Of a stretch of 64,000 nt of DNA, positions 1 to 64,000 are shown in pieces. The stretch spans positions 150,461 to 214,460 of the forward strand of contig JACPXH010000007.1 in the NCBI GenBank assembly GCA_016196625.1. The letters are read 5' to 3'. The stretch is from Candidatus Parcubacteria bacterium. GTDB taxonomy: Bacteria; Patescibacteriota; Minisyncoccia; JACPXH01. The first letter of the stretch is position 1. The number at the start of each line of letters is the position of its first letter. The notes under the pieces are model-generated. The model saw only the letters and a list, made by a program, of their open reading frames with translations. It did not search any database and was not told the origin of the DNA. The translations under genes were made by a program, and so were the position numbers.

Positions 1-1017
1 AAAGAATCAGAGACCAACCCGAAGGTGCAGATTCTGGAAGAGGCGGTCCGCGAGATTAAGGATCGCTTCGGCGAAGGAGCAATCATGCGGCTCGGCGAAG
101 CGCGGCGGGTTGAGGTTGATGCGATTCCAACCGGCTCCCTCTCTCTTGATTTAGCTTTGGGCGTGGGCGGGATCCCGAAGGGGCGGGTCGTGGAAATTTT
201 CGGTCCTGAGTCATCTGGCAAAACGACCTTAGCCTTGCATATCGTCGCCCAAGTGCAAAAGCGCGGGGGACTGGCTGCCTTCGTGGATGCGGAGCACGCC
301 CTTGATCCCGAGTACGCCAAGCGCATCGGCGTGAATGTAAACGACCTTTTCATTTCTCAGCCGGATACGGGCGAGCAGGCGCTCGATATTGTCGAGGCGC
401 TAGTCAAGTCTGAAGCGGTTGACGTGATTGTGGTGGATTCAGTGGCCGCGCTCACGCCGAGAGCCGAAATTGAAGGCGAGATGGGTGAACCGCACATGGG
501 TTTGCAGGCGCGGCTCATGTCCCAAGCCTTGCGGAAACTTACGGCCATTGTGGCCAAGGCCGGGGTTACGGTTATTTTCATCAACCAGATCCGCATGCAG
601 ATCGGCATCATGTTTGGCAATCCTGAGACTACCACCGGCGGAAAGGCCCTCAAGTTCTACGCCTCGGTCCGGATTGAGGTGCGCCGGGCCGCGCAAATCA
701 AGAAAGGGGAAGCGATTGTGGGTAACCTCGTGAAAGCTAAGGTTGTTAAAAACAAAGTGGCCCCGCCCTTTCGTACAGCCGAGTTTGCAATTTTGTATAA
801 CGAAGGGATTTCGTGGGAGGCGGACGTCGTGAACGCCGGCATCCGCTACGGCATCGTGCGCAAAGCCGGCAGTTGGCTCTTGTGGGAAAACGAGCAGCTC
901 GGTCAGGGCTTGGAACAGGCGCGCGCACATTTGAAAGAACATTCGGACATGGCGAAAAAGCTTGCGGAAACGATTCGGGCCGCGGCGGAAGCGCAAGAGG
1001 CGCTTGCCGTAGCGTAG
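1..1017 (+). CDS. recA: Recombinase RecA, 5' end outside the window. The reading frame is open from nt 1; a GTG at 25 is in frame.
   Basis: RecA core motifs are present in the translation ([13 protein letters not shown] Walker [21 protein letters not shown]). The frame is open to the window start with no stop. Confidence 0.9.
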
Positions 1018-1065
1018 TTCGGGGAGCGCGTTGTGACGGAGGTGGAAATTCGAAGCTGTACGAAT

Positions 1066-1103
1066 CCGCCCCCGGCCTTTGGCCGGGGGCGGATCGTTAT
1101 TTG
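1066..1103. terminator. GC hairpin between convergent recA and the HD hydrolase, usable by both strands
   Basis: A 12-bp stem CCGCCCCCGGCC / GGCCGGGGGCGG with a TTT loop (1066-1092) is followed by a T-rich tract on the + strand. Confidence 0.5.
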
Positions 1104-1690
1104 AGGAGTTTTTTCGCTTTCGCTTCGGCGAGGAGGTCTTCGAGAATGTCCCACAGAACGTCGCGTTTCTGCGGGAAGCGAGGCCAGATGTTGTTTTTTG
1201 CGGCTACGATTCGTTCGTACGTGAGTTTGCCCTTCTTCCATTCTCGGGCACCCGAAATGATGTTTTGGATGACCGGCAGGATTTTGTCGAGTGCCTTTAC
1301 GGTGCATGCTTCGGGGGAATACTTTGTTTCATATTCGTTCCAGAGCTGTCGGAGTTCTCTGCCGAGCGGCTTCGGGAGCTGGCGTGCAAGCCGGACAAGC
1401 GCCTTTTGCTCCCGTGCGTTTTTGTCTCGGTGTCCCTCGGTATCGAAGAAATACGTGTCGCCCGCGTAGATTTCTACTAGGTCGTGGACGAGCGCAAGTT
1501 CGACCGCCTTCGCAGTGTTGAGCCGGAATCCCAATTCGTCTTTCAGGAGCCACACCGCAAGCGCAAGGTGCCAACTGTGTTCAGCCGAATTCTCCTGCCG
1601 GCCGCTTGTGGTATGCACTTGGCGCTTGACTTCCTTGAGTTTGTCGATCTCCTTGAGAAACTCAACGATTTGCTTTGTGCTCCGTTTCAT
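1097..1690 (-). CDS. HD-domain phosphohydrolase (YfbR-like 5'-deoxynucleotidase family)
   Basis: HD motif in HDLVEIYAGDTYFFD and AEHSWHLALAV. Start chosen at MKRSTK (ATG at 1688-1690), not the upstream in-frame codon at 1804. Confidence 0.8.
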   Translation of the reverse strand: MKRSTKQIVEFLKEIDKLKEVKRQVHTTSGRQENSAEHSWHLALAVWLLKDELGFRLNTAKAVELALVHDLVEIYAGDTYFFDTEGHRDKNAREQKALVRLARQLPKPLGRELRQLWNEYETKYSPEACTVKALDKILPVIQNIISGAREWKKGKLTYERIVAAKNNIWPRFPQKRDVLWDILEDLLAEAKAKKLLK

Positions 1691-1722
1691 AAAAAAATCG
1701 CTGCTCGGTCTGGCAGCGTTCC

Positions 1723-1941
1723 TTACGTGAAGGTGTAGGGTAGGAGCGCCAGGAAACGTGCTCGTTTGATCGCCGTGGCCAGTGCGCGCTGGTGTTTGGC
1801 GCACAGCCCCGTTCGGCGAGGCGCGGCAATCTTGAATTGCCCCGTCAGAAACCGGCGCAGGAGTTCGGCGTCTTTGTAATCAATCACTTTGAGGTTGTGC
1901 TTGCAGAAGTGGCACTCTTTTTTTTGTACGATGGGGATCAT
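1723..1941 (-). CDS. rpsR: 30S ribosomal protein S18
   Basis: 72 aa with the S18 signature CHFCKHNLKVIDYKDAELLRRFLT...GLCAKHQRALATAIKRARFLALLPY. Confidence 0.9.
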   Translation of the reverse strand: MIPIVQKKECHFCKHNLKVIDYKDAELLRRFLTGQFKIAAPRRTGLCAKHQRALATAIKRARFLALLPYTFT

Positions 1942-1960
1942 GGTGCGTGCTTTGTTATCA

Positions 1961-2085
1961 CGTCATTGCGAGGAGCCGAGATCCCTCGGGCTCCCCCACT
2001 TCGTTCAGGACTCGCTCCGTTTGGCTCGGGACAGGCTCCGCAATCCCAGAGATTGCCGCGCGCCCGTTGGGCGCTCGCAATGACG
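1961..2085. repeat. Palindromic intergenic element with 12-bp terminal inverted repeats CGTCATTGCGAG / CTCGCAATGACG (family copy i)
   Basis: The termini at 1961-1972 and 2074-2085 are exact reverse complements. The GC-rich interior carries internal palindromes (GAGATCCCTCGGGCTC). It sits in the ssb-rpsR intergenic space. Related termini occur at 9909-9973, 10085-10096 and 25214-25269. Confidence 0.6.
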
Positions 2086-2096
2086 TATGGGGTTTT

Positions 2097-2561
2097 TTAG
2101 AACGGTATATCTTCCAGTTTAATTCCTCCCCCCTCGTCGGTCGGTTCATCGAGCTGAATTTCCGGCAGGTCTTCTTTTTTGTTTGCGCTTGCCGGGCTGG
2201 GAGCAGCCGGTTCGCTGGTTTCGCTTCGGTCGGCCCGGCGCGGTCCCAGCTGCAGCCCCTCGGCGATGATTTCGGTGCGCCAGCGTTTCTGTCCGTCCTG
2301 CCCCTGCCACGAGCGCGTCTGAAGCCTTCCTTCCACAAAAACGAGCCGGCCCTTGGCCAGGTACTGGCCCGCGATCTCCGCGAGCTTGCCCCACGCAACG
2401 ACCCGATGGAACTCGGCCTGCTCTTGCTTTTTGCCGTCGGCACCTGACCAGACGCGGTTGGTGGCCACGGTAAAGTTCGTAACCGTTTGCCCCGAGGGCG
2501 TGGTGCGGGTTTCGGGATCCTGCGTTACGTTGCCGAGGACCATGACGCGGTTGAAGTTCAT
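2097..2561 (-). CDS. ssb: Single-stranded DNA-binding protein
   Basis: OB-fold SSB sequence (MNFNRVMVLGNVTQDPE...TNFTVATNRVW...VVAWGKLAE) and an acidic C-terminal tail DEPTDEGGGIKLEDIPF. Start at ATG 2559-2561. Confidence 0.85.
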   Translation of the reverse strand: MNFNRVMVLGNVTQDPETRTTPSGQTVTNFTVATNRVWSGADGKKQEQAEFHRVVAWGKLAEIAGQYLAKGRLVFVEGRLQTRSWQGQDGQKRWRTEIIAEGLQLGPRRADRSETSEPAAPSPASANKKEDLPEIQLDEPTDEGGGIKLEDIPF

Positions 2562-2563
2562 AA

Positions 2564-2702
2564 GGAGTAATCGCGAATATACGAATTGTTGCAAATATAC
2601 AAATTACGGGATTTAGAGTAATCGCTAATATACGAATGTACACAAATATACAAATCGCCGCATTCGTATATTATTTCAGATTTGTATATTCGCGATTACT
2701 CC
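2564..2702. promoter_or_regulatory. Iteron-like AT-rich array occupying the whole rpsF-ssb intergenic space
   Basis: Four direct copies of the 11-mer AATATAC(G/A)AAT and two inverted copies ATT(C/T)GTATATT. Three copies of GTAATCGC. Exact 19-bp outer inverted repeat GGAGTAATCGCGAATATAC / GTATATTCGCGATTACTCC. Confidence 0.5.
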
Positions 2703-3160
2703 CACGACTGCAAAATTTCTTCCAGTTTCTTGTCGAAGTCTTGCCAGCTGGTTGCTTCCTTTGGTCGTGGGGTCGCCGCGCCTTCTGGTTGGGGCGTCGG
2801 CACTGCCGCGGCCGGAGCGGGACGGAATTTCAGGCGGGCTGGAGAAGGTTTGGTCGGCCTGCGGACCTGTTGGACTAATAGGTACCGAAGCAGGCTAGTC
2901 TGGTGCCGGAGTTCTTCTTTGAGTTTAGCCGAAACATCGGCTGTGGCGGTTACGGTCATCACGCCAAAGTAGGCTTGCTTTTCGTGTTTGATCTCATAGG
3001 CGAGCCGGCGCCGTTTGGAGGTTTCTTCGCGTTCAATAATGCCGCCTGCGTCCTGGATGATCTTCGCAATTTTGGCACTCTCTTGAACAGCTGCGTCCTC
3101 CTCAAGGTTGCCCGAGAGGAGATAGACGAGTTCATAGGGGCGGTAGCGAGTGTCGGGCAT
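2696..3160 (-). CDS. rpsF: 30S ribosomal protein S6 (a longer in-frame ORF runs to 3208)
   Basis: S6 core RYRPYELVYLL...AYEIKHEKQAYFGVMTVTA, and the conserved rpsF-ssb-rpsR gene order. Start chosen at ATG 3158-3160. The P/A-rich C-terminal tail is typical of some S6 proteins. Confidence 0.85.
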   Translation of the reverse strand: MPDTRYRPYELVYLLSGNLEEDAAVQESAKIAKIIQDAGGIIEREETSKRRRLAYEIKHEKQAYFGVMTVTATADVSAKLKEELRHQTSLLRYLLVQQVRRPTKPSPARLKFRPAPAAAVPTPQPEGAATPRPKEATSWQDFDKKLEEILQSWE

Positions 3161-3303
3161 GGTTTGGTTGTTGGGGCCATGATAGCTGAACGTCAGGTGA
3201 TTTGGCAATAGGGCGGCTACAAAAAAGCAAAAAGTTTATACCCCGAGCCGGGTCGAGGGCAAGATGACAAGGCGCCGTTGTTCTTGAATTTTCACGGTCC
3301 CGC

Positions 3304-3337
3304 CCCGCTCGCTTCGGCGAGCGGGACTCTGCTTTTT
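3304..3337 (+). terminator. Plus-strand-oriented intrinsic terminator-like hairpin with no annotated + strand gene upstream
   Basis: Stem CCGCTCGC / GCGAGCGG (plus a C-G pair) with TTCG loop, followed by ACTCTGCTTTTT. Confidence 0.35.
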
Positions 3338-3353
3338 AGTATGCGCTATTGTT

Positions 3354-3389
3354 CCTCCGCTACAATGTATCGATACATTGTAGCGGAGG
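3354..3389. repeat. Perfect 36-bp palindrome CCTCCGCTACAATGTATCGATACATTGTAGCGGAGG (family copy 1)
   Basis: Exact reverse-complement symmetry, checked base by base. The 28-bp core is identical to those at 50002-50031 and 50525-50560. Confidence 0.9.
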
Positions 3390-3393
3390 TGTC

Positions 3394-4440
3394 TTAACCG
3401 ATTCGAAATTCTATTACTTCTCCGTCGCGCATGATGTACTCTTTTCCCTCTGACCTGATTTTACCTAGTTCCCGCGCCTTGGCCCAGGAGCCGATGGTGA
3501 GGAGCTCCCGCCAGTCAATCACTTCAGCACGGATGAAGTTTTTTTCGAAATCAGAGTGGATTTTTCCGGCGGCTTTCTGCGCGCTCGTTCCCCTCGTGAT
3601 GGTCCAGGCGCGCGTTTCCTTGGGGCCGGTCGTCAAAAATGAAATAAGCCCCAGCACGTCGTAGCAAGCAGTGATCAAAAGCGGCAGGCGCGGCGCCTCA
3701 CCGAGCTCATGCTGCTCTGCTTCGGTCAGCGAGGCGAGATCGAGTTCGTGTTTAAGGTTGAGTGAGATGACGGGCGTTGCCTGCGGCATGTCGAATGCGG
3801 TGTGCGCGGTTTCGGGACCATCAGTATTTAGGACGCAGATGAGGGGTTTGAGCGTGAGGAGCTGTACGTCAATAAGGGATTCTTCTTCCGGTTTGAGTGG
3901 TTCGTTTCGGGCTGGCTCGCCGCGCCCCAGAAGTTCGTGAAGCCGCCCGTAGACCGCAAGGCGTTTTTTCGATTCCGGGTCGCCGGCGCGCGCTTCACCC
4001 TCGAGTTTCTCAAGACGTTTTTCAACCAGCGCGAGATCCGCAAGGGCAAGTTCGGTTGAGATGGTGTCAATGTCCGCGGTCGGATCAACGCGGCCCTCAA
4101 CGTGGATCACGTTGGGGTCTTCGAACGCGCGCACCACTTCGGCAATCGCGTCCACCGCTCGGATGTGCGAGAGGAATTGGTTACCCAGTCCCGCGCCTTT
4201 GTGCGCTTCTTTGACAAGCCCGGCAATGTCCACAAATTCGATTGCGGTTGGCACGATTTTCGCCGAGTTCGACATCGCGGCAAGCTTGTCCAGTCGTTCG
4301 TCAGGCACGGCAACCACGCCCACGTTGGGGTCAATGGTGGCAAACGGGTAGTTCGACATATCCACCTGTTTTTTGGTCAACGCCGAAAACAGCGTGGATT
4401 TCCCCACGTTCGGAAGCCCGACGATGCCGATGGAGAGCAT
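3394..4440 (-). CDS. ychF: Ribosome-binding ATPase YchF (Obg-family GTPase)
   Basis: N-terminal G1 motif in MLSIGIVGLPNVGKSTLFSALT, and a TGS-like C-terminus (RAWTITRGTSAQKAAGKIHSDFEKNFIRAEV). Start at ATG 4438-4440; the in-frame N-terminal extension to 4518 was not adopted. Confidence 0.85.
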   Translation of the reverse strand: MLSIGIVGLPNVGKSTLFSALTKKQVDMSNYPFATIDPNVGVVAVPDERLDKLAAMSNSAKIVPTAIEFVDIAGLVKEAHKGAGLGNQFLSHIRAVDAIAEVVRAFEDPNVIHVEGRVDPTADIDTISTELALADLALVEKRLEKLEGEARAGDPESKKRLAVYGRLHELLGRGEPARNEPLKPEEESLIDVQLLTLKPLICVLNTDGPETAHTAFDMPQATPVISLNLKHELDLASLTEAEQHELGEAPRLPLLITACYDVLGLISFLTTGPKETRAWTITRGTSAQKAAGKIHSDFEKNFIRAEVIDWRELLTIGSWAKARELGKIRSEGKEYIMRDGEVIEFRIG

Positions 4441-4500
4441 AAATGCAGTATAATAATACCCACTAGAAGAAGATAATACTAATCTCTGGGTGGGGCTAAG

Positions 4501-5763
4501 ATGAAGCTGCGTGCCCAAATCGTTTTTGGTCTAGTGGGTGTCATGTGGCTCGTGTTGGCGCAGCCAGCGCCTGGATTTGCCCGGGCATGGTACTACCCCA
4601 TGGATGCGCACGAGGCGCGGGCCTATCTCAAGGGGTTTGGTCAGCTCATTGATACTGTCTTCTATGAAGGGCAGGAAGAGCTCTTTCCATTCAACCGTTT
4701 CTACGGCTATCATGCGGGCGTAGACTTGGAGGTGTCTCCGTCTGAATTGAGCACGCGCGTGCCGGTCTATGCCGTGACCTCGGGCACGATTTCGTACGTC
4801 GGCTCCCTAGCTGGCTACGGCGGTGTCATTCTCCTGCGATTGGACGGTGAGGCTACGACGGCGCTGTACGGGCATGTAAAGATCACCGACCTGCCCTACC
4901 GCGTTGGCGACCAGGTGAGCGCGGGGAGCGTTCTCGCCCACCTCGGTGATGCTTTCAGCGCTGAAACGTCCCGCGAGCGCAAACACTTGCATTTCGCGAT
5001 CTACCGCGGCACGGATCAGTACTTTCGCGGCCATGAATCCACGCCAGAGCAGCTCTCTGCAAGGTGGGAAGATCCGCTGGCGTACCTGCTCGAGCACGGC
5101 GCCGTCTCACCCCGCCCCGCAGCCCCAGTCGCCACGAGCACTCCGCCGTTGGAAAATGGTCAGCCTATCTTATATAATTATAATGGCAGACACGTTCCCA
5201 TGAATCGCACCATCATTTTTGTTATTGCTGGGGGTTTAGCATTGCTTGGCCTGGGCGTGGTCGCGTACCGGCAGGCGCGGTCTCCAGAGACCCCTCTGTC
5301 TGTTCCAGTGCCTGCGTCAGCGCCGGCCCCCGTACCCGCCCCGCCCACTGTCGAACCCGCTGCCGAAGTCGATGAGGCGGCCGCGTTCCTCATTTATACG
5401 AATGGCCTCAAACGGAGCTTTGCCGCGCCCATGTACCACCGGCGTTCTCCGGATGCGTACCTCGAGGCGAGTCAGCCCGCCATAGTTCGCGTCAAGAAAC
5501 GCGGCGTGACTTGGGATGAATTTTTCAAGACGCTGCCGTTTCGGCTCACGGGCGAGTGCCTCACTACCGGCACGGGCGACACCTTCTGTAGCGGCGGTGA
5601 GGGCGAGCTAAAATTCTATCTCAACGGCGTTCGCGTGGCTGACCTCCTCGATCGGCAGATTCATGATGGCGATCGGGCTTTAATCTCTTACGGTGTTGAC
5701 GGCGAAGCCCAGATCCAGAAACAATTCAGTCAAGTGCCTGATCCTCGGAGCCTGACCGATTGA
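4501..5763 (+). CDS. M23-family (LytM-like) metallopeptidase with a signal peptide and a C-terminal transmembrane segment plus extra domain
   Basis: M23 signature FYGYHAGVDL...YGHV...HLHFAI. Hydrophobic N-terminus. Pro/Ala-rich linker and a TM helix near residue 235. Confidence 0.75.
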   Translation: MKLRAQIVFGLVGVMWLVLAQPAPGFARAWYYPMDAHEARAYLKGFGQLIDTVFYEGQEELFPFNRFYGYHAGVDLEVSPSELSTRVPVYAVTSGTISYVGSLAGYGGVILLRLDGEATTALYGHVKITDLPYRVGDQVSAGSVLAHLGDAFSAETSRERKHLHFAIYRGTDQYFRGHESTPEQLSARWEDPLAYLLEHGAVSPRPAAPVATSTPPLENGQPILYNYNGRHVPMNRTIIFVIAGGLALLGLGVVAYRQARSPETPLSVPVPASAPAPVPAPPTVEPAAEVDEAAAFLIYTNGLKRSFAAPMYHRRSPDAYLEASQPAIVRVKKRGVTWDEFFKTLPFRLTGECLTTGTGDTFCSGGEGELKFYLNGVRVADLLDRQIHDGDRALISYGVDGEAQIQKQFSQVPDPRSLTD

Positions 5764-7112
5764 CTGTGACGAGACTCAATCTATCAATTTTCCACGCCTA
5801 CGACATCCGGGGCAGGTATCCGGATGAGTTGAACGAAGAAGCGGCTGGAGAGATCGGCCGGGCGGTGAGTGAGATGGCGCGGCAATTCGAGCCCGGCCCG
5901 GTTCTGGTGGCCCGCGACGGCAGAATCTCCTCGCCGCAGATTGCCGCTGCGGTGATGCGTGGCCTTGTTGCCGGCGGCAGCCGCGTGGTTGACATGGGTG
6001 TTGCGACCACGCCACTTTTGTATTTCATTGCGGCTCGGCACGAGGTGTCGGCCGGGGTCATGGTAACGGCGTCGCACAGCCCGCCGGAATACAACGGTCT
6101 CAAGTTCGTCCGTCGGGGTTCAGTATCGTTCCCGGAGTTCGGCGGGTTGGATGAGCTTCGGCAGGTACTCACGCGGGGTCTGCCCGAACCACGCGCAGGC
6201 GGAGCGATCGAGCAGGCCGACTACTCCGACGAATACGTCGCGTTCCTCGTCGAGCATGCACCCGCGGGGCAGTTCCACGTTGCGATTGACTCCGGGAATG
6301 GCGCAGCAGGCGTTATCCTGCCCAAGCTTCTGGGTCGCTTGCCGAACGTCGTTGCTGAACGGCTCAACTTCGCACTCGATGGTTCGTTCCCCGGCCGCGG
6401 GCCAAACCCATTAAAGGAGGGTGCGCTTCAAGGGTTGCAACAGGTTGTTCGAAGCAGCGGCTGCCAATTGGGCGTTGCTTTTGATGGCGACGGCGATCGG
6501 GCGCTATTTGTGGATGAATCTGGCGTTACCATACATCCAGACTTCATTACCGCCCTCCTCGGCCGGGCGCAGCTTGCGAAGCAGAAGGGTGCGGTCGTCT
6601 ATGATATTCGCTCCAGCAAGATCGTGCCGGAGACGATTCGGCTGGCCGGCGGAGAGCCAGTCGTAAGCCCCATCGGGTACACGTTCATCAAGCAGGCGTT
6701 GCGCGAGCAGAGAGGGATTTTCGGCGGGGAGCGCTCGGGCCACTACTACTTTCCCGAGATGCAGTATATTGATTCGGGGTTGTTCGCGTTTCTGCAGCTG
6801 CTCAAGGCGCTGGCGCGGGAGGGCAAGCCGCTTTCTCAACTCATCCTGCCGCTTCAGAAGTATGTTCAGTCGGGTGAGCTCAATTTCCATGTTGCCGATC
6901 CCGCCGCTACGATTGAAAAAATCGCCGAGCATTACGTTGACGTAAAGCAATCGCGGCTCGACGGGCTCACCGTAGAATATCCGGAGTGGTGGTTTAACCT
7001 GCGGCCATCAAACACCGAACCGCTGGTGCGGCTTAATGTGGAAGCGAATGATTCCGTGACGCTTGCTTCTCGGCAGGCGGAGCTGACCGCGCTTATCAAC
7101 GGCCGTTCCTGA
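5760..7112 (+). CDS. Phosphoglucomutase/phosphomannomutase-family mutase (GlmM/ManB-like)
   Basis: Active-site loop TASHSPPEYNGLKF, metal-binding FDGDGDR, and the N-terminal AYDIRG motif. The TTG at 5760 overlaps the upstream stop; a GTG at 5766 is an alternative start. Confidence 0.85.
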   Translation: MTVTRLNLSIFHAYDIRGRYPDELNEEAAGEIGRAVSEMARQFEPGPVLVARDGRISSPQIAAAVMRGLVAGGSRVVDMGVATTPLLYFIAARHEVSAGVMVTASHSPPEYNGLKFVRRGSVSFPEFGGLDELRQVLTRGLPEPRAGGAIEQADYSDEYVAFLVEHAPAGQFHVAIDSGNGAAGVILPKLLGRLPNVVAERLNFALDGSFPGRGPNPLKEGALQGLQQVVRSSGCQLGVAFDGDGDRALFVDESGVTIHPDFITALLGRAQLAKQKGAVVYDIRSSKIVPETIRLAGGEPVVSPIGYTFIKQALREQRGIFGGERSGHYYFPEMQYIDSGLFAFLQLLKALAREGKPLSQLILPLQKYVQSGELNFHVADPAATIEKIAEHYVDVKQSRLDGLTVEYPEWWFNLRPSNTEPLVRLNVEANDSVTLASRQAELTALINGRS

Positions 7113-7123
7113 CGGCGTGGCAC

Positions 7124-7160
7124 AACAACCAGTGCGCCCCGCGCAGAAATTGCGCGGGGC
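7124..7160. terminator. Hairpin between the convergent mutase and SDR genes
   Basis: An 11-bp stem GCGCCCCGCGC / GCGCGGGGCGC with loop AGAAATT. Confidence 0.45.
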
Positions 7161-7184
7161 GCTTCACGTTAGATCTTACGACGC

Positions 7185-7922
7185 TTAAAGAATCGTCCGT
7201 CCTCCATCCACCGCAATGCATTGACCGGTGATGGCGTCGGTTTCGAGCAGGAATTTTACTGTCTTGGCGATTTCCTCTGCGCCGATCCAGCGCTTGAGGA
7301 GCGTGTCTTTGGCGGCTGCTTCAATTTCTTTTTGGGACATACCGGGCGGCGGCTCAATCGGCCCGGGGGCGATCGCGTTGACCAGAATGTGCGGCGCGCG
7401 AGTGCGCGCAAGATAGCGGGTGAGCGCGATCACCGCGCCTTTTGAAGGGAGGTACGATTCCCACCCGCGCTCGGCGTAGGGTTTGATCGCGGCTACGTCG
7501 GCAAAGAGTACCACGCGGCCTCCGCCCTGCTCGACCATGCCGGGTTCAAGCGCATCCACGAGGCGCGCCGCTCCTTTTACGTGGACGTCGTAGAACTTCT
7601 GCCAGTCTTCGTCGGTCGGATTGATGATGGGTGTGGTGTTGTAGAGCGAGGCCATGTAGACAAGTGCGGCCGGCTCTCCCAGCTCATGTGAGACGGTCTT
7701 GACGATGCGTTCAATGTCAGCTGAATCGGTGGTGTCGCCCTGCACCGTGATCGCCCGTACGTTAAACTCCGCGCGCACAGATTCGGCCGTCTCTTCGGCC
7801 GCATCCTTCGAGCCGCGAAAGGTGAGTGCGATGTGCATGTCCGTTTCAGCAAGCGCGCGCGCCACCACGCGGCCCACCCGAGCCGCGCCGGTAATCAGGA
7901 CAGTTTTGCCTTTGAGGCCCAT
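7185..7922 (-). CDS. Short-chain dehydrogenase/reductase (SDR) family oxidoreductase
   Basis: Rossmann motif TGAARVGRVVA at the N-terminus, and a YxxxK-type catalytic region (SYLPSKGAV). Confidence 0.8.
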   Translation of the reverse strand: MGLKGKTVLITGAARVGRVVARALAETDMHIALTFRGSKDAAEETAESVRAEFNVRAITVQGDTTDSADIERIVKTVSHELGEPAALVYMASLYNTTPIINPTDEDWQKFYDVHVKGAARLVDALEPGMVEQGGGRVVLFADVAAIKPYAERGWESYLPSKGAVIALTRYLARTRAPHILVNAIAPGPIEPPPGMSQKEIEAAAKDTLLKRWIGAEEIAKTVKFLLETDAITGQCIAVDGGRTIL

Positions 7923-8299
7923 AATCCAAGCTTGCGCGTGTAGTCCACATCGCCCGTTCTATAATCATAGGTCAGTTCTTCTCCGGGTTGGATGTCGCGG
8001 CTCGCGATGTCGGGGCCAGCAGGATCAGGGTTTATGGTTGTGGGTGTTTCGGAGTGGTTGCAGAACCGAGCATCGTCGGTACAAAGAACATATCGCCGAG
8101 TGTCCGGATCAAGGTAGCAATAGTGCAGGAACTGTGCTCGCGCCGGTTCTGACAATCGCTCAAGGTCTTCCGCCGTGTATTCCATGTCAAAGCCGTCAGT
8201 AAATTCCCAGACTGGCATCCCTTGGGGAATAAACTGATCAGCAAACAGCCCGATGCCGTGGATTTTACTCAGTCCGATTTTTGTTTTTACGAGCAGCAT
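7895..8299 (-). CDS. SET-domain protein (putative protein-lysine methyltransferase). The ORF is open to 8380; the ATG at 8297-8299 is preferred.
   Basis: SET motifs GIGLFA, RFCNHS and ELTYDY. Confidence 0.7.
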   Translation of the reverse strand: MLLVKTKIGLSKIHGIGLFADQFIPQGMPVWEFTDGFDMEYTAEDLERLSEPARAQFLHYCYLDPDTRRYVLCTDDARFCNHSETPTTINPDPAGPDIASRDIQPGEELTYDYRTGDVDYTRKLGLWASKAKLS

Positions 8300-8377
8300 G
8301 GCGCGTTGACGTTTCTTTTTCTCGTGTGATGAGCATGTGGGCAGCGCGAGAGGCGTCCATGTTTTCCTCGCAAGTTT

Positions 8378-8409
8378 CACTTTCTAATGTATTAATACAT
8401 TAGAAAGTG
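8378..8409. repeat. Perfect 32-bp AT-rich palindrome CACTTTCTAATGTATTAATACATTAGAAAGTG
   Basis: Exact symmetry, checked base by base. Its core AATGTAT-TA-ATACATT resembles the AATGTAT-CG-ATACATT core of the three-copy palindrome family. It lies between the trpS stop and the SET-domain gene start. Confidence 0.85.
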
Positions 8410-8423
8410 GGGAGGCCCGTTTT

Positions 8424-9398
8424 TCAGAGAAGTCCAATCGCCTCCTTGGCTTCGTGGAGTGTTTTGGCAGCTACCTCGCGGGCCTGCTTGGCGCTGTGCG
8501 AAAGCATAACCGTGACGTTCACGTCATGCTCAAGCTGGGCGCGGCGCGTGCGGATCGGTTCGAGGTAGACGCTGATAGCTTCGGCGAGTTTGGGTTTGAG
8601 TTCGGCGTACTGGAGCGTGCCGCGTTCGTACTGCTGGGCAAATTGTTCGTAGAAGTTCGGGCCGGTAGTTAACCGGAGCAGCTCGAGTAAATTGCGTCCG
8701 CCTTCACCACTCCCAGCTTGGCCAGTATCAGAAACTGCACCCTGAATTTTCTGTGCGATCGTCTCGGGCGAGTCCGACAAGTTGATGGCGTTATTCTCAC
8801 CGAGCGATTTGGACATTTTTTTGGTGGGATCGGTGAGCGACATGACTTTCGCTTCTGGGGTGAGGAGTTCTTTTGGCTCGGGGAAGATGGGTTTGTACGT
8901 ATCGTTAAACTTGCGAGCAATGGTGCGGCTAATCTCAATGTGCTGCGCTTGGTCTTGGCCCACCGGCACGGCATCGGCTTTATAGATGAGGATATCTGCT
9001 GCTTGCAGCACCGGATACGCAAACAAGCCGGCGTTGGGGCGTTCGCCGTGTTCGGCCATTTGCGCGGCTTTTTCCTTGTACTCCACCATGCGTTCTAGCT
9101 CGCCCATGGGCGTTAATGTTTCGAAAATCCAGGCCAGTTCCGTGTGTTCAGGCATATCTGATTGGCGGAAGATGACGCATTTTTCCGGATTAATGCCGGC
9201 TGCGAGCCAGTCGAGCACCATGTCGGTGGTGTCTGCGTGCAGGTTCCGCGCGGATTCCGGCGTGGTCAGCGCGTGGTAGTCAGCCACCATGAAATAACAG
9301 GTGGCTTTTGATTGTAGCTCCACCCAGTTTTTGAGCGCGCCGAAATAGTGTCCCAGATGGAGCTTGCCAGTTGGCCGCATGCCGGAGAGGATGGTCAT
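8424..9398 (-). CDS. trpS: Tryptophanyl-tRNA synthetase
   Basis: Class I HIGH motif (GKLHLGHY) and KMSKS (KMSKSLGE). Confidence 0.9.
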   Translation of the reverse strand: MTILSGMRPTGKLHLGHYFGALKNWVELQSKATCYFMVADYHALTTPESARNLHADTTDMVLDWLAAGINPEKCVIFRQSDMPEHTELAWIFETLTPMGELERMVEYKEKAAQMAEHGERPNAGLFAYPVLQAADILIYKADAVPVGQDQAQHIEISRTIARKFNDTYKPIFPEPKELLTPEAKVMSLTDPTKKMSKSLGENNAINLSDSPETIAQKIQGAVSDTGQAGSGEGGRNLLELLRLTTGPNFYEQFAQQYERGTLQYAELKPKLAEAISVYLEPIRTRRAQLEHDVNVTVMLSHSAKQAREVAAKTLHEAKEAIGLL

Positions 9399-9399
9399 A

Positions 9400-9517
9400 T
9401 CCTAAAAGTTCAAATTTCAAAATCCAAATTTCAAATCAAGTTCAAAGCTTAAAATCCAAAACAGTTTTGGCCTTTGGATTTGATTTGAACTTTGAGCTTT
9501 GGCATTTGGATTTATTG
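9400..9517. repeat. AT-rich word-repeat hairpin element (CAAAT / TTCAAA family copy 1)
   Basis: Left arm TTCAAATTTCAAAATCCAAATTTCAAATCAAGTTCAAAG and an imperfect inverted partner GGCCTTTGGATTTGATTTGAACTTTGAGCTTTGGCATTTGGATTT. The element fills the trpS / tRNA-binding-protein intergenic space. Confidence 0.5.
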
Positions 9518-9850
9518 TTAGGACAACACAGTCCCATTGAGCACTTCCCGATCCGGGTGTAGCAACACTGGCTTTCCATCCTCATTTGCACATACGATCA
9601 TCCCTTGGCTCTCAAGTCCCATGAATTGTCGTGATTCGAGGTTCGCGAGCACCGGGACTTGCTTGCCGATGAGCGTCGATGGTTCGTACCACTTTGCGAT
9701 GCCCGCGATGATTTGGCGTGGTCCGCCAGCTGGCGGGGCGCCGAGATCAACCATGAGCTTGAGCAGTTTTTCTGAACCCTCAATGCGCTCGGCTGCGGTG
9801 ATGGTGCCGATGCGGAGGTCGAGCTTTTTGAAATCGTCAATCGTAATCAT
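9518..9850 (-). CDS. tRNA-binding protein (CsaA / Trbp111 / MetRS C-terminal-like OB fold)
   Basis: 110 aa with DLRIGTI...AE and ...LKL..VDLG...RQI..G; the family assignment is by resemblance. Confidence 0.75.
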   Translation of the reverse strand: MITIDDFKKLDLRIGTITAAERIEGSEKLLKLMVDLGAPPAGGPRQIIAGIAKWYEPSTLIGKQVPVLANLESRQFMGLESQGMIVCANEDGKPVLLHPDREVLNGTVLS

Positions 9851-9852
9851 AC

Positions 9853-10040
9853 GAGAAGTTCAAATGCCAAAATCCTAATACCAAATCAAGTTCAAAGTGA
9901 CACCGCGTGTCATCCTGAGCCGAGAGGCGAAGGATCTCGAGATCCTTCGGTCGCTGCGCTTCCTCAGGATGACAACCGAGTTGTATTTTGGGTTTTGGGT
10001 TTGATTTGTCATTTGAGCTTTGACATTTGACATTTCTGTT
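9853..10040. repeat. Composite intergenic element: CAAAT-word arms (family copy 2) enclosing a GC-rich palindromic element GTCATCCTGAG...CTCAGGATGAC (9909-9973)
   Basis: Left arm AGTTCAAATGCCAAAATCCTAATACCAAATCAAGTTCAAAG. Right arm TTTTGGGTTTTGGGTTTGATTTGTCATTTGAGCTTTGACATTTGACATTT. The inner element has 11-bp terminal inverted repeats and an internal GATCTCGAGATC palindrome. Confidence 0.55.
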
Positions 10041-10084
10041 AGACGAGATTGCGGAGTTTATCCCGAGCGGAGCGAGGGACCTCG

Positions 10085-10096
10085 CTCGCAATGACG
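10085..10096. repeat. Solo terminus CTCGCAATGACG of the GTCATTGCGAG element family
   Basis: Exact match to the right terminus of the 1961-2085 element. Preceded by the local hairpin GCGAGGGACCTCGC. Confidence 0.4.
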
Positions 10097-10101
10097 CGGG
10101 G

Positions 10102-11919
10102 CTATACTTCTATAATAACAGGAAGTACCATCGGACGTCGTTGTGTCTTCGTGAACAAGAACTGCCCCAGTTTATCGCGGATGTTGTCTTTGACGTAGGC
10201 CCAGTTGATGGGTTTTTCGTGTCCCGTGGAGCGCGCCACGATTTCTTTAACTTTTCGCCGCATCAAGTTCATGAGGTCACGCGAGTCTTTCATATAGATA
10301 AACCCGCGCGAGATGATGTCAGGTTCGCCCCGCACCTTGCCAGTTTCAGAATCCACCACGGCAATGGTTACCACCATGCCGTCTTGGGCCATCACCTGCC
10401 GGTCCCGGAGCACGACGTTGCCAACGTCGCCCACGCCCAAGCCGTCCACCATGACGTAGTTGGCCGGCACGCGCTCCTTCAATTTTATCAGTTTGTCGCG
10501 GGCGAGCGCCACCACCTCGCCGTTCTCCGCGATGAGGATGTTCTGTTTGGGGATGCCTATTTCTTCGGCCAGCTCCGCATGGTTGAACATCATGGAATAC
10601 ATGCCGTGAATGGGCATGAAGAACTTGGGTTTGAGCAGCCGCATGATTTCGCGCTGATCTTCCCGGCGGGCATGCCCAGACGTGTGCAGCCCCAGATCGG
10701 CAGACTGGTAGACTTTGGCACCCTGTCGGTAGAGGTTGTCTTTGAGTGCCTGGACCGATCGTTCGTTGCCCGGAATGACCGAAGAGGAAAAGATGACCGT
10801 ATCACCCTTCTCAATGGCGAGGTCGCGGTGTTCCTTATTGACGAATCGCATTAAGACCGCATTGTCTTCGCCTTGCGCGCCGGTGCACAGGATCGTAAGG
10901 CGCCCCGCTGGATAGTTTTTGGCCTCGCGCGCGGTGGTGAAAGTGCCCTTTTGAGCCTTCAGGTACCCGAGTTCTTTGGCGATTGCCACGTTCGCTTTCA
11001 TGGAAAAACCTTCCACGATAACTTTGCGACCGTACTGTTCCGAGAGGCTCACCAGCTGCTGGATTCGGTTCAACATGCTGGAGAAGGTGGCCACGATAAT
11101 CCGACCCGCGGTGTTCTGGAAGACTGCCTCGAGGTTTTGCTGTACCGCTGTCTCTGAGATCGAATGCCCTTCCACTTCGGCCCCGGTTGAGTCAGACATA
11201 AGCAGCAGCACCCCCCGTTTGCCGAGTGCGGTGAGCGTGGCAATATCCGCGGGTTTCTCGTTGAGCGGCGTCAGATCTAATTTGAAGTCCGAGGTGTGGA
11301 TCATGAGGCCGACAGGAGTGGTGATGGCAAGTCCCAAGTCGTCAGGGATGGAGTGGTTCACATGGAAAAACTCCACTTGAAAATTGCCCAGCACCACCTT
11401 GTCTCCGGCTTTAATCTGATGAATTTCAAGTTTCGGCAGGCGCGGGAACTCTTCGTGGCGTTTGAGGAGCATGCCGCGCGTGAGGGGAGCGGTCCAGATG
11501 GGCGGGTTGCCGAGTTTTTCGACGAGGTAGGGCAGAGCGCCAATGTGGTCGTAGTGGCCGTGGGTGACGAGAACTCCGCGGATGCGATCTCTCTTGTCTT
11601 CGAGGTATTTGACGTTGGGGATGAGGAAATCAATGCCTGGCATGTCTTCGTCTGGGAAGCCGAAACCAACGTCGACGATGATGATATCGCCCGCGTATTC
11701 GAGCACCATCATGTTCCGTCCCACTTCGCCCAGTCCCCCCAAGGGGATAATGCGGACGTGATCGGTCTGTGGCCGGGTGCTTGCGGCTGAGGGGAACGGC
11801 GCCGCCGCGGGATGGGCGGGTTTGCCGTGAGGGGTTGTGGCCGTGCGGCGCTGGCGCGGGCGTTCGCGCTGGGCCGAGGCGCTGGCTAGAACGAATGAAA
11901 AATCGTTACGCATGTGCAC
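10102..11919 (-). CDS. rnj: Ribonuclease J (metallo-beta-lactamase / beta-CASP)
   Basis: HGHYDHIGALPYL metal-binding motif, and RNase J N-terminal RIIPLGGLGEVGRNMMVLEY. An unusual ~55-aa Pro/Ala-rich N-terminal extension sits before the conserved start. Confidence 0.85.
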   Translation of the reverse strand: MHMRNDFSFVLASASAQRERPRQRRTATTPHGKPAHPAAAPFPSAASTRPQTDHVRIIPLGGLGEVGRNMMVLEYAGDIIIVDVGFGFPDEDMPGIDFLIPNVKYLEDKRDRIRGVLVTHGHYDHIGALPYLVEKLGNPPIWTAPLTRGMLLKRHEEFPRLPKLEIHQIKAGDKVVLGNFQVEFFHVNHSIPDDLGLAITTPVGLMIHTSDFKLDLTPLNEKPADIATLTALGKRGVLLLMSDSTGAEVEGHSISETAVQQNLEAVFQNTAGRIIVATFSSMLNRIQQLVSLSEQYGRKVIVEGFSMKANVAIAKELGYLKAQKGTFTTAREAKNYPAGRLTILCTGAQGEDNAVLMRFVNKEHRDLAIEKGDTVIFSSSVIPGNERSVQALKDNLYRQGAKVYQSADLGLHTSGHARREDQREIMRLLKPKFFMPIHGMYSMMFNHAELAEEIGIPKQNILIAENGEVVALARDKLIKLKERVPANYVMVDGLGVGDVGNVVLRDRQVMAQDGMVVTIAVVDSETGKVRGEPDIISRGFIYMKDSRDLMNLMRRKVKEIVARSTGHEKPINWAYVKDNIRDKLGQFLFTKTQRRPMVLPVIIEV

Positions 11920-11927
11920 GTTATTCC

Positions 11928-12449
11928 TTATTGTTCTCCGTAGAAAATCTTTACCAACTTCGGCAGATCTCTTTTCGTTTTCTCGCCGCGGGAGATTCTC
12001 TCAAAGAGAGCCTTCGGGGTTAACCAAAAAGATTCAATGAAGTCGCGTTTGTTGTACTGGGGAGTTTCGTCCATTCGTATTTCGTAGACGTTCTCATGCG
12101 CCGAAACCCCGTCTTTCTGCGGCGTTAAATGACCCAGGAAACGGCAGGGAACTTTATCGGTATCAATATTCAGCTCTTCTTGCATCTCGCGCTTCAGCGC
12201 ATCGCCGTAGGTTTCGCCGTGCGTAACGTGGCCGCCCATGCTCATGTCCAAGCATAACGGGAAAATGTGTTTGTCGGCGGTTCTCCGAGGAATCCAAAGT
12301 TCGCCTTTCGCGTTTACCACAAAAGCATTTACGACCCGAAAGTTGGAAAGATTTTCCGCGTAGACCTCAGAGCGCTTTTTCTTCCCGATAACCGTGTCGT
12401 TTTCGTCAACGAGGTCTAAATACTCGTCAAGTGTATAAGCAGTGTCCAT
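11928..12449 (-). CDS. Nudix hydrolase
   Basis: Nudix box GGHVTHGETYGDALKREMQEELNI. Confidence 0.8.
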   Translation of the reverse strand: MDTAYTLDEYLDLVDENDTVIGKKKRSEVYAENLSNFRVVNAFVVNAKGELWIPRRTADKHIFPLCLDMSMGGHVTHGETYGDALKREMQEELNIDTDKVPCRFLGHLTPQKDGVSAHENVYEIRMDETPQYNKRDFIESFWLTPKALFERISRGEKTKRDLPKLVKIFYGEQ

Positions 12450-12463
12450 GCAAGTTTTCTTCT

Positions 12464-12550
12464 TGGTGGGCGCGGAGGGAGTCGAACCCTCAAGGACGTG
12501 AGTCCATACGCTCCTGAAGCGTACGCGTATTCCAGTTCCGCCACGCGCCC
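12464..12550 (-). tRNA. tRNA-Leu (anticodon CAG), type II long variable arm, CCA encoded
   Basis: The reverse complement folds as: acceptor GGGCGCG / CGCGCCC; anticodon stem TACGC / GCGTA with loop TTCAGGA; a 17-nt variable arm; T-arm GAGGG-TTCGACT-CCCTC; 3' ACCA. Confidence 0.8.
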
Positions 12551-12684
12551 CACCAGCCCCCGCATCAATTCTCTTATGAAACTACTTTAAGGAAAGAGCA
12601 AACCGAAGGCGATACCGAGCCGATAACTTCATTTCACTAATATATTCTCTCTGGAATTTGGTGCGGGGTTTCACCGCCTACCTA

Positions 12685-13704
12685 TTATTGCTCGGCGAGC
12701 CGGCTTTTGAGTTGTTCGACGATTTCAATGGGTGTGGGGTCAATGCCGTATTCCAGCGCCAAGTAGTACGACACGAGTTGCCCCCGAACTATCGTGGAGA
12801 AAATTTTCGCCAAGGGGGTTGAGCCGTCAATGGTTACCTCGTGCAGCGGGATGTCATGTTCGCGCAGAATTTTCTGGGTGGCTTCAATGCGTTTGGCCAT
12901 GCGGGGCTCTTCCTCGGGGTCTTTAAGCAGGATAACGTTCAGGTATTTCGCCGCGAGCTCGTGGGGGATATGTCCAATGGAACGGCTGAATCCAGCGAGC
13001 TCGTTGTGGTCGATCTCCGGGAAATGATTCCAGAACGCGGGGGTCTTCGCGTTTTCGTTGAGCGCCGCTTTCCAGCTGCGAGCGGTAACCTTCCACTGGT
13101 CTGACGCGTACACCACCGGTATTTTCCCCTTGAGCTCACGAGCGAGTTCTTCGGATTCGGTTTCGTAGGTATCGGGCTTGAGCCATGTGGCAAGCTGGCG
13201 CAGTTCTTCTTCAGCTGAAGCAATTACGCCTGCCTGTGCGAGTACCATAAGCATGGCGGTGTTGATTTCGCCCACTGCAAGCCGAGGCGGGATATCTTTG
13301 GTTTTGAGCTCAACTAGGTTGGAGTGATCCGCTCGTGCCAGCTCGGCCAGTTTTCCCCCACTCGTGATGGCCACGGTCGTGCAGCCCCGCTTTTTGGCTG
13401 CCTGGTAGGCCGAGATCGTCTCTTCGGTGTTGCCGGAATACGAGCTTGCGATCACCAGCACCCTTCCGGTGAGCCCTTTTGGCAGGTCGTAGCTGCGATG
13501 GACCCACACCGCTGTTTGGCTGCCGCGGGCGGTGGCCAGCGCCTGCAGGTGTTCGGCCGCAGCCATGGCCGAGCCGCCCATTCCGCAAACCACCGCCGCG
13601 TCAAAAGGTCCGGCAAGCTCCACCGCGCGCGCGGCTTCAAGCCCTCGCACGAACTGTTGCGGGAAATCGAGGATGACGGAGCGCATATCGTTTGGGTCGG
13701 GCAT
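12685..13704 (-). CDS. SIS-domain bifunctional phosphoglucose/phosphomannose isomerase
   Basis: SIS motif GMGGSAMAA. Length and architecture match the archaeal/bacterial PGI/PMI family. Confidence 0.75.
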   Translation of the reverse strand: MPDPNDMRSVILDFPQQFVRGLEAARAVELAGPFDAAVVCGMGGSAMAAAEHLQALATARGSQTAVWVHRSYDLPKGLTGRVLVIASSYSGNTEETISAYQAAKKRGCTTVAITSGGKLAELARADHSNLVELKTKDIPPRLAVGEINTAMLMVLAQAGVIASAEEELRQLATWLKPDTYETESEELARELKGKIPVVYASDQWKVTARSWKAALNENAKTPAFWNHFPEIDHNELAGFSRSIGHIPHELAAKYLNVILLKDPEEEPRMAKRIEATQKILREHDIPLHEVTIDGSTPLAKIFSTIVRGQLVSYYLALEYGIDPTPIEIVEQLKSRLAEQ

Positions 13705-13800
13705 GAAGCGAGCTTATAGCTTTTTAGCTTACTAGCTTTTAGCTTATTGGTCGAAGGTGCGTTGCGGGGCGTAAGCTAACCAGCTCATAAGCTAGAAAGC
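13705..13800. repeat. AGCTT-word inverted-repeat element
   Basis: GAGCTTATAGCTTTTTAGCTTACTAGCTTTTAGCTTATTGG ... GTAAGCTAACCAGCTCATAAGCTAGAAAGCTTATT. Same architectural style as the CAAAT elements. Confidence 0.4.
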
Positions 13801-15444
13801 TTATTTTCTCACCCGTTTCGTATTGATATACCACTCCTCTACGTGCACGAAGCGCTTGGAGGGTACGGTCACGAGCTGGGCGGAGATGCCTTTGATGCGG
13901 TTGGAGACGGGGTAGAGATAGGTGGGGGAATACAAGAATAACGCCGGGATGTCTTCGATTACGAGCTTGGAGAATTCTTCGTACTTGGCTCGGCGAGCCT
14001 CGCCGTCGAGTGTCTGGCGAGCCTCCTCCAGAAGTTTGTCGGCCGCACGGTTGTCGTAGAGTGCCAAGTTGAGCCCCGGGTTCTTCTTCTGCGATGAGTG
14101 CCAGAAGCTAAATGGATCGGGTTGGACGCCAAGGATTTCGCCAAAGAGAACCATCTCGTACTTCCGCGGCCGGATTACGTCTTGCTGAAGATCGAAAGAC
14201 GGCAGCACCCGGATATTCAGTTGCACCCCGATTGCCTTCCACGTGTTGCCGATGCGTTCGGCCACGCGCCGCAGCTCGTCATTGTCCGGGACGTGGAGCG
14301 TGAGCGCGAGCGGCGTGGATGAGGCGGTGGCGCCTGTCCCGAGTTGGCTCGAGGGGCCCAGCGTCTTTTCGCGCGTGCCGTCGCCGTCTTTGTCCTGCCA
14401 GCCGGCTCCGTCCAGCAGCTTGGTGGCCTCTTCCGGCGTGTACGGATAGCGGTTCGGATCAACTCCGGCGCCGGGCAGTCCCGGCGGGATTGGCCCCCAG
14501 ACGGTTTCTCCCAATCCGCCGAGCACCTCGCGGACAATGCCGTTGGCGTCAACAGAGCGGGCGAGCGCTTCGCGGACCGCTCGGTCGGCCAGAATCTTGG
14601 ACTGGGTTTGGTTAAAGAAGATTGTGAAGTATCGCGGCATCTTGAGGCGGTGGGTTGCCAGCTGCCGGCTGCGCAGTCGTTCAACGTTTTGGGCACTGAT
14701 GGCGCCGAGGCCCTCCACTTCCCGGCGGTTGAGTGCGGCGATCGCGTCTAGTTCCGAGTCGAAGAACTTAATTGTGATTTCGTTGAGGTAGGTTTTTGGG
14801 TCGTTCGCGCGTGGTGCGGCGCGCAGAGTGTAGGACTGAATACGGCCGTCTTTCGTCTTGCTAAGACGTGCGAACTGGTAGGGGCCGGCGCCGACGGGCT
14901 TGAGCATCCCTTCCGCCAGCGCCACTGACGAGGGATCGATTCCGCCCCAGACATGCTCCGGGGCAATGCCAACGGTGGTATTTTCAAGGAAGGGGGCGTA
15001 GGGGTTGTTAAGGGTGAACCGGATAGTCCGGTCGTCCACCTTCTCGGCTGTCACCCCCTGCCAGTTCAATCGGAGAGGCGAATCGTAGTCGGGATTCTGG
15101 ATCGCTTCAATAGTGAAGATGACGTCGTCGGCAGTCAGTTTTATCCCGTCGTGCCAGACAAGATTCGTCCGGAGCGTGAAAGTGTAGGTTTTGCCGTCGG
15201 CAGCGATGTCAACTTTCTCCGCGAGGTCGGGCTCGATCTCTCCGGTGGGGCCATAGCGCATGAGCCCCGAGAAGATGAGCTCGGTTAGATCTCGATCCAC
15301 GTCGCTGGCCGGGGCATACAGGGGGTTGACGTAACGGGGGCGACCCACAATTCCTTCCGCATAGGATCCGCCGGCGGCAGGGATCAGCTTTGTTTTGTTT
15401 TCGTATAGGCGCCAGCCAAGGAGCAGCGTCGCTCCGGCGAACAC
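13801..15444 (-). CDS. ABC transporter substrate-binding protein, family 5 (OppA/DppA-like)
   Basis: 547 aa with family-5 SBP features throughout (e.g. DVIFTIEAIQNPDYDSPL and the C-terminal lobe). The annotated N-terminus is hydrophobic, and the real start may be upstream. Confidence 0.75.
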   Translation of the reverse strand: MFAGATLLLGWRLYENKTKLIPAAGGSYAEGIVGRPRYVNPLYAPASDVDRDLTELIFSGLMRYGPTGEIEPDLAEKVDIAADGKTYTFTLRTNLVWHDGIKLTADDVIFTIEAIQNPDYDSPLRLNWQGVTAEKVDDRTIRFTLNNPYAPFLENTTVGIAPEHVWGGIDPSSVALAEGMLKPVGAGPYQFARLSKTKDGRIQSYTLRAAPRANDPKTYLNEITIKFFDSELDAIAALNRREVEGLGAISAQNVERLRSRQLATHRLKMPRYFTIFFNQTQSKILADRAVREALARSVDANGIVREVLGGLGETVWGPIPPGLPGAGVDPNRYPYTPEEATKLLDGAGWQDKDGDGTREKTLGPSSQLGTGATASSTPLALTLHVPDNDELRRVAERIGNTWKAIGVQLNIRVLPSFDLQQDVIRPRKYEMVLFGEILGVQPDPFSFWHSSQKKNPGLNLALYDNRAADKLLEEARQTLDGEARRAKYEEFSKLVIEDIPALFLYSPTYLYPVSNRIKGISAQLVTVPSKRFVHVEEWYINTKRVRK

Positions 15445-15672
15445 AGCCGCGAGAGTTAGGAAGATAGCTTTCTCTTTTCCCGTCAGGATTTCCGGCAGGT
15501 GCCGCCACTGTTGGCGGGTGGGCCACTTGTTTAGGAGCGAACGGAAGGCTGAAGTTGGTTTTGGCGGCCGGAGCGGCGGGATGATGTCGCGCGTTTCCGG
15601 TCCCGTTTTGTCGGATCCCGTTCCAGACGTATGGGGCAGGGGAGAGTTCGTAGGCGTGCGTGAATGATCAGT

Positions 15673-15891
15673 CTATCTGAAAAAGAGCTGTATGGCAGCA
15701 AGGCCGAGGAAGAGGGTCGTGAGTACAATCGTGCTGATGAAGAGAATCTTTTCGAGGCCGCGCTTGGAGCGGTAAATGTTTCCTTCGCCGCCAAAGGTTG
15801 CCGAAAGTCCGGTGCCGCGCTGCTGGAGCAAGACCGTTGCGATGAGCAAGATCGAGACAATGAGTTGAATGATGCCGATGAGGGGGTTCAT
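15673..15891 (-). CDS. secG: Preprotein translocase subunit SecG
   Basis: 72 aa, two TM helices, motif LLQQRGTGLSATFGG. Confidence 0.8.
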   Translation of the reverse strand: MNPLIGIIQLIVSILLIATVLLQQRGTGLSATFGGEGNIYRSKRGLEKILFISTIVLTTLFLGLAAIQLFFR

Positions 15892-15899
15892 GTTTCTAG

Positions 15900-16046
15900 G
15901 AGCGTGGCGGAGGTCTGTTCGGCGAGCGCTCGTTCGTCCAGCGACTCACTCGCTCTGTCCTCGCCGGTCGCCGAGCACTCAACGTGTTGAGTGCTCGGAC
16001 CGTGCCGACCGGCTGCGGATGTCGTCTCAAGACCTCCGCCACGCTC
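15900..16046 (+). other. Structured element, copy A (candidate ncRNA or cis-regulatory leader). It fills the intergenic space between the DUF360 gene and secG. Strand is undetermined.
   Basis: 17-bp closing stem GAGCGTGGCGGAGGTCT / AGACCTCCGCCACGCTC. Conserved block TCGTCCAGCGACTC. An 11-bp hairpin GAGCACTCAAC / GTTGAGTGCTC. Conserved tail CTCGGACCGTGCCGACCGGCTGCGGATGTCG. A second copy is at 22986-23223. Confidence 0.4.
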
Positions 16047-16050
16047 GAAT

Positions 16051-16413
16051 CTATTCGGTTTCGAGGCGGTCTTTCGGAAACGCCATCGTTATAAATAAGT
16101 TCGTGAGCCAGAGGATGATTACCGTCCAGACGTACGTCCAGACGCCGGAGATTGAAAGCTGCGGCAAGGCGAGATCCAATAGCCACAGCACCACTACGCT
16201 GATAATAATATTGAAGAGCCCAAAAGTTAGCAGAATCAGCGGGAAGGAGAATATTTTTAAGACGGGCTTTGCAAAAGCCTGGATGATACCGAGCACGATT
16301 GCGGCCAGCAGAATTGTACCAAATCCGCCGGCGAGTTGGAAGTTTGGCGCGAGGAGCTCGCGCGCAATCCAGAGGCCAATGCCGTTGGCGGCGATTTGAA
16401 CGATGATGCGCAT
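16051..16413 (-). CDS. DUF360 / phage-holin-4-like four-TM membrane protein
   Basis: PLILLTFGLFNIIISVVVLWLL...GVWTYVWTVIILWLTNLF matches the DUF360 consensus pattern. Confidence 0.65.
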   Translation of the reverse strand: MRIIVQIAANGIGLWIARELLAPNFQLAGGFGTILLAAIVLGIIQAFAKPVLKIFSFPLILLTFGLFNIIISVVVLWLLDLALPQLSISGVWTYVWTVIILWLTNLFITMAFPKDRLETE

Positions 16414-16577
16414 TGCGTTACCGGGTTCCCCCGGAGCGGCCGCTCGTGAGCGGGCCAGAAAGATACCCTAAGGGTAGCAGAACTCGGCTTAACTGTCAAA
16501 AGGCGTGTACGCGTCGGTTCAAAAGAAACGCCGCTCACCCCTACGGATCAGCGGCGTCGTGACGTGGACGATTCCGG

Positions 16578-17255
16578 TCACCCGATGGCTGGTAATCCCT
16601 CCAGCGGTGAGAGGAGCGGGTACTGGGCGAGTTCTTCAAGGAACGCCAGCACCGCATAGGCGAGCGGCGCTGGCAGCGATCCGAGGCTCTCGGCGAGGCG
16701 GCGGCCGCTCTCGGTGCTCTCTGCGCTGCGCAGCGTCGAATCAACAGCTGGCCTTAGCGATGGGCTAAAGAGATAGGCGCGGAGCCTGCCTACAACAGAA
16801 CGTCGGAGCGCGTTTCTTACCGCTGTAGCGTTGTTGCCGGTGTTCCCGCCCTCGAGTATAGGCCATACAGGTACGAATGCCTCGATGGTCCATCCGAGGT
16901 TTTGCTCAACTGTGGCGATGTTTTCGAGGGACCTGCGCATACCGACCACTGAATCGTATGCTCCCTCCATCACATGGATAGCGCCTATGACCGAGATGAG
17001 CGGTTTCCAGGAGAAGCCGAACGTCTCGCAAAGTTGCAGAGTACACTTGAGGGGGACGGGAGCTATGCCAGCTTCGATCAAACGGTAGGTGCTGGCGCTG
17101 ATCTCGAGACGGGGAGCGAGGCGTTCTATCTCGAATACGTCCTCATCAGCGGTCTCATTTCGTATTCGGTTGAGTACCAGTCCGAATGCGTAGCTGACGG
17201 GGTTCTTGTAAGGAATTTCGCCGCGATCCCGAGCCAGAGCCCGTTTCCTTGGCAT
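16578..17255 (-). CDS. Hypothetical protein, possible N-terminal XRE-like HTH
   Basis: Segment FGLVLNRIRNETADEDVFEIERLAPRLEISASTYRLIEAG resembles an HTH_XRE layout. The rest is unassigned. Confidence 0.45.
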   Translation of the reverse strand: MPRKRALARDRGEIPYKNPVSYAFGLVLNRIRNETADEDVFEIERLAPRLEISASTYRLIEAGIAPVPLKCTLQLCETFGFSWKPLISVIGAIHVMEGAYDSVVGMRRSLENIATVEQNLGWTIEAFVPVWPILEGGNTGNNATAVRNALRRSVVGRLRAYLFSPSLRPAVDSTLRSAESTESGRRLAESLGSLPAPLAYAVLAFLEELAQYPLLSPLEGLPAIG

Positions 17256-17347
17256 CCTCTACCTCCTTCTTTGTGGTTTCGGTTTCAAGCAGGATACTAT
17301 TTATACTCATACTTTGTCAAGTATGTTAGTTACAGTTATCCGAACGA

Positions 17348-18718
17348 TTAAGGCTTAACAGAAATCATTTTCTTCTGCCTCCAATGAAAATACTTGCGCG
17401 CGAACCGATGCGCTTCGTCGCGGAGGCGCAGGAGTAAATTGCGTGCTCCGTCCGGTAATTCGGCGAGCGGGATGAGCCCGGTTTCCGTGTGGATTTCGCT
17501 CAAGCCCTTGGCGTGGCCGATGGCGGGGATGTCGAGTTTATAGACGCGCAGTACCGAGAGTGCGGTGTTTCGTTGCGTCTTGCCGCCGTCAACCACGATC
17601 AAATCCGGATACGGCCATTCGGTATGCGCAATCCGGCGCTGGAGCACTTCGCGGATCATGGCGACATCATTCGGCCTGCCTGAAATTTTGATCTTGAATT
17701 TCCGGTAGAAGTTTTTGTTGGGGAGTCCGTTTTCAAAGGTAACCATGGAGCCGGTCGCAAGTTCGCCTTGGATATTGGCGACATCGTACGCTTCAATTCT
17801 CCGCGGCGGCGCTGCGAGGCGAAGTGTTTGCCCAAGCTCGCGTAGTTCGTGCATGCGGCTTGCGTGCGATGCCTTGGGCAGTTCAAGTGCGAACCGCGAA
17901 AGCACGCGCTCGTGCGCGAATAGCTCCTCAAGCCCACGGTACTGATCGCGGAGTTTGGCCGCCGCTTCAAAGTCTTGGCGTTTGGCCGCAGCGATGATTC
18001 CTTGCTTGAGCGTTTTGAGTAAGTCTTTTTTGCGGCCGGTGAGGATCGCTTTTAGGCTGCGGATGTTTCGACGGTAGGCGCTCGTGAGTTCGGCGCGTTC
18101 AGTCGCGGGCAGTTTGAGACGCGCCTGCGCTTTCAAGCAGCATAAACCAAGGCATTTGCCTAGCTGCGTTCGCACGCAGGGCCGTTCATGCGTTTCGGTA
18201 CAGGTGCAGTAGGGGAAGATGTGCCGGAGTGCTGCAAGAGTCTCGCGCGTGGCGGTAGCGCTCGTGAAGGGGCCGATTAGGTCCGCCTGGGCCCGGCTTG
18301 TCCGACCTCGGCCCGAGGCGCTGCCTTTCGGGCCGAGGTGCAGGACCTTCTTGAGCGCGAACTGGTGCGTGAAAAAGACGTGCGGGAATTCCTCTTTCGT
18401 AAACCCCACAAAGAGGTAATTCGTGTTGTCCTTGAGATCAACGTTGAACCGCGGCTCATACTTTTTTATGAGGTTTGCTTCTAAAATGAGCGCTTCGATT
18501 TCGGATTCGTTTTCGTACCAGTCAATGTGCGTTACGTTTTCGTAGAGGCCGATTTTAGTTGGATAGGCGGACGGCTTTGATTGGAAATGGGATCGGACGC
18601 GGTTTCGGAGGTTGATCGCTTTGCCGATGTAGAGAATCCGGCCGCGTTGGTTGCGGAATAGATATACCCCGGATGCAGTGGGGAGGCGGCGGATTTGGGC
18701 GGCAATCGACTTTGACAT
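17348..18718 (-). CDS. uvrC: Excinuclease ABC subunit C
   Basis: GIY-YIG (GVYLFRNQRGRILYIGKAINLRNRVRSHF), a UvrBC-interaction region, RNase H-like and HhH C-terminus. Start at ATG 18716-18718 (MSKSIAAQ). Confidence 0.85.
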   Translation of the reverse strand: MSKSIAAQIRRLPTASGVYLFRNQRGRILYIGKAINLRNRVRSHFQSKPSAYPTKIGLYENVTHIDWYENESEIEALILEANLIKKYEPRFNVDLKDNTNYLFVGFTKEEFPHVFFTHQFALKKVLHLGPKGSASGRGRTSRAQADLIGPFTSATATRETLAALRHIFPYCTCTETHERPCVRTQLGKCLGLCCLKAQARLKLPATERAELTSAYRRNIRSLKAILTGRKKDLLKTLKQGIIAAAKRQDFEAAAKLRDQYRGLEELFAHERVLSRFALELPKASHASRMHELRELGQTLRLAAPPRRIEAYDVANIQGELATGSMVTFENGLPNKNFYRKFKIKISGRPNDVAMIREVLQRRIAHTEWPYPDLIVVDGGKTQRNTALSVLRVYKLDIPAIGHAKGLSEIHTETGLIPLAELPDGARNLLLRLRDEAHRFARKYFHWRQKKMISVKP

Positions 18719-18824
18719 ATTTACGATGGTACGATACAGTATCTTGCACGGATTTGGAAGGGTTCTTTTTACGTTCTGAAAACCAGCAGCAGCCCGATTT
18801 CGAATCGGGCAGAGGGAGGCATCC

Positions 18825-19418
18825 ATGGGAGGAGTCGGGAGTAGCCAGCGAGATTTGTTTGGCCCTAGGTTCTCGCAACCCCAGCGGGAGTTTGTCCGGA
18901 AGCGCCTCGAGGAAGTTGGGTGGGTTTGGAAACGGGTCCTCTTGGCTACGCTGTCCTATCAGTTCACGGAGGAATTCCGGGAGACCCGTCCGGACGGAAG
19001 TTTTCGGCGGTTGCTCAAACGCCTCGCGGATAAGAATGCAAGGGATGTTGAGCGGCTGCGTACTCTTCAGGAGTCCAAGGGGCGAACCGAGCCGAAGTTG
19101 AAAGGGGCAGCGAAGCAAAAGCCTCGCTCCTACGAGGGGCCGACTCGTTTCAGTCCGGAAGAGGAACAGACGATCGTCTCGGTCGCGCCCGACTGCGTCA
19201 TCGTCGAGCACATCGTCGATTACGATGCGATTACTCGGAAACTCGACGAGATGTTCCCGGGACGACGCGGCAAGTGGAATCGTGACGGTATCCGAGCGAT
19301 CCTGAAGCGCCACGGCGTCTACGACCGTCTGCTGCAGGGCGAGCGGCCCATGCCAATCGTGGTCAGGCCGCCGAGCGACCCCGTGGAACATCACAAGCTG
19401 CTTCGGGGTCTACTGTAG
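18825..19418 (+). CDS. Hypothetical protein, divergent from uvrC
   Basis: The 197-aa ORF has balanced K/E/R/D composition, unlike the overlapping P/R/S-rich antisense ORF. No recognisable domain. Confidence 0.4.
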   Translation: MGGVGSSQRDLFGPRFSQPQREFVRKRLEEVGWVWKRVLLATLSYQFTEEFRETRPDGSFRRLLKRLADKNARDVERLRTLQESKGRTEPKLKGAAKQKPRSYEGPTRFSPEEEQTIVSVAPDCVIVEHIVDYDAITRKLDEMFPGRRGKWNRDGIRAILKRHGVYDRLLQGERPMPIVVRPPSDPVEHHKLLRGLL

Positions 19419-19423
19419 AGCGT

Positions 19424-19696
19424 ATGGGAAAGCTTAACACCGAGCTTGCGAAGCTGCGTGAGGCGCACGTCCGGGCGACGAGGGCGATTGAAGCCGCCGA
19501 GGCGCCAGTTGATGTTGGTCGTGATAGAGACGCAGGGCTTGTCCCCGCGCTCCATCCAGACGATCAAACACAGATCGTCCTTTCCGGAGGAGTGATTGCC
19601 AATTTGGTTGCATCCTCCATCGGTTATGGTTCCGGCGATCCCACAGACGAGGCAGACGAGGCGCCCTTCGCCTCAGACGACGTGCCCTTCGCTTAA
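19424..19696 (+). CDS. Hypothetical small acidic protein
   Basis: The 90-aa ORF is followed 19 bp downstream by an intrinsic terminator. Confidence 0.35.
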   Translation: MGKLNTELAKLREAHVRATRAIEAAEAPVDVGRDRDAGLVPALHPDDQTQIVLSGGVIANLVASSIGYGSGDPTDEADEAPFASDDVPFA

Positions 19697-19714
19697 CCAA
19701 AAGGTAGTCTCGTT

Positions 19715-19774
19715 GCGCCCCGTCTCGAGTCCGTCAGCTGGCGGATTGAGGGACGGGGCGCTTCTCTTTTTCTT
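19715..19774 (+). terminator. Intrinsic terminator
   Basis: 10-bp stem GCGCCCCGTC / GACGGGGCGC followed by TTCTCTTTTTCTT. Confidence 0.55.
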
Positions 19775-19801
19775 GCCATCTATTGACAGACGGCGTATAA
19801 T
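19773..19801 (+). promoter_or_regulatory. Putative sigma-70-type promoter for uvrA
   Basis: TTGCCA (19773-19778), 17-bp spacer, TATAAT (19796-19801). Confidence 0.45.
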
Positions 19802-19919
19802 TTTCATTCACCCCGTTAGAACGCCACCCATTCTGTCGGCGGCTAGAGAGGGGAATAACCATGGGAGTATGATGTTTCTATCGGCGGGTCGCAAAGCGTC
19901 CGCTCTAACGGGGTTCACC

Positions 19920-22913
19920 ATGCCGAGGGCAAAGAAAAAATCTACTGGGGGCGGCCCCATAGCATCGCCGATGCGGCGAGCTACGAGGCAAGGCGCGATT
20001 CGTATTCGAGGTGCACGAGTGCACAATCTCAAAAACATTGACGTGGACATCCCGCGCAATAAACTCGTCGTGATCACGGGTTTATCGGGATCAGGCAAGT
20101 CGTCCCTTGCGTTTGATACCCTCTACGCCGAAGGCCAGCGCCGGTACGTGGAATCACTCTCGGCCTACGCGCGCCAGTTCTTGGGTGTGATGGACAAGCC
20201 CGACGTGGATACAATCGAGGGGCTGTCCCCCGCTATTTCCATTGATCAAAAAAGTGTCTCCAAAAATCCGCGCTCCACGGTTGGTACGATTACCGAAGTG
20301 ATGGACTATCTGCGGTTGCTCTACGCCCGGGTGGGGAAGCCCCACTGCCCCAAGTGCGGACGCGCCGTAACGCGCCAGACCGTAACCCAAATTACCGATC
20401 AGGTCTTGAAGCTTCCGAAAACTTCGCGCGCGCTCATCTTGGCGCCCATGGTCAAAGATCGCAAAGGCGAGCACCGGCAGCTCTTGGTCGACTTGGAGCG
20501 CCGCGGCTTTAGCCGTGTGCTCATCAACGGCGAAGTCTTGCGTATTGAGGATGCCAAGCGTCTTATCTTTGATAAGCACACCAAGCACACGATTGACGTG
20601 GTCGTAGATCGTATCGAGATTGGAGCAGACGTTGACCGGCCGCGCGTGGCTGATTCGGTGGAGATCGCGCTGCGGCTTGGCGACGGCATGATGGCTGTGT
20701 CTGTGGTTGAAGACGCGACTAGGCTGCAGCTGCAGTCGCCGCGCCCGCCCAAAGTTGGCACCGCCAAGTCGCTCAAAGCCGGAGGCAGCCCTGGAGACCT
20801 CATTTTCTCCGAGCACTTCGCCTGCCAGCACTGCAACGTTAACCTCCCCGAGATAGAGCCGCGTACATTCTCGTTTAATAGCCCCCACGGCGCCTGCCCC
20901 ACCTGCACGGGTTTGGGAAGCTTGCTTAAGGTTGATCCCAAGCTGGTGTTTCCCAACCCACGTCTGACACTCGCCGAGGGTGCGATCCGTCCGTGGGCCT
21001 CGGCTTCGCACCGCGTGGGCCGGCAGTCGTGGTATTGGTGGATTTTGGACGAGCTGTCCAAGAAACACGGCTTTTCACTCTCGACGCCCGTGAAGGATCT
21101 GTCCAAGAAAATCATTGACCTGATTTTGTATGGTGAGCAGGGCGCTCTGATGCTCCGCTCAGGCGATTGGGAAGGCCGGACTGAATTTGAGGGCGTCATT
21201 CCCAACCTCGAGCGACGCTGGAAAGAAAGCGATTCGGAGTTCACGCGTGGCGAGATTGAACGCTATATGGTGATCACGAAATGCCACGCGTGTCTTGGCA
21301 AGCGTCTCCGGCCCGAAGCCTTGGCGGTGAAGGTTGTTGGTCAGACGATTGATCGGGTACTTAACTCGCCGGTGAGCGCATCAGCGACACTGTTCCGTTC
21401 GTGGCTTACGGATGGTGTATTTACCGTGGCCGAGCGCACGATTGCTACACCTCTCCTCAAAGAGATTTTGAACCGGCTCCAGTTTCTCCTTGAGGTGGGG
21501 CTCGATTACCTCACGCTTCATCGCGAGTCCACAACGCTTTCCGGTGGCGAAGGCCAGCGCATCAGGCTCGCCACACAAATCGGCTCGCAGCTGACCGGAG
21601 TGCTCTACATATTAGACGAACCTTCGGTGGGGCTGCATGCGCGCGATCAAGCTCGGCTCATCGCGACCTTGAAAGAACTTCGAGATTTGGGTAACACCGT
21701 GGTCGTGGTGGAGCACGATCCGCAGACGATCGAAGCGGCGGACTGGGTAGTGGACATCGGCCCGGGCGCGGGCAAGCACGGCGGGCGGGTGGTCTTTACC
21801 GGAACGCCTCGCGAGCTCAAGCGTTCAAAGACTTTAACCGGCGAGTATCTGTCCGGGCGCAAGCGCGTGGGCGCGCCCACGCCCGCAGAGCGCGGGCCAC
21901 ACGACGATGGCAAACGCCTTACGATCCGCGGCGCATCTGAACACAATCTGAAAAACATTGACGTTGCGATACCGCTCGGCAAGACGGTGTGCATCACGGG
22001 TGTGTCTGGCTCTGGCAAATCAACTTTGATGAACGACATCCTGGGGCAAGCGCTGCTCAACCGGTTCTACCACGCGCACACGCAGCCCGGCGCGCATGAA
22101 GCAATCGAAGGTTTCGAACAGCTTGATAAGGTGGTCATCGTGGATCAGTCGCCAATCGGCCGGACTCCCCGCTCAAACCCCGCCACCTACACCGGCGCTT
22201 TCGGTCCTGTCCGCGAACTATTTGCGAGAACCCAAGAAGCCCGCATGCGCGGCTACACGCCCGGGCGCTTTTCGTTTAACGTCAAAGGCGGCCGGTGCGA
22301 GACCTGCGAAGGCCAAGGGTTTAAGAGAATCGAGATGCAGTTTTTGGCAGACGTATATGTGGAGTGCGAGGATTGCCACGGAAAACGGTATAACCGTGAA
22401 GCACTTGAGGTTCAGTGGAACGGGAAGAACGTCGCCGAGGTGCTGGCCATGACGATTGAGGAAGCGCTCCAGTTTTTCAAAAACATCCCGGCAGTCAAAT
22501 CAAAAATCAAAACCATGGTGGAGGTGGGGCTCGGGTACATGCAGTTGGGCCAACCCGCGCCGTCTTTGTCTGGCGGCGAAGCCCAGCGCATTAAGTTGGC
22601 TGCCGAACTTTCGCGCCGCGCCACCGGCAAAACCTTATATATATTGGATGAGCCCACGACCGGCCTGCATTTTGATGATGTGCGTAAACTCTTGCACGTG
22701 TTGACTGAACTCGTGGCCAAGGGCAACACGGTTTTGGTGATTGAGCACAATCTTGACGTGGTCCGCTCGGCAGATTGGGTTATTGATCTTGGTCCGGAGG
22801 GCGGGGAAGATGGCGGTCGGATCGTCGCCGCCGGCACTCCAAAAGACATCGCAAAAGTGAAAGCGAGCTATACCGGGCAGTTTTTGCGACTTGCGGGTCG
22901 TGCAGGTCGTTAG
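19920..22913 (+). CDS. uvrA: Excinuclease ABC subunit A
   Basis: Two ABC ATPase modules ([14 protein letters not shown] and [13 protein letters not shown] Walker A; [12 protein letters not shown] and [12 protein letters not shown] signatures) and zinc-finger cysteines. Start at ATG 19920 (MPRAKKK). An alternative ATG 27 codons downstream (MRRATRQG) lies before the conserved [14 protein letters not shown]. The ORF is open upstream to 19596. Confidence 0.9.
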
Positions 22914-22985
22914 TCAGGTTACACGCATTTTGGACAGTTTGCCTCGGGCGTTACCTCGTTTGGACAAGTCATGCAACGTGTGGCA

Positions 22986-23223
22986 GGCGCCGCACTCCCT
23001 CAGCGATCGTTCGCTCGTCCAGCGACTCGCAATCAAGGAATGCTCCGGGGCGGCGCATTCGGCCTCGCGTCCCTCGATACAACTCGGGACAAGCTCGGCC
23101 GGCGCCGCCCGTTCGGAACCAAGCAGTTGGCTCCTCACCCTCGCTGGCGGCCGATCGCTCAACGCGTTGAGCGCTCGGACCGTGCCCGCCAGCTGCGGAT
23201 GTCGCTTCGGGAGCGACGGCGCC
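22986..23223 (+). other. Structured element, copy B, between uvrA and the three-gene operon. It is the same family as 15900-16046 with a ~110-bp insertion.
   Basis: Shares TCGTCCAGCGACTC (23015-23028), the hairpin GATCGCTCAAC / GTTGAGCGCTC with compensatory base changes relative to copy A, and the tail CTCGGACCGTGCCCGCCAGCTGCGGATGTCG. It has its own closing stem GGCGCCG...CGGCGCC. Confidence 0.4.
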
Positions 23224-23371
23224 TGACCCAATCGGTAGCAACCCTCGCCGATAGTGCGCGTCCGAAATGTGTTCGTCCCGACGCATCATTGACAAACCAT
23301 TATCGCTGTAGTTCCATTTGTTCGTGCGAGCGTTCTGTGGCCTGCAAACCGCCACAGAGGAGGACCGGGCA

Positions 23372-23713
23372 ATGGGAGGCGGAAGGGAGTACCTGCATTC
23401 CATTAAAGGGAGGGCACTTCTCATGGAGGCGTACAAGACGACTTGCGCCGATTGCGGGCATGTTCGGTTCTGGGTGGGCTACAAGACTGGGATCGGAAAG
23501 ACACCAGAGCAGCTACGGGCGATGGAAGAAGAGATGGTGACTTGCGTTGCCTGCGGTTCGAAGCAAGCCACCACCGATCTCGACCACGAAACAGAAGCCG
23601 GGAAGACGTTTGATGCGCAGGCGCAGATGCTCGTTCAGGCGATCGCCGGGTTACTTCGGAAGCCGCAGCTCGGCACAGATACCTCCGGTAATGGCAAAAG
23701 CAAAGGAGGGTAG
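23372..23713 (+). CDS. Hypothetical zinc-ribbon protein (113 aa)
   Basis: AGGAGG-type SD (GAGGAGG at 23357-23363) 8 nt before the ATG. Two CxxC pairs (CADCGH ... CVACGS). Confidence 0.5.
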   Translation: MGGGREYLHSIKGRALLMEAYKTTCADCGHVRFWVGYKTGIGKTPEQLRAMEEEMVTCVACGSKQATTDLDHETEAGKTFDAQAQMLVQAIAGLLRKPQLGTDTSGNGKSKGG

Positions 23714-23717
23714 CGCG

Positions 23718-24074
23718 GTGGGAGTGGAGAGTACGTACGTTCTGCCAGTAAAGGCAGGAACGGTGTTGCGAACCGATCGTGGGTTCCAGCGGATCGCCGA
23801 GGTGGGTTCGAGTTGTACTGATCCTTTCGGCTGTGTGGTGCCGGTTCGACTCGATGACGGCACCCACCGGCTCGTGGTCTGCGAGGGCATGCGGTTCCGG
23901 ACATTTGTGGCGGCAGACCACTTCGTGAACCAGTTGATTCACGAGTCTCCGGTCATGCCTAAGGTGGGTAACCTAGGTAGGGCGCGTTCCTTTTACATGG
24001 AGGTAGTCAGAAAGGATGGCGACCCCATCGATATCGAGTTGCCGCTTCCCTACTGCAATGAGAGGAGGGTGTAG
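23718..24074 (+). CDS. Hypothetical protein (118 aa)
   Basis: GTG start 8 nt after AGGAGG (23704-23709), 4 nt after the upstream stop. An alternative in-frame ATG at 23691 lacks an SD. No recognisable domain. Confidence 0.45.
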   Translation: MGVESTYVLPVKAGTVLRTDRGFQRIAEVGSSCTDPFGCVVPVRLDDGTHRLVVCEGMRFRTFVAADHFVNQLIHESPVMPKVGNLGRARSFYMEVVRKDGDPIDIELPLPYCNERRV

Positions 24075-24076
24075 CG

Positions 24077-24442
24077 ATGCCGTTCGCGCTCGTGTTCCAT
24101 CACGCGCACGTTTCGGTCGGAGAGCTGGATAAGCTTCGGCAGGGCCTTCCCCATGCGATTGCCGGAGCGCTCTCGGTTCCGGGGACCGAAGCAGCCCTCG
24201 AGCCGAGCGAGATCGAAGTCAAGATGTTTCCTTTCGGGCCGTTCGATGTTTCGCAGGGGTATGAGGTGGCCATTGTCATCTTTGCCAACGATTACCCCGA
24301 ACGTCGGAAGATTGTCGATGCTGCGGTAAAACGGATCGGCCAGGAAGCGCGTCGGTGCCTTGCTCCCAACACGCCCGGGTTCGTCTGGATTCGCTTGGCT
24401 CCGGCGGCTTTCTACGATTTTGGAGCCAGGGAGGGTCCGTGA
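24077..24442 (+). CDS. Hypothetical protein (121 aa), possibly a tandem beta-alpha-beta tautomerase-superfamily-like fold with N-terminal Pro1
   Basis: AGGAGG (24063-24068) 8 nt before the ATG. The N-terminus is MP-FALVFHH, followed by a predicted helix and strand. A second similar unit begins at EVAIVIFANDYPERRKIVDAAVKRIG. The fold assignment is inference. Confidence 0.45.
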   Translation: MPFALVFHHAHVSVGELDKLRQGLPHAIAGALSVPGTEAALEPSEIEVKMFPFGPFDVSQGYEVAIVIFANDYPERRKIVDAAVKRIGQEARRCLAPNTPGFVWIRLAPAAFYDFGAREGP

Positions 24443-24449
24443 ATGCATG

Positions 24450-24488
24450 CAGGGCGAGCGCCATCCGGCGCTCGCCCTGTTTCCTTCA
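24450..24488 (+). terminator. Hairpin terminator after the three-gene operon
   Basis: Perfect 13-bp stem CAGGGCGAGCGCC / GGCGCTCGCCCTG with loop ATCC, followed by TTTCCTTC. Confidence 0.45.
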
Positions 24489-24525
24489 TGGCGTCCTCCT
24501 TCGTTCTCTTTCGGCCGATACTTTC

Positions 24526-24554
24526 TTGACCGCACGTTTATCTTTAGATAAACT
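24526..24554 (+). promoter_or_regulatory. Putative promoter plus palindromic operator for the toxin-antitoxin pair
   Basis: TTGACC (24526-24531), 17-bp spacer, TAAACT (24549-24554), 8 nt before the antitoxin ATG. The inverted repeat TTATCTTTAGATAA overlaps the -10 region. Confidence 0.35.
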
Positions 24555-24562
24555 TTCACCAT

Positions 24563-24781
24563 ATGGCACATATTATTGGTTTGAAGGAGCTTCGCGAGAA
24601 CGTTGACGCGTACGTTTCCCAAGTGGGAAAAGGAAAATCGTTTATCGTTGTGCGGCGCTCCAAACCCATATTCAAAATTTCCTCCGCCTCCGAGGCACCA
24701 GAATCGTGGGAGCCAGTCGCTGATTTTACCAAGTTGAGGAAGGGAGGGGTTGGGCTTGAAGAATTGCTTGCGCGTCTCTAG
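24563..24781 (+). CDS. Type II antitoxin, Phd/YefM family
   Basis: 72 aa. N-terminus ELRENVDAYVSQVGKGKSFIVVRRSKPIFKI matches the Phd/YefM layout. It lies immediately upstream of a RelE/ParE-like gene with a 7-nt gap. Confidence 0.7.
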   Translation: MAHIIGLKELRENVDAYVSQVGKGKSFIVVRRSKPIFKISSASEAPESWEPVADFTKLRKGGVGLEELLARL

Positions 24782-24788
24782 GTTACAC

Positions 24789-25028
24789 ATGGATCGGATT
24801 GAAAAGGCGCTGCGGAAGCTTTCACCAAAGGAACGGGTGCGTGTGCGGCACATACTGGAGCGGTTTCAACGGAAAGATGTCCGCGGCCTCGACATGCAGA
24901 AACTGAAGGCCCGGAGCGATGTTTTTCGGGTCCACAAGGGCGACATTCGGATCATTTTTCGGACCAAAGGCGACGACATTTTCGTATTGGCGATTGAACG
25001 GCGGAGTGAGAGCACCTACCGCCTCTAA
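24789..25028 (+). CDS. Type II toxin, RelE/ParE family
   Basis: 79 aa from ATG 24789. C-terminal FRVHKGDIRIIFRTKGDDIFVLAIERRSE is typical of RelE/ParE. Confidence 0.7.
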   Translation: MDRIEKALRKLSPKERVRVRHILERFQRKDVRGLDMQKLKARSDVFRVHKGDIRIIFRTKGDDIFVLAIERRSESTYRL

Positions 25029-25059
25029 AATTGTTTGTGGTGCCAAAGGCAACAAACGC

Positions 25060-26103
25060 ATGGCGTATCCACTCAAAGACGCCGTCCTCGCCACCATCGC
25101 CTACCACGACGTGTTGGAGCTTCCCCTCACGCGCTTTGAGGTGGAGCGGTATTTGATCAGGCCCGAACTCCTTGGCGTTTTCCAAGGGGGGGTTCGTTTC
25201 ACGAAGCCATTCGGTCATCGCGAGGCCCCGGAGGGGCCGTGGCGATCTCGAGGGCTTGCTCGCAATGACGGGTCTGATTTGCCGCAGGACATCGGCGTTA
25301 CGCTTGAATCACTCCATCACGAAAAGAAGGTTAGCTGCCGAAACGGTTTTTGGTGTTTGCCCGGCCGCGAGCACGTGGTTACGGAACGCATCGAAAAGCA
25401 TAAGCTGGCCGAAACCAAGTGGAAAATTCTGCAACGGTGGGGGAGGCTGCTTGCGTACGTGCCGTTCGTGCGGCTGGTGTTGGCTTCGGGTTCGTTGGTG
25501 TTCCACAATACCCAACCGGGTTCGGATCTGGACGTGTTGCTCGTGGCGAAGTATGGCCGCATTTGGACGGTGCGAGCCTTGAGCACTGGTTTGTTGGAGT
25601 TGTTCGGCCAGCGCCGGCATGGGAGCAAAATCGCTGATCGCATCTGTTTTAACCACTTCCTCACGGATCAAACGCTCACCATGCCCTACCCGAGTCTGTA
25701 CAATGCCATGACGTACGTTCGGCTCATCCCGCTTTTGGAGCTCGGGGTAACGTTAAAGCATTTTCTTGCCGCCAATGCCTGGCTGGGCGAGTATCTTGAA
25801 CAGGTACCCCAACCGAATCTTGGTTCTTGGAAAACCGCGCGTCGGCCGCCGGGGTCAATGGCCGCCCAAACTTTTTTTGAATGGTTGCTCTCGGGTTTCT
25901 TTGGTAGATGGCTGGAGGCGCGGTTAAAGCAGATACAAAAGAGACGCATCGAGGCTGACCCGCGTAGTTTCGAGCCTGGCGGACGCGTGGTGGCCGACGA
26001 CACCCAACTCGAATTTCATCCGGCTTCGCCAGAAGGCGTGGTACTGGCCGATTATGAGGGTCGCCTGGCCGCACTTGGCTTGATAGAAGGGGAGGGGGGT
26101 TGA
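25060..26103 (+). CDS. Hypothetical protein with a polymerase-beta-like nucleotidyltransferase-fold motif
   Basis: GS...DLDV motif in ASGSLVFHNTQPGSDLDVLLV. Start at ATG 25060 (MAYPLKD), since the longer ORF from 24919 overlaps the toxin. A 56-bp palindromic repeat (25214-25269) lies inside the reading frame. Confidence 0.5.
   Translation: MAYPLKDAVLATIAYHDVLELPLTRFEVERYLIRPELLGVFQGGVRFTKPFGHREAPEGPWRSRGLARNDGSDLPQDIGVTLESLHHEKKVSCRNGFWCLPGREHVVTERIEKHKLAETKWKILQRWGRLLAYVPFVRLVLASGSLVFHNTQPGSDLDVLLVAKYGRIWTVRALSTGLLELFGQRRHGSKIADRICFNHFLTDQTLTMPYPSLYNAMTYVRLIPLLELGVTLKHFLAANAWLGEYLEQVPQPNLGSWKTARRPPGSMAAQTFFEWLLSGFFGRWLEARLKQIQKRRIEADPRSFEPGGRVVADDTQLEFHPASPEGVVLADYEGRLAALGLIEGEGG
25214..25269. 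repeat. GTCATCGCGAG...CTCGCAATGAC palindromic element embedded in a CDS (family copy iii)
   Basis: Termini match the 1961-2085 element with one mismatch. Interior has palindromes GGCCCCGGAGGGGCC and GATCTCGAG. Confidence 0.5.
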
Positions 26104-26128
26104 CTATTGTCTCAGTATCTGATATTAT
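26100..26128 (+). promoter_or_regulatory. Putative promoter for the 1015-aa surface protein gene
   Basis: TTGACT, 17-bp spacer, TATTAT. AAGGA lies 10 nt before the TTG start at 26146. Confidence 0.4.
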
Positions 26129-26145
26129 TAAAGGAATTCTAGTTT

Positions 26146-29100
26146 TTGCGAACTCTAATGCAAAAAATCACGCCATATCTTCTTGCTGGCTTGGTGTCGG
26201 TGGTTTTCGTTTTTGCGTTTGCGCTGACTGGAGCGACGCAGGTCGCAGCGGCGACGAATTGCGCGGCTGTGCCGGGCTATACCCTTTCGACCGCAGCCTT
26301 GTGCACGACGACTACCGTAACTCTCTCCGGCACGACTGCCACCATCACCTCCTCAACCGTGCGTCAGGATGCGTCGGGCACTGAGCAGGGCTTGCCGCCC
26401 TCAAACTGGGGCATTGCGAGCGACATTCGGGTGTTTATTGATGATAGGTATTACTGCGGCAGCTCAACCCACACGGTTAGCTGTTTCGTGGCCAATCTTT
26501 CTGGCGGTCCCCATCAATTCAAAACAATCTGGACGGGTAGCGCATCCAGTCAGAGCATATCCACCACCAACTACGATAGCTTCACGATTGCGCTCCCCAA
26601 CCTGACGGTAAGTTCCATTACTCCTATAGGCACGCCCACCGTAAATCAGTCATTCGCCATTCAAGCGGTCATCACGAATAACGGTACCGCATCGGCAGCA
26701 TCGTCGTGGGCGCAAACCGCAATCGGCGTACAAGGCAGTTCGAACGCTACGATCAGTGGCTTTACCACGCCTGCGCTTGCGGCCGGCAGTTCCTACACGG
26801 CAACATTTTCATACACGCCCGCTATTGCCGGCACATACGCGATCAACGTGTGCGCGGATGTGGGCGGCAGTGTGGCCGAGTCAAATGAAGACCCCTATAC
26901 CGATAACTGTAAAACCGTCCCGGTAACCGTTTCAGCGCCCGCCGTTACCTCCGTGACCGCCGACCTCAAAAGCAACGGCGCGGATGGGCCGCTGACTATC
27001 GGCTACCGTCAGTCAGTGCCGCTCTCTTGGATAAGCACGAACGCGACCGGTTGTTCTATTCTCATACCGGGCCTGAACTCGGTCTCCGGCGGGCCAAGCG
27101 GCTTTATGACTGCTGGACCTCTTGAATCATCCGGGGTAGTTGTGCTCACTTGTACGAACGCGAGTGGCGCAAACGGATCAGACACGCTCACCGTCAACGT
27201 AAGTCCGGCGCCCACGCCTTCAATTTCCAATGTGTTTGCCGCGCCCAGTACCTTCACGCGGGGCGATTATCTTACGATCACGATTGTGGGCGAAGAATTC
27301 GGCGCCACACCCGGCGTGCTCGAAGAGATGACCGGTTATGGCGGCACGGTTAAAAATAGTTATGTCCGCGGCGAGTACAACAGATGGGAGTTGACGTGGA
27401 GCAATACGCAAATCAGCGTACGGATTTTCCCCTCGGTTACGCAAGATTACGCGCTGGGGCCGCGGACGGTTTACGTGCGGGTTGCAAACCAGTTTAATCA
27501 ACGCAGTACCGTGCAACCAGTTACCGCAACCGTAAATCCGGGCTCTACCAGCGCTCTCGCTCCCACCCTGACCGAAGTGTACGTGAACCCACGTCCCGGC
27601 ATCCGCGGGCAAACAGCCACCGCATTTTTCAACGGTGTGCTCAACGCCGACTCCTGCACCTTTCAATATAAGGGTACCGGGGAGGCGGCGTGGGGCAACG
27701 CTACCACTGGCAGTTGCACCACCGGCGTTACCTTCACCGTGCCGGCAGATCTGCCGCGGGGTCTCTATTTGCTTCAGGGTAGGGCCTGTCGGAATGACGG
27801 CACCTGCTCGGAATATCGTCAGATGGTGGGCGAGTGGCAGATCAATCCGTCTCCGACTGAACCGGCCGTAACTTCCGGCCGAGCTGTCATTGACGGATTT
27901 CGCGTCATCACTCCGGACACCCTTTTGATCCCCGCAAGCACGAGCGCCGCTCCCACGACCAATGTTCATTTGACCGCCACATTGCGCCAAGCCTTGACCG
28001 TTTCGCTCTACTATCCATGTCGTGCGGGCTTCAACATTTTGACCGCGGCCAATGTGCAGCTTGCCTGCAATGACGAAACGACCAACACCTTCCCGCTTTC
28101 GAACGACTCGGGCGGGTTTCGGACCGCGGAGCCGATTGTGCTTGTCAGCAACGCCGTGGCCGGCGGCGGCACCATTGAGCTGCGGCTCAACGCCATCGGT
28201 CTCGACGGCGTCAGAGTCTCCCGATCCGTAACGTTCACGTTGGCAGGAGGGACGGCTGCTACGCCAATTCCGTCTCCAATTCCGTCTCCAACCTCGCCCA
28301 CCCCCTCCATCTTCAACACTTTCGCTGCTCCCTCAACCGTGGCCCAGGGCGACTACCTCACGATCACTCTCACCGGAGATAACTTCGGCGCAAACCCCGG
28401 CGTACTTGAAGAGATGACCGGTTACGGCGGCACGGTTAAAAATAGTTATGTCCGCGGCGAGTACAATCGTTGGGATCTCACCTGGACCAACACCCAGATC
28501 GCGTTCCGACTTTACCCGTCAGTCACCCAGACTTACACCACCGGTTCCCACACTCTCTATCTGCGGGTGACGAACTCGTTCAACCGGCAGAGCAATGTGG
28601 TTTCGGTGTCGGCAACTGTGACCGGAGGGACGGCTACCAATTCTCAATCGCAAACCCAAAGCCAAACGCAATCCCAGTCGCAAACGCCACCTCTCCAGAG
28701 TTCCGTGCGGCCGCTGGTCCGGGCGCAAAGCGACACGCGGGTGTTCGCCATTGTCAACAATCAACGGTTCTGGATTCCTGACACCCAGACCTTTGAGGCC
28801 GCGGGGTATCGGTGGAGCGATGTACGAGTGGTGTCAGACGTACAGGTTGGTCAGTACGCTCGGCTGCGCCTGGTGCGCGCGGGGTCTGATTCGGCGGTGT
28901 ATTACATTACGGAATCAGGCTTGAAACGTTTAATTCCCAGCCCGGCCGTGTTCGCGTCATACGGCAACCGCTGGGAGGACGTTGTGTCCATCAGTCAAGT
29001 AGAGTTGGCCGCGTATCAAAGCGTTGCATTCATTCACCGGGGAGATGGGCGAGTGTACAAAATCGAAAACGGCGTTAAGCGTTGGGTGAAAACCGAGGAG

Positions 29101-29193
29101 GCTTTCCGGCGCCTCGGCGGCCGGTGGGACCAGATTGCGCCGGTCAACCAAACCGAGTTTGAGAGCTACCCGCTTGGAGCTGATATCGAGTAG
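26146..29193 (+). CDS. Large secreted/cell-surface protein (1015 aa) with a signal peptide, internally duplicated ~105-aa domains and a (SQ/TQ)n low-complexity tract
   Basis: Hydrophobic N-terminus. Duplicated segment NVFAAPSTFTRGDYLTITIVGEEFGATPGVLEEMTGYGGTVKNSYVRGEYNRWELTW... versus NTFAAPSTVAQGDYLTITLTGDNFGANPGVLEEMTGYGGTVKNSYVRGEYNRWDLTW.... The tract is SQSQTQSQTQSQSQ. Confidence 0.7.
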   Translation: MRTLMQKITPYLLAGLVSVVFVFAFALTGATQVAAATNCAAVPGYTLSTAALCTTTTVTLSGTTATITSSTVRQDASGTEQGLPPSNWGIASDIRVFIDDRYYCGSSTHTVSCFVANLSGGPHQFKTIWTGSASSQSISTTNYDSFTIALPNLTVSSITPIGTPTVNQSFAIQAVITNNGTASAASSWAQTAIGVQGSSNATISGFTTPALAAGSSYTATFSYTPAIAGTYAINVCADVGGSVAESNEDPYTDNCKTVPVTVSAPAVTSVTADLKSNGADGPLTIGYRQSVPLSWISTNATGCSILIPGLNSVSGGPSGFMTAGPLESSGVVVLTCTNASGANGSDTLTVNVSPAPTPSISNVFAAPSTFTRGDYLTITIVGEEFGATPGVLEEMTGYGGTVKNSYVRGEYNRWELTWSNTQISVRIFPSVTQDYALGPRTVYVRVANQFNQRSTVQPVTATVNPGSTSALAPTLTEVYVNPRPGIRGQTATAFFNGVLNADSCTFQYKGTGEAAWGNATTGSCTTGVTFTVPADLPRGLYLLQGRACRNDGTCSEYRQMVGEWQINPSPTEPAVTSGRAVIDGFRVITPDTLLIPASTSAAPTTNVHLTATLRQALTVSLYYPCRAGFNILTAANVQLACNDETTNTFPLSNDSGGFRTAEPIVLVSNAVAGGGTIELRLNAIGLDGVRVSRSVTFTLAGGTAATPIPSPIPSPTSPTPSIFNTFAAPSTVAQGDYLTITLTGDNFGANPGVLEEMTGYGGTVKNSYVRGEYNRWDLTWTNTQIAFRLYPSVTQTYTTGSHTLYLRVTNSFNRQSNVVSVSATVTGGTATNSQSQTQSQTQSQSQTPPLQSSVRPLVRAQSDTRVFAIVNNQRFWIPDTQTFEAAGYRWSDVRVVSDVQVGQYARLRLVRAGSDSAVYYITESGLKRLIPSPAVFASYGNRWEDVVSISQVELAAYQSVAFIHRGDGRVYKIENGVKRWVKTEEAFRRLGGRWDQIAPVNQTEFESYPLGADIE

Positions 29194-29265
29194 CCACGGT
29201 TGATCCGGTCGGAGGGTTCAAGCGGAAACGATTGCGCCGCGGCAGCGGCGTGGTAGCATGATGTC

Positions 29266-29661
29266 ATGAACGGAGACGATCTCAAGAAAATCAAGCGAGC
29301 GGTTGGGGAAGTGGTCGAGCCGTACTTTACGGCTATTCAGGCCGACTTCAACCGGATAGACGAGCGATTTGATCGGCTTACGGATGACGTCAAAGATATT
29401 CAGGTTCGGCTGGCTTCCCTGGAGCGGCGAGTTATAGCCATTGAAGATATTCTCACCGAGCACGGTCAACTTCTGCGCAGCCACGATCAACTTCTCAAGA
29501 GCTACGATCGACTTCTGAAAAGTCACGATCGCGAGCTCAAGGCGATTAAAAAAGTGCTCATCGAGATTAAACACAATCAAGACAAGGACCACGGTCGCCT
29601 TGCCGAGCTAGAACATCGGGTGTTCCGTCTTGAGACAAAGGTTTACGGAAGGGTTTCTTAA
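29266..29661 (+). CDS. Hypothetical coiled-coil protein with short tandem repeats
   Basis: Heptad-like repeats HGQLLRSHDQLLKSYDRLLKSHDRELKA, encoded by DNA repeats CACGATCAACTTCT. Confidence 0.45.
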   Translation: MNGDDLKKIKRAVGEVVEPYFTAIQADFNRIDERFDRLTDDVKDIQVRLASLERRVIAIEDILTEHGQLLRSHDQLLKSYDRLLKSHDRELKAIKKVLIEIKHNQDKDHGRLAELEHRVFRLETKVYGRVS

Positions 29662-29713
29662 GTATTTTCTTCTTTTTGCATTTTACATAGTCATTTTGAA
29701 TTTTTCATTTATT

Positions 29714-31798
29714 ATGTCCCATCCCGATCTCATCCAATACATCCGCGACATGGTGCGGGAGGGGAGGAGTTGGTCCGAGGTAAAAGACGCGTTGGTCAAA
29801 GAAGGCTGGGCGGACGAGGATATCCGGCACGGCTTGGCCGAATACGCAACGCAGGAAGCGTTTGAGCTGCGCAAAGACGTTTCGAATATCAAATCCGAGT
29901 TCAAGGATCTCGTGCGCGAGTTGAAGCAGAGTATTACTGAAGAACTGCGCGAGCAAGGAGCGTCCGGCGGCGCGGGCGCCGCGGCGCCCGCGCCGCCTCC
30001 GTACCAAACCGTTCCTTCTGGCGCCACCCGGGAGGCGCCCGCACCGCCCCCCTATAGGGGCGAATCCTCGGGCTCCCAGCCGTACCGACCGTCCGCACTA
30101 AAAGCGGAAACCCAGAAACCCTTTGCTTCCCGCGACCTTGAAGCGCGCATCGGCGGCCAGTGGTTTGCGCGCATCGGCATCGTGGCCATGCTCATCGGGT
30201 TTGCCACGTTCTTCGCCTACGCGGTCAACCAAGGGTGGATCAACGAGCCGATGCGCGTGGTGATCGGCGTGGCTTGCGGCGCACTGGCTTTGGTTCTCGG
30301 CGAGATGTGGCGCGAGCGCTACCCCACCTACAGCCAGATTCTCACCGGCGGCGGACTTGCGCTTGAGTATTTCTCTTTTTACGCCGCGTTCAGTTTCTAC
30401 GGCCTCATTCCGTTTCCGGTGGCGTTTCTGATTTTTACGGCGATTACGGCTTCAGGCGGATGGCTGGCGCTACGGGCAAATGCGGTCGGGGTCGCCATCA
30501 TTGCTATTTTGGGCGGATTTTCAACTCCGATTTTCCTTGGCTGGGATAAAAACCAAATCGGCTTATACTTCACGTACTTTGCAATTCTTGATTTGGGGGT
30601 GCTGGGGCTGGCCGCGCTGCGGCCATGGCGGGCACTCAACCTGTTGAGTTTCATTGCCACGCTTGTCTGGATGCTCAGTTGGTACGGCGGGTTTTATGCA
30701 AGCGCGGATCTGCCGCTGTTTATGGCGTTTCTCACGCTTTTCTTTGTAATTTTCACCTTAGCAGGTATTGCCCATCATGTTATCCGGCGCGAGCGCGAAG
30801 AAGGATTTGATCTGGCCTTGCTTTTGCTTTCGGCCGCGTTTTACTTCCTCCTCGGGCATACGGTCTTAAAGCCGGAGTTTGGCGACTTCCTCGGTCTTTT
30901 TGCCGCGGGACTCGCAGGGCTGTATCTGTTTCTCGCGCTGCTTGTGCGCTCGATACATCCTAAAGGAAGCAAGGTTACGTGGACGCTCGTTGCGCTCGCC
31001 ATTGCCTTCCTCACGATTGCAGTCCCGCTGCAATTTGACGGCCGTCCCATTACGCTCGCGTGGGCAGCCGAGGCGGCGGTATTGGTGTTTGCAGGTTTTC
31101 AGGTGGCGAGTTCACGGCTGCGGATCGCAGGGGTGATTTTACTTACGCTCGTCGCGCTGCGGCTGTTTGCCACTGAATACGAAATCGATCTGCAAAATTT
31201 CGTGCCGGTGGCGAACGGCCGCTTCCTCACGTACGCCTTCGCCATTGCGGCAATGTTTGCCGTTGCCTGGCGCTACAAAGTAGCGTGGGCGACAGTGGAC
31301 AAGCAGGAACGGTTCCTTGTGCCTACGCTGGCGCTCGCGGCAAATTTCTTTGCGCTTTACATTTTGAGTGCCGAGGCGATTGCGTATTTCGATAGCGAGA
31401 TTATTCGTTCACATTCACCTTCCCTGTGCACCACGGGCATCCCCCCATACTGTTTATCAACTGCGAAAGCTGATGCGGTTGGCATCCAGAGCGCGAAGAA
31501 CCTCTCGCTCTCCGTCATCTGGGGCTTGTATTCAATCGGCATGCTCGTCTCCGGCATCATCCGGCGGTTCCAGCCGGTGCGGTTGGCAGCGATCGCTCTG
31601 TTCTGGGTTACGATTTTCAAGGTGTTCTTATATAATTCATCGAATCTTGAGACGCCGTACCGCATCGTTGCCTTCATCGGCCTCGGGGCCTTGCTTTTGG
31701 TAACCGCATACTTCTACAATCGCTACAAGGATCGCATCAACGAGTTTATCTTGCACAGGGATTATGCCGGAGTAACCCCATCCGCGTCCTCCCCTTGA
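29714..31798 (+). CDS. Multi-pass membrane protein with an N-terminal ~45-aa cytoplasmic module and a Pro-rich linker
   Basis: N-terminus MSHPDLIQYIRDMVREGRSWSEVKDALVKEGWADEDIRHGLAEY is paralogous to the N-termini of the proteins at 51789 and 53533. More than 10 predicted TM helices. Confidence 0.65.
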   Translation: MSHPDLIQYIRDMVREGRSWSEVKDALVKEGWADEDIRHGLAEYATQEAFELRKDVSNIKSEFKDLVRELKQSITEELREQGASGGAGAAAPAPPPYQTVPSGATREAPAPPPYRGESSGSQPYRPSALKAETQKPFASRDLEARIGGQWFARIGIVAMLIGFATFFAYAVNQGWINEPMRVVIGVACGALALVLGEMWRERYPTYSQILTGGGLALEYFSFYAAFSFYGLIPFPVAFLIFTAITASGGWLALRANAVGVAIIAILGGFSTPIFLGWDKNQIGLYFTYFAILDLGVLGLAALRPWRALNLLSFIATLVWMLSWYGGFYASADLPLFMAFLTLFFVIFTLAGIAHHVIRREREEGFDLALLLLSAAFYFLLGHTVLKPEFGDFLGLFAAGLAGLYLFLALLVRSIHPKGSKVTWTLVALAIAFLTIAVPLQFDGRPITLAWAAEAAVLVFAGFQVASSRLRIAGVILLTLVALRLFATEYEIDLQNFVPVANGRFLTYAFAIAAMFAVAWRYKVAWATVDKQERFLVPTLALAANFFALYILSAEAIAYFDSEIIRSHSPSLCTTGIPPYCLSTAKADAVGIQSAKNLSLSVIWGLYSIGMLVSGIIRRFQPVRLAAIALFWVTIFKVFLYNSSNLETPYRIVAFIGLGALLLVTAYFYNRYKDRINEFILHRDYAGVTPSASSP

Positions 31799-31824
31799 AA
31801 AGTGGAGGGGTCGAGCAAGCCTTT

Positions 31825-32298
31825 ATGTCGCCAAGCAAAGCCCGAGAGACATTTCTGTATTTGCTTATGTTTGTCTCGCTCGCCATAACAGCAATGGCGG
31901 TGGGCGGGGCGTATTTCAATGTTATTGATGCCTATATTCAAGATCCGCTTGACTACGCGGGGCCGTACCGGTTTGAGTCGTTGCGCTGGCAGCTCTCCGC
32001 CATTATCGTGGCTTCCCCCGTGTTTTTATTTGTGACGCGAGCGGTCAGGCGTCTCGTGGCGCGCGAACCGGACCTGCGCCGGTCGGGCATTCGCAAGTGG
32101 ATTACGTATTTGGCGCTCTTCATTGCCGCAGCCGTCATACTGGGAGATTTAATTAACGTGCTCGCGAAGTTTTTCGGGGGAGAGCTCACGCCGCGGTTTA
32201 TATGGAAGTCAATTACCGTGCTCATGGTTTCGGGTTTGGTGTTTGGGTACTACTTTCTTGAAATGCGTCAGGATGATCCTGTAACCTCTAGCGTATAG
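31825..32298 (+). CDS. Small membrane protein (DUF5671-like, tentative)
   Basis: Four predicted TM segments. Start at ATG 31825 (MSPSKARETF); the TTG at 31795 is an alternative. Confidence 0.45.
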   Translation: MSPSKARETFLYLLMFVSLAITAMAVGGAYFNVIDAYIQDPLDYAGPYRFESLRWQLSAIIVASPVFLFVTRAVRRLVAREPDLRRSGIRKWITYLALFIAAAVILGDLINVLAKFFGGELTPRFIWKSITVLMVSGLVFGYYFLEMRQDDPVTSSV

Positions 32299-32371
32299 CT
32301 GTTGGTTTTTAGGTTTCGGTCAGGCAGAGTGGAAACTAAAAGCTAGAAGCCAAAAGCTAACAACTCGCCCC

Positions 32372-32848
32372 ATGGCTCCCTACCAACGTTTAATCTCGTG
32401 GACTGGCGCGGCGCTCGTGCTTGGCGCGCTTGGGCTCGGCTTTGTCGTGGCCGGCTCGCCCCAGCGGGCGCGCGACTTCCGGGCGGATGAGGAACGCCTC
32501 CAAAACCTCCAGCAGATTGTGAGCAGCATCCAGAGCTACTACGATGACAAAGGCTCTCTGCCCGCCACACTTGAGACATTGCTGGCGGCTGGTCGGCTCT
32601 TTGGGGGAGAGGCGGTCCGGCATGACCCCATTACCAAAGAAGCATACGACTACCGGATAGCAGGGGCGAAGACTTTTGAGCTGTGCGCTACGTTTGTCCT
32701 GTCGTCTAAAGATGGCCGGGGAAGGGAGCTGCGGGCTATTCCCGTGGGGCCCGGGAAAACAGGTTTTGTGAACTGGGATCATCCAGCCGGCCGCCACTGT
32801 TTCTCGATCGAAGTGTCTGAATCTGGCAAACCGAACCGTGAGCAGTGA
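32372..32848 (+). CDS. Hypothetical protein with an N-terminal TM helix followed by a pseudopilin-like segment
   Basis: ISWTGAALVLGALGLGFVVAG, then RARDFRADEERLQNLQQIVSSIQSYYDDKGSLPATLETL. This resembles the conserved post-helix region of type IV pilins/pseudopilins but lacks a canonical prepilin cleavage motif. Confidence 0.45.
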   Translation: MAPYQRLISWTGAALVLGALGLGFVVAGSPQRARDFRADEERLQNLQQIVSSIQSYYDDKGSLPATLETLLAAGRLFGGEAVRHDPITKEAYDYRIAGAKTFELCATFVLSSKDGRGRELRAIPVGPGKTGFVNWDHPAGRHCFSIEVSESGKPNREQ

Positions 32849-33189
32849 GTGCGTTCTTTGACCTTTGCATCGAGGAGGGATCGCTATGGCGAAGGATACG
32901 TGGGGGGCGTGGGGTCGGCCCGCTGTCGTTCAGGCGGCGTCAAACTCCGCCGCTAATCCGAGCCGACTCACCGCCAGACCTTGGTTCATTTTCAGTGTCG
33001 TGATTGGCGTAATCCTGTATGTCGGGGGTTGCAGCATCGGCCTTTTCTTGGCCATTCGAGCAGCCCAAGGTTAGGCAGCGTTCCCCCGACAGTTTATGAG
33101 GCCGCGAGTCATCAGGCTCGCGGCTTTCCCGTTTTGGCTTGCCAGCGGCGAACCGCATGCCCTCGGGCAGCGGTTCTTTTTTACACCTC

Positions 33190-33217
33190 TTGACACGTCC
33201 GTTTGCATCCCTACAAT
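33190..33217 (+). promoter_or_regulatory. Sigma-70-type promoter of groESL
   Basis: TTGACA (33190-33195), 16-bp spacer, TACAAT (33212-33217). Confidence 0.55.
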
Positions 33218-33227
33218 AGGGGGGTGC

Positions 33228-33252
33228 TGGCACTCTGTCAGTCGGAGTGCTA
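33228..33252 (+). promoter_or_regulatory. CIRCE element (HrcA operator)
   Basis: TGGCACTC-N9-GAGTGCTA. This matches the CIRCE consensus TTAGCACTC-N9-GAGTGCTAA at 7 of 9 positions in the left arm and 8 of 9 in the right arm. Confidence 0.75.
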
Positions 33253-33328
33253 CCTAGTCTTAGGGCAGACCTAGACCCAGCATCAACAACTGCGAACTGC
33301 AACTAATAACTTTTAACCAAGAACCGTT

Positions 33329-33625
33329 ATGTCCGTCAAACTCAAACCGTTGGGAGACCGGGTCGTGATTGAACCCATTACGCCCGAAGAGAAGACGAAA
33401 TCTGGTATCGTGCTGCCTGCCACGGCCGACAAAGAGCGGCCCGAGCAGGGCAAGATTATTGCCGTGGGTCCGGGTCGCATGACCGACGAAGGCAAACTCA
33501 TCCCGTGTCGCGTCAAGAAAGGCGATCGGGTGCTGTTTACCAAATATGGTCCCAACGAAGTCAAAGTGGACCGCAAAGAGTATCTGATTGCGAAAGAAGA
33601 GGATATTCTTGCAATCTTGGAGTAA
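33329..33625 (+). CDS. groES: Co-chaperonin GroES
   Basis: 98 aa with the canonical GroES sequence (KPLGDRVVIEP...GIVLPATA...GKIIAVGPG). Confidence 0.9.
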   Translation: MSVKLKPLGDRVVIEPITPEEKTKSGIVLPATADKERPEQGKIIAVGPGRMTDEGKLIPCRVKKGDRVLFTKYGPNEVKVDRKEYLIAKEEDILAILE

Positions 33626-33632
33626 AAGGTTG

Positions 33633-33736
33633 GAAGTTCAAAGCCCAAATGACAAATCAAGCTCAAAACCCAAAACGCTTTGAACTTTAAGCTTTGGATT
33701 TGATTTGAAATTTGGATTTTGTCATTTGTCATTTAA
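33633..33736. repeat. CAAAT / TTCAAA word-repeat hairpin element (family copy 3) between groES and groEL
   Basis: AAGTTCAAAGCCCAAATGACAAATCAAGCTCAAAACCCAAAAC ... TTTGAACTTTAAGCTTTGGATTTGATTTGAAATTTGGATTTTGTCATTTGTCATTT. Confidence 0.5.
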
Positions 33737-35386
<1,650 letters not shown>

Positions 35387-35402
35387 AGGTAAAACAGAGG
35401 AG

Positions 35403-35443
35403 AAAAAAGCTGCCGGACATCATCCGGCAGCTTTTGTTTTTTT
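35403..35443 (+). terminator. Intrinsic terminator after groEL
   Basis: Stem GCTGCCGGA / TCCGGCAGC with loop CATCA, followed by TTTTGTTTTTTT. Confidence 0.7.
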
Positions 35444-35669
35444 GAAAACTTGAAACTTTTCTGAAAGTGGGTTTCTGTAAACAGACAGGGATAAGCCATG
35501 TGTGAAATGAAAAACATCCTGTTGATAACTAAACTATTTTTGCACTCTTGCGGACGCGATAAATAGTGTAAAATTAGGAGTAGCGGTGTGCGCGAGTAAT
35601 ACATTTTGGCCGCCTCGTAAATTTTATCCGCCTTCGCAGAAAACCGTGGGCGTAAGCCCGCGGAACTTC

Positions 35670-37832
<2,163 letters not shown>

Positions 37833-37896
37833 ATTGGCAGTGTGTCAGGGTCAAATTCAAAGAGTACTTAATCGTTCCTGAAGGGCTACCGAAGTT

Positions 37897-40800
37897 TTGG
37901 TTTTCGATCTTCATATGATCCGTATCAAGCGTCCCCCCAAGGGGAAAAAGCGCGACTCGCTCACCAAGCGTCTCTTTGCCGCAGGTGCTGCAGGGGTAAC
38001 CATGTTTACCGGCGGCGTCCTTGGAGTGCGTGCGGCCGGAACAGTCAAGCCGCCCTTCGCGCAGGTGCGGCTGCGCACGGATCGCGTTTCGGGTGCAGGG
38101 CGGACGCCGGGTGAGGCTGGCGCGGGTACGAAAATTTCTACAGAGGAGGAAGCGCGCATCAAGGCTGAAACCGGTCGCTTCTTGGGCGAACTGCGCAAAG
38201 TAGCAGGGGAGACTGACAGCCAGAGTTTCTTTGCCCGGGTGCTGAACATCTCTCCGGCCGAAGCCGGGTCAGACCTCAATGCTGCGATTCAGGATTTGTA
38301 TAACTCCGGCAATTTGACCCAGGCCGTGCAGAGCGTGCTGGCCAGCGGAGCATATACCCCCGATCAGGCAGCTGCCGCCCTTCGAGAAGCTGAAACAGCG
38401 GGCGTCATCCCTGCGGGAACGACGCTTGATATCGCCGTCAACCTCGGCGCAACGCCCGAGCAGGCGGCTGCGTACGCCCAGCCCTCCTACGTGCCATCAT
38501 CTGAGGCGGATGTCTACGTTCCGCCGCCTGCAGCTGCGGTGCTTCCCGCAGCACCCGTTGCCCCGATTATCCCGCCGCCGGCTGTGGAGTCCGGACCGCC
38601 GGTTTTACCGTCCGTGCCCGCCGCGGCGCGGACCCCCGAAGTGCCACCGCTTCCACCGCCGGTCATCCGCATTGATGAAGAGAGAGGCATCGGGCATGTG
38701 GCCATGCCCGCGGCGCCGGTCGTGCCGGTTGCCCGCGAGGAGCCGACCCCGACGCCTGAACGTACGGTGCAAACCGAAGGCGGGACGTTTATCGTGACGC
38801 CAGGAGGCGCGGTGTTAGATGCAAACCGGAATCCAACCCCCTACTCCGTTGATGCAGGCGGACAAGTGAGTTATCAGGGCACGCCGGTTGGTCGGCTCGA
38901 ATTCCAGCAGCCCGGTATTGAGGAGATGCCTCGAGAAGTCTTTATCCCTACTCCACCACCAGCGCCACCGGTCCAAGCTCCAGGACCCGTCATTATCGTC
39001 CCGCCGGGCGAAAGCATAGTCGTCCCGGAGGGCGAGAGCAGATTTGTGTTAACGCCGGACATCAAGCAGGCTATCCAGGACATCTACCAGAACGAGGGCC
39101 TTGATTCACTCACCAAAGCAGTGGGCGTTCAGATCAACAAGGGCGTGGTGAGTCCGGCCGATGCGGCCCAAGCGCTGCAAGCTGCTGGCATTCCTGTTGC
39201 AGACATTGCCTACATTGCCCGAAACCTCGGGGCCACGCCCGAGCAGATCGCGGCGCTGGTGCCGTCAGCTCCGCCTCCGCCAGCTAAACTGGAAGAGCCG
39301 ACGCTTCCTCCGCCGTCCGCTGCCCCGCTTCCCAGAGGCGCCGAACCCTCCGCACCGCCGGTAGAGATCGGCCCGCCCGTCTGGCAGATTACCCATCCCA
39401 CAGTCCCGGGCCTCACTGTTGACGTTGACGCCGATGGCAACTTCCGTCTGCCTGTTGATTCTGGACTGGGCGAGTTCTCGGGCGCCTTCGGCCAAGTGAA
39501 TAAAGGTACGCTCACCTATACAGTGCGTAGCACCAGCGGCACCGAACAAAGTGGTGATCTGCGGGCTGAAGGTTGGCTCATTGCCGCCGTGACTCCCGCC
39601 TCGCCGGCCAAGCCAGCTGCGCCAGCTCCGGCCCTTCCAACCCCTGCCCCAGTCTTTACCCTCCACATTGGGGATAAAACTTTTCAGATCGACCCCGAGA
39701 CCTTAATCGTCACCAAACCAGAAAGCGACCCTAATCAGTACGTGCTCTATCCAGCTGGTACACCTGGTCAGTACATCATTACAGTGAATGGAGTCTCTAC
39801 CTTTCGGTTAGACACCGCCACCGGCAACCTCACCCAGTTCACTCCCGCTGGCGAGACCAAACCCATTGGGCGTTTTACGCCGGGTGGCGCCGCTGGTCCT
39901 GGTAATACTTTTACGTTTACCCCGAATCCCCCTGCCACTACCACCCCGACATCAACCTCGCCTGTATCATTTCCCGGCGCAACGCCAACGACGACCGTTC
40001 CCGTCATACCCAGACCAGTTCCCCCGGGCGTGATCGGACCCAGTCAACCGCACGAGCTATGGACGAACGTCGTCATTGATAACCAGCGCTATAACCTCTA
40101 TCAAGACGGTGCCGTCAATGCCGTTGATGCGGCGGGCGGAGAAGTCGCGACGCCGTATGTCATTCACTACAACGAAAACGCTCAGAAGTATGAACTCTGG
40201 CGTGCTGCCAATCACGGTGAAACGGTATTTGCGATTCTCAACCCGAGCGGTCAGCTCGAGCAAACTTTCCATCTTTTTTTCAGCCCGGGTCCCTTCGGTA
40301 CCACCCTTCGGGTCAACGATCGTCCCTACCGGATCAATGCGGATGGCACGGTGCTGAATCCGCCCGGCGACACTCAGCGGTACTTTATGGATGTACGCGG
40401 GAACATCCATCTGAACGATCAATACGGTCCCTTCCTCTACCTTATTCTTGTGGACGGTACCGTCCGCGATGCTCAACATCGAACGGTTGGACGAGTAGAA
40501 CCCAGCGGTACTTTTGTTCCGACACCGGGATCGGTTGGCGCGCCTGTACCGGCCCTTCCAACCCCTGCCCCAGTCTTTACCCTCCACATTGGGGATAAAA
40601 CTTTTCAGATCGACCCCGAGACCTTAATCGTCACCAAACCAGAAAGCGACCCTAATCAATATATGCTGTATCCAGCCGGCACACCTGGTCAGTACATCAT
40701 TACAGTGAATGGGGTCTCTACCTTTCGGTTAGACACCACCAACGGCAACCTCACCCAGTTCACCCCAGCTGGTGAGACCAAACCCATTGGGCGCTTCACG

Positions 40801-43800
40801 CCCGATGGCGCCGTGGGTCCGGGCACTACTTTCACGTTTACCCCGAGCCCCGTCGCTACCACCACGCCAACGTCGACCGCGCCGATCTCTCCTGCGTCCA
40901 CTCCCGCGCAGCCAGCTGCCGGGCCTGCCACCGTTCCCCCGGCTGCAGAAGCCGCACCTTCAGTTCCTGCCGCTACCCCCGCTCTCCCCGAGGTGCGCGT
41001 GCGTATCAACGACGCGATCTACCGGATCATGCCCGACGGCACGGTGGTGAGCCCGCCGTCTGACCCGAACACCTACTCGGTGACCCGCAACCCTGACGGC
41101 ACCGCTGCGATCAGCCGCGAAGGGCAGGTGATGTATACGGTCAACGCCCAAGGCGAAGTCCGCACTCCCGACAACCAGACAGTGGGCCAGTTTGATGTGC
41201 CCAAGGCTGAAGTCGTAACCGACTACACCGCCGGCCGAGTTGACTACTACCTGCGTAAAGCCGAGAAAGTCGGCCAAACTGATGCCGCTACGATTCGGGA
41301 GCTCGCGGACAGTGGCGTCAGTCCCACCGTGATTGCGGAGCGTGCTCTTAAAGAGTGGGGCGGAGATGCGCGGCGGGTCGCGGTGGCGGCAGCGGAAGCC
41401 GGTGCTGCGCCTCACCTGATTGCCGAGGTTTTGAAAACGAAAGAATTGAAGGTGCAAAATCCAGACGGCACGAGTCGAACCGTGGACGCTTTTACCTTGG
41501 CTTTGGAGCAAGCAGTGGGGCAGGTAGCCGCGGTGCCGGAATCAAACCAAAGGCTGCAGGGGATGGGTTCGATTGCCGATTTTCTGCGCCGCGCTGGCAT
41601 CTCGGCCCAAGAAGCCAGAGATCGGCTCAAGGCCGCTGGTTTCACTGACGATCCCACGTCCATCCTGAGCGCTGTTGGTTACAGCGCCGAGGGGCTGGCC
41701 ACCACCTTCCCCGTAACTCCGACCCAAATTCGGGCCGTCAATGTGGACGGCACGTGGCTCGCGCTCTCGCCCGATGGGACGGTCTACATTCCGCAGGCTG
41801 GCAGCGCGGCTGAGCTCAAAGTGATTGACGGTGAGACCCGGATCCTGTTCAAGGACCGCACCGGGCGCATCGTACCGCTCCCCATAGCCCGGATCGAGCA
41901 GGTTTCAGACGTAGACCTCCTGCGTTTGGCGCAAGCCAAGTTTCAGGCCCAGGGGTTGACCCGGCCTCAAGCCAATGAGCGGATTTTTCCCCTGGCGGTT
42001 GCTGCCGGTTGGAGCGATCCCGGCCGGGTTATTCGGGCTGCGCTGGAAGCCGGCTTTTCTCCGACAGACATTGTGAGCGGGCTGGCCAGCATTGACAGCG
42101 CTCGCCGCGAGAACAATCAAGAGAGCCATTATCTGGAAGAGGGGATCATGGCGGCGCTCGATGCCGCGCGAAGTCCTGAAGCGCGGCAGGCGACTGCGGA
42201 TACGATCATCGCGGCCCTGCGCGAATCCGACCTCGGTCGCGAGCGGCTCGATGAGCTTATCCAGTACCTCGCCCCGCGGCTCAACGTGCCGGAAAGTCAG
42301 CTTCGCGAGCAGTTGGGGGTTAATCAGCCTTTGTATAAAGCGGCGTTTCGTCTCGAACTGGACCTACCTCGTTATCTTCCAGAATCGCTGCGGCAATCCC
42401 AGAAGGTATTCACTGGAAGATCGCTTCGGGTTATAAGTCAAGTCCCCATACACGAATACGCCGCCACGTTGACTTCGGTTTCCACTGGTCAGCAAACAGC
42501 GCCTGCTGTTACGCGCAAAAGTTCGCACGTCATTAAAATCGCCATTCCGGCAGAACTCAGGGCTGATCAATATCAGCTTACCATTACAATTGATGGTCAG
42601 GCGCAAACATTTCCCATAGAAGTGGAGCGCCCACTCCAAAAGGCCCAAGCGCCCGTGGAGGTTGTGCCCTTGACGTCAGTCGAACAGGCTGCGATTGCGT
42701 TCAGGACCACTCTGTGCACGAATTGCGCATCTGAAGGAGTGTTTAGCGGAGATCCCAATGACGCGAATAAACTCATTCATATCAGCAATACCAGAGATTT
42801 GGTGCGATCAACTGACGGCGGTAGGTCTTGGCACGCGTTGTCGATCGATAACGCCGCACAGTATCCGCGCGCCCAGGTCTTATATGTTGGCGATCCCAAA
42901 GTAGTGAGTTTACCCGATGGTTCATTTATAATCACCAGCCTCGGTAGCGATCATAATAAGAATTTTACTTTAGGCGGATTGATATACCGAGGCACCTACA
43001 CGGGCGGGCTTAACGCCACCTTTTTTCAAGACATCCCTTCAAATTTGCCGGCGAACCAAGATATCGTTGTGGATAGACCAATTTTGGCAGTCGATCAGAG
43101 AAACTCTGCCGTATATATTGCCGTCAATGGCGCCTGGTTTGGCGAAAGAGGAGAATCCGACTTCGAACATGCAATCTACTTCTCTCAGGACGGCGGTCAA
43201 ACATTTAAGAAGGGCAGGATCGGTCATGGACTCGCAATCCACTCGATGACAGTTGGTGCCGACGGGACGCTCTACGCCGCTCGTCTCGGCGAGCCGCATG
43301 AACTGTTCCGCTTTTCTTCTCTCGACCCGGTGCGGTATGAAGTGCTACCGTTACCGGGCCGTCATCAGACCTGGGAGGGTTCGGTAAGAATATCGACCAC
43401 CAGCCGACGTGCCTGGGTTGGCTACGAAGGTCCGGAAGTCATCGCCGATACTAGCCCAACAAGTCCTCATCAAGGGCGGTTGTATGCGGTGTGGTCGCAG
43501 TCCGAGCGGGTCGTTGATGATCAAAACTTTGAGTATAAGCACTATGGGTTTAACCATGACGTATTTGTCAGTTATTCCGACGATCGAGGCGTTAGTTGGT
43601 CTCCGCCAGCGAAGGTGAACGACGATATCGGATCCGGCGATCAAGTATTCCCGTCAGCCCGACTTGACACGAACGGTGCTCTTCACGTTGCCTTCTTCGA
43701 TCACCGGAATAATCAGAGTGACGCAGTGTTCGACGTGTACTATGCGAAGTCCACCGACGGTGTGAATTTTTCCAAGAATCTTAGGTTAAACGAGGAGCCG

Positions 43801-46800
43801 ATCCCAAACGAGTATGGCGGACGGTTCCTTGGCGACTACATAGATATGGTCATGCCATATCCGGATCGTGTCTATGTCGCATATCCAGACGCGCCACTGT
43901 TTGCCAATGGTAAACGTTCAACCATGGCAACGGCCGTGAAGTTTGTGGAGATTTCCCAGGCGGCGCTTGCGCCACTCATGCCGTCGAGGGGGGCTTTCAG
44001 CCTTGATCGTTGGCGCACAGCAGGAGAACGCATAGAGACACTCCATTCGCTTCTTGTATCAGGGTGGACGCCCGCAGAAATCATCCGAGCCCTTGCCGCG
44101 GTAGACGCATCTGCCAAGGCCGCAGGCCGCGAGACTCATTACCTCGAAGAGGGGATCATGGCGGCACTGGAAGCCGCGCCAAACCCAGAAGCGCGGCAGG
44201 CGACGGCGGATACGATCATCGCGGCTCTCGGCGAAGCGGGGTTGAGCCGGGAGCAGACGCAAGAGTTGATTCGGAATCTTGCCCCGCGGCTCAACATGAC
44301 CGAAGAACAGCTGCGTAGTGCATTGGGGATCGGCCAGCTTGCGCGTCAAACCTCTCGACTCACGCGACAAATGACCCGTCAGACTCGCCCTACCGTCCCG
44401 CGCGCGACACTCGTCAAAGTAGATGAGCCGGAGTTTGCCAAGCAAGAGTTGGTGTTGCCGCCCACACTGTTGCCCGCGCCAAACTCGCGCGATGTTCAGG
44501 GCTTTTTAGGGTCAGCTTCAAGCGAGGTGGCTTTCCAGCTTGTTTCACTCATTCGCGACCGGTTCCAGCTTGGGGCAAGCGCGTCGCGCCGCGGTTCGGT
44601 TGAACTGGGCGACGAGGTTACGATTACTCTCCAAGTCAAAGGCCAAGATGTTCCGCCCGACAAATTAGTTACGTTCGACGCCCTCGTGCCTTCAAAGTTC
44701 CGGTACGTGTCCGGGTCCTTAGTGGTCAACAATGTGCCATCGTCTGATCCGGAATTCATCCTCCGCACACCCTTCGCCACCGTCGTCGACGAAGAAACGC
44801 AGGTCCTCCGGCTTGAGCACGGGGTCTGGTCTTACGGAAACACCACGCGGACGTATCGGTTCCGAATGCGCGCTGATACTATCGGCCGGCCCGGCAATTT
44901 GGACGTGAAGGCGTATCTGGACGTTGGTCCGCAGTTGGCCCAGATTGCCGGGGTGGGTCCTTTCACCACGAGCGTGCGCACGAGCGGTCCGCGGCGAGAA
45001 GCCCAGCAGACAACGGAGCGCAACGACGAATTCTCCGGTTATGCCTTTGATCAAACGTTCTCCGGCGGCCGGACGCTGGGCGAAGCTCCGCTGCCCGGGC
45101 GGGCGGGCGAGTTGGTGCCGGGTGAAGCGAATCAGTTTATGCCCGCGCAGGCGATTGAACTTTCGCCGCACGAACGCAACACCATTTCGGTTCGCTATCA
45201 TTTTACGAAACGCTCGCCGGATGCCGCCAATACCCTGCGGCTCAAATACACCGTCGAACTGCCCGGAGAGGTCGAATACCTGTGGCGGTCAGCCCGAATT
45301 GACGGGGCGTTGATTGACACCGAGCCTCTCCGGACACTCCCCGAAGAGCGTACGCCGGCCGGGACGCGACTTGTTACGATAGTGGATCGAGAGACGCCGG
45401 TTGACGAACGGCCGCACGAACTTTCGTTTCAAATTTTTACCGCGGCTGCGCCAGAAACCCAGGCGCGCGCCCCTTTGGTGACGCAGCTGTGGGTTAACGA
45501 CAAGCTGGTCCGAAAGGATCGCTGGGAGCCGATTATCATCCGGGCAGCACAGCCCGCGCCGCCGCGAGACGCCGCGCCGGCTCCGGGCGCCCCTTCGGCG
45601 CCGCCCATATCTGAACCGCCCTCTCCGCCCACCAACTGGGAGCCGCGGTACGTCAGGTTCGACTCAAGCCTTGAGTTTTCCCGGCGCGAGGTGCGGGCTG
45701 GTGAGCGGGTTGACATTACGGCGCGGCTCGAGCGGATCGATTCCGGAGGCCCCATTGAGAATTTTCAATACCTTTTGGAGCTGTCTCCGGGATTACGATT
45801 CGTCGCGGATCAGGGCGTGTCAGTTGATTCTACGCAGCGCCTCGAGCCCGAGGTTTCCGAACGGAACGGCATCCAGCGAGTACGGGTTCGCATGCGGTTT
45901 CCGGCCGGAAGTACAAGGGCTACAGGGGATGTATCAGCTGGGTTCGGGGATCGGCCGACCACGTCAATCCGTTTTACCGCGCAGGCCGCGGCGGATGTAT
46001 CGCCGGGCGAGAAACTTTTGGTGGGTAAGTTTTCCGGCGACGGGTTGCAGCTTGGGCTTGACGCCGCGAATGTCTTGGTTCGCGCGCCTGAAGTCCAGCC
46101 TCGCTTTACCGGCGAGATGTTCACGATTCCTGCGGCCGAGGCGCGGCCGGGAGAAGCACTGGCGGTACAAATCCGACTCTTTCGTACTGATGCGGCGGGT
46201 CGGGTTGGAGATGTCGTTTATGAGCTGGAAGTGCCGGCTGGATTTGAGTATGTTACCGAGTCAGGCGGAGCATCAATTGATGGTCGGTCTCTTGCGGTCA
46301 CGGTGGTGTCTCGGACCGACGGCGCGCAGGTGGTGCGGACCGATTCGTTCTTTTCTCCCGGCGGCAACAATTCCCAGGCTATTACCGTGTTCCTGCGTGC
46401 GAAGTCAGATGTTCCCGCTGGCGAGAAAACCTTTGTGGGTCGGATTTCGGTCAGAAACCGTCAGGTCCTCGAACAGCGCACGAGCGTTCAGGTGCCGGAG
46501 CTGGCAACGGTTCGGATTGACCCGTTCCTGTTCTTCTATGGAAGAGCGACGGTGGGCGATGAGTTTACTGTCTATGCCGATCTCGGTCGTCGCGATACCG
46601 GCGGGCCGATCCCGCAGGTAGATTATCGTCTCCAACTGCCTCGCGGATTCGAATTTCTCCCCAACAGGTCCGATGTGTACTTTTGGGATACGGGCCGCTC
46701 CCAACCGCTCAACGCGGGCGTCTCGGACGGGGTCGTTACGGCCACAATCGCAAACTTTCCCGCCGGGCCGGGGGGGCGCACGATTCGATTTCGACTGCGC

Positions 46801-49113
46801 GCAACCGATACCGTGATACCGGGCGAGCACACGCTCCGGGGCGAGATTTCCGCCGCTGGCCGCGCGCTCGGGTCGGCGAGCGCCACCCTCACCGTTAGGG
46901 CCGCGCCCGAAGTGCGCTTTGATTCCAGCCTCGCGTTGTCTCAACTGGAGGTGGAAAACGGACAGTCGTTTGAACTGACCGCGTCTCTGACTCGCGTTGA
47001 TGACGGCGGGCCTGTTGAACGAGCCGAGTACAATCTGCAGGTGCCTGAAGGTTTTGTGCTGGCCCAAGTGCCTGATGCGATTACCTTTCGGGGAGCGACG
47101 GTGCTCATTGATTCGACTTCTTCGCCGGAGAACGGTTTACTGGTCGTGCGGCTGGAAAATATCCCCGCGCGCCAGCAGTCATTTGGCACTCCCGTGGTGG
47201 CGAACATCTTGCGTTTCAAGCTGCAGGCGGTTGGCGCCGCTCCCGGTGCGCAACAGTTCTCCGGCACGCTCTTTGCGTTGGAGCCCACGAGACGCGAATT
47301 GAGCACTGCCTCCGCTTCGATCAATGTCCGCCAGCCTCTGCCGCAGATCAGTGACGGCGTTCTGCAGCTTACCGAAGGGATTGTGGAGGCAGACCGTGTC
47401 TTTCGCGTCATCACCAGGTTCAGGCGCATAGATCGCAGCGATGACATTGAGCACTTCGGCTACGAGCTGCGTCTGCCTCAAGGGTTTCGGCTCGTGCCCG
47501 CTCAAGAGGGAGGCGGGGCAGAGCTTGATGGTCAGCAAGTAGCGGTGACGGTTTCGAGCACCACGCCAGACGGAGTGCAGATTATGCGCCTTGAGATTGA
47601 GCGTCTCACGCAGGCCGGGGCAGAACATCGGTTGAGATTTACGTTACGCGCTCCCAGCGAAGAAGGACAGTACTCTCTGGACGGAGGATTCTTTGTCGGC
47701 ACAAGCCCCGTCTTCAGCAGCAGCACGGTCGGCTTTGAAGTCCTGCAGTCGGTAGCCAACGTGAGGTTCAGAAATAGACTTGAGGCTTCTAGCGATCGCG
47801 TGGCCAACGATCAGGTTTTTGCGATAACTGCGCAACTCACGCGAGAAGATGCCGGCGACACGATCAGGCGCGCTCGGTATAGGCTTTATTTTCCGTACGG
47901 CTCCCGGTTCGTTGGCGGCCCGGAGGGGGTAACATTCAACGGTATGCCCATTGAGCCGCGCTTTATCACTACGTACTCGAGCCTCGGTAGTTACTACATA
48001 GATGTGGATTTAAGCGGCTATCCGACTGGCGCGGGAGTTACTTCACCGCTTGTCTTCCAGGTGAAGGCGCCGCCCGCGCTGATAGTGGGTACGCAGCAGT
48101 TTTTCGGCTCGCTCGTGCTCAATAACGATACCAATCGCGCGTACCAAGCCGACCCGCTCAACATCACCGTTGTACCGGCGCAGTCAGCCGGGCCGCAGCT
48201 GAGACCGTATGTTTCCGGTCCTTGGTCAGCCGTGGCAGCCGGCGATCAGTTTTATCTTGACGTGAATCTCCAGAGACTCGATGACGGGGACGTAATCCGA
48301 AATTTTGAATACGCCATCCATCTGCCCCGGGGGTTTGAGTACGCTCCATTCGTGCTGCAAGGGGGCAGAGAGGACAGGACAGTGGGGTTTGGCGATCAAT
48401 CTGTGCCCGTTGAAGTGGTCACTGATCAAAGCGGCACACAGGTTTTGAAGATTCGGGTTGACTACCCTGCGGGCATAACCTCGCGCGCTTTCGGCGTGCC
48501 GCTTCGGGCGACTGCGGACGTTCAAACTGGGACGGCGACTGTTTTGATCACGTTTTCTGCCGAAGGTCGGGAGCTGGCGAGAGCTGAAACGGCGATCAAC
48601 GTTGAACAAGCGCCAGTAGAGATTGCGTTTGAGCCGCGCGATCTGTTCCTGTGGGGGGCGGTGTCATATCCCAATACGCATGAAGCTAGGCCCGACTTAG
48701 AGAGTTTTGTGTACGCGCCGCTCGTCCGCTTGGACACCGGCGGCCCGATTCAAAACTTTGAGTACCGGTTGGTGCTGCCCGCTGGGTTTGCGTATGCGCC
48801 GGGCGAAGACAGCGTCTGGTTTGACGGCGCGCGAGTGCGGGCCGAGGCGATTGACGTTTCTACCGATATAGCTGGCAGGCAGACAGTGACGGTGAGGCTG
48901 GAGTATCCTGCTTCGAGGAGGCGGGAGCGCGGCGTACAAGTGAAAATTCGCTCCACTGCAGAGATCGCCCCGGGACAGAAGGCGTTTGCCGGTCAGGCAG
49001 TTGTTGACGGCCGCGTGCTTGAACCCCAATTTACCGCCACGGTCAACTTGGTTCCAGCCGGTCCGAACTCGGGCGGCGCCGGATTTTTTGACTCGCCGCA
49101 GCCGATGGGCTAG
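37897..49113 (+). CDS. Giant repeat-rich surface protein (3738 aa)
   Basis: Single uninterrupted ORF of 11.2 kb. Hydrophobic N-terminus. N-terminal region has repeated GATPEQAAAYA / GATPEQIAALV motifs and Pro-rich linkers. BNR/Asp-box repeats STDGGRSWHA, SQDGGQTFKKG, SDDRGVSWSP and STDGVNFSK (about 42700-43950) imply a sialidase-like beta-propeller. About 12 tandem ~150-aa modules share the pattern FDSSL.(S/L)..EV..G....TA.L.R.D.GGPI..F.Y.L.LP.GF.Y (about 45650-49080). Confidence 0.7.
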   Translation: MVFDLHMIRIKRPPKGKKRDSLTKRLFAAGAAGVTMFTGGVLGVRAAGTVKPPFAQVRLRTDRVSGAGRTPGEAGAGTKISTEEEARIKAETGRFLGELRKVAGETDSQSFFARVLNISPAEAGSDLNAAIQDLYNSGNLTQAVQSVLASGAYTPDQAAAALREAETAGVIPAGTTLDIAVNLGATPEQAAAYAQPSYVPSSEADVYVPPPAAAVLPAAPVAPIIPPPAVESGPPVLPSVPAAARTPEVPPLPPPVIRIDEERGIGHVAMPAAPVVPVAREEPTPTPERTVQTEGGTFIVTPGGAVLDANRNPTPYSVDAGGQVSYQGTPVGRLEFQQPGIEEMPREVFIPTPPPAPPVQAPGPVIIVPPGESIVVPEGESRFVLTPDIKQAIQDIYQNEGLDSLTKAVGVQINKGVVSPADAAQALQAAGIPVADIAYIARNLGATPEQIAALVPSAPPPPAKLEEPTLPPPSAAPLPRGAEPSAPPVEIGPPVWQITHPTVPGLTVDVDADGNFRLPVDSGLGEFSGAFGQVNKGTLTYTVRSTSGTEQSGDLRAEGWLIAAVTPASPAKPAAPAPALPTPAPVFTLHIGDKTFQIDPETLIVTKPESDPNQYVLYPAGTPGQYIITVNGVSTFRLDTATGNLTQFTPAGETKPIGRFTPGGAAGPGNTFTFTPNPPATTTPTSTSPVSFPGATPTTTVPVIPRPVPPGVIGPSQPHELWTNVVIDNQRYNLYQDGAVNAVDAAGGEVATPYVIHYNENAQKYELWRAANHGETVFAILNPSGQLEQTFHLFFSPGPFGTTLRVNDRPYRINADGTVLNPPGDTQRYFMDVRGNIHLNDQYGPFLYLILVDGTVRDAQHRTVGRVEPSGTFVPTPGSVGAPVPALPTPAPVFTLHIGDKTFQIDPETLIVTKPESDPNQYMLYPAGTPGQYIITVNGVSTFRLDTTNGNLTQFTPAGETKPIGRFTPDGAVGPGTTFTFTPSPVATTTPTSTAPISPASTPAQPAAGPATVPPAAEAAPSVPAATPALPEVRVRINDAIYRIMPDGTVVSPPSDPNTYSVTRNPDGTAAISREGQVMYTVNAQGEVRTPDNQTVGQFDVPKAEVVTDYTAGRVDYYLRKAEKVGQTDAATIRELADSGVSPTVIAERALKEWGGDARRVAVAAAEAGAAPHLIAEVLKTKELKVQNPDGTSRTVDAFTLALEQAVGQVAAVPESNQRLQGMGSIADFLRRAGISAQEARDRLKAAGFTDDPTSILSAVGYSAEGLATTFPVTPTQIRAVNVDGTWLALSPDGTVYIPQAGSAAELKVIDGETRILFKDRTGRIVPLPIARIEQVSDVDLLRLAQAKFQAQGLTRPQANERIFPLAVAAGWSDPGRVIRAALEAGFSPTDIVSGLASIDSARRENNQESHYLEEGIMAALDAARSPEARQATADTIIAALRESDLGRERLDELIQYLAPRLNVPESQLREQLGVNQPLYKAAFRLELDLPRYLPESLRQSQKVFTGRSLRVISQVPIHEYAATLTSVSTGQQTAPAVTRKSSHVIKIAIPAELRADQYQLTITIDGQAQTFPIEVERPLQKAQAPVEVVPLTSVEQAAIAFRTTLCTNCASEGVFSGDPNDANKLIHISNTRDLVRSTDGGRSWHALSIDNAAQYPRAQVLYVGDPKVVSLPDGSFIITSLGSDHNKNFTLGGLIYRGTYTGGLNATFFQDIPSNLPANQDIVVDRPILAVDQRNSAVYIAVNGAWFGERGESDFEHAIYFSQDGGQTFKKGRIGHGLAIHSMTVGADGTLYAARLGEPHELFRFSSLDPVRYEVLPLPGRHQTWEGSVRISTTSRRAWVGYEGPEVIADTSPTSPHQGRLYAVWSQSERVVDDQNFEYKHYGFNHDVFVSYSDDRGVSWSPPAKVNDDIGSGDQVFPSARLDTNGALHVAFFDHRNNQSDAVFDVYYAKSTDGVNFSKNLRLNEEPIPNEYGGRFLGDYIDMVMPYPDRVYVAYPDAPLFANGKRSTMATAVKFVEISQAALAPLMPSRGAFSLDRWRTAGERIETLHSLLVSGWTPAEIIRALAAVDASAKAAGRETHYLEEGIMAALEAAPNPEARQATADTIIAALGEAGLSREQTQELIRNLAPRLNMTEEQLRSALGIGQLARQTSRLTRQMTRQTRPTVPRATLVKVDEPEFAKQELVLPPTLLPAPNSRDVQGFLGSASSEVAFQLVSLIRDRFQLGASASRRGSVELGDEVTITLQVKGQDVPPDKLVTFDALVPSKFRYVSGSLVVNNVPSSDPEFILRTPFATVVDEETQVLRLEHGVWSYGNTTRTYRFRMRADTIGRPGNLDVKAYLDVGPQLAQIAGVGPFTTSVRTSGPRREAQQTTERNDEFSGYAFDQTFSGGRTLGEAPLPGRAGELVPGEANQFMPAQAIELSPHERNTISVRYHFTKRSPDAANTLRLKYTVELPGEVEYLWRSARIDGALIDTEPLRTLPEERTPAGTRLVTIVDRETPVDERPHELSFQIFTAAAPETQARAPLVTQLWVNDKLVRKDRWEPIIIRAAQPAPPRDAAPAPGAPSAPPISEPPSPPTNWEPRYVRFDSSLEFSRREVRAGERVDITARLERIDSGGPIENFQYLLELSPGLRFVADQGVSVDSTQRLEPEVSERNGIQRVRVRMRFPAGSTRATGDVSAGFGDRPTTSIRFTAQAAADVSPGEKLLVGKFSGDGLQLGLDAANVLVRAPEVQPRFTGEMFTIPAAEARPGEALAVQIRLFRTDAAGRVGDVVYELEVPAGFEYVTESGGASIDGRSLAVTVVSRTDGAQVVRTDSFFSPGGNNSQAITVFLRAKSDVPAGEKTFVGRISVRNRQVLEQRTSVQVPELATVRIDPFLFFYGRATVGDEFTVYADLGRRDTGGPIPQVDYRLQLPRGFEFLPNRSDVYFWDTGRSQPLNAGVSDGVVTATIANFPAGPGGRTIRFRLRATDTVIPGEHTLRGEISAAGRALGSASATLTVRAAPEVRFDSSLALSQLEVENGQSFELTASLTRVDDGGPVERAEYNLQVPEGFVLAQVPDAITFRGATVLIDSTSSPENGLLVVRLENIPARQQSFGTPVVANILRFKLQAVGAAPGAQQFSGTLFALEPTRRELSTASASINVRQPLPQISDGVLQLTEGIVEADRVFRVITRFRRIDRSDDIEHFGYELRLPQGFRLVPAQEGGGAELDGQQVAVTVSSTTPDGVQIMRLEIERLTQAGAEHRLRFTLRAPSEEGQYSLDGGFFVGTSPVFSSSTVGFEVLQSVANVRFRNRLEASSDRVANDQVFAITAQLTREDAGDTIRRARYRLYFPYGSRFVGGPEGVTFNGMPIEPRFITTYSSLGSYYIDVDLSGYPTGAGVTSPLVFQVKAPPALIVGTQQFFGSLVLNNDTNRAYQADPLNITVVPAQSAGPQLRPYVSGPWSAVAAGDQFYLDVNLQRLDDGDVIRNFEYAIHLPRGFEYAPFVLQGGREDRTVGFGDQSVPVEVVTDQSGTQVLKIRVDYPAGITSRAFGVPLRATADVQTGTATVLITFSAEGRELARAETAINVEQAPVEIAFEPRDLFLWGAVSYPNTHEARPDLESFVYAPLVRLDTGGPIQNFEYRLVLPAGFAYAPGEDSVWFDGARVRAEAIDVSTDIAGRQTVTVRLEYPASRRRERGVQVKIRSTAEIAPGQKAFAGQAVVDGRVLEPQFTATVNLVPAGPNSGGAGFFDSPQPMG

Positions 49114-49226
49114 GCCAGGCTTGCTTGAAGAAACAGCGAACGCGGGAGAGTGTGTCATTTCTAGCTGCAGCGCAGAGTACGGCACGGCGCCGTAACCGCC
49201 TATAAACAGCTTGCGTTATTACCGTC

Positions 49227-49273
49227 AGATGAAGTAACGTTACTATGTATTGATATATAGTAACGTCTCATCT
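49227..49273. repeat. AT-rich imperfect inverted repeat between the giant gene and lemA
   Basis: AGATGAAGTAACGTTACTAT / ATAGTAACGTCTCATCT arms around the centre GTATTGATAT. It contains the ATGTAT half-site seen in the palindrome family. Confidence 0.4.
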
Positions 49274-49311
49274 TAGAGTGTTGGCGGTCGTCTTATCTTT
49301 ATTTGTCATAG

Positions 49312-49878
49312 ATGCCTATGAGCCTCACCTGGATTTTTAGCGTCGCGGCAGCGCTGGTCGTTGTTTGGTTTATCCTAGCCTATAACAGTTTGGTCCGGCG
49401 TCGGACACGGGTGGACGAAGGTTGGGCCGACATTGATGTTCAGTTAAAACGGCGCTACGACCTCATTCCGAATTTGGTCGAGACCGTGAAGGGTTACGCG
49501 GCTCACGAGTCTCAAGTTTTTGAGCGGGTTACGTCGGCGCGGGCCGCGGCCATGGGAGCGCAAAGCCCGCAGCAAAAGGCCGCGGCCGAAGGCATGCTGG
49601 CCGGAGCCCTGAAGAGTTTGTTTGCCGTGGCTGAGGCTTATCCCCAATTGCGCGCGGCAGAAAACTTTACGCGCTTGCAGCAAGACCTCGCAGATACCGA
49701 AGACAAAATCCAGGCCTCGCGGCGCTTTTATAACGGCGTCGTGCGCGACTACAACATTGCAACCCAAGTTTTCCCCACAAGTATCGTGGCGGGGCTGTTC
49801 GGTTTCACCAAGCGCGAATTCTTCGAGATTGAAGAAGAGCGCGCTGAAGAGCGCTCGCCGGTGAAAGTTTCGTTCTGA
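49312..49878 (+). CDS. lemA: LemA-family membrane protein
   Basis: N-terminal TM helix, then YNSLVRRRTRVDEGWADIDVQLKRRYDLIPNLVETVKGYAAHE, typical of LemA. Confidence 0.8.
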   Translation: MPMSLTWIFSVAAALVVVWFILAYNSLVRRRTRVDEGWADIDVQLKRRYDLIPNLVETVKGYAAHESQVFERVTSARAAAMGAQSPQQKAAAEGMLAGALKSLFAVAEAYPQLRAAENFTRLQQDLADTEDKIQASRRFYNGVVRDYNIATQVFPTSIVAGLFGFTKREFFEIEEERAEERSPVKVSF

Positions 49879-50001
49879 CAGATGGGAGGCGGGTGAGCGC
49901 ATTATTTTCATCCCGGTAGATGCCCCGCCCGGGGTAAGCCTAATATAAGCGAGTATAAGCGCAGCGCCAGGGTTCGCCTCGCCGAGTTGACCTTCGCCCC
50001 C

Positions 50002-50031
50002 GCGCTACAATGTATCGATACATTGTAGCGC
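50002..50031. repeat. Perfect 30-bp palindrome GCGCTACAATGTATCGATACATTGTAGCGC (family copy 2), 18 bp upstream of the TrpR-like gene
   Basis: Exact symmetry. Same 28-bp core as copies 1 and 3, with different but still complementary flanks. Confidence 0.9.
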
Positions 50032-50048
50032 ATAGACTTCATGCGATT

Positions 50049-50513
50049 ATGCCACAGATATCCAGGTTCAAATTGAGCGCCCGGGCCGAGCAAGAGCTAT
50101 CCGAAACATTCCTGGAAAGCTTGGTACTGATTCGTGATAAAGAATTTGCTCGGCAGGTGGTGGCTGATCTTTTAACCCCAACCGAGAAAGTCATGTTGGG
50201 CAAACGGATTCTGATCGCAGTTCTCTTGCAGGAAGGGTACAGTTACCGAGATGTTGTGAGGTCGTTGAAGGTGGCACCGGGTACGGTCAACAACATTCGC
50301 CTTACGCTCGCGCGGTCAGGCGCGGGATTTAAGGGTTTGGTCGGCTTACTTGGGGGCTCTCGTGTCGCCCAACGAGAGCGGTATCGCCGCGAAGATCGTC
50401 GAGAGTTGATCGCGAATAAGATCTATCAGATCATCGACGCCTTGCGGTTGCCGGTGAAAGGGTCGAAGACCGATATGGTGCGGTGGCGTAAAGCTTTGGA
50501 TAAATTGGCGTAA
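50049..50513 (+). CDS. TrpR-like (YerC/YecD family) helix-turn-helix protein
   Basis: LESLVLIRDKEFARQVVADLLTPTEKVMLGKRILIAVLLQEGYSYRDVVRSLKVAPGTVNNIRLTL aligns with the B. subtilis YerC pattern (..QGYTY..I....GAS.ATISRV). Start chosen at ATG 50049, because the upstream in-frame codons are translation of the palindrome. Confidence 0.65.
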   Translation: MPQISRFKLSARAEQELSETFLESLVLIRDKEFARQVVADLLTPTEKVMLGKRILIAVLLQEGYSYRDVVRSLKVAPGTVNNIRLTLARSGAGFKGLVGLLGGSRVAQRERYRREDRRELIANKIYQIIDALRLPVKGSKTDMVRWRKALDKLA

Positions 50514-50524
50514 TGAGACGAGTC

Positions 50525-50560
50525 CGACCGCTACAATGTATCGATACATTGTAGCGGTCG
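50525..50560. repeat. Perfect 36-bp palindrome CGACCGCTACAATGTATCGATACATTGTAGCGGTCG (family copy 3), 12 bp downstream of the TrpR-like gene
   Basis: Exact symmetry with the identical 28-bp core. Confidence 0.9.
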
Positions 50561-50642
50561 TTGAAACACGGGGTCTTGCCTGCATAAGTTCAGATACATT
50601 TTACATTTGGCACTCTCGTCTTCTGTGTGGTAAAGTAATGGC

Positions 50643-51542
50643 ATGGCCACCCTTTACACCCACATTGATCAGAACATTGCCAAGACTTGGGCGCTTATGG
50701 GAGCGTTCTTGGCGCTGGTGATTGCGATCGGGTTTCTGTTTGCGCAAGCCATGGGCGAGCCAGCAATTCTTTACATCGCGGTGGGCTTTTCGCTCTTCAT
50801 GAATTTCCTCTCGTATTGGTTTGCCGACAAGCTCGTGCTCTCGCTTTCCCGCGCCCGCGAGATCAAGCGTGAAGATCACGAAGAGCTTTTTCGGATAGTT
50901 GAGAACTTGGTCATCGCCGCGGGCCTGCCCATGCCCAAGTTGTATATAATAGAAAGTGCGGCCTCGAACGCCTTTGCAACGGGCCGGAACCCCGAGCATG
51001 CAGCAGTTGCGGTTACGCGGGGGTTGCTCGAGCGTTTGAACCGGCAAGAACTTGAAGGCGTACTCTCACACGAACTTGCTCACATCGGTAACCGCGACAT
51101 GCTGGTGGCCACCATCGCGGTCATCCTCGCGGGATTCATCGCGATCCTCGCCGATTTCTTCCTGCGCATTAGTTTCTATGGTGGCGGCCGGCGCGAAAGC
51201 CGCGAAGGCGGCAACGCCCTTATGGCCTTGGCTATTGTCGCGGCGATTCTTGCGCCGATTGCAGCCACGCTTCTGCGCCTCGCCATTTCCCGAAAGCGCG
51301 AGTTCCTCGCGGACGCATCGGGCGCGCTGCTCACCCGCAACCCCGAAGCGCTTGCGTCAGCCCTCGTCAAAATTTCCACCGATTCCGATCCCTTGGAGAC
51401 CGCCCGCGTCCAGACCGCGCATCTGTTCATCGACGATCCTTTCAAGAACCGTCATGGCAAGACGCGGTGGTTTATCAAACTGTTCATGACCCATCCGCCC
51501 ATAGAAGAACGTATACGAGCATTGCGCGGTATGGAGGTATAA
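50643..51542 (+). CDS. htpX: Zinc metalloprotease HtpX (M48)
   Basis: HELAHIGNRD zinc-binding motif. TM topology and a conserved C-terminus (FMTHPPIEERIRALRGM). Confidence 0.85.
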   Translation: MATLYTHIDQNIAKTWALMGAFLALVIAIGFLFAQAMGEPAILYIAVGFSLFMNFLSYWFADKLVLSLSRAREIKREDHEELFRIVENLVIAAGLPMPKLYIIESAASNAFATGRNPEHAAVAVTRGLLERLNRQELEGVLSHELAHIGNRDMLVATIAVILAGFIAILADFFLRISFYGGGRRESREGGNALMALAIVAAILAPIAATLLRLAISRKREFLADASGALLTRNPEALASALVKISTDSDPLETARVQTAHLFIDDPFKNRHGKTRWFIKLFMTHPPIEERIRALRGMEV

Positions 51543-51715
51543 AATACTATTGAAACGAGTCTCGCCCCGCACCAACGTTGCCATACTTTCTTGAGGTTAT
51601 GATTCTATTGAATGCATTGTCCCTTATTTTGAGCGAAGCGCGCGGTCGAACAGGCCACCTCGCTGTGGGCGCAGCGCTTCACCATGGCACGCTTCGCAAC
51701 ATTTGGTGCGGGGTG

Positions 51716-51772
51716 ACACCCGCCCGCCGATAGAGGAACGCGTACGCGCGTTACGAGGCATGGAGATATAAA
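51716..51772 (+). pseudogene. Decayed duplicate of the htpX 3' terminus (gene fragment)
   Basis: CACCCGCCCGCCGATAGAGGAACGCGTACGCGCGTTACGAGGCATGGAGATATAAA parallels the htpX end CCATCCGCCCATAGAAGAACGTATACGAGCATTGCGCGGTATGGAGGTATAAA. It encodes ..IEERVRALRGMEI-stop with a 4-nt insertion. Confidence 0.45.
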
Positions 51773-51788
51773 CAAAGGGAACTCCATT

Positions 51789-53474
51789 TTGGATCCGGCC
51801 TTACTTTCTTACATTCTCGAGGCGCGCGCAGCGGGGCTCACCGATGACCAGATCGTCGAAGAGCTACAACGCGCAGGCTGGGACGAAACTGCCGTCAGGG
51901 AAGCAGTCGGCGCTTCGGAGTATCAGTCCTTTACCGGGCCTCCGGCGCTCTACACTCCCCGGCCCGAGAATCAGCTTGTGCGCCTCTTTCACAACGCCCG
52001 CCGCAGCCTTGGCTTCAAGATGGGCGTTGCTGTTTTGGGTCTTGCTGCCATTGGCGCAGGTGCGTATGCTGGCTGGCGCTATTACGATTCGCTTCCGGCC
52101 AAGGCCTTGGCAGACATGCCGCGCAAAATGGCTGATCTCAAGAGTGCCTCCTACCGGGCGGAAGTCAGAGTTCGGCTTGGTCCTTCCAGTAAAAAGTCCG
52201 CTGTCTTGAACGAGACAGACGTTCGGGTGGCGTTGGCTCAAGTGGAGCCAAATGCGGTTCAGGTTTTGCCTAAAGGAATCGAGAATGCCCAAATCGAGTG
52301 GCGGGTGAGCGGAGCATACGCCACCCGGGCTGGGGCGCCGAGCGACTTTTCGGCGCTCCTTGATTTCAACCTTGAGATGGGTCGGGAAACGATTGCGGTG
52401 ACCATTGAACTTCGGCAGGTGGAGGGCACGTTTTATTTGAGGCTCGTTAAGTTTCCCACTGAGCTATTGGGAGGGTTTTCGTCAGACGACTTGAGCCGCT
52501 ACCTCAACCAGTGGTACTCGTTCAAGATCGAAAGCCTCAAGAAGTATCTGCCCGATTTTGAACGCGAAAGCGTGAACGCGAATCTCAATCTAGACCAAGA
52601 GCAAAAAATCAGAGCGCTCGTGGCGAAAGCCAATCTGTACCACATTCAGTCTGTAACCCGCAACGAAAAAGTTGAGGGTGCGGGCGTGTACCGTTACCTC
52701 GTAAATCTGCTTACGGAAAACTTTATCACCCTCGTGCGTGAGGCTTCGGCCGTGCTCAACGAGCGGGCCCTTACGCCGGAGGCGGAAGCCGGATTGCGCA
52801 ACGTTCTCGGGCAGTTCGCCCAGGCCAAGGTGCAGTTGTGGGTTGGCAAGGACGATCACCTGCTGCGCCGGTCGCATATCACGATTGACGATCTTGGCGT
52901 GGGCGGGTATTCCCTGCCAGCTGAAATAACCCTTGAACTTTCCGACTTCAACCGGGCTGTCGTTACCGCCCCCGAAGGCGCTCTGCCGCTGGAAAAGGTG
53001 ATTGAGGACGCACTCAATGCTTCTCGTATCAAGTCTCGCGATGCGCGCCGTCTGGCCGATATGCGCCAGATTCAGCTGGCGCTCGAACTGTTTGCCGACA
53101 ATCACCGGCAAGCCTACCCTCCAGACATCTATGCTCTTACCCCCTGCGGCCGCGCCAGCGCTTGCGGCCTTGCTTCGCCCGATGCCTGCGGCAGCACGTC
53201 GTGCATCGCTGTGGTGCCGGTTGATCCGTTGGATGGCGGGCGGTACGTGTATAATCCACACCTGACCCGCCGCACGATTGATGCGTATCACCTCGGTACA
53301 AGCCTGGAAGATCCAGCCAGAGCAGAGCTGCAAAGCGATCGCGACTGCAATTCGGCCACCGGCGAAAATTGTCCCTTTCCTTCAGGCTGGGATAAACTGA
53401 AGGTCTTCAACGGCTCTGACCGCCAGGGCTGTTTAGGCGAGGCTGGCCGCGCGTGCTACGATCTGACACCCTGA
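51789..53474 (+). CDS. Membrane-anchored protein with the shared N-terminal module, one TM helix and a large extracytoplasmic domain
   Basis: TTG start. N-terminus MDPALLSYILEARAAGLTDDQIVEELQRAGWDETAVREAVG. TM helix LGFKMGVAVLGLAAIGAGAYAGW. C-terminal pseudopilin-like segment SRDARRLADMRQIQLALELFADNHRQAYP. Confidence 0.65.
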   Translation: MDPALLSYILEARAAGLTDDQIVEELQRAGWDETAVREAVGASEYQSFTGPPALYTPRPENQLVRLFHNARRSLGFKMGVAVLGLAAIGAGAYAGWRYYDSLPAKALADMPRKMADLKSASYRAEVRVRLGPSSKKSAVLNETDVRVALAQVEPNAVQVLPKGIENAQIEWRVSGAYATRAGAPSDFSALLDFNLEMGRETIAVTIELRQVEGTFYLRLVKFPTELLGGFSSDDLSRYLNQWYSFKIESLKKYLPDFERESVNANLNLDQEQKIRALVAKANLYHIQSVTRNEKVEGAGVYRYLVNLLTENFITLVREASAVLNERALTPEAEAGLRNVLGQFAQAKVQLWVGKDDHLLRRSHITIDDLGVGGYSLPAEITLELSDFNRAVVTAPEGALPLEKVIEDALNASRIKSRDARRLADMRQIQLALELFADNHRQAYPPDIYALTPCGRASACGLASPDACGSTSCIAVVPVDPLDGGRYVYNPHLTRRTIDAYHLGTSLEDPARAELQSDRDCNSATGENCPFPSGWDKLKVFNGSDRQGCLGEAGRACYDLTP

Positions 53475-53532
53475 GTGGGCGCGAAAAGCCGATGAAGCTA
53501 GGTGAAGCCATACGTTTAGAAGGTTTAAATCT

Positions 53533-54549
53533 ATGGACCCAACTCTAGAATCTTATATCCGTGAAGCCCGCGCGGCAGGCAAATCCGAAGCTCAAATTCG
53601 GACCGAACTGTATGAGCAAGGCTGGCCCGAGCATGTGGCTGACGAAGCCCTCACCGGCAGGGCAGCGAGCAGCCAAACGGGCGAACTGAAGCCTTTTGGA
53701 GAATTATTTACCCAAACGCGCCGTAGCTACGGGTACTTATTTCGTATTTTCTGGCCGGTGTTCGCGCTGCTTTTTGTTTTGCAGGTGGTCCCCTCGTTCT
53801 TGCCGGGTGGCGCGTCGGCCGCGGTCGTGCTTCAAGGCGCGGTTTGGCTTGCGGCGTTGGTGTTAACAATGCTTTTGCCCATCGCCATGATTTTGGCGCT
53901 TGATCAGCGCGAGCGCGCCAACCCGACCCCGAATTTGGTTGGGCTCTGGCGCGAGGCACGCTCGAAATTCTGGGGGTTTGTGTGGGTGGGGATGGTATCT
54001 ACGCTGGTGGTCATGGGGGGATTTGTGGCGCTGGTCGTGCCCGGGCTCGTGCTTTCTATCCAGAACTTTTTCGCAAGTTATATCTACGTGTTGGAGGGGC
54101 GCCGGGGGCTTGCGGCGGTGGAAACGAGTCGGCAGATGGTGCGAGGGTTGGGCTGGCCGGTGTTCGGACGTCTTTTCCTGATGGGACTTATGGCTATGGC
54201 GGTGTTTTTAGTGGTGGTTGTCATCACCGTGCTTCTGGCTATTCCCGCCTTCATTCATATTACGCCCGGCTCGGCCCCGTATCCCTCTCCGGAGCCGAAG
54301 CTTACGCCCATGCAGGAAGCGGCGGTGAACGGCCTCCAAGGGTTAGCGAACCTGTTTCTGTTTCCCGTTTTTGCCGCCTTTCCGTACTGGCTCTACCGTG
54401 AAGTGCGGCGATTGCGCGGCGCGCCCGAGGTACAACAGCCCTCGCAGAGTACCAAGGTGTTTTTGGGTTTGGGCATCGCGGGGGTGGCGGTGTTTTTGGC
54501 GGCCTTCCTGTCTGTTATTGCCTTGGCTATCCGGAAATTTATAGGATAG
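53533..54549 (+). CDS. Multi-pass membrane protein with the shared N-terminal module
   Basis: N-terminus MDPTLESYIREARAAGKSEAQIRTELYEQGWPEHVADEALTG, then about 6 predicted TM helices. Confidence 0.65.
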   Translation: MDPTLESYIREARAAGKSEAQIRTELYEQGWPEHVADEALTGRAASSQTGELKPFGELFTQTRRSYGYLFRIFWPVFALLFVLQVVPSFLPGGASAAVVLQGAVWLAALVLTMLLPIAMILALDQRERANPTPNLVGLWREARSKFWGFVWVGMVSTLVVMGGFVALVVPGLVLSIQNFFASYIYVLEGRRGLAAVETSRQMVRGLGWPVFGRLFLMGLMAMAVFLVVVVITVLLAIPAFIHITPGSAPYPSPEPKLTPMQEAAVNGLQGLANLFLFPVFAAFPYWLYREVRRLRGAPEVQQPSQSTKVFLGLGIAGVAVFLAAFLSVIALAIRKFIG

Positions 54550-54560
54550 ACTGAAAGCCC

Positions 54561-54645
54561 GGTGAGGTGGCCGAGCGGTCTAAGGCGCACGCTTGGAGCG
54601 CGTGTATACCGAAAGGTATCGTGGGTTCGAATCCCACCCTCACCG
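54561..54645 (+). tRNA. tRNA-Ser (anticodon GGA), long variable arm
   Basis: Acceptor GGTGAGG / CCTCACC. D-arm GCCGAGCGGTCTAAGGCG. Anticodon stem CACGC / GCGTG with loop TTGGAGC. Variable arm TATACCGAAAGGTATC. T-arm GTGGG-TTCGAAT-CCCAC. CCA not encoded. Confidence 0.8.
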
Positions 54646-54871
54646 CATTATACTTTCTTTGGCCATCTCTTGATGGTTAAAGAAAGTATAAATAGGGTAC
54701 GGTGGGATTCGAAGGGTAGTTCTGCAACGCAAACTGCTTTGCGTTGCAGAACACCCGGGCTGCGGAGGAGGAGCGGAGCATGTGCCGCAGGCACGGCGAA
54801 GCGACGGGGGAGAAGGAATCCCACCCTCACCGCCAGTGTATCCTTTCATGTTTTTGCGATTACGTTGGCCT

Positions 54872-55330
54872 ATGATCAAATTTATTATCGCGGCAGTTGT
54901 ATTAGTGGGCGTTGGTGTCGCCATCTATTATGGCCGGTTTTTGTTCACGAAGAAGGTCGTACGGGAAGAAGTGCCGGTAGAGATGAAGGCCTCGAGTCGC
55001 AGCCTGCGAGAAGGATCCTTCGAAAACATTGATTTCATCCACAAAGGTTCTGGCAGGGCGCTCATATTGGAAGATGCCAACGGACACAAGCTGCTGCGGT
55101 TTGAAAATTTAGAAGTTACGAACGGTCCGGATCTCTATGTGTACCTTTCCCGAAATCCCCGACCGACGAAAGACAAGGATAGTTTGGGAGATTTCATCAA
55201 CCTTGGTCGGCTCAAGGGAAATGTCGGCGACCAAAACTACGAGCTTACCCAGAACAGCGACGGCTATCAAAGCGTGGTGATCTGGTGCCGTCAGTTCAAC
55301 GCCCTCTTTTCTTTCGCGACTTTGAGATAA
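54872..55330 (+). CDS. DM13-domain protein with an N-terminal TM anchor
   Basis: FENLEVTNGPDLYVYLS ... GDQNYELTQNSDGYQSVVIWCRQFNALFSFA matches the DM13 pattern (GPDL.VyL ... Q.Y.i ... sVvIWC..F...F). Start at ATG 54872. Confidence 0.6.
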   Translation: MIKFIIAAVVLVGVGVAIYYGRFLFTKKVVREEVPVEMKASSRSLREGSFENIDFIHKGSGRALILEDANGHKLLRFENLEVTNGPDLYVYLSRNPRPTKDKDSLGDFINLGRLKGNVGDQNYELTQNSDGYQSVVIWCRQFNALFSFATLR

Positions 55331-55395
55331 TTTTTTGGATCCGGGCGCCCGAGGCAGGTAGATGGATTTTGTAACAGGCGTGCCCAGCGCTACCC

Positions 55396-57258
55396 ATGAA
55401 TTCACCCATTGACGACATCAAATCGCGGCTCAACATCGTTGACGTCGTGGGCTCGTACCTCCGGCTTCAGAAAGCCGGCATAAACTTTCGAGCACTCTGT
55501 CCGTTTCATAACGAAAAAACCCCGTCGTTTTTCGTCTCGCCCGCGCGCCAGAGCTGGAGGTGTTTTGGGTGCTCGAAAGGGGGCGATATGTTCGGGTTCA
55601 TCAAGGAGATTGAGGGCGTGGAGTTTCCGGAGGCGCTTCGAATGTTGGCCGATCGGGCCGGTGTTACGCTTCGGGCGGTTGATCCGTCTCTCATCTCTGA
55701 ACGCACGAAACTCTTCGATATTTGCGAGGCTGCCGCCAGATTCTTTGAGCGGGAGCTGGAGACTTCCGTTGGCGGCAAAGCGGCGTGGACGTATCTGCAG
55801 GAACGGGCGGTGTCTCTTGAGACGCGCCGGGCTTTTCGTCTGGGCTTTGCGCCGGCGCGCTGGGACGGACTGCTCAAAGAGCTTCGCTCGGCCGGTTTTC
55901 GCGATGGCGACGCGGAGCGCGCCGGTCTTGCCGTTCCCAGCCGGAACGAAAATCGAGCCGAGCGCCACTATGATCGGTTTCGATCAAGAATCATATTCCC
56001 CATTTTTGATCTGTCCGGAAAGGTGGTGGGGTTTAGCGGGCGGATATTTGGCGAATCAGGAATCGAGAATCAGGAATCAGGGAATGTGGAGGCTAAGTAC
56101 ATCAATACTCCGCAGACTCCCATTTACGACAAGGGGAGCATTCTTTACGGTTTGGACAAGGCAAAAGTTCCCATCCGCAAGGAAGATCGGGCGGTGCTGG
56201 TGGAGGGGAATATGGATGCGCTCATGAGCCATCAGGCCGGAATTGCGGCCACGGTGGCCACTTCCGGAACCGCGCTCACCGACCACCACTTAAAGCTCCT
56301 CAAGCGCTATAGCGAGCAGGTCGTGATGGCCTTTGACGAAGATTCGGCCGGCGCGGCCGCGACCAGACGCGGGGTGGAGCTGGCGCATCGAGCCGGCATG
56401 AACGTGCGGATCGTGTCGGTGGCAGGAGCCAAAGACCCGGCCGACCTCGTCAAAGAAAACGCCGAGGCGTGGCGTACGGCCGTGGCCTCGGCCAAACCGA
56501 TTTTGGATTTTTTCTTTGAGAAGATTACCAAGCAGTTTTTACCCCGAAGCGTGGAAGGGAAAAAAGCGATCGGCCGAGAGTTTCTGCCAATCCTGGCGCT
56601 CACCGCAAACCGGATTGAGCAGGCGCATTGGGTGGGCGAAGTGTCGCAGGCACTCGGGGTGCGCGAAGAGGCGGTGTGGGCAGAACTGGTTAAGGCCGAG
56701 CCCGGCGAGTCGCGCGCACCGGCTCGAGCAGGCATCGCGGCGTCCCGGCCGCAACCGACGCGTTCGCGCCTGGAGCGGCTTGAAGAAGAGGTGTTGGCCG
56801 CAGCGCTTGGCGCAGAGAGCCGCCAAGAGCTGCTCGCGCATCTGGAAAATCCTTGCATCTCCGCGCCCGCGCGGGTATTCTTTGGCCTGCTGCAGAGTGC
56901 TGACGTTTCGGCGCTCGAAGCTGACGGCTGGCGCAGGGGAGTGGATGAGAGCTATCATGGGTATATTGAAAACGTAGTGTGGCTTTCTGAAACTCTGCCT
57001 TCCACCCCGGACGAGCGCGCGGCCACGTTCGTCGAGGGCGTGCGGCAGTTGACGAAACTCAAGGCGCAAAGCGAGCTTGAAGCGCTGGCGGACGAAATTC
57101 GAGCGGCCGAGCGGGCCGGAGAAGAGGAGCGAACGGAGAATTTACTCAGGCGTTTTCAGGAGGTTGCGGCGGGTTTGATAACCGATCCGGCGTCTCCAAA
57201 ACAGCCTGCCAGCAGCCGGCCTTATCCGCCCAACTGGCCAGAGCCAAAGACCGTTTAA
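55396..57258 (+). CDS. dnaG: DNA primase
   Basis: Zinc-ribbon [11 protein letters not shown]...CFGC, and a TOPRIM domain (EGNMDAL, DEDSAG). Confidence 0.9.
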
Positions 57259-57266
57259 TTTATTTT

Positions 57267-58487
57267 ATGAAACGAAAGTCCGCAAAATCTGGCGGGCGGT
57301 CAAAACCTGCGCTCCGCAAGGGCAGTCGCAGCCCGGTCAAAGCGGTTGCGCGCCGAGCTCCCCGCAAGAGCCGGCCGCCCCGTCCGGCCAAAAAAGTTGA
57401 AGCGCCGCGCGTGACCGAAGAAAAAATTGCCAAGCTCATCGCCAAAGCCAAAGGCCGGGGGTTCATTACATACGCCGAGATTCTCCATTCCGTCCCGGAG
57501 ATCGAAAAGGACATTCAGGGCTTGGAGCTTCTCTACGATCGGCTGGAAGAGGCCAACATTAAAATCAAGGAGGCGCGTGAGCTCTTGGAGGTGGCCGCGG
57601 AGCACGAATCCGAAGAATCCGAACGCCGGCGCGCCTCTTACGCGCTGGACGCGGATCTCACTTCCGATTCGGTGCAGATGTACTTGCGTGAGATTGGTCG
57701 GGTGCCGTTGCTCAACGCCGATCAGGAAAAGGAGCTCGCGCGCGGCATCGAGAAAGGCGATACCCACGCGCGCGAGAAACTGATCAATTCAAACCTGCGG
57801 CTAGTGGTGTCCATTGCGAAACGCTACGTGGGCCGCAGTCCCAACCTGACGCTTCTGGATTTGATTCAGGAGGGTAATTCAGGCCTCATGAAGGCGGTCG
57901 AAAAGTTTGACTACCGCAAAGGCTACAAGTTTTCAACCTATGCGACTTGGTGGATCCGCCAAGCAATCACCCGAGCCCTCGCCGATCAAGCGCGGACGAT
58001 TCGGATTCCTGTACACATGGTTGAGACCATATCCAAATACACGCAGGTCAAGCGCCGGCTACTCCAAGATTTGGGGCGTGAGCCGCTGCCCGAAGAGGTG
58101 GCGGCCGAGATGGGGGTCGAAGTTGAGAAAGTACGCTACATCATGAAAATTTCCCAAGAGACTCTGTCTTTGGAAGCACCGGTGGGCGAGGGCGAAGAGG
58201 ATAGCATGCTGGGAGATTTCATCGAGGACGAAAAAGAACTTTCGCCCAATCAGGTGGCCGCCTTAAACTTATTGAGAGATCAGGTGCGCGAGGTGCTGGT
58301 AGATTTGATGCCCAGAGAGCAGCGGATTTTGCGGATGCGTTTCGGGCTTGACGATGGGGTTACGCATACGCTGGAAGAAGTGGGGCGTGAATTTGGGGTT
58401 ACGCGCGAACGGATACGTCAGATCGAGGCCAAGGCCCTCGAGAAAATTCGTCAGCATCGTTTGGTCAAAAAACTCGAAGGTTACTGA
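57267..58487 (+). CDS. rpoD: RNA polymerase sigma factor RpoD (sigma-70)
   Basis: Region 2 ([25 protein letters not shown]) and regions 3/4 ([26 protein letters not shown]). K/R-rich N-terminal extension. Confidence 0.9.
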
Positions 58488-58533
58488 TTGAGCCTTGGCG
58501 GCTCGGCGCGCGCCTCCGACCGCGGTCCAACAT

Positions 58534-59250
58534 ATGGTCGCTTTGCGAAAACCGGCGTTGGTCTTTGCGCTTGGAACCGCCGGTGCCGTGGCGGCAGCGG
58601 CCCTCTTTGCGTTTGGTTTCGGAGGAGCGGCGTTCTTTCGAGCGCGGAGCGATCTGGCCGCGACCATACCTCTGGCCGTGCCAATAGTCAGCCTCGTGCC
58701 GGCCGAAGTTGAGACCACCCAACGCGATATCCCGGCGCTTGCGCCGGCCGTGTTGCCGGAGGCGCCGCGCGCCTACCCCGACGTCCCCACTTCTTATGAG
58801 CAGAGTTTGTCTGAACATGACATTGTGACCGTGCGCGATTTTCTCGTCGGCTACGGCGCCAATTTTGTCGAAATTGATTTGGGCGTTCAGACCATGACGG
58901 CGTGGGAGCGGGGAAGTGTGCTTTGGACAAGCCGCATCTCCACGGGCCGCAAGGACAAACCCACCCGGGCCGGAGTCTGGAAGGTGTTAGACAAACTTGA
59001 TGTGGCGTGGGGGAGCGCCTACGATGACGGTTCGGCGCAGGTCTGGAAGATGCCGTATTGGCTTGGCATCTACTACGCCGGCGCCTCTGAAAACGGCATC
59101 CACGAATTGCCCTTCATAAATGGCGTGCGCGAGGGCGAACGGTCCTTGGGGCGCGCGGTCTCGCACGGGTGCGTTCGAGTACCCAAAGGCACGGCGAAAA
59201 CTCTCTTTGATTGGGTTCAAGTGGGCACGCCAGTGGTCATCCATCACTGA
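58534..59250 (+). CDS. L,D-transpeptidase (YkuD domain) with N-terminal TM anchor
   Basis: Catalytic SHGCVRV motif near the C-terminus. Start at ATG 58534; the longer ORF from 58495 is an alternative. Confidence 0.75.
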   Translation: MVALRKPALVFALGTAGAVAAAALFAFGFGGAAFFRARSDLAATIPLAVPIVSLVPAEVETTQRDIPALAPAVLPEAPRAYPDVPTSYEQSLSEHDIVTVRDFLVGYGANFVEIDLGVQTMTAWERGSVLWTSRISTGRKDKPTRAGVWKVLDKLDVAWGSAYDDGSAQVWKMPYWLGIYYAGASENGIHELPFINGVREGERSLGRAVSHGCVRVPKGTAKTLFDWVQVGTPVVIHH

Positions 59251-59368
59251 CGAGTTCGAACTCCTAAATTGTGCCTCCACAGGAAAAATGTTTGGTTTCG
59301 TGTATACTGGTGGTGGTAGCAGGTCGAAACAGAATAACTTATTTATTCCTTTAAGTTTCGTTGTGCTT

Positions 59369-59572
59369 ATGAGCAAATTCTCTATGACGTGCAGTTGTGG
59401 GGATGTCATGAGCGTTGAAGCTGAAAATCGAGAGGAAGCCGTTGCCAAGCTCAAAGCCATGATGACCGATGAAGCCGTGGCCGCGCACATGGCCGACAAG
59501 CACCCGGGCGATCCGGTGCTCCCAACGAGCCAAGTGCATGCCATGATTGAGCAGGGCACGCAGCCGGCTTAA
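59369..59572 (+). CDS. DUF1059-family small metal-binding protein
   Basis: MSKFSMTCSCGDVMSVEAENREEAVAKLKAMMTDEAVAAHMADKHPGDP fits the DUF1059 pattern. Confidence 0.6.
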   Translation: MSKFSMTCSCGDVMSVEAENREEAVAKLKAMMTDEAVAAHMADKHPGDPVLPTSQVHAMIEQGTQPA

Positions 59573-59588
59573 ATATTTTCCGATCGGA

Positions 59589-59640
59589 ACGAAACAGAGG
59601 GGTGGTTTCACTCCTCTGTTTTCGTTTCGAACCGTTTTTT
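59589..59640 (+). terminator. Intrinsic terminator
   Basis: Stem GAAACAGAGG / CCTCTGTTT(T)C with a 12-nt loop, followed by GTTTCGAACCGTTTTTT. Confidence 0.55.
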
Positions 59641-59789
59641 GACGAAGCAGAGAACTTAAAAGGTGTGGTTTATAAAAAAGAGGCCCGTCCCGTGCAGATT
59701 GCGCAAAAAGCGCTTGCTTTAGGACGCTTTTCTGGTTCCGCGCGCTTCATGCATAGTGAATGTACATGGCTTTTAGGAATTGGTGGAGG

Positions 59790-60878
59790 TTAGGTGGCAA
59801 TCTTGAGAAAAACTTTCTCGTATTCATCTACCATTTTTTCAAGCCCAAAATTTTCCTCAGTGTGTTTACGGCAGAAGTTACGATCGATGTGATCAATCCT
59901 CTTCGTCGCCTCAACCATTTCTTCCACGGTGTTCACAATAAAACCAGTTTTCCCGTCAACCACAACTTCCGGGACTGAACCTCTACGAAATGCGACCACC
60001 GGCGTGCCCGCGGCCATTGATTCGATCATGACCAGCCCAAATGGTTCTTCCCACTGAATAGGCACAAGAGTTGCTTTTGCGTTGCCGTAATACTCGTAGA
60101 GTTCGCGCCTTGAAACAACGCCGATATGGCGGATTTTGTCTCTAAGATACGGCTTTACTTTTTTATCCCAGTATTCGCCGGTAACCGGCGGGCCAAGAAT
60201 CAAGAGTTCTTCGTCGGTTTTTCGCGCGACTTCCACCGCTTCAGCCACGCCTTTTTCAGGATGAAGCCTGCCTACAAATAAAAGATGATTTCCTTTCGGC
60301 TTTTGGATAAATGGTACTTCGCCGATGGCGATGCCGTTATAGATAGTTGCAAGATAATTCAGATCGGGAGCGGGAATTCGTTGGGCATCGCTAATGGATA
60401 CATAATATTGATTAGGCGATGAAAACATCTGAAACGCCTCGGCTCTCCACGGGTAAATCGGGTCGTGGAGTGTATAGACGGTTGGGATGCTGCGTATTGC
60501 ATACGCCAGAGGGAGTGCGCGGTCTACAGGATGAATGTGGACTATATCAAACTTGCCCTCTAGAGCTGCTTTATATATTGCCGAAAGGAGAAACTGATCC
60601 CAAAGATTGTAAATCTTCGCTCCTTCCGCGCCGCCAACATTTGATCCTGCTAAAATAGAAAGTTCTCCATTCTGGCGAAGGGCTTTCAATTTATTTGTCC
60701 TTACCTCCGATACCTTTATTTTTGACCCTTCTGGCGCAAAAAAGGTTACTTCGTGGCCGCGCCGAGTGAGCCCCTCGCTTATAGCCATCGCGATATCCAT
60801 CGGCGCATAGATGACGCCGAAGGGTGGGGGCGTAGTGAAGTGGCCAGTGACCATTGTGGCAATGCGAAGTTTCCTCAT
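59790..60878 (-). CDS. Glycosyltransferase family 1 (GT-B)
   Basis: GT1 C-terminal EX7E-type region (PIQWEEPFGLVMIESMAAGTPVVAFRRGSVPEVV). Start at ATG 60876-60878. Confidence 0.8.
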   Translation of the reverse strand: MRKLRIATMVTGHFTTPPPFGVIYAPMDIAMAISEGLTRRGHEVTFFAPEGSKIKVSEVRTNKLKALRQNGELSILAGSNVGGAEGAKIYNLWDQFLLSAIYKAALEGKFDIVHIHPVDRALPLAYAIRSIPTVYTLHDPIYPWRAEAFQMFSSPNQYYVSISDAQRIPAPDLNYLATIYNGIAIGEVPFIQKPKGNHLLFVGRLHPEKGVAEAVEVARKTDEELLILGPPVTGEYWDKKVKPYLRDKIRHIGVVSRRELYEYYGNAKATLVPIQWEEPFGLVMIESMAAGTPVVAFRRGSVPEVVVDGKTGFIVNTVEEMVEATKRIDHIDRNFCRKHTEENFGLEKMVDEYEKVFLKIAT

Positions 60879-60880
60879 GA

Positions 60881-62044
60881 TTATTCCAAAAGAAAGTTTA
60901 ATAATGCTCCGCTTGCCCAAGCCTGCGGCGAGCACGCGACATAGATTTTTTCTATTTTCCCTTTGATTACCGTATATAGTTCCGGGATTTCTCCGAGGAC
61001 TTGATAGGCGTCAAGAAGGGCATATTTTATTTTTCCATACTCGCGCTCATGCCCACACTTTTTAAGTCCTTGAGCAATAATCCAGTTGTCGTGCGGCCAG
61101 ATAGAGCCGAGATGGTAGCTCATAGGATTGAAGTCGGGATTTGATTCGGCATGGGTGCGGATACCGTACGGCGTCCACATATCGTTTTGAAAAAGTCGAT
61201 TCACGACCGCTTTAATTTTATCATCTTCGCCGTCAAGAATCCCGCTGAAAAGGAGATGGCCGGGATTGGAAGAAATTCTGTTGTCTGGGAATTTTGATCC
61301 CGAAAGGGCGGTGGTAAAAAACTTTTCCTCGGGAAGCCAAAATTCTCTTATGACCGCTTCCTTTAATTTTTCGGCACGCGCGCGAAGCTTCTTTTCGAGA
61401 GATTCGTTTTTTAGCATTAACGCAAGCTCCGCGGCTCCGCGAAGCGCGGCGTAGTAATACCCTTGTGCCTCAACGAGCTCTATCGGCGGCGTGAGCCCCA
61501 AATGATCCATGCGGCTGTCTTTCCATCCTTGGTGGCGGAGGCCGACGGGATTTTTTCTTCCGTATTCAAGGAGCGTATCGCCGTCAAAATCTCCGTATTT
61601 TTCGCACCAATCCAGAGCGGAAACGATATGCGGCCAGTATTGGAGAAGCCACTCGGTATCCACGCTTTTTTCATAGTAGAGGCCGCACAGGTATATAAAA
61701 AGCGGGGTTGAATCCACCGAGCCGTAATACGGCAGAGGCCACGGCAGAAATTTATATTCCGATGGATTCTGGTGCCACTCATGGACGATTTTCCCCGGCT
61801 CTTCTTCGCTGGCGTTATCAATTTCTTTTCCTTGCAATTCAGCGAGCAACTCAATTGTCCGCCGGGCAATCATTGCGTCATAATCAATTAATTGCCACGA
61901 AACAATGCAGGAGTCCCTGGCAAAAAGAGCGGCAAATCTCGGGAGCCCCGCGCGAATATAGCCGAGTTCCGGGTCTCGCAATGTCTCAATGTCTTCTTCC
62001 AGCTCCTGTTTGATATTTCTAATCGCTATCTTTGCTTTAGGCAT
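60881..62044 (-). CDS. Glycoside hydrolase, amylo-alpha-1,6-glucosidase / GDE_C-like (glycogen-debranching-enzyme C-terminal domain family)
   Basis: (alpha/alpha)6-barrel-type motifs FARDSCIVSWQL, RHQGWKDS and GSIWPHDNWI resemble the GDE_C / GH63-like family. The assignment is by resemblance. Confidence 0.65.
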   Translation of the reverse strand: MPKAKIAIRNIKQELEEDIETLRDPELGYIRAGLPRFAALFARDSCIVSWQLIDYDAMIARRTIELLAELQGKEIDNASEEEPGKIVHEWHQNPSEYKFLPWPLPYYGSVDSTPLFIYLCGLYYEKSVDTEWLLQYWPHIVSALDWCEKYGDFDGDTLLEYGRKNPVGLRHQGWKDSRMDHLGLTPPIELVEAQGYYYAALRGAAELALMLKNESLEKKLRARAEKLKEAVIREFWLPEEKFFTTALSGSKFPDNRISSNPGHLLFSGILDGEDDKIKAVVNRLFQNDMWTPYGIRTHAESNPDFNPMSYHLGSIWPHDNWIIAQGLKKCGHEREYGKIKYALLDAYQVLGEIPELYTVIKGKIEKIYVACSPQAWASGALLNFLLE

Positions 62045-63147
62045 AGTTCATAGTAGAGTTTTTCGTACTCATCGACCATTCGCTCTTTGCTGAAATTATC
62101 TTCCGTATATTTGCGAACCGCGCCGCGATCAATTTGATCAATCCATCCCATCGCTTCAATAAGTTTTTCGATGTCACTCTCGATCACAAAGCCGCTTTTG
62201 CCGTCTTTGATAAGTTCTTCCATCGACCCACGCTTATACGCAATCACGGGCGTGCCGCACGCCATCGCTTCTGCAACCACAAGACCGAATGGCTCTTCCC
62301 ATTCAATGGGGTACAAAAGTGCCCTGGCACTGCCGTAAAAGTCAGGAAGTTCATTATCCTTAAGTTCGCCCACATATTGTATCTTTTCATTAATATGCGG
62401 CTTGATAATTTTTTCAAAATACTCCTGTTGGGTGGGATCAATTCTTCCCGCTAGGAGAAGTTCGGCATTTAGTCGCTCGCATGCCGCAATGGCATTCTCA
62501 ACGCCCTTATGTTTATTCATCCGCGCGATCCAGATAAAATGTTCGCCGCCTTTTTTGTTGAAGTGAAAATGTTCGAGATCGATGCCGTTGTAGATGACCC
62601 GGCTTTTGGGCAAATCTACCATCGCAAGTTTCCGCGCCGATTCGCTGATGAATACGATGTCGGTGCGAGACGATTCTTCGGTAAAAAGCCGCAGCCGATC
62701 ATCTTTAGTGGCATCGGCGTTGGTGCGGTAAAGAGGGTTATGCATGGTGTGTATTGAAGGAACTTTCGTCAGGTTTTGAAAAAAGAGCGCCCAGAGATCA
62801 AGGTGGGAGTGAACAATATCAAACGCGCCATTATTCGCCATTTCGAATGCTGCTGAAAGATTTCTTAAATTCCAGATAGGATTTGACCAAGAGATATTTG
62901 CCTCGCTTAGAGACCTGTCAAAAACCGAGACGAGTTTTGCGGAAGTTCGCGAACCGGGAGCCGCAAAAAGCGTTATTTCGTGCCCTCGGAGCGTGAGCTC
63001 TTCCGCGAGCATCGAAACAATGCGCTCAATCCCGCCGTATCCTTTCGGCGGAATGGTAAACCAAAGGGGTGCTACTTGAGCGATACGCAGGTTTTTTCCG
63101 ATTCGTTTTTTACGCAAGTTTTTCATAGATTTTCTCATATTTATCAA
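62026..63147 (-). CDS. Glycosyltransferase family 1 (GT-B)
   Basis: PIEWEEPFGLVVAEAMACGTPVIAYKRGSMEELI. Confidence 0.8.
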   Translation of the reverse strand: MINMRKSMKNLRKKRIGKNLRIAQVAPLWFTIPPKGYGGIERIVSMLAEELTLRGHEITLFAAPGSRTSAKLVSVFDRSLSEANISWSNPIWNLRNLSAAFEMANNGAFDIVHSHLDLWALFFQNLTKVPSIHTMHNPLYRTNADATKDDRLRLFTEESSRTDIVFISESARKLAMVDLPKSRVIYNGIDLEHFHFNKKGGEHFIWIARMNKHKGVENAIAACERLNAELLLAGRIDPTQQEYFEKIIKPHINEKIQYVGELKDNELPDFYGSARALLYPIEWEEPFGLVVAEAMACGTPVIAYKRGSMEELIKDGKSGFVIESDIEKLIEAMGWIDQIDRGAVRKYTEDNFSKERMVDEYEKLYYELCLKQR

Positions 63148-64000
63148 CCATTTGTTTCAAAGAAAACTTCTCTTCAATCGTCTTGCGGCATGTCTTTCGA
63201 TTAATTTCCGGGAGCCGTTCTGTCGCCTTAATCATTTCCTCCGGCGCATCCACGACGAAACCGGTTCTCCCATGTTCTATTATTTCGGGCACCGAACCTT
63301 TTCTAAAACCAATCACCGGGGTTCCGCAAGCCATCGCTTCTGTCATAACAAGGCCAAACGGTTCTCGACGATCAATTGGAAAAAGAAGCGCTCTGGCATT
63401 TTTCAAAAGTTCCACTTTTTCTTCAAAATTCACTTGTCCGCGAAAACTGATGTGCTCATCATTGAGACGCGGTTGGATTTCATGCAGGAAGAATGACCAC
63501 TCGGCGTTTCCCGCGCTGTTTCCGGCGATAATCAGTTTCTGCCCCGCGGCTCTAGCCACTTCGATGGCGGTCAGCACGCCTTTCTCCATGTTAAGGCGGC
63601 TCAAATACAAAAGATAATCGCCGGGAGAATCATTGAATTCGTAACGCGCGGGATCGATGCCGTTATAGACCACGCCGCATACGGGAACGCCGAACTCCTC
63701 AATGCTTTTTTTATGATCTTCAGAAATCGCCACAAATTTGATTTTGTGGTAGGCCTTCATTGCCTCGGCGTACTGCTTGTCTACCGGCCGATGAACCGTA
63801 GTCAGAAATTGCGGACAATCAAGTCGAAGCGAGAGCGGAAACATGAAAAAGTTGAAATGGTTGTGGAGAATGTCGAATTCATAAAACCGATCAAATACCT
63901 CTTTCAACATCTGCATCACCGGCGCGTGCGGATTTTTCAATTCGTGGTCAAGCCAAATTGCCTTTTCGATGACAGGAATGAATTTTGCGGATGTTTTTGA
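63110..64000 (-). CDS. Glycosyltransferase family 1, N-terminus beyond the window end
   Basis: PIDRREPFGLVMTEAMACGTPVIGFRKGSVPEII. The frame stays open upstream of the track's TTG at 63940, through to the window edge (...IPVIEKAIWLDHELKNPH). Confidence 0.7.
   Translation of the reverse strand, partial: SKTSAKFIPVIEKAIWLDHELKNPHAPVMQMLKEVFDRFYEFDILHNHFNFFMFPLSLRLDCPQFLTTVHRPVDKQYAEAMKAYHKIKFVAISEDHKKSIEEFGVPVCGVVYNGIDPARYEFNDSPGDYLLYLSRLNMEKGVLTAIEVARAAGQKLIIAGNSAGNAEWSFFLHEIQPRLNDEHISFRGQVNFEEKVELLKNARALLFPIDRREPFGLVMTEAMACGTPVIGFRKGSVPEIIEHGRTGFVVDAPEEMIKATERLPEINRKTCRKTIEEKFSLKQMVDKYEKIYEKLA

Follow-up and report, generated by a model that had tools for sequence, protein, structure and literature searches.

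The question raised by this locus is whether an open frame of 11.2 kb is one real gene and, if so, what its product would do. To our knowledge, how CPR/Patescibacteria recognize and hold their hosts is largely unexplained; giant surface proteins rank among the foremost candidates for the task. The gene lies in a stretch of 64 kb (the window), and the original prediction was of a surface protein combining a sialidase-like BNR propeller with a long array of a repeated module. Its parts as we delimit them are given in the table below. Behind an N-terminal region of spacers and repeats lie two cassettes, one made of an Ig-like domain and a BNR/Asp-box beta-propeller, the other of two divergent beta-sandwich domains (D1 and D2) and a module (M) in eight copies.

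Features of the giant gene and its product, with positions numbered along the window
Feature	Residues (aa)	Position (nt)	Strand	Basis or remark
Whole gene		37915..49113	+	3732 codons and stop; deposited protein starts at ATG 37915
Basic stretch and hydrophobic helix	1-42	37915..38040	+	Putative Sec signal peptide or signal-anchor; sequence, hydropathy
N-terminal scaffold	43-1099	38041..41211	+	Helical repeats, Pro-rich spacers, small beta modules
Internal duplication, recent	563-691 vs 870-997	39601..40905	+	~89% protein identity
Helical-looking region	1100-1471	41212..42327	+	Read from sequence only
Adaptor H1	1372-1471	42028-42327	+	End of helical-looking region; same basis
Ig-like beta-sandwich	1478-1585	42346..42669	+	AF2 model, strands 2-94; weak Big_3 match
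BNR/Asp-box beta-propeller	1590-2020	42682..43974	+	Asp-boxes, AF2, Foldseek, Pfam
Four Asp-boxes	1632, 1757, 1888, 1946	42808-42831, 43183-43206, 43576-43599, 43750-43773	+	
Adaptor H2	2042-2141	44038..44337	+	Putatively helical; basis as for H1
D1, divergent DUF11-like beta-sandwich	2186-2355	44470..44979	+	Profile and hhalign
D2, divergent beta-sandwich-like domain	2413-2545	45151..45549	+	Profile comparison
Array M1-M8	2578-3714	45646..49056	+	Module starts 45646, 46093, 46504, 46906, 47341, 47755, 48196, 48637
C-terminal tail	3715-3732	49057..49110	+	Short; no TM segment, no LPXTG

The ORF is genuine: a single frame stays open along the + strand (37897..49113), as in the original prediction, with 3738 codons counted from the first TTG (37897), and the expected probability of a stop-free frame this long is ~1e-54 given the base composition. 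Its translation in the window is identical to a protein deposited at NCBI as a ‘hypothetical protein’ from a Candidatus Parcubacteria MAG (MBI3305216.1, 3732 aa), and the start codon is probably the ATG at 37915, which gives the same 3732 aa. It could be argued that errors of assembly at internal repeats have fused two or three neighbouring genes into a chimera or distorted them, as the source is a short-read MAG, separate genes elsewhere encode each of the two cassettes, and the gene contains a pair of 300-nt repeats of 92% identity spaced 921 nt apart (39619-39918 and 40540-40839, the DNA counterpart of the internal duplication). However, besides the length of the stop-free frame, the cassette junctions fall away from the DNA repeats, which amount to just this pair and a second one (185 nt at 76%), and in the homologous loci checked the cassettes are not encoded side by side, leaving nothing for a frameshift error to fuse. 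No tandem DNA repeats were detected in the gene, and a DNA-level search detected no repeat of any kind among M1-M8, so that collapse of the module array during assembly is an unrealistic concern and was rejected. We therefore regard an artefactual frame as exceedingly improbable. No paralogue of the protein was found elsewhere in the window.

The hydrophobic N-terminus that had been noted consists of a basic stretch followed by the sole TM-like segment of the protein (aa 20-38), which is also its highest hydropathy window. With a mean Kyte-Doolittle value of 1.66, this helix has only moderate hydrophobicity; it might be cleaved off as a signal, and the protein would then not stay anchored but be released. 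The scaffold behind it contains two ~80-aa helical repeats (aa 121-201 and 383-462), four small beta modules of ~60 aa (aa 583-638, 798-860, 890-945 and 1029-1092) and five Pro-rich spacers (aa 192-258, 323-377, 437-500, 670-716 and 989-1026); the whole protein has six Pro-rich segments, bearing out the Pro-rich linkers of the original prediction. Scans with Pfam gave no match in the scaffold or in the helical-looking region, and homologues were not detectable for ~1500 aa within the N-terminal half. The two adaptors, one ahead of each cassette, are paralogues with 59% amino acid identity and account for the second DNA repeat pair. Neither an LPXTG motif nor a C-terminal TM segment is present in the protein.

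For the putative sialidase, the fold held up and the family did not. All four Asp-boxes that had been quoted (STDGGRSWH, SQDGGQTFK, SDDRGVSWS and STDGVNFSK) are present, and Pfam BNR repeats (PF02012) score 31.4 bits on the excised unit, above their cutoff of 27. The AF2 model of the unit is all-beta (pLDDT 91.7, pTM 0.91), and Foldseek pairs it with many BNR propellers at a probability of 1.00, the highest TM-scores being those of Ycf48, which is seven-bladed and non-enzymatic. The predicted propeller probably also has seven blades, in contrast to the six of GH33 sialidases. GH33, GH74, sortilin Vps10 and Ycf48 all give profile and fold matches to this propeller with its four Asp-boxes, but the enzyme families among them show no collinear alignment with it. 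It forms a subfamily of its own, defined by an N-terminal Ig-like domain that opens with a conserved motif, ELDLPxYxPxxLxxxQKxF(S/T)G, kept in stand-alone homologues.

The GH33 sialidase signature comprises an N-terminal (F/Y)RIP arginine, an arginine triad, a Tyr/Glu nucleophile pair and an acid/base aspartate. When we compared this with an alignment of 45 sequences of the propeller family, the sole arginine conserved in at least 90% was R1931, joined at the level of at least 80% by R1832, and none was conserved in the place of the N-terminal GH33 arginine by this alignment-based test. The RIP motif is absent from aa 1590-2020, the NCBIfam sialidase models did not match the propeller unit, and Pfam BNR_2 stayed below its threshold on the excised unit (25.8 bits against 31.4). 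With BNR_2 sub-threshold, no RIP motif and no conserved arginine triad, we rejected ‘sialidase’ as a family assignment. The protein might nevertheless be primarily an enzyme, its propeller hydrolysing glycosides as a sialidase, a nonulosonic-acid hydrolase or an exo-glycosidase of another kind. Tethered to the cell, it would trim or degrade the glycans of the host envelope to feed on them or to gain entry, and the sandwich array would serve as a spacer or as a carbohydrate-binding accessory. Acidic and aromatic residues are densely conserved in the family (at least 90% in the 45 sequences for D1660, D1720, Y1734, Y1857, D1882, D1903, D1929, D1974 and Y1975, besides R1931), the profile matches do extend to GH74 and GH33 enzymes, and some distant homologues carry the source names ‘glycoside hydrolase’ or ‘sialidase family protein’. 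By our reading of the sequence, however, a number of these Asp and Tyr positions belong to a per-blade motif and may therefore be structural rather than catalytic. The profile matches to the PDB are short Asp-box stretches, out of register along the propeller, in which a GH74 xyloglucanase outscores every sialidase. Since one arginine reaches 90% conservation (two at 80%) where GH33 requires three, and in view of the sub-threshold BNR_2 score and the top TM-scores of the non-catalytic Ycf48, we consider a primarily enzymatic role rather unlikely.

The module array had been put at about 12 copies. We count eight clear modules, each of 134-149 aa and scoring 134-149 bits against their own profile, with pairwise identities of 24-36%, while the leading D1 and D2 match that profile marginally (iE 0.07 and 0.004), so that the beta-sandwich domains total ten. 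The recurrent signature given in the original prediction agrees with the consensus of the aligned modules (RxDxGGPIxxFxYxLxLPxGF). Its further statement that the module matches no known family is correct for the sequence libraries: the module had no match in Pfam, NCBIfam or the PDB sequences, the whole protein had no significant match in the PDB sequence search, and the module profile found nothing there below E 0.098, with no cohesin among the matches. Pfam DUF11, too, was unmatched at E<=1 by the whole protein and by the single modules M1, M3 and M8. As a fold, the module is familiar. The structure prediction and Foldseek search that had been proposed as a check were run for both regions, and the AF2 model of the module (pLDDT 90.1) has a CnaA-like Ig-type beta-sandwich fold whose top match in the PDB is 9IFR (E 1.3e-7, TM 0.61/0.71, rmsd 4.0), followed by integrin calf/thigh domains, pilins and cohesins. 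We thus rejected an unprecedented fold in favour of a known beta-sandwich of the DUF11/CLIPPER type, 9IFR being a DUF11 domain, renamed CLIPPER, from the stalk of a fibrillar adhesin (bioRxiv 10.1101/2025.04.25.650565).

Sequence comparisons point less clearly in the same direction. In an exhaustive HMMER search of 1.84e9 representative proteins, the module profile's best match beyond the giant itself was a protein bearing LPXTG and 14 copies of DUF11 (E 4.8e-21 as the sum of 11 stretches), and the other weak matches were Pfam Cohesin or DUF11; no remote sequence relatives other than DUF11 and cohesin domains emerged. With hhalign, the module reached a probability of 38% against the DUF11 repeats of one protein and 95% against a DUF11-like set that is circular, having been chosen from the module's own hits. 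D1 scored 83% against an independent DUF11 alignment and 65% against M. DUF11/CLIPPER (PF01345) and M are beta-sandwiches of similar size, follow a common motif order (a G-E/D-x-V strand, a loop, x-L-P-x-G-[LF]-x-[FY]-V and a strand ending in G) and form tandem arrays within very large surface proteins, whereas the RxDxGGPI loop is specific to the module family. A second difference concerns the Lys-Asn isopeptide with its catalytic Asp, which occurs in many, not all, CLIPPER members (10.1101/2025.04.25.650565) and gives CLIPPER stalks their mechanical stability. The modules lack the isopeptide Lys and Asn and the catalytic Asp, the aligned positions being hydrophobic or other residues; M3 and M5 contain no lysine whatsoever, and the first 25 residues of every module are free of it.

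The cohesin matches allow a different function, in which each of M1-M8 would bind a dockerin-bearing protein and the giant would organize a multi-protein complex on the surface in the manner of a scaffoldin, beyond a passive stalk. The layout of eight tandem copies resembles scaffoldins, Pfam Cohesin was found in 9 of the 28 weak module-profile hits scanned with Pfam, and Foldseek matches include the solved cohesins 2vo8 (TM 0.61/0.66), 2jh2, 5lxv and 4dh2. Dockerin-like Ca-binding repeats end three relatives of the propeller unit (P0008, P0012 and P0013), one of them named Woesearchaeota. The hhalign comparison with 25 cohesin-like stretches (98%, E 2.5e-13, 129/142 columns) was also stronger and longer than that with the DUF11-like set, but these targets were picked by sequence motif from the module profile's own hits, and the figures are inflated by this circular choice. 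Against docking, neither Pfam Cohesin (PF00963), even at E<=1, nor the sequences of solved cohesins were matched. The structural matches are headed by CLIPPER/DUF11, so that the cohesins of scaffoldins and non-cellulosomal systems, similar to the modules in fold, weak sequence matches and tandem multiplicity, rank lower in fold. In addition, D1 is nearer to DUF11 than to cohesin, and a dockerin-like motif is absent from every ORF in the window that reaches 80 aa. We judge a scaffoldin-like organizer to be quite improbable; that the M modules are working cohesin docking modules, making the giant a CPR scaffoldin with a fused propeller and up to eight plug-in dockerin payloads held non-covalently, appears very doubtful. 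If it were true, one could think of a cohesin-dockerin toolkit for interacting with hosts, exchanged horizontally and shared between the two ultra-small episymbiont radiations, to which the dockerin-like tails of some propeller relatives and the archaeal D1-D2-M relatives would point.

Both cassettes exist outside the giant, as proteins of 600-1200 aa with a single cassette and an N-terminal anchor of their own. The propeller unit (550 aa) has 218 homologues, of which the closest 7 (P0002-P0008) share 41-50% identity with it; the closest relatives available at full length (~600-740 aa) have the Ig-like domain and propeller behind an N-terminal TM helix, and such stand-alone membrane-anchored units are known from uncultured bacteria and DPANN archaea. 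More distant relatives bear T9SS tails or PKD, CARDB or dockerin modules, which are surface or secreted contexts. The D1-D2-M cassette, by comparison, is very rare, with a handful of other metagenomic proteins, all of those of judgeable origin archaeal. Scans for it returned one locus among 185,579 species genomes and two in JGI metagenomes; neither the module alignment nor D1-D2 found relatives in word-indexed searches, and it took the exhaustive search of representative proteins to recover them. The archaeal proteins (P0126, P0127/P0213 and P0133) are collinear across the cassette at 28-31% identity and differ from the giant, with its eight copies of M, by a single copy, Cys-rich inserts and an additional C-terminal domain. 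One D1-D2-M relative is named Nanoarchaeota.

On balance, we favour a Sec-exported, probably N-terminally membrane-anchored surface protein of the fibrillar-adhesin type that serves attachment to a host or partner. The surface location that had been predicted is what we infer from the N-terminal signal/anchor, the Pro-rich spacers, the extracellular-type folds and the anchors and sorting modules of homologues (TM, LPXTG, T9SS, dockerin); export, anchoring, orientation, ligand and the attachment role are likewise inferred. Outward from the membrane, the order would be the signal/anchor helix, ~1000 aa of spacers, helical repeats and the four beta modules, the helical-looking region and then the two cassettes, each payload preceded by its copy of the ~100-aa, putatively helical adaptor. 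Because both cassettes are independent N-terminally anchored surface proteins elsewhere, the giant can be seen as a fusion of two types on one long tether, which suggests that they work together. The propeller would be the likely ligand-recognition head, for a glycan or peptide, or possibly a glycosidase; the ten DUF11/cohesin-like sandwiches, in the second cassette with M amplified to eight copies, may make up an elongated rod or present a multivalent surface for binding; and the whole protein probably serves to contact a host or partner cell and attach to it.

Some features fit a fibrillar adhesin less well. Classical fibrillar adhesins have the adhesive domain at the tip, whereas here it is the stalk-like array that stands at the C-terminus, which is presumably distal, and the propeller lies mid-protein. 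Pfam scans and a motif search gave no recognised adhesive domain or wall-anchoring motif, and the CLIPPER isopeptide residues are missing from the modules. In our reading of the class (PMC8286594 and PMC9210967), its tandem stalk-type array has a counterpart in the 8 + 2 beta-sandwiches; for its adhesive domain and anchor, no known adhesive family was matched, the propeller being a candidate, and the N-terminal hydrophobic helix is the only putative anchor. A comparable case among the CPR is Vampirococcus lugosii, in which predicted membrane proteins of giant size (1392-4163 aa), containing DUF11, integrin and fibronectin domains, have been proposed to let it recognize its host and attach to it (PMC8080830). 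The likeness is one of description, and those giants have recognisable Pfam domains, in contrast to the sub-threshold or unclassified domains and BNR propeller of the present protein. The giant is of a kind expected for a CPR lineage and reveals no new mechanism, but its sequence families are rare and unclassified; the module adds to the DUF11/cohesin fold class a sequence family missed by Pfam and NCBIfam. Residues 1478-2030 and any M module are concrete, expressible targets for ligand screening.

In the genome, a co-oriented secA precedes the ATG at a distance of 82 nt, with no terminator-like site in the gap between the two genes and a strong one after groEL, at 35405-35435. The original prediction of a small-genome bacterium accords with the source organism, Candidatus Parcubacteria, and the neighbouring genes are housekeeping genes together with DUF5671, DUF2339 and LemA.

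The giant gene is a single uninterrupted frame of 3738 codons counted from the first TTG, a stop-free run with a chance probability of ~1e-54 at the local base composition, and its G+C at codon positions 1, 2 and 3 is 0.66, 0.50 and 0.63. Translated from ATG 37915, whose Met we number as residue 1, it is identical to the 3732-aa MBI3305216.1, found by an exhaustive protein search, labeled 'hypothetical' in the database and encoded on a 216,792-bp contig. The window is ordinary chromosomal DNA, carrying ychF, pgm, RNase J, uvrC, uvrA, groES-groEL, secA, dnaG and rpoD along with genes for DUF5671, DUF2339, LemA and CARDB proteins, and the guess that the DNA is from a small-genome bacterium was therefore correct. 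The end of secA lies 82 nt before the ATG on the same strand; a strong terminator-like site follows groEL and none was found in the gap between secA and the giant gene. The gene for the giant exported protein may share a transcript with that for the Sec motor.

Features of the giant gene, its product and the surrounding window (nucleotides of the window; residues of the 3732-aa protein)
Feature	Residues	Nucleotides	Strand
CARDB-domain protein gene		26146-29193	+
Terminator-like site after groEL		35405-35435	
secA		35586-37832	+
Giant open frame, from first TTG		37897-49113	+
Basic stretch and sole TM-like hydrophobic segment	1-42		
Pro-rich spacers, helical repeats, small beta modules	43-1099		
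Recent duplication, two copies	563-691; 870-997		
Direct repeat, two copies		39619-39918; 40540-40839	
Segment taken as helical from sequence only	1100-1471		
H1	1372-1471	42028-42327	
Ig-like domain and propeller	1478-2020		
H2	2042-2141	44038-44337	
Ten beta-sandwich domains	2165-3714		
tRNA-Ser(GGA)		54561-54646	
Mechanical ORF, 156 aa		54562-55032	
Glycosyltransferase and glycoside hydrolase genes		59790-63940	-

Windowed self-BLAST and iterated HMMs gave the domain layout. The N-terminal region holds five of the six Pro-rich spacers of the whole protein, two helical repeats (~80 aa each, 40% identical) and four small beta modules of ~60 aa, two of them inside a recent duplication (in frame, ~130 aa per copy, 89% amino acid identity between copies). 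The direct repeat that encodes this duplication (300 nt, 92% identity, copies 921 nt apart) is the one spot in the gene at which a short-read assembly error is plausible. Collapse of the C-terminal module array, a worry raised in the original prediction, is not a realistic concern because we detected no DNA-level repeats among the modules and found no tandem repeats in the gene; that the whole ORF is an assembly chimera is very unlikely. The paralogous segments H1 and H2, ~100 aa each and taken as helical from sequence only, share 59% amino acid identity (76% nucleotide identity over 185 nt). H1 directly precedes the cassette formed by the Ig-like domain and the BNR/Asp-box propeller, and H2 directly precedes the beta-sandwich cassette, so both payloads have the same adaptor in front; the pair looks like a reused adaptor, or the footprint of how the fusion arose.

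All four Asp-boxes quoted in the original prediction are present in the propeller (aa 1632, 1757, 1888 and 1946). Pfam and NCBIfam gave only sub-threshold BNR matches on the whole protein; with the propeller unit excised, the Pfam BNR repeat model scores above its cutoff (31.4 bits, cutoff 27), with BNR_2 remaining below threshold (25.8 bits against 31.4). Among 218 homologues of the unit, the seven nearest are 41-50% identical, and in the full-length ones (~600-740 aa) an N-terminal TM helix is followed by an 'ELDLPxYxPxxLxxPQKxFSG' domain and the propeller, the order after the helix being that of the giant protein. One stand-alone propeller-unit gene has bacterial surroundings that include queA and tgt, a more distant homologue (33% identity) is named Woesearchaeota, and distant relatives bear T9SS, PKD, CARDB or dockerin modules. 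Dockerin-like Ca-binding repeats, e.g. DTNDDGKVDITD, are found at the end of three homologues (P0008, named Woesearchaeota, P0012 and P0013), P0012 having a precomputed Pfam Dockerin_1 match; these tails suggest that the unit may be displayed via cohesin-dockerin pairing in some lineages.

A confident AF2 model of the unit from 45 aligned sequences (pLDDT 91.7, pTM 0.91) has a sandwich of eight strands ahead of an all-beta propeller. Foldseek against the PDB returned generic BNR propellers (GH74, sortilin, Ycf48, sialidases) at low TM-scores, the best target-normalised values being 0.56-0.65 for seven-bladed Ycf48 versus 0.44-0.49 for sialidases. The propeller profile ranked GH74 first in the PDB (5e-20) and sialidases at ~1e-15, in alignments that are short Asp-box stretches out of register along the propeller. 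Since no RIP motif was found in the propeller and a single Arg reaches 90% conservation in the family, the description 'sialidase-like' holds at the superfamily level only, and assignment to GH33 lacks support. With the sialidase signature failing, it is doubtful that the propeller is a tethered glycosidase. The family does conserve a dense acidic/aromatic set (D1660, D1720, Y1734, Y1857, D1882, D1903, D1929, R1931 and D1974-Y1975), several of which fall within a strand motif recurring roughly seven times, so that the set may mark a binding site or blade scaffolding.

The C-terminal array comprises ten domains, fewer than the 12 or so module copies predicted: eight unambiguous M modules (134-149 aa, pairwise identity 24-36%) led by two divergent domains, D1 and D2, which match the module profile marginally (iE 0.07 and 0.004). 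The quoted signature agrees with the consensus of the aligned modules, and the module indeed matches no family in the sequence libraries, with no Pfam or NCBIfam hit even at permissive thresholds and no PDB sequence hit. Searching 1.84 billion representative proteins with its profile gave 92 matches at E<=1e-3 and 8 at E<=1e-10, the top non-self match being an LPXTG protein in which Pfam finds 14 DUF11 repeats; in a Pfam scan of 28 weak matches, nine carried Cohesin and eight DUF11. An all-beta AF2 model with the eight paralogues as sole input alignment (pLDDT 90.1) best matched PDB 9IFR (E 1.3e-7, TM 0.61/0.71), followed by integrin calf/thigh domains, Gram-positive pilins and cohesins. [quoted passage not shown] With hhalign the module scored 38% against the DUF11 repeats of one protein, and 95% and 98% (the latter over nearly the full module) against match-derived DUF11-like and cohesin-like sets, the last two figures being inflated by the query profile itself having selected the targets. 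The CLIPPER isopeptide triad is absent from the modules; two lack Lys entirely, and in none does Lys occur within the first 25 residues. The module is thus an unclassified sequence family inside the DUF11/cohesin class of beta-sandwiches, marked by a loop of its own, RxDxGGPIxxFxY, and a new fold was rejected. A scaffoldin, with the M modules as a cohesin-type docking platform, would draw on this similarity to cohesin, the arrangement of eight modules in tandem and the dockerin-like tails of the three propeller-unit homologues; the window lacks any dockerin-like motif. We consider this model improbable, and give a similarly small chance to the most far-reaching reading, a CPR bacterium with a cohesin-dockerin scaffold.

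Four relatives (P0126, P0127/P0213 and P0133) are collinear with aa 2165-2726, each with D1 (E 1e-14 to 1e-31) followed by D2 and one M. P0133 comes from a Nanoarchaeota MAG, the P0127 contig carries genes for Spt5-NGN, an archaeal-type D-Tyr-tRNA deacylase and FtsZ, and the P0126 contig gives no indication of origin. Scanning 185,579 species-representative genomes for D1-D2-M returned the Nanoarchaeota locus only, and JGI metagenomes two loci. By hhalign, D1 scored 83% against an independent DUF11 alignment and 65% against M; D2 showed no more than a weak relation to M (50%). The 1570 aa at the C-terminus thus make up a cassette that is very rare and, wherever origin could be judged, archaeal elsewhere, and whose last domain is amplified eightfold in the giant protein; no homologous locus has the propeller and D1-D2-M cassettes as neighbours. 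In the P0127/P0213 module the RxDxGG loop reads 'RGDNG', an integrin-type RGD tripeptide that is probably coincidental. At L005, the metagenomic locus of P0213, a 1481-aa ORF (46-4491, + strand) that has no sequence relation to the giant protein precedes the P0213 gene on the same strand by ~600 nt, an interval that holds a 144-aa ORF.

The folds and homologies are computed results, and we infer export, anchoring, orientation and role: the giant protein would, on balance, be a fibrillar-adhesin-like surface protein, exported by Sec and tethered at its N-terminus. The propeller unit would act as recognition head, and the ten sandwiches as an extended rod or a multivalent surface through which a host or partner cell is contacted. 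We counted in favour secA directly upstream across a gap without a terminator-like site, and the accessory modules of the distant propeller relatives. Also in favour are the membrane proteins of Vampirococcus, another CPR bacterium: they are 1392-4163 aa long, contain DUF11, integrin and fibronectin domains, and have been proposed to attach the cell to its host (PMC8080830). Counted against were the distal position of the stalk-like array with the propeller internal, the lack of any recognised adhesive or wall-anchor domain, the missing isopeptides that stabilise CLIPPER stalks and the uncharacterised N-terminal 1500 aa. Giant CPR surface proteins with Ig-like or DUF11-type arrays are already known, as are the folds; the novelty is modest and lies in the unclassified module family, the rare cassette and its fusion to a BNR-propeller cassette.

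Elsewhere in the window, the CARDB-domain protein (1015 aa, 9 kb upstream) is a second large predicted surface protein, without similarity to the giant one, and its gene is followed by those for the DUF2339 and DUF5671 membrane proteins. The 156-aa ORF is almost certainly spurious because its start coincides with tRNA-Ser(GGA). Over 60-64 kb the G+C falls to 0.46-0.49, versus ~0.56 in the rest of the window; an MGH1/GDE-like glycoside hydrolase gene and three GT4 glycosyltransferase genes coincide with this drop and possibly form an acquired surface-glycan locus.

What the first reader, a model, noticed from the sequence alone, without database searches (positions are those of the whole stretch)
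50002..50560. A TrpR/YerC-like regulator gene is bracketed by two perfect 30-36 bp palindromes that share an identical 28-bp core
Copy 2 (50002-50031) lies 18 bp upstream and copy 3 (50525-50560) 12 bp downstream of the 465-bp TrpR-like gene. Both contain CGCTACAATGTATCGATACATTGTAGCG exactly. The flanks differ in sequence (G...C versus GAC...GTC) yet each keeps perfect dyad symmetry. This pattern is expected for a selected hairpin/cruciform or a dimeric operator, not for neutral sequence. Two explanations fit: the palindromes are the operator of the encoded repressor (the downstream copy doubling as a terminator), or the gene plus palindromes form a mobile cassette. Perfect palindromes over 30 bp are rare by chance. 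The palindrome also generates spurious ORFs (MYRYIVA...) on both strands.
Basis: seen in the sequence. Interest (0 to 1): 0.7.

Follow-up and report, generated by a model that had tools for sequence, protein, structure and literature searches.

The report
Palindrome-bracketed TrpR-like regulator gene
A small TrpR/YerC-type regulator gene in a Parcubacteria genome has the same 28-bp palindrome just before its start and just after its stop. This layout recurs with lineage-specific palindromes in most of 63 related loci across the Candidate Phyla Radiation, so the palindrome is probably the regulator's own binding site.

Summary
The exact 28-bp core CGCTACAATGTATCGATACATTGTAGCG occurs three times in the window, with none expected by chance. 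One copy lies upstream of a 154-aa TrpR/YerC-like gene and one lies downstream of it. A third sits between ychF and rpsF.

The new result is comparative. Of 63 loci encoding relatives across Patescibacteria, 51 carry a near-perfect 22-28-bp palindrome both upstream and downstream of the gene. Median distances are 10 nt before the ATG and 6 nt after the stop. The two copies in a locus match each other (20.2/22) but differ between loci (12.2/22). They change together in conserved synteny and track variants of the recognition helix.

The downstream copy persists when the next gene is convergent. It has no T-tract, and no target-site duplications or transposase are present.

Best reading: the palindrome is the cognate operator of the encoded dimeric repressor, as for TrpR and HisR. 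The upstream copy would autoregulate. The downstream copy is a second operator whose role (loop, roadblock or insulator) is only inferred.

The mobile-cassette and canonical-terminator readings are not supported. I found no prior description. I rate it a new variant of a known kind, with moderately high interest.

The parts
50002..50031 (.). Upstream palindrome (copy 2). It is a 30-bp perfect dyad, GCGCTACAATGTATCGATACATTGTAGCGC, ending 17 nt before the ATG. It is the probable autoregulatory operator.
   Evidence: Orthologous copies lie at the same position in L002 and in L061, L062 and L064.
50049..50513 (+). TrpR/YerC-like regulator gene (154 aa). It has a TrpR fold at about residues 1-100 plus a long C-terminal helical extension (92-132 and 140-153).
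   Evidence: Pfam PF01371, 28 bits. The profile hits the YerC/HisR-like structures 3frw, 3g1c and 3kor at E 5e-13 to 1e-11. The AF2 model has pLDDT 80.7. Foldseek target-normalised TM is 0.73-0.83 to YerC-like chains and 0.64-0.75 to E. coli TrpR.
50525..50560 (.). Downstream palindrome (copy 3). It is a 36-bp perfect dyad starting 11 nt after the stop codon. It is a probable second operator. It lies 47 nt upstream of the htpX -35-like hexamer.
   Evidence: The orthologous copy in L002 carries a compensatory flank change, CGAC/GTCG to CGTC/GACG.
3354..3389 (.). Solitary copy 1. It is a 36-bp perfect dyad with the same 28-bp core and different outer flanks (CCTC/GAGG). It lies 4 nt after the ychF stop (minus strand) and about 150-190 nt upstream of rpsF.
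49237..49266 (.). Uncertain: a degenerate related quasi-palindrome, ACGTTACTATGTATT|GATATATAGTAACGT. Its 22-bp core has 4 mismatches to the main core. It ends 45 nt upstream of the lemA ATG and overlaps a promoter-like site.
   Evidence: It is not conserved in L002, so its function is doubtful.
50593..50603 (-). Uncertain: an isolated half-site, TAAAATGTATC (1 mismatch), abutting the htpX -35-like hexamer.
   Evidence: It is the only extra 11-mer hit, against 0.27 hits expected by chance in the whole window. It lies in a stretch absent from L002.

Best explanation
The palindrome is the cognate DNA operator of the TrpR/YerC-like protein encoded between its two copies. By homology with TrpR and HisR, a protein dimer would bind the 22-28-bp dyad, one recognition helix per 11-nt half-site (TACAATGTATC). 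The upstream copy ends 17 nt before the start codon here (family median 10 nt). It would therefore overlap the promoter, transcription start or short leader and give negative autoregulation. The downstream copy starts 11 nt after the stop (family median 6 nt). It is a second operator that belongs to the regulator gene itself, not to the neighbouring gene's promoter. Its most likely roles are cooperative bridging with the upstream site or a protein roadblock. Bridging would form a loop of about 485-526 bp, possibly through the C-terminal helical extension that the long forms possess. A roadblock would insulate the regulator gene from read-through in these compact genomes. Solitary copies, such as the one between ychF and rpsF, would be further regulon sites. 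SHOWN by computation: the exact repeats, the TrpR fold, the family-wide bracket layout, co-variation of the two copies with each other and with the recognition helix in conserved synteny, independence from neighbour identity and orientation, and the absence of T-tracts, target-site duplications and helical phasing. INFERRED: that the protein binds the palindrome, repression at the upstream site, and any specific role for the downstream site.
For: There are three exact 28-bp copies with none expected by chance. The protein is TrpR/YerC-like by Pfam, PDB profile and fold. [quoted passage not shown] Across 59 loci, 81% of upstream windows and 65% of downstream windows reach a dyad score of at least 9/11, against 1.9% of 3,540 background windows. 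Both copies are present in 47 of 59 loci, plus all 4 extra loci of the window's clade. Up/down identity is 20.2/22 within a locus and 12.2/22 between loci. Both copies diverge in parallel in conserved synteny. In lemA-X-htpX the cores are TACAATGTATCGATACATTGTA, then TTCCGATGTATCGATACATCGGAA, then TTCAATGTAATGATACATTGAA at 90, 67 and 59% protein identity. The same holds in folD-X-gyrA and X-recA. Recognition-helix variants track the motif classes. Three paralogs in one genome each have their own palindrome (L035, L045, L050). The downstream copy is kept where the next gene is convergent (L004, L028, L030, L049, L054, L060). The distance from copy 3 to the conserved htpX promoter-like site differs between the window and L002, while its distance to the regulator's stop codon is nearly the same in the window and L002. 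Solitary copies are all intergenic, and several lie 2-14 nt before a start codon, for example folD in L011. Short forms lacking the C-terminal helix (L019, L021, L031) have only the upstream copy.
Against: There is no binding data. No convincing sigma-70 promoter overlaps the upstream copies: a score of at least 8/12 occurs at 19% of upstream copies against 6% of random positions, and none is predicted at copy 2. How repression would work is therefore unproven. The centre-to-centre distances show no helical phasing (Rayleigh p about 0.4), which gives no positive support for looping. In this lineage the dyad is perfect over 36 bp, longer than a TrpR-type dimer footprint. Its outer flanks differ between copies yet stay complementary, including a compensatory change between the window and L002. 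That pattern is more typical of selection on a hairpin than on base-specific contacts. Co-variation of helix and motif is confounded by phylogeny. The short-form versus long-form contrast rests on a single clade.
Confidence: 0.7

Rival explanations
1. The palindromes act only as nucleic-acid hairpins, independently of the encoded protein. They would be RNA hairpins at the mRNA 5' and 3' ends (terminator, stabiliser or RNase III site) or DNA cruciforms.
For: The hairpins are perfect and very stable: -29.5, -21.6 and -29.5 kcal/mol, with z from -4.7 to -7.6. The outer flanks differ between copies but remain complementary: CCTC/GAGG, CGAC/GTCG, and CGTC/GACG in L002. Compensatory differences between up and down copies number 8 in the core, where about 1 is expected from independent changes by my own estimate. 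Copies 1 and 3 and the L001 copy start 4-11 nt after stop codons, and two lie between convergent units.
Against: No T-tract follows the downstream copies (2.64 T per 10 nt against 2.76 expected). Arm lengths are the same upstream and downstream (13.1 against 13.3, p=0.35). Sequence, not just pairing, is shared by the two copies of a locus, and an AATG...CATT-type core recurs across distant lineages, including an AT-rich contig with the identical 22-mer. One-sided differences outnumber compensatory ones 49 to 8. Many AT-rich versions would be weak hairpins. A stable hairpin abutting the start codon would hinder translation of the regulator. L004 and L061 have a separate GC-rich hairpin after the palindrome. 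This reading does not explain why the element is tied to this one gene family.
Confidence: 0.12
2. The gene plus its two palindromes is a mobile or duplicative cassette, analogous to REP/RAYT or to a minimal element with palindromic ends. Solitary copies would be dispersed ends.
For: The bracket layout with solitary copies elsewhere resembles RAYT genes flanked by REPs (recalled from memory). Paralogs are multiple per genome and neighbourhoods are diverse across the family. The HTH shows weak similarity to transposase HTH domains: HTH_38 and HTH_23 below cut-off, and IS630 at 16-18 bits against a cut-off of 100. CTAC...GTAG lies at the feet of the core.
Against: The protein is an all-helical TrpR fold of 154 aa with no catalytic domain. 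There are no target-site duplications (at most 2 of 46 loci with 4 nt or more). The position is stable within lemA-X-htpX, folD-X-gyrA and X-recA while protein and palindromes diverge in place. Copy number is low: one solitary exact copy in 64 kb and about 12 in roughly 0.5 Mb of loci. The core is absent from viral contigs and from 185,579 representative genomes, with a single hit in the metagenome collection.
Confidence: 0.05
3. The palindromes are operators, but for a different trans-acting protein. The TrpR-like gene is merely a conserved target.
For: No binding data link the protein to the site. The 36-bp dyad is longer than a TrpR-type footprint.
Against: The palindrome sequence changes from lineage to lineage in step with the adjacent protein's recognition helix, and three paralogs in one genome each have their own site. 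A separate factor would have to co-diversify with every paralog. The dyad length and architecture fit TrpR/HisR operators.
Confidence: 0.08

Closest known systems
HisR (B. subtilis YerC) and related TrpR-family repressors of Firmicutes (PMC9413887)
   Same: It is the closest sequence and fold relative (3frw, 3g1c and 3kor top both the profile and the Foldseek searches). It is a small HTH protein of the same family (HisR has a solved TrpR-like structure, and HisR/TrpR operators are dyad-symmetric). Its operators are about 20-bp palindromes with lineage-specific consensus. A site upstream of its own gene, implying autoregulation, is seen in about half of genomes.
   Different: HisR proteins are under 100 aa, whereas this family is mostly 134-154 aa with an added C-terminal helical region. 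The HisR motif cacTTTAnnnnnnTAAAgtg does not match the palindromes here. HisR regulons are his biosynthesis and transport genes, and no his genes neighbour these loci. No downstream second site bracketing the gene is described for HisR. The window protein fails the TIGR02531 cut-off (19.2 against 42.2 bits).
E. coli TrpR and its trpR/trpEDCBA/aroH operators
   Same: The fold is the same (target-normalised TM 0.64-0.75). The operator is palindromic, about 20 bp, and overlaps the promoter. The repressor regulates its own gene. Tandem binding of dimers is known (PDB 1TRR title).
   Different: Sequence similarity is only marginal (E about 0.2; TIGR01321 is far below its cut-off). The TrpR motif TGTAcTnGTnnACnAgTACA differs. 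The co-repressor is unknown here. trpR has no operator after its stop codon (my own knowledge).
Two-operator loop systems: lambda CI OL-OR, LacI O1-O2/O3, GalR OE-OI (recalled from established literature)
   Same: A repressor uses a primary operator plus a distant auxiliary operator. In lambda the cI gene lies between the two operator regions.
   Different: Those proteins belong to other families, with demonstrated tetramer or octamer bridging. Bridging is only inferred here, no helical phasing is seen, and the auxiliary site sits precisely at the 3' end of the regulator's own gene.
REP elements flanking RAYT genes (recalled from literature)
   Same: A gene is bracketed by its own lineage-specific palindromic repeats, and further copies occur in intergenic spaces, often after stop codons.
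   Different: RAYTs are HUH/Y1 transposase-like enzymes, and REPs number tens to hundreds per genome. Here the protein is a TrpR-fold HTH without a catalytic domain, and copies are few.

Membership tests
TrpR family (Pfam PF01371 / TrpR fold) | Sequence match to PF01371 at or above the gathering score | tested here: met
   The score is 28.0 bits against a cut-off of 27, which is borderline. All 30 homologs carry a precomputed PF01371 hit.
TrpR family (Pfam PF01371 / TrpR fold) | All-helical TrpR fold with the HTH as helices D-E | tested here: met
   In the AF2 model, residues 11-89 have pLDDT of about 90. The top 39 Foldseek PDB hits are all YerC-like or TrpR chains.
TrpR family (Pfam PF01371 / TrpR fold) | Intertwined homodimer that binds a dyad-symmetric operator of about 20 bp | not testable with these tools
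   A 22-28-bp dyad sits next to the gene in most loci, which fits. Oligomeric state and binding need experiments or multimer modelling.
YerC/YecD = HisR subfamily (NCBIfam TIGR02531) | Score at or above the curated cut-off of 42.2 bits | tested here: not met
   The window protein scores 19.2 bits. Relatives straddle the cut-off: L010 51.1, L019 45.1, L006 39.7 and L057 34.7.
YerC/YecD = HisR subfamily (NCBIfam TIGR02531) | Operator consensus cacTTTAnnnnnnTAAAgtg and control of his genes | tested here: not met
   The palindromes here (TACAATGTATCGATACATTGTA and its variants) do not fit that consensus. No histidine genes were recognised among the neighbour families that recur across loci; a 4-locus family only provisionally read as histidine-phosphatase-like was not checked against HisJ.
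Canonical intrinsic (Rho-independent) terminator | Stable GC-rich hairpin | tested here: met
   In this lineage the hairpins fold at -21.6 to -29.5 kcal/mol. The AT-rich family members are much weaker by sequence inspection.
Canonical intrinsic (Rho-independent) terminator | U/T-tract immediately 3' of the hairpin | tested here: not met
   None of the three copies was called by the terminator scan. Family-wide the tails hold 2.64 T per 10 nt against 2.76 expected.
Transposable element / IS-like cassette | Encoded transposase or recombinase catalytic domain | tested here: not met
   Only a TrpR fold plus helices is present.
Transposable element / IS-like cassette | Target-site duplications and variable insertion sites among close relatives | tested here: not met
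   No consistent duplications were found. Synteny is conserved at 59-90% protein identity.
REP/RAYT system | HUH/Y1 RAYT protein and tens to hundreds of dispersed REP copies | tested here: not met
   The protein is not HUH/Y1. There is one solitary exact copy in 64 kb. A whole-genome count is not available.

The most novel reading that the evidence does not exclude
The long-form YerC-like proteins of Patescibacteria are a distinct 'self-bracketing' repressor class. A higher-order oligomer, formed through the C-terminal helix, occupies matching operators at both ends of its own gene. It forms a loop of about 485 bp or a pair of roadblocks that autoregulates the gene and insulates it from neighbouring transcription in very compact genomes. 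The family (over 2,000 clusters at 50% identity) would be a major, rapidly diversifying regulator family of these bacteria with a readable one-protein-one-palindrome code.
Probability: 0.25. Interest if true: 0.75.

Novelty: new variant of a known kind. Interest (0 to 1): 0.6.

Why it matters
Gene regulation in the Candidate Phyla Radiation is almost unstudied, and these bacteria are rarely cultivated. If the reading is right, it assigns a probable DNA target to a large regulator family. That family has 2,161 clusters at E<=1e-10, many lineages, and up to three paralogs per genome. The target can be read directly from the sequence next to each gene. This would allow regulon prediction from metagenome-assembled genomes. 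Examples here are lemA/htpX, folD and recA in other lineages, and rpsF/ychF for the solitary copy.

The family also offers a natural library of dozens to thousands of cognate regulator-operator pairs. Such a library could be used to derive a recognition code for the TrpR fold or to build orthogonal repressors.

The consistent second operator at the 3' end of the regulator's own gene is unusual. It is a concrete, testable case for looping or roadblock insulation in minimal genomes.

Tried and rejected
1. A scan of 185,579 representative genomes for the 20-mer ACAATGTATCGATACATTGT gave 0 hits. Viral contigs also gave 0. Metagenomes gave 1 hit, L001. The exact core is therefore rare and lineage-restricted, not a widespread repeat.

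2. Canonical terminator. Neither copy was called by the scan, and there is no T-tract enrichment or arm-length difference family-wide.

3. Helical phasing of the two sites as a signature of looping. None was found, with Rayleigh p of about 0.4-0.9 for periods of 10-11.3 bp. This is uninformative rather than contrary at about 485 bp.

4. Sigma-70 promoter overlapping the upstream copy. There is no consistent -35 at a fixed distance. TTGACC lies only 13 nt from the TACAAT in the left arm in the window, so the promoter is unresolved.

5. Downstream copy as the operator of the next gene's promoter. This is rejected as a general explanation. Seventeen of 57 downstream neighbours are convergent and the copy is still present. 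The distance to the conserved htpX promoter-like site varies between the window and L002.

6. Target-site duplications. None were found.

7. Known RNA family. Rfam reports only two tRNAs in the window.

8. The weak site upstream of lemA (49237-49266) as a conserved regulon site. It is not conserved in L002.

9. Literature. No paper in the held library links Patescibacteria, Saccharibacteria or Parcubacteria with TrpR/YerC or with such palindromes. The only related work found is the HisR study and a LexA study in Patescibacteria cited.

10. dif/Xer sites, PadR (ATGT-N8-ACAT), LacI-type (TGnAAnCGnTTnCA) and NrdR boxes were compared from memory only. Spacing or copy number did not fit, so they were not pursued.

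Full report
**1. The observation**

The window holds three exact copies of CGCTACAATGTATCGATACATTGTAGCG, at 3358-3385, 50003-50030 and 50529-50556. No match occurred in any of 100 dinucleotide-preserving shuffles, even with three mismatches allowed. Each copy is the centre of a longer perfect palindrome:
- 36 bp at 3354-3389;
- 30 bp at 50002-50031;
- 36 bp at 50525-50560.

The outer flanks differ between copies (CCTC/GAGG, G/C, CGAC/GTCG), yet each copy stays self-complementary.

The gene between copies 2 and 3 is 50049-50513 (154 aa). Seventeen nt separate copy 2 from the ATG, and 11 nt separate the stop from copy 3. The MYRYIVA ORFs are by-products of the ATG inside the palindrome.

**2. 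The gene**

- Pfam gives Trp_repressor at 28.0 bits, just above the cut-off of 27.
- A profile of 29 homologs finds the YerC/HisR-like crystal structures 3frw, 3g1c and 3kor at E 5e-13 to 1e-11. E. coli TrpR is found only at E of about 0.2.
- An AlphaFold2 model has mean pLDDT 80.7, and about 90 over residues 11-89. It shows the five TrpR-like helices, followed by a long helix (92-132) and a terminal helix (140-153) of lower confidence.
- The top 39 Foldseek hits in the PDB are all YerC-like or TrpR chains. Target-normalised TM is 0.73-0.83 for YerC-like chains and 0.64-0.75 for E. coli TrpR.
- The window protein fails the curated cut-off of NCBIfam TIGR02531 (yecD_yerC), with 19.2 against 42.2 bits. 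Some relatives pass.

The protein is therefore a divergent, C-terminally extended relative of YerC/HisR, not a member of that equivalog.

The identical protein is on record from a Candidatus Parcubacteria MAG on a 216,792-bp contig. The neighbours are lemA (49312-49878) and an M48 htpX-type protease gene (50643-51542).

**3. Relatives**

*Close relatives.* The 90%-identical ortholog (L002) has the same giant-ORF-lemA-X-htpX synteny. It carries the palindrome at both positions. Upstream it is CTACAATGTATCGATACATTGTAG, 18 nt before the ATG. Downstream it is a 36-bp dyad with one central mismatch, and its flank CGTC/GACG differs from the window's CGAC/GTCG by a compensatory pair.

A 59% relative (L004) has a different palindrome, TCTAATGTATTAATACATTAGA. 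It is again present both 9 nt before the ATG and 25 nt after the stop, although the next gene is convergent.

*Wider survey.* A pattern scan of one genome per GTDB species returned 56 further loci, all from Patescibacteria-type MAGs. A palindrome scan of the gene flanks showed the same layout almost everywhere:
- Both copies are present in 47 of 59 loci.
- Median distances are 10 nt (IQR 5-14) from the 22-bp core to the ATG, and 6 nt (IQR 1-15) from the stop to the core.
- The median centre-to-centre spacing is 485 bp.
- A dyad score of at least 9/11 occurs in 81% of upstream and 65% of downstream 92-bp windows, against 1.9% of 3,540 background windows from the same loci.
- Dyad symmetry is high out to 13-14 bp from the centre, then falls to background.

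*The window's own clade.* Four more loci (L061-L064) behave the same way, and lemA-X-htpX synteny is kept down to 59% identity. Both flanking copies changed in parallel:
- window and L002: TACAATGTATCGATACATTGTA;
- L064 (67%): TTCCGATGTATCGATACATCGGAA;
- L061/L062 (59%): TTCAATGTAATGATACATTGAA;
- L063 (55%): TCTAATATACTAGTATATTAGA.

**4. The two copies are tied to the protein, not to the neighbours**

- Up/down identity within a locus averages 20.2/22, against 12.2/22 between loci.
- Within syntenic groups (folD-X-gyrA, X-recA, lemA-X-htpX) the pair diverges together. The motif classes follow variants of the predicted recognition helix. For example, VSVSTVN(G/H)VN goes with GATGTTTTAAAACATC, and VS(T/V)(T/S)TV(T/S)xVN goes with AATGTATTAATACATT. 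KMSK(A/T)T goes with CAATAGAC or CAGTAGG, and RVSPSTIARIW goes with ACTACGATAT.
- One Gottesmanbacteria MAG has three paralogs with three different palindromes (L035, L045, L050).
- Neighbouring genes are diverse: FolD in 6 loci, RecA in 5, GyrA in 3, HtpX, RseP, Frr and others. The downstream neighbour is convergent in 17 of 57 loci, and the downstream copy is usually still present there.
- In the window, the htpX promoter-like site TTGGCA-18-TGgTAAAGT is conserved in L002. Its distance to copy 3 differs by a ~24-nt indel, while the distance from copy 3 to the regulator's stop codon is nearly the same in the window and L002.

The downstream copy therefore belongs to the regulator gene.

**5. 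Mechanism**

*What is known for the family.* TrpR-family proteins bind dyad-symmetric operators of about 20 bp as dimers. [quoted passage not shown]

*Most economical reading.* The palindrome is the cognate operator of the encoded protein, and the upstream copy mediates autorepression. This is inferred from its position within 0-25 nt of the start codon in most loci.

*The downstream copy.* What it does is not established. I consider two options:
- Cooperative bridging with the upstream site. The only hint is that the short forms (104-108 aa; L019, L021, L031, L025) lack both the C-terminal helices and the downstream copy. By my own hypergeometric arithmetic p is about 0.001, but this is one clade, so effectively one observation.
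- A protein roadblock or insulator between tightly packed genes. In several loci the palindromes nearly fill the intergenic spacers.

No helical phasing supports looping. No consistent sigma-70 -35 element was found.

*Solitary copies.* These are all intergenic. They include the window copy at 3354-3389, L001, L011 (10 nt before folD), L040, L042, L053, L055 and L056. They fit a small regulon, although some lie between convergent genes.

**6. Rivals**

*Hairpin-only function.* This is favoured by three things: the stability of the stems, the complementary but non-identical outer flanks in this lineage, and an excess of compensatory differences (8 in the core). Against it:
- there are no T-tracts and no up/down arm-length difference;
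- one-sided differences dominate, 49 to 8;
- sequence is conserved, including the identical 22-mer in an AT-rich contig;
- L004 and L061 carry separate GC-rich hairpins downstream of the palindrome;
- the element is exclusively associated with one gene family.

A dual role, operator plus hairpin, in this GC-rich lineage remains possible.

*Mobile cassette.* This is disfavoured by the absence of any catalytic domain, the absence of target-site duplications, stable synteny with in-situ divergence and low copy number.

*A different trans-acting factor.* This is unlikely because the site co-diversifies with each paralog.

**7. Novelty**

The protein family and the idea of a palindromic autoregulatory operator are known. 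Three things were not found in the searchable literature:
- a large Patescibacteria-centred, C-terminally extended subfamily, with 2,161 clusters at 50% identity at E<=1e-10;
- the near-universal bracketing of the gene by two matching operators;
- the lineage-specific pairing of protein and palindrome.

I class it as a new variant of a known kind. The absence from the held library is not proof that it has never been described.

**8. Verdict**

- The operator interpretation is supported (confidence about 0.7). The role of the second site is open.
- The terminator and mobile-cassette readings are not supported.
- Interest is 0.6.

Noticed in passing
window 3304-3337 (+): A canonical intrinsic terminator (CCCGCTCGC-TTCG-GCGAGCGGG followed by CTGCTTTTT) is oriented for the + strand, in a spacer whose flanking genes (rpsF, ychF) are both on the - strand. 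This suggests an unannotated + strand transcript at about 3210-3337. Rfam found nothing there.
   Followed up: partly
window 50607-50636 (+); L002 about 10530-10562; L061 about 3570-3605: The htpX promoter-like element (TTGGCA-18-TGgTAAAGT) ends 6 nt before the ATG and is conserved in relatives. The htpX mRNA is therefore probably leaderless.
   Followed up: partly
window 50593-50603 (-): An isolated half-site, TAAAATGTATC (1 mismatch), directly abuts the htpX -35. It lies inside a ~24-nt stretch missing from L002. It is the only extra 11-mer hit, against 0.27 expected by chance.
   Followed up: partly
window 49237-49266; L061 2198-2239: A different long palindrome sits upstream of lemA in two lineages. 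In the window it is the quasi-palindrome ACGTTACTATGTATT|GATATATAGTAACGT. In L061/L062 it is the 38-42-bp AGTTTCCTAATTATATCACGGTCGTGATATAATTAGGAAAGT. Neither is conserved in L002. They could be sites of another regulator or terminators of the upstream gene.
   Followed up: partly
window 54626-54713: A 42-nt inverted repeat (81% complementary) has as its left arm the 3' end of the tRNA at 54561-54645. The right arm is thus an inverted partial tRNA copy. It may be an integration scar or a terminator.
   Followed up: no
window 37897-49113 (+): A 3,738-aa ORF with long internal repeats lies immediately upstream of lemA. It is conserved as a 3,936-aa gene in L002 and has no Pfam hit on record there.
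   Followed up: no
window 9406-9513: A 49-nt low-complexity inverted repeat of AAATTTCAAA-type units, 73% complementary.
   Followed up: no
L009, L014, L018, L038, L052; L005, L011, L028, L036, L048, L054: There are recurrent gene associations. recA lies directly downstream of the regulator in 5 Microgenomates-type loci. folD is adjacent in 6 loci, and in L011 a perfect solitary palindrome lies 10 nt before the folD start. These hint at subfamily-specific targets.
   Followed up: partly
L035, L045, L050 (JACQJU01, one Gottesmanbacteria MAG): One genome holds three paralogs of the regulator, each with its own distinct palindrome.
   Followed up: partly
L010, L013, L015, L016, L020, L026, L028 and others: About 20 loci come from records titled 'uncultured Gammaproteobacteria bacterium', although they carry this otherwise Patescibacteria-restricted gene family. 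The MAGs are probably mislabelled.
   Followed up: no
L001 925-948: An AT-rich 2.6-kb metagenome contig carries the identical 22-mer core within TTACAATGTATCGATACATTGTAA. It lies between two convergent ORFs, and no regulator gene is on the contig.
   Followed up: partly
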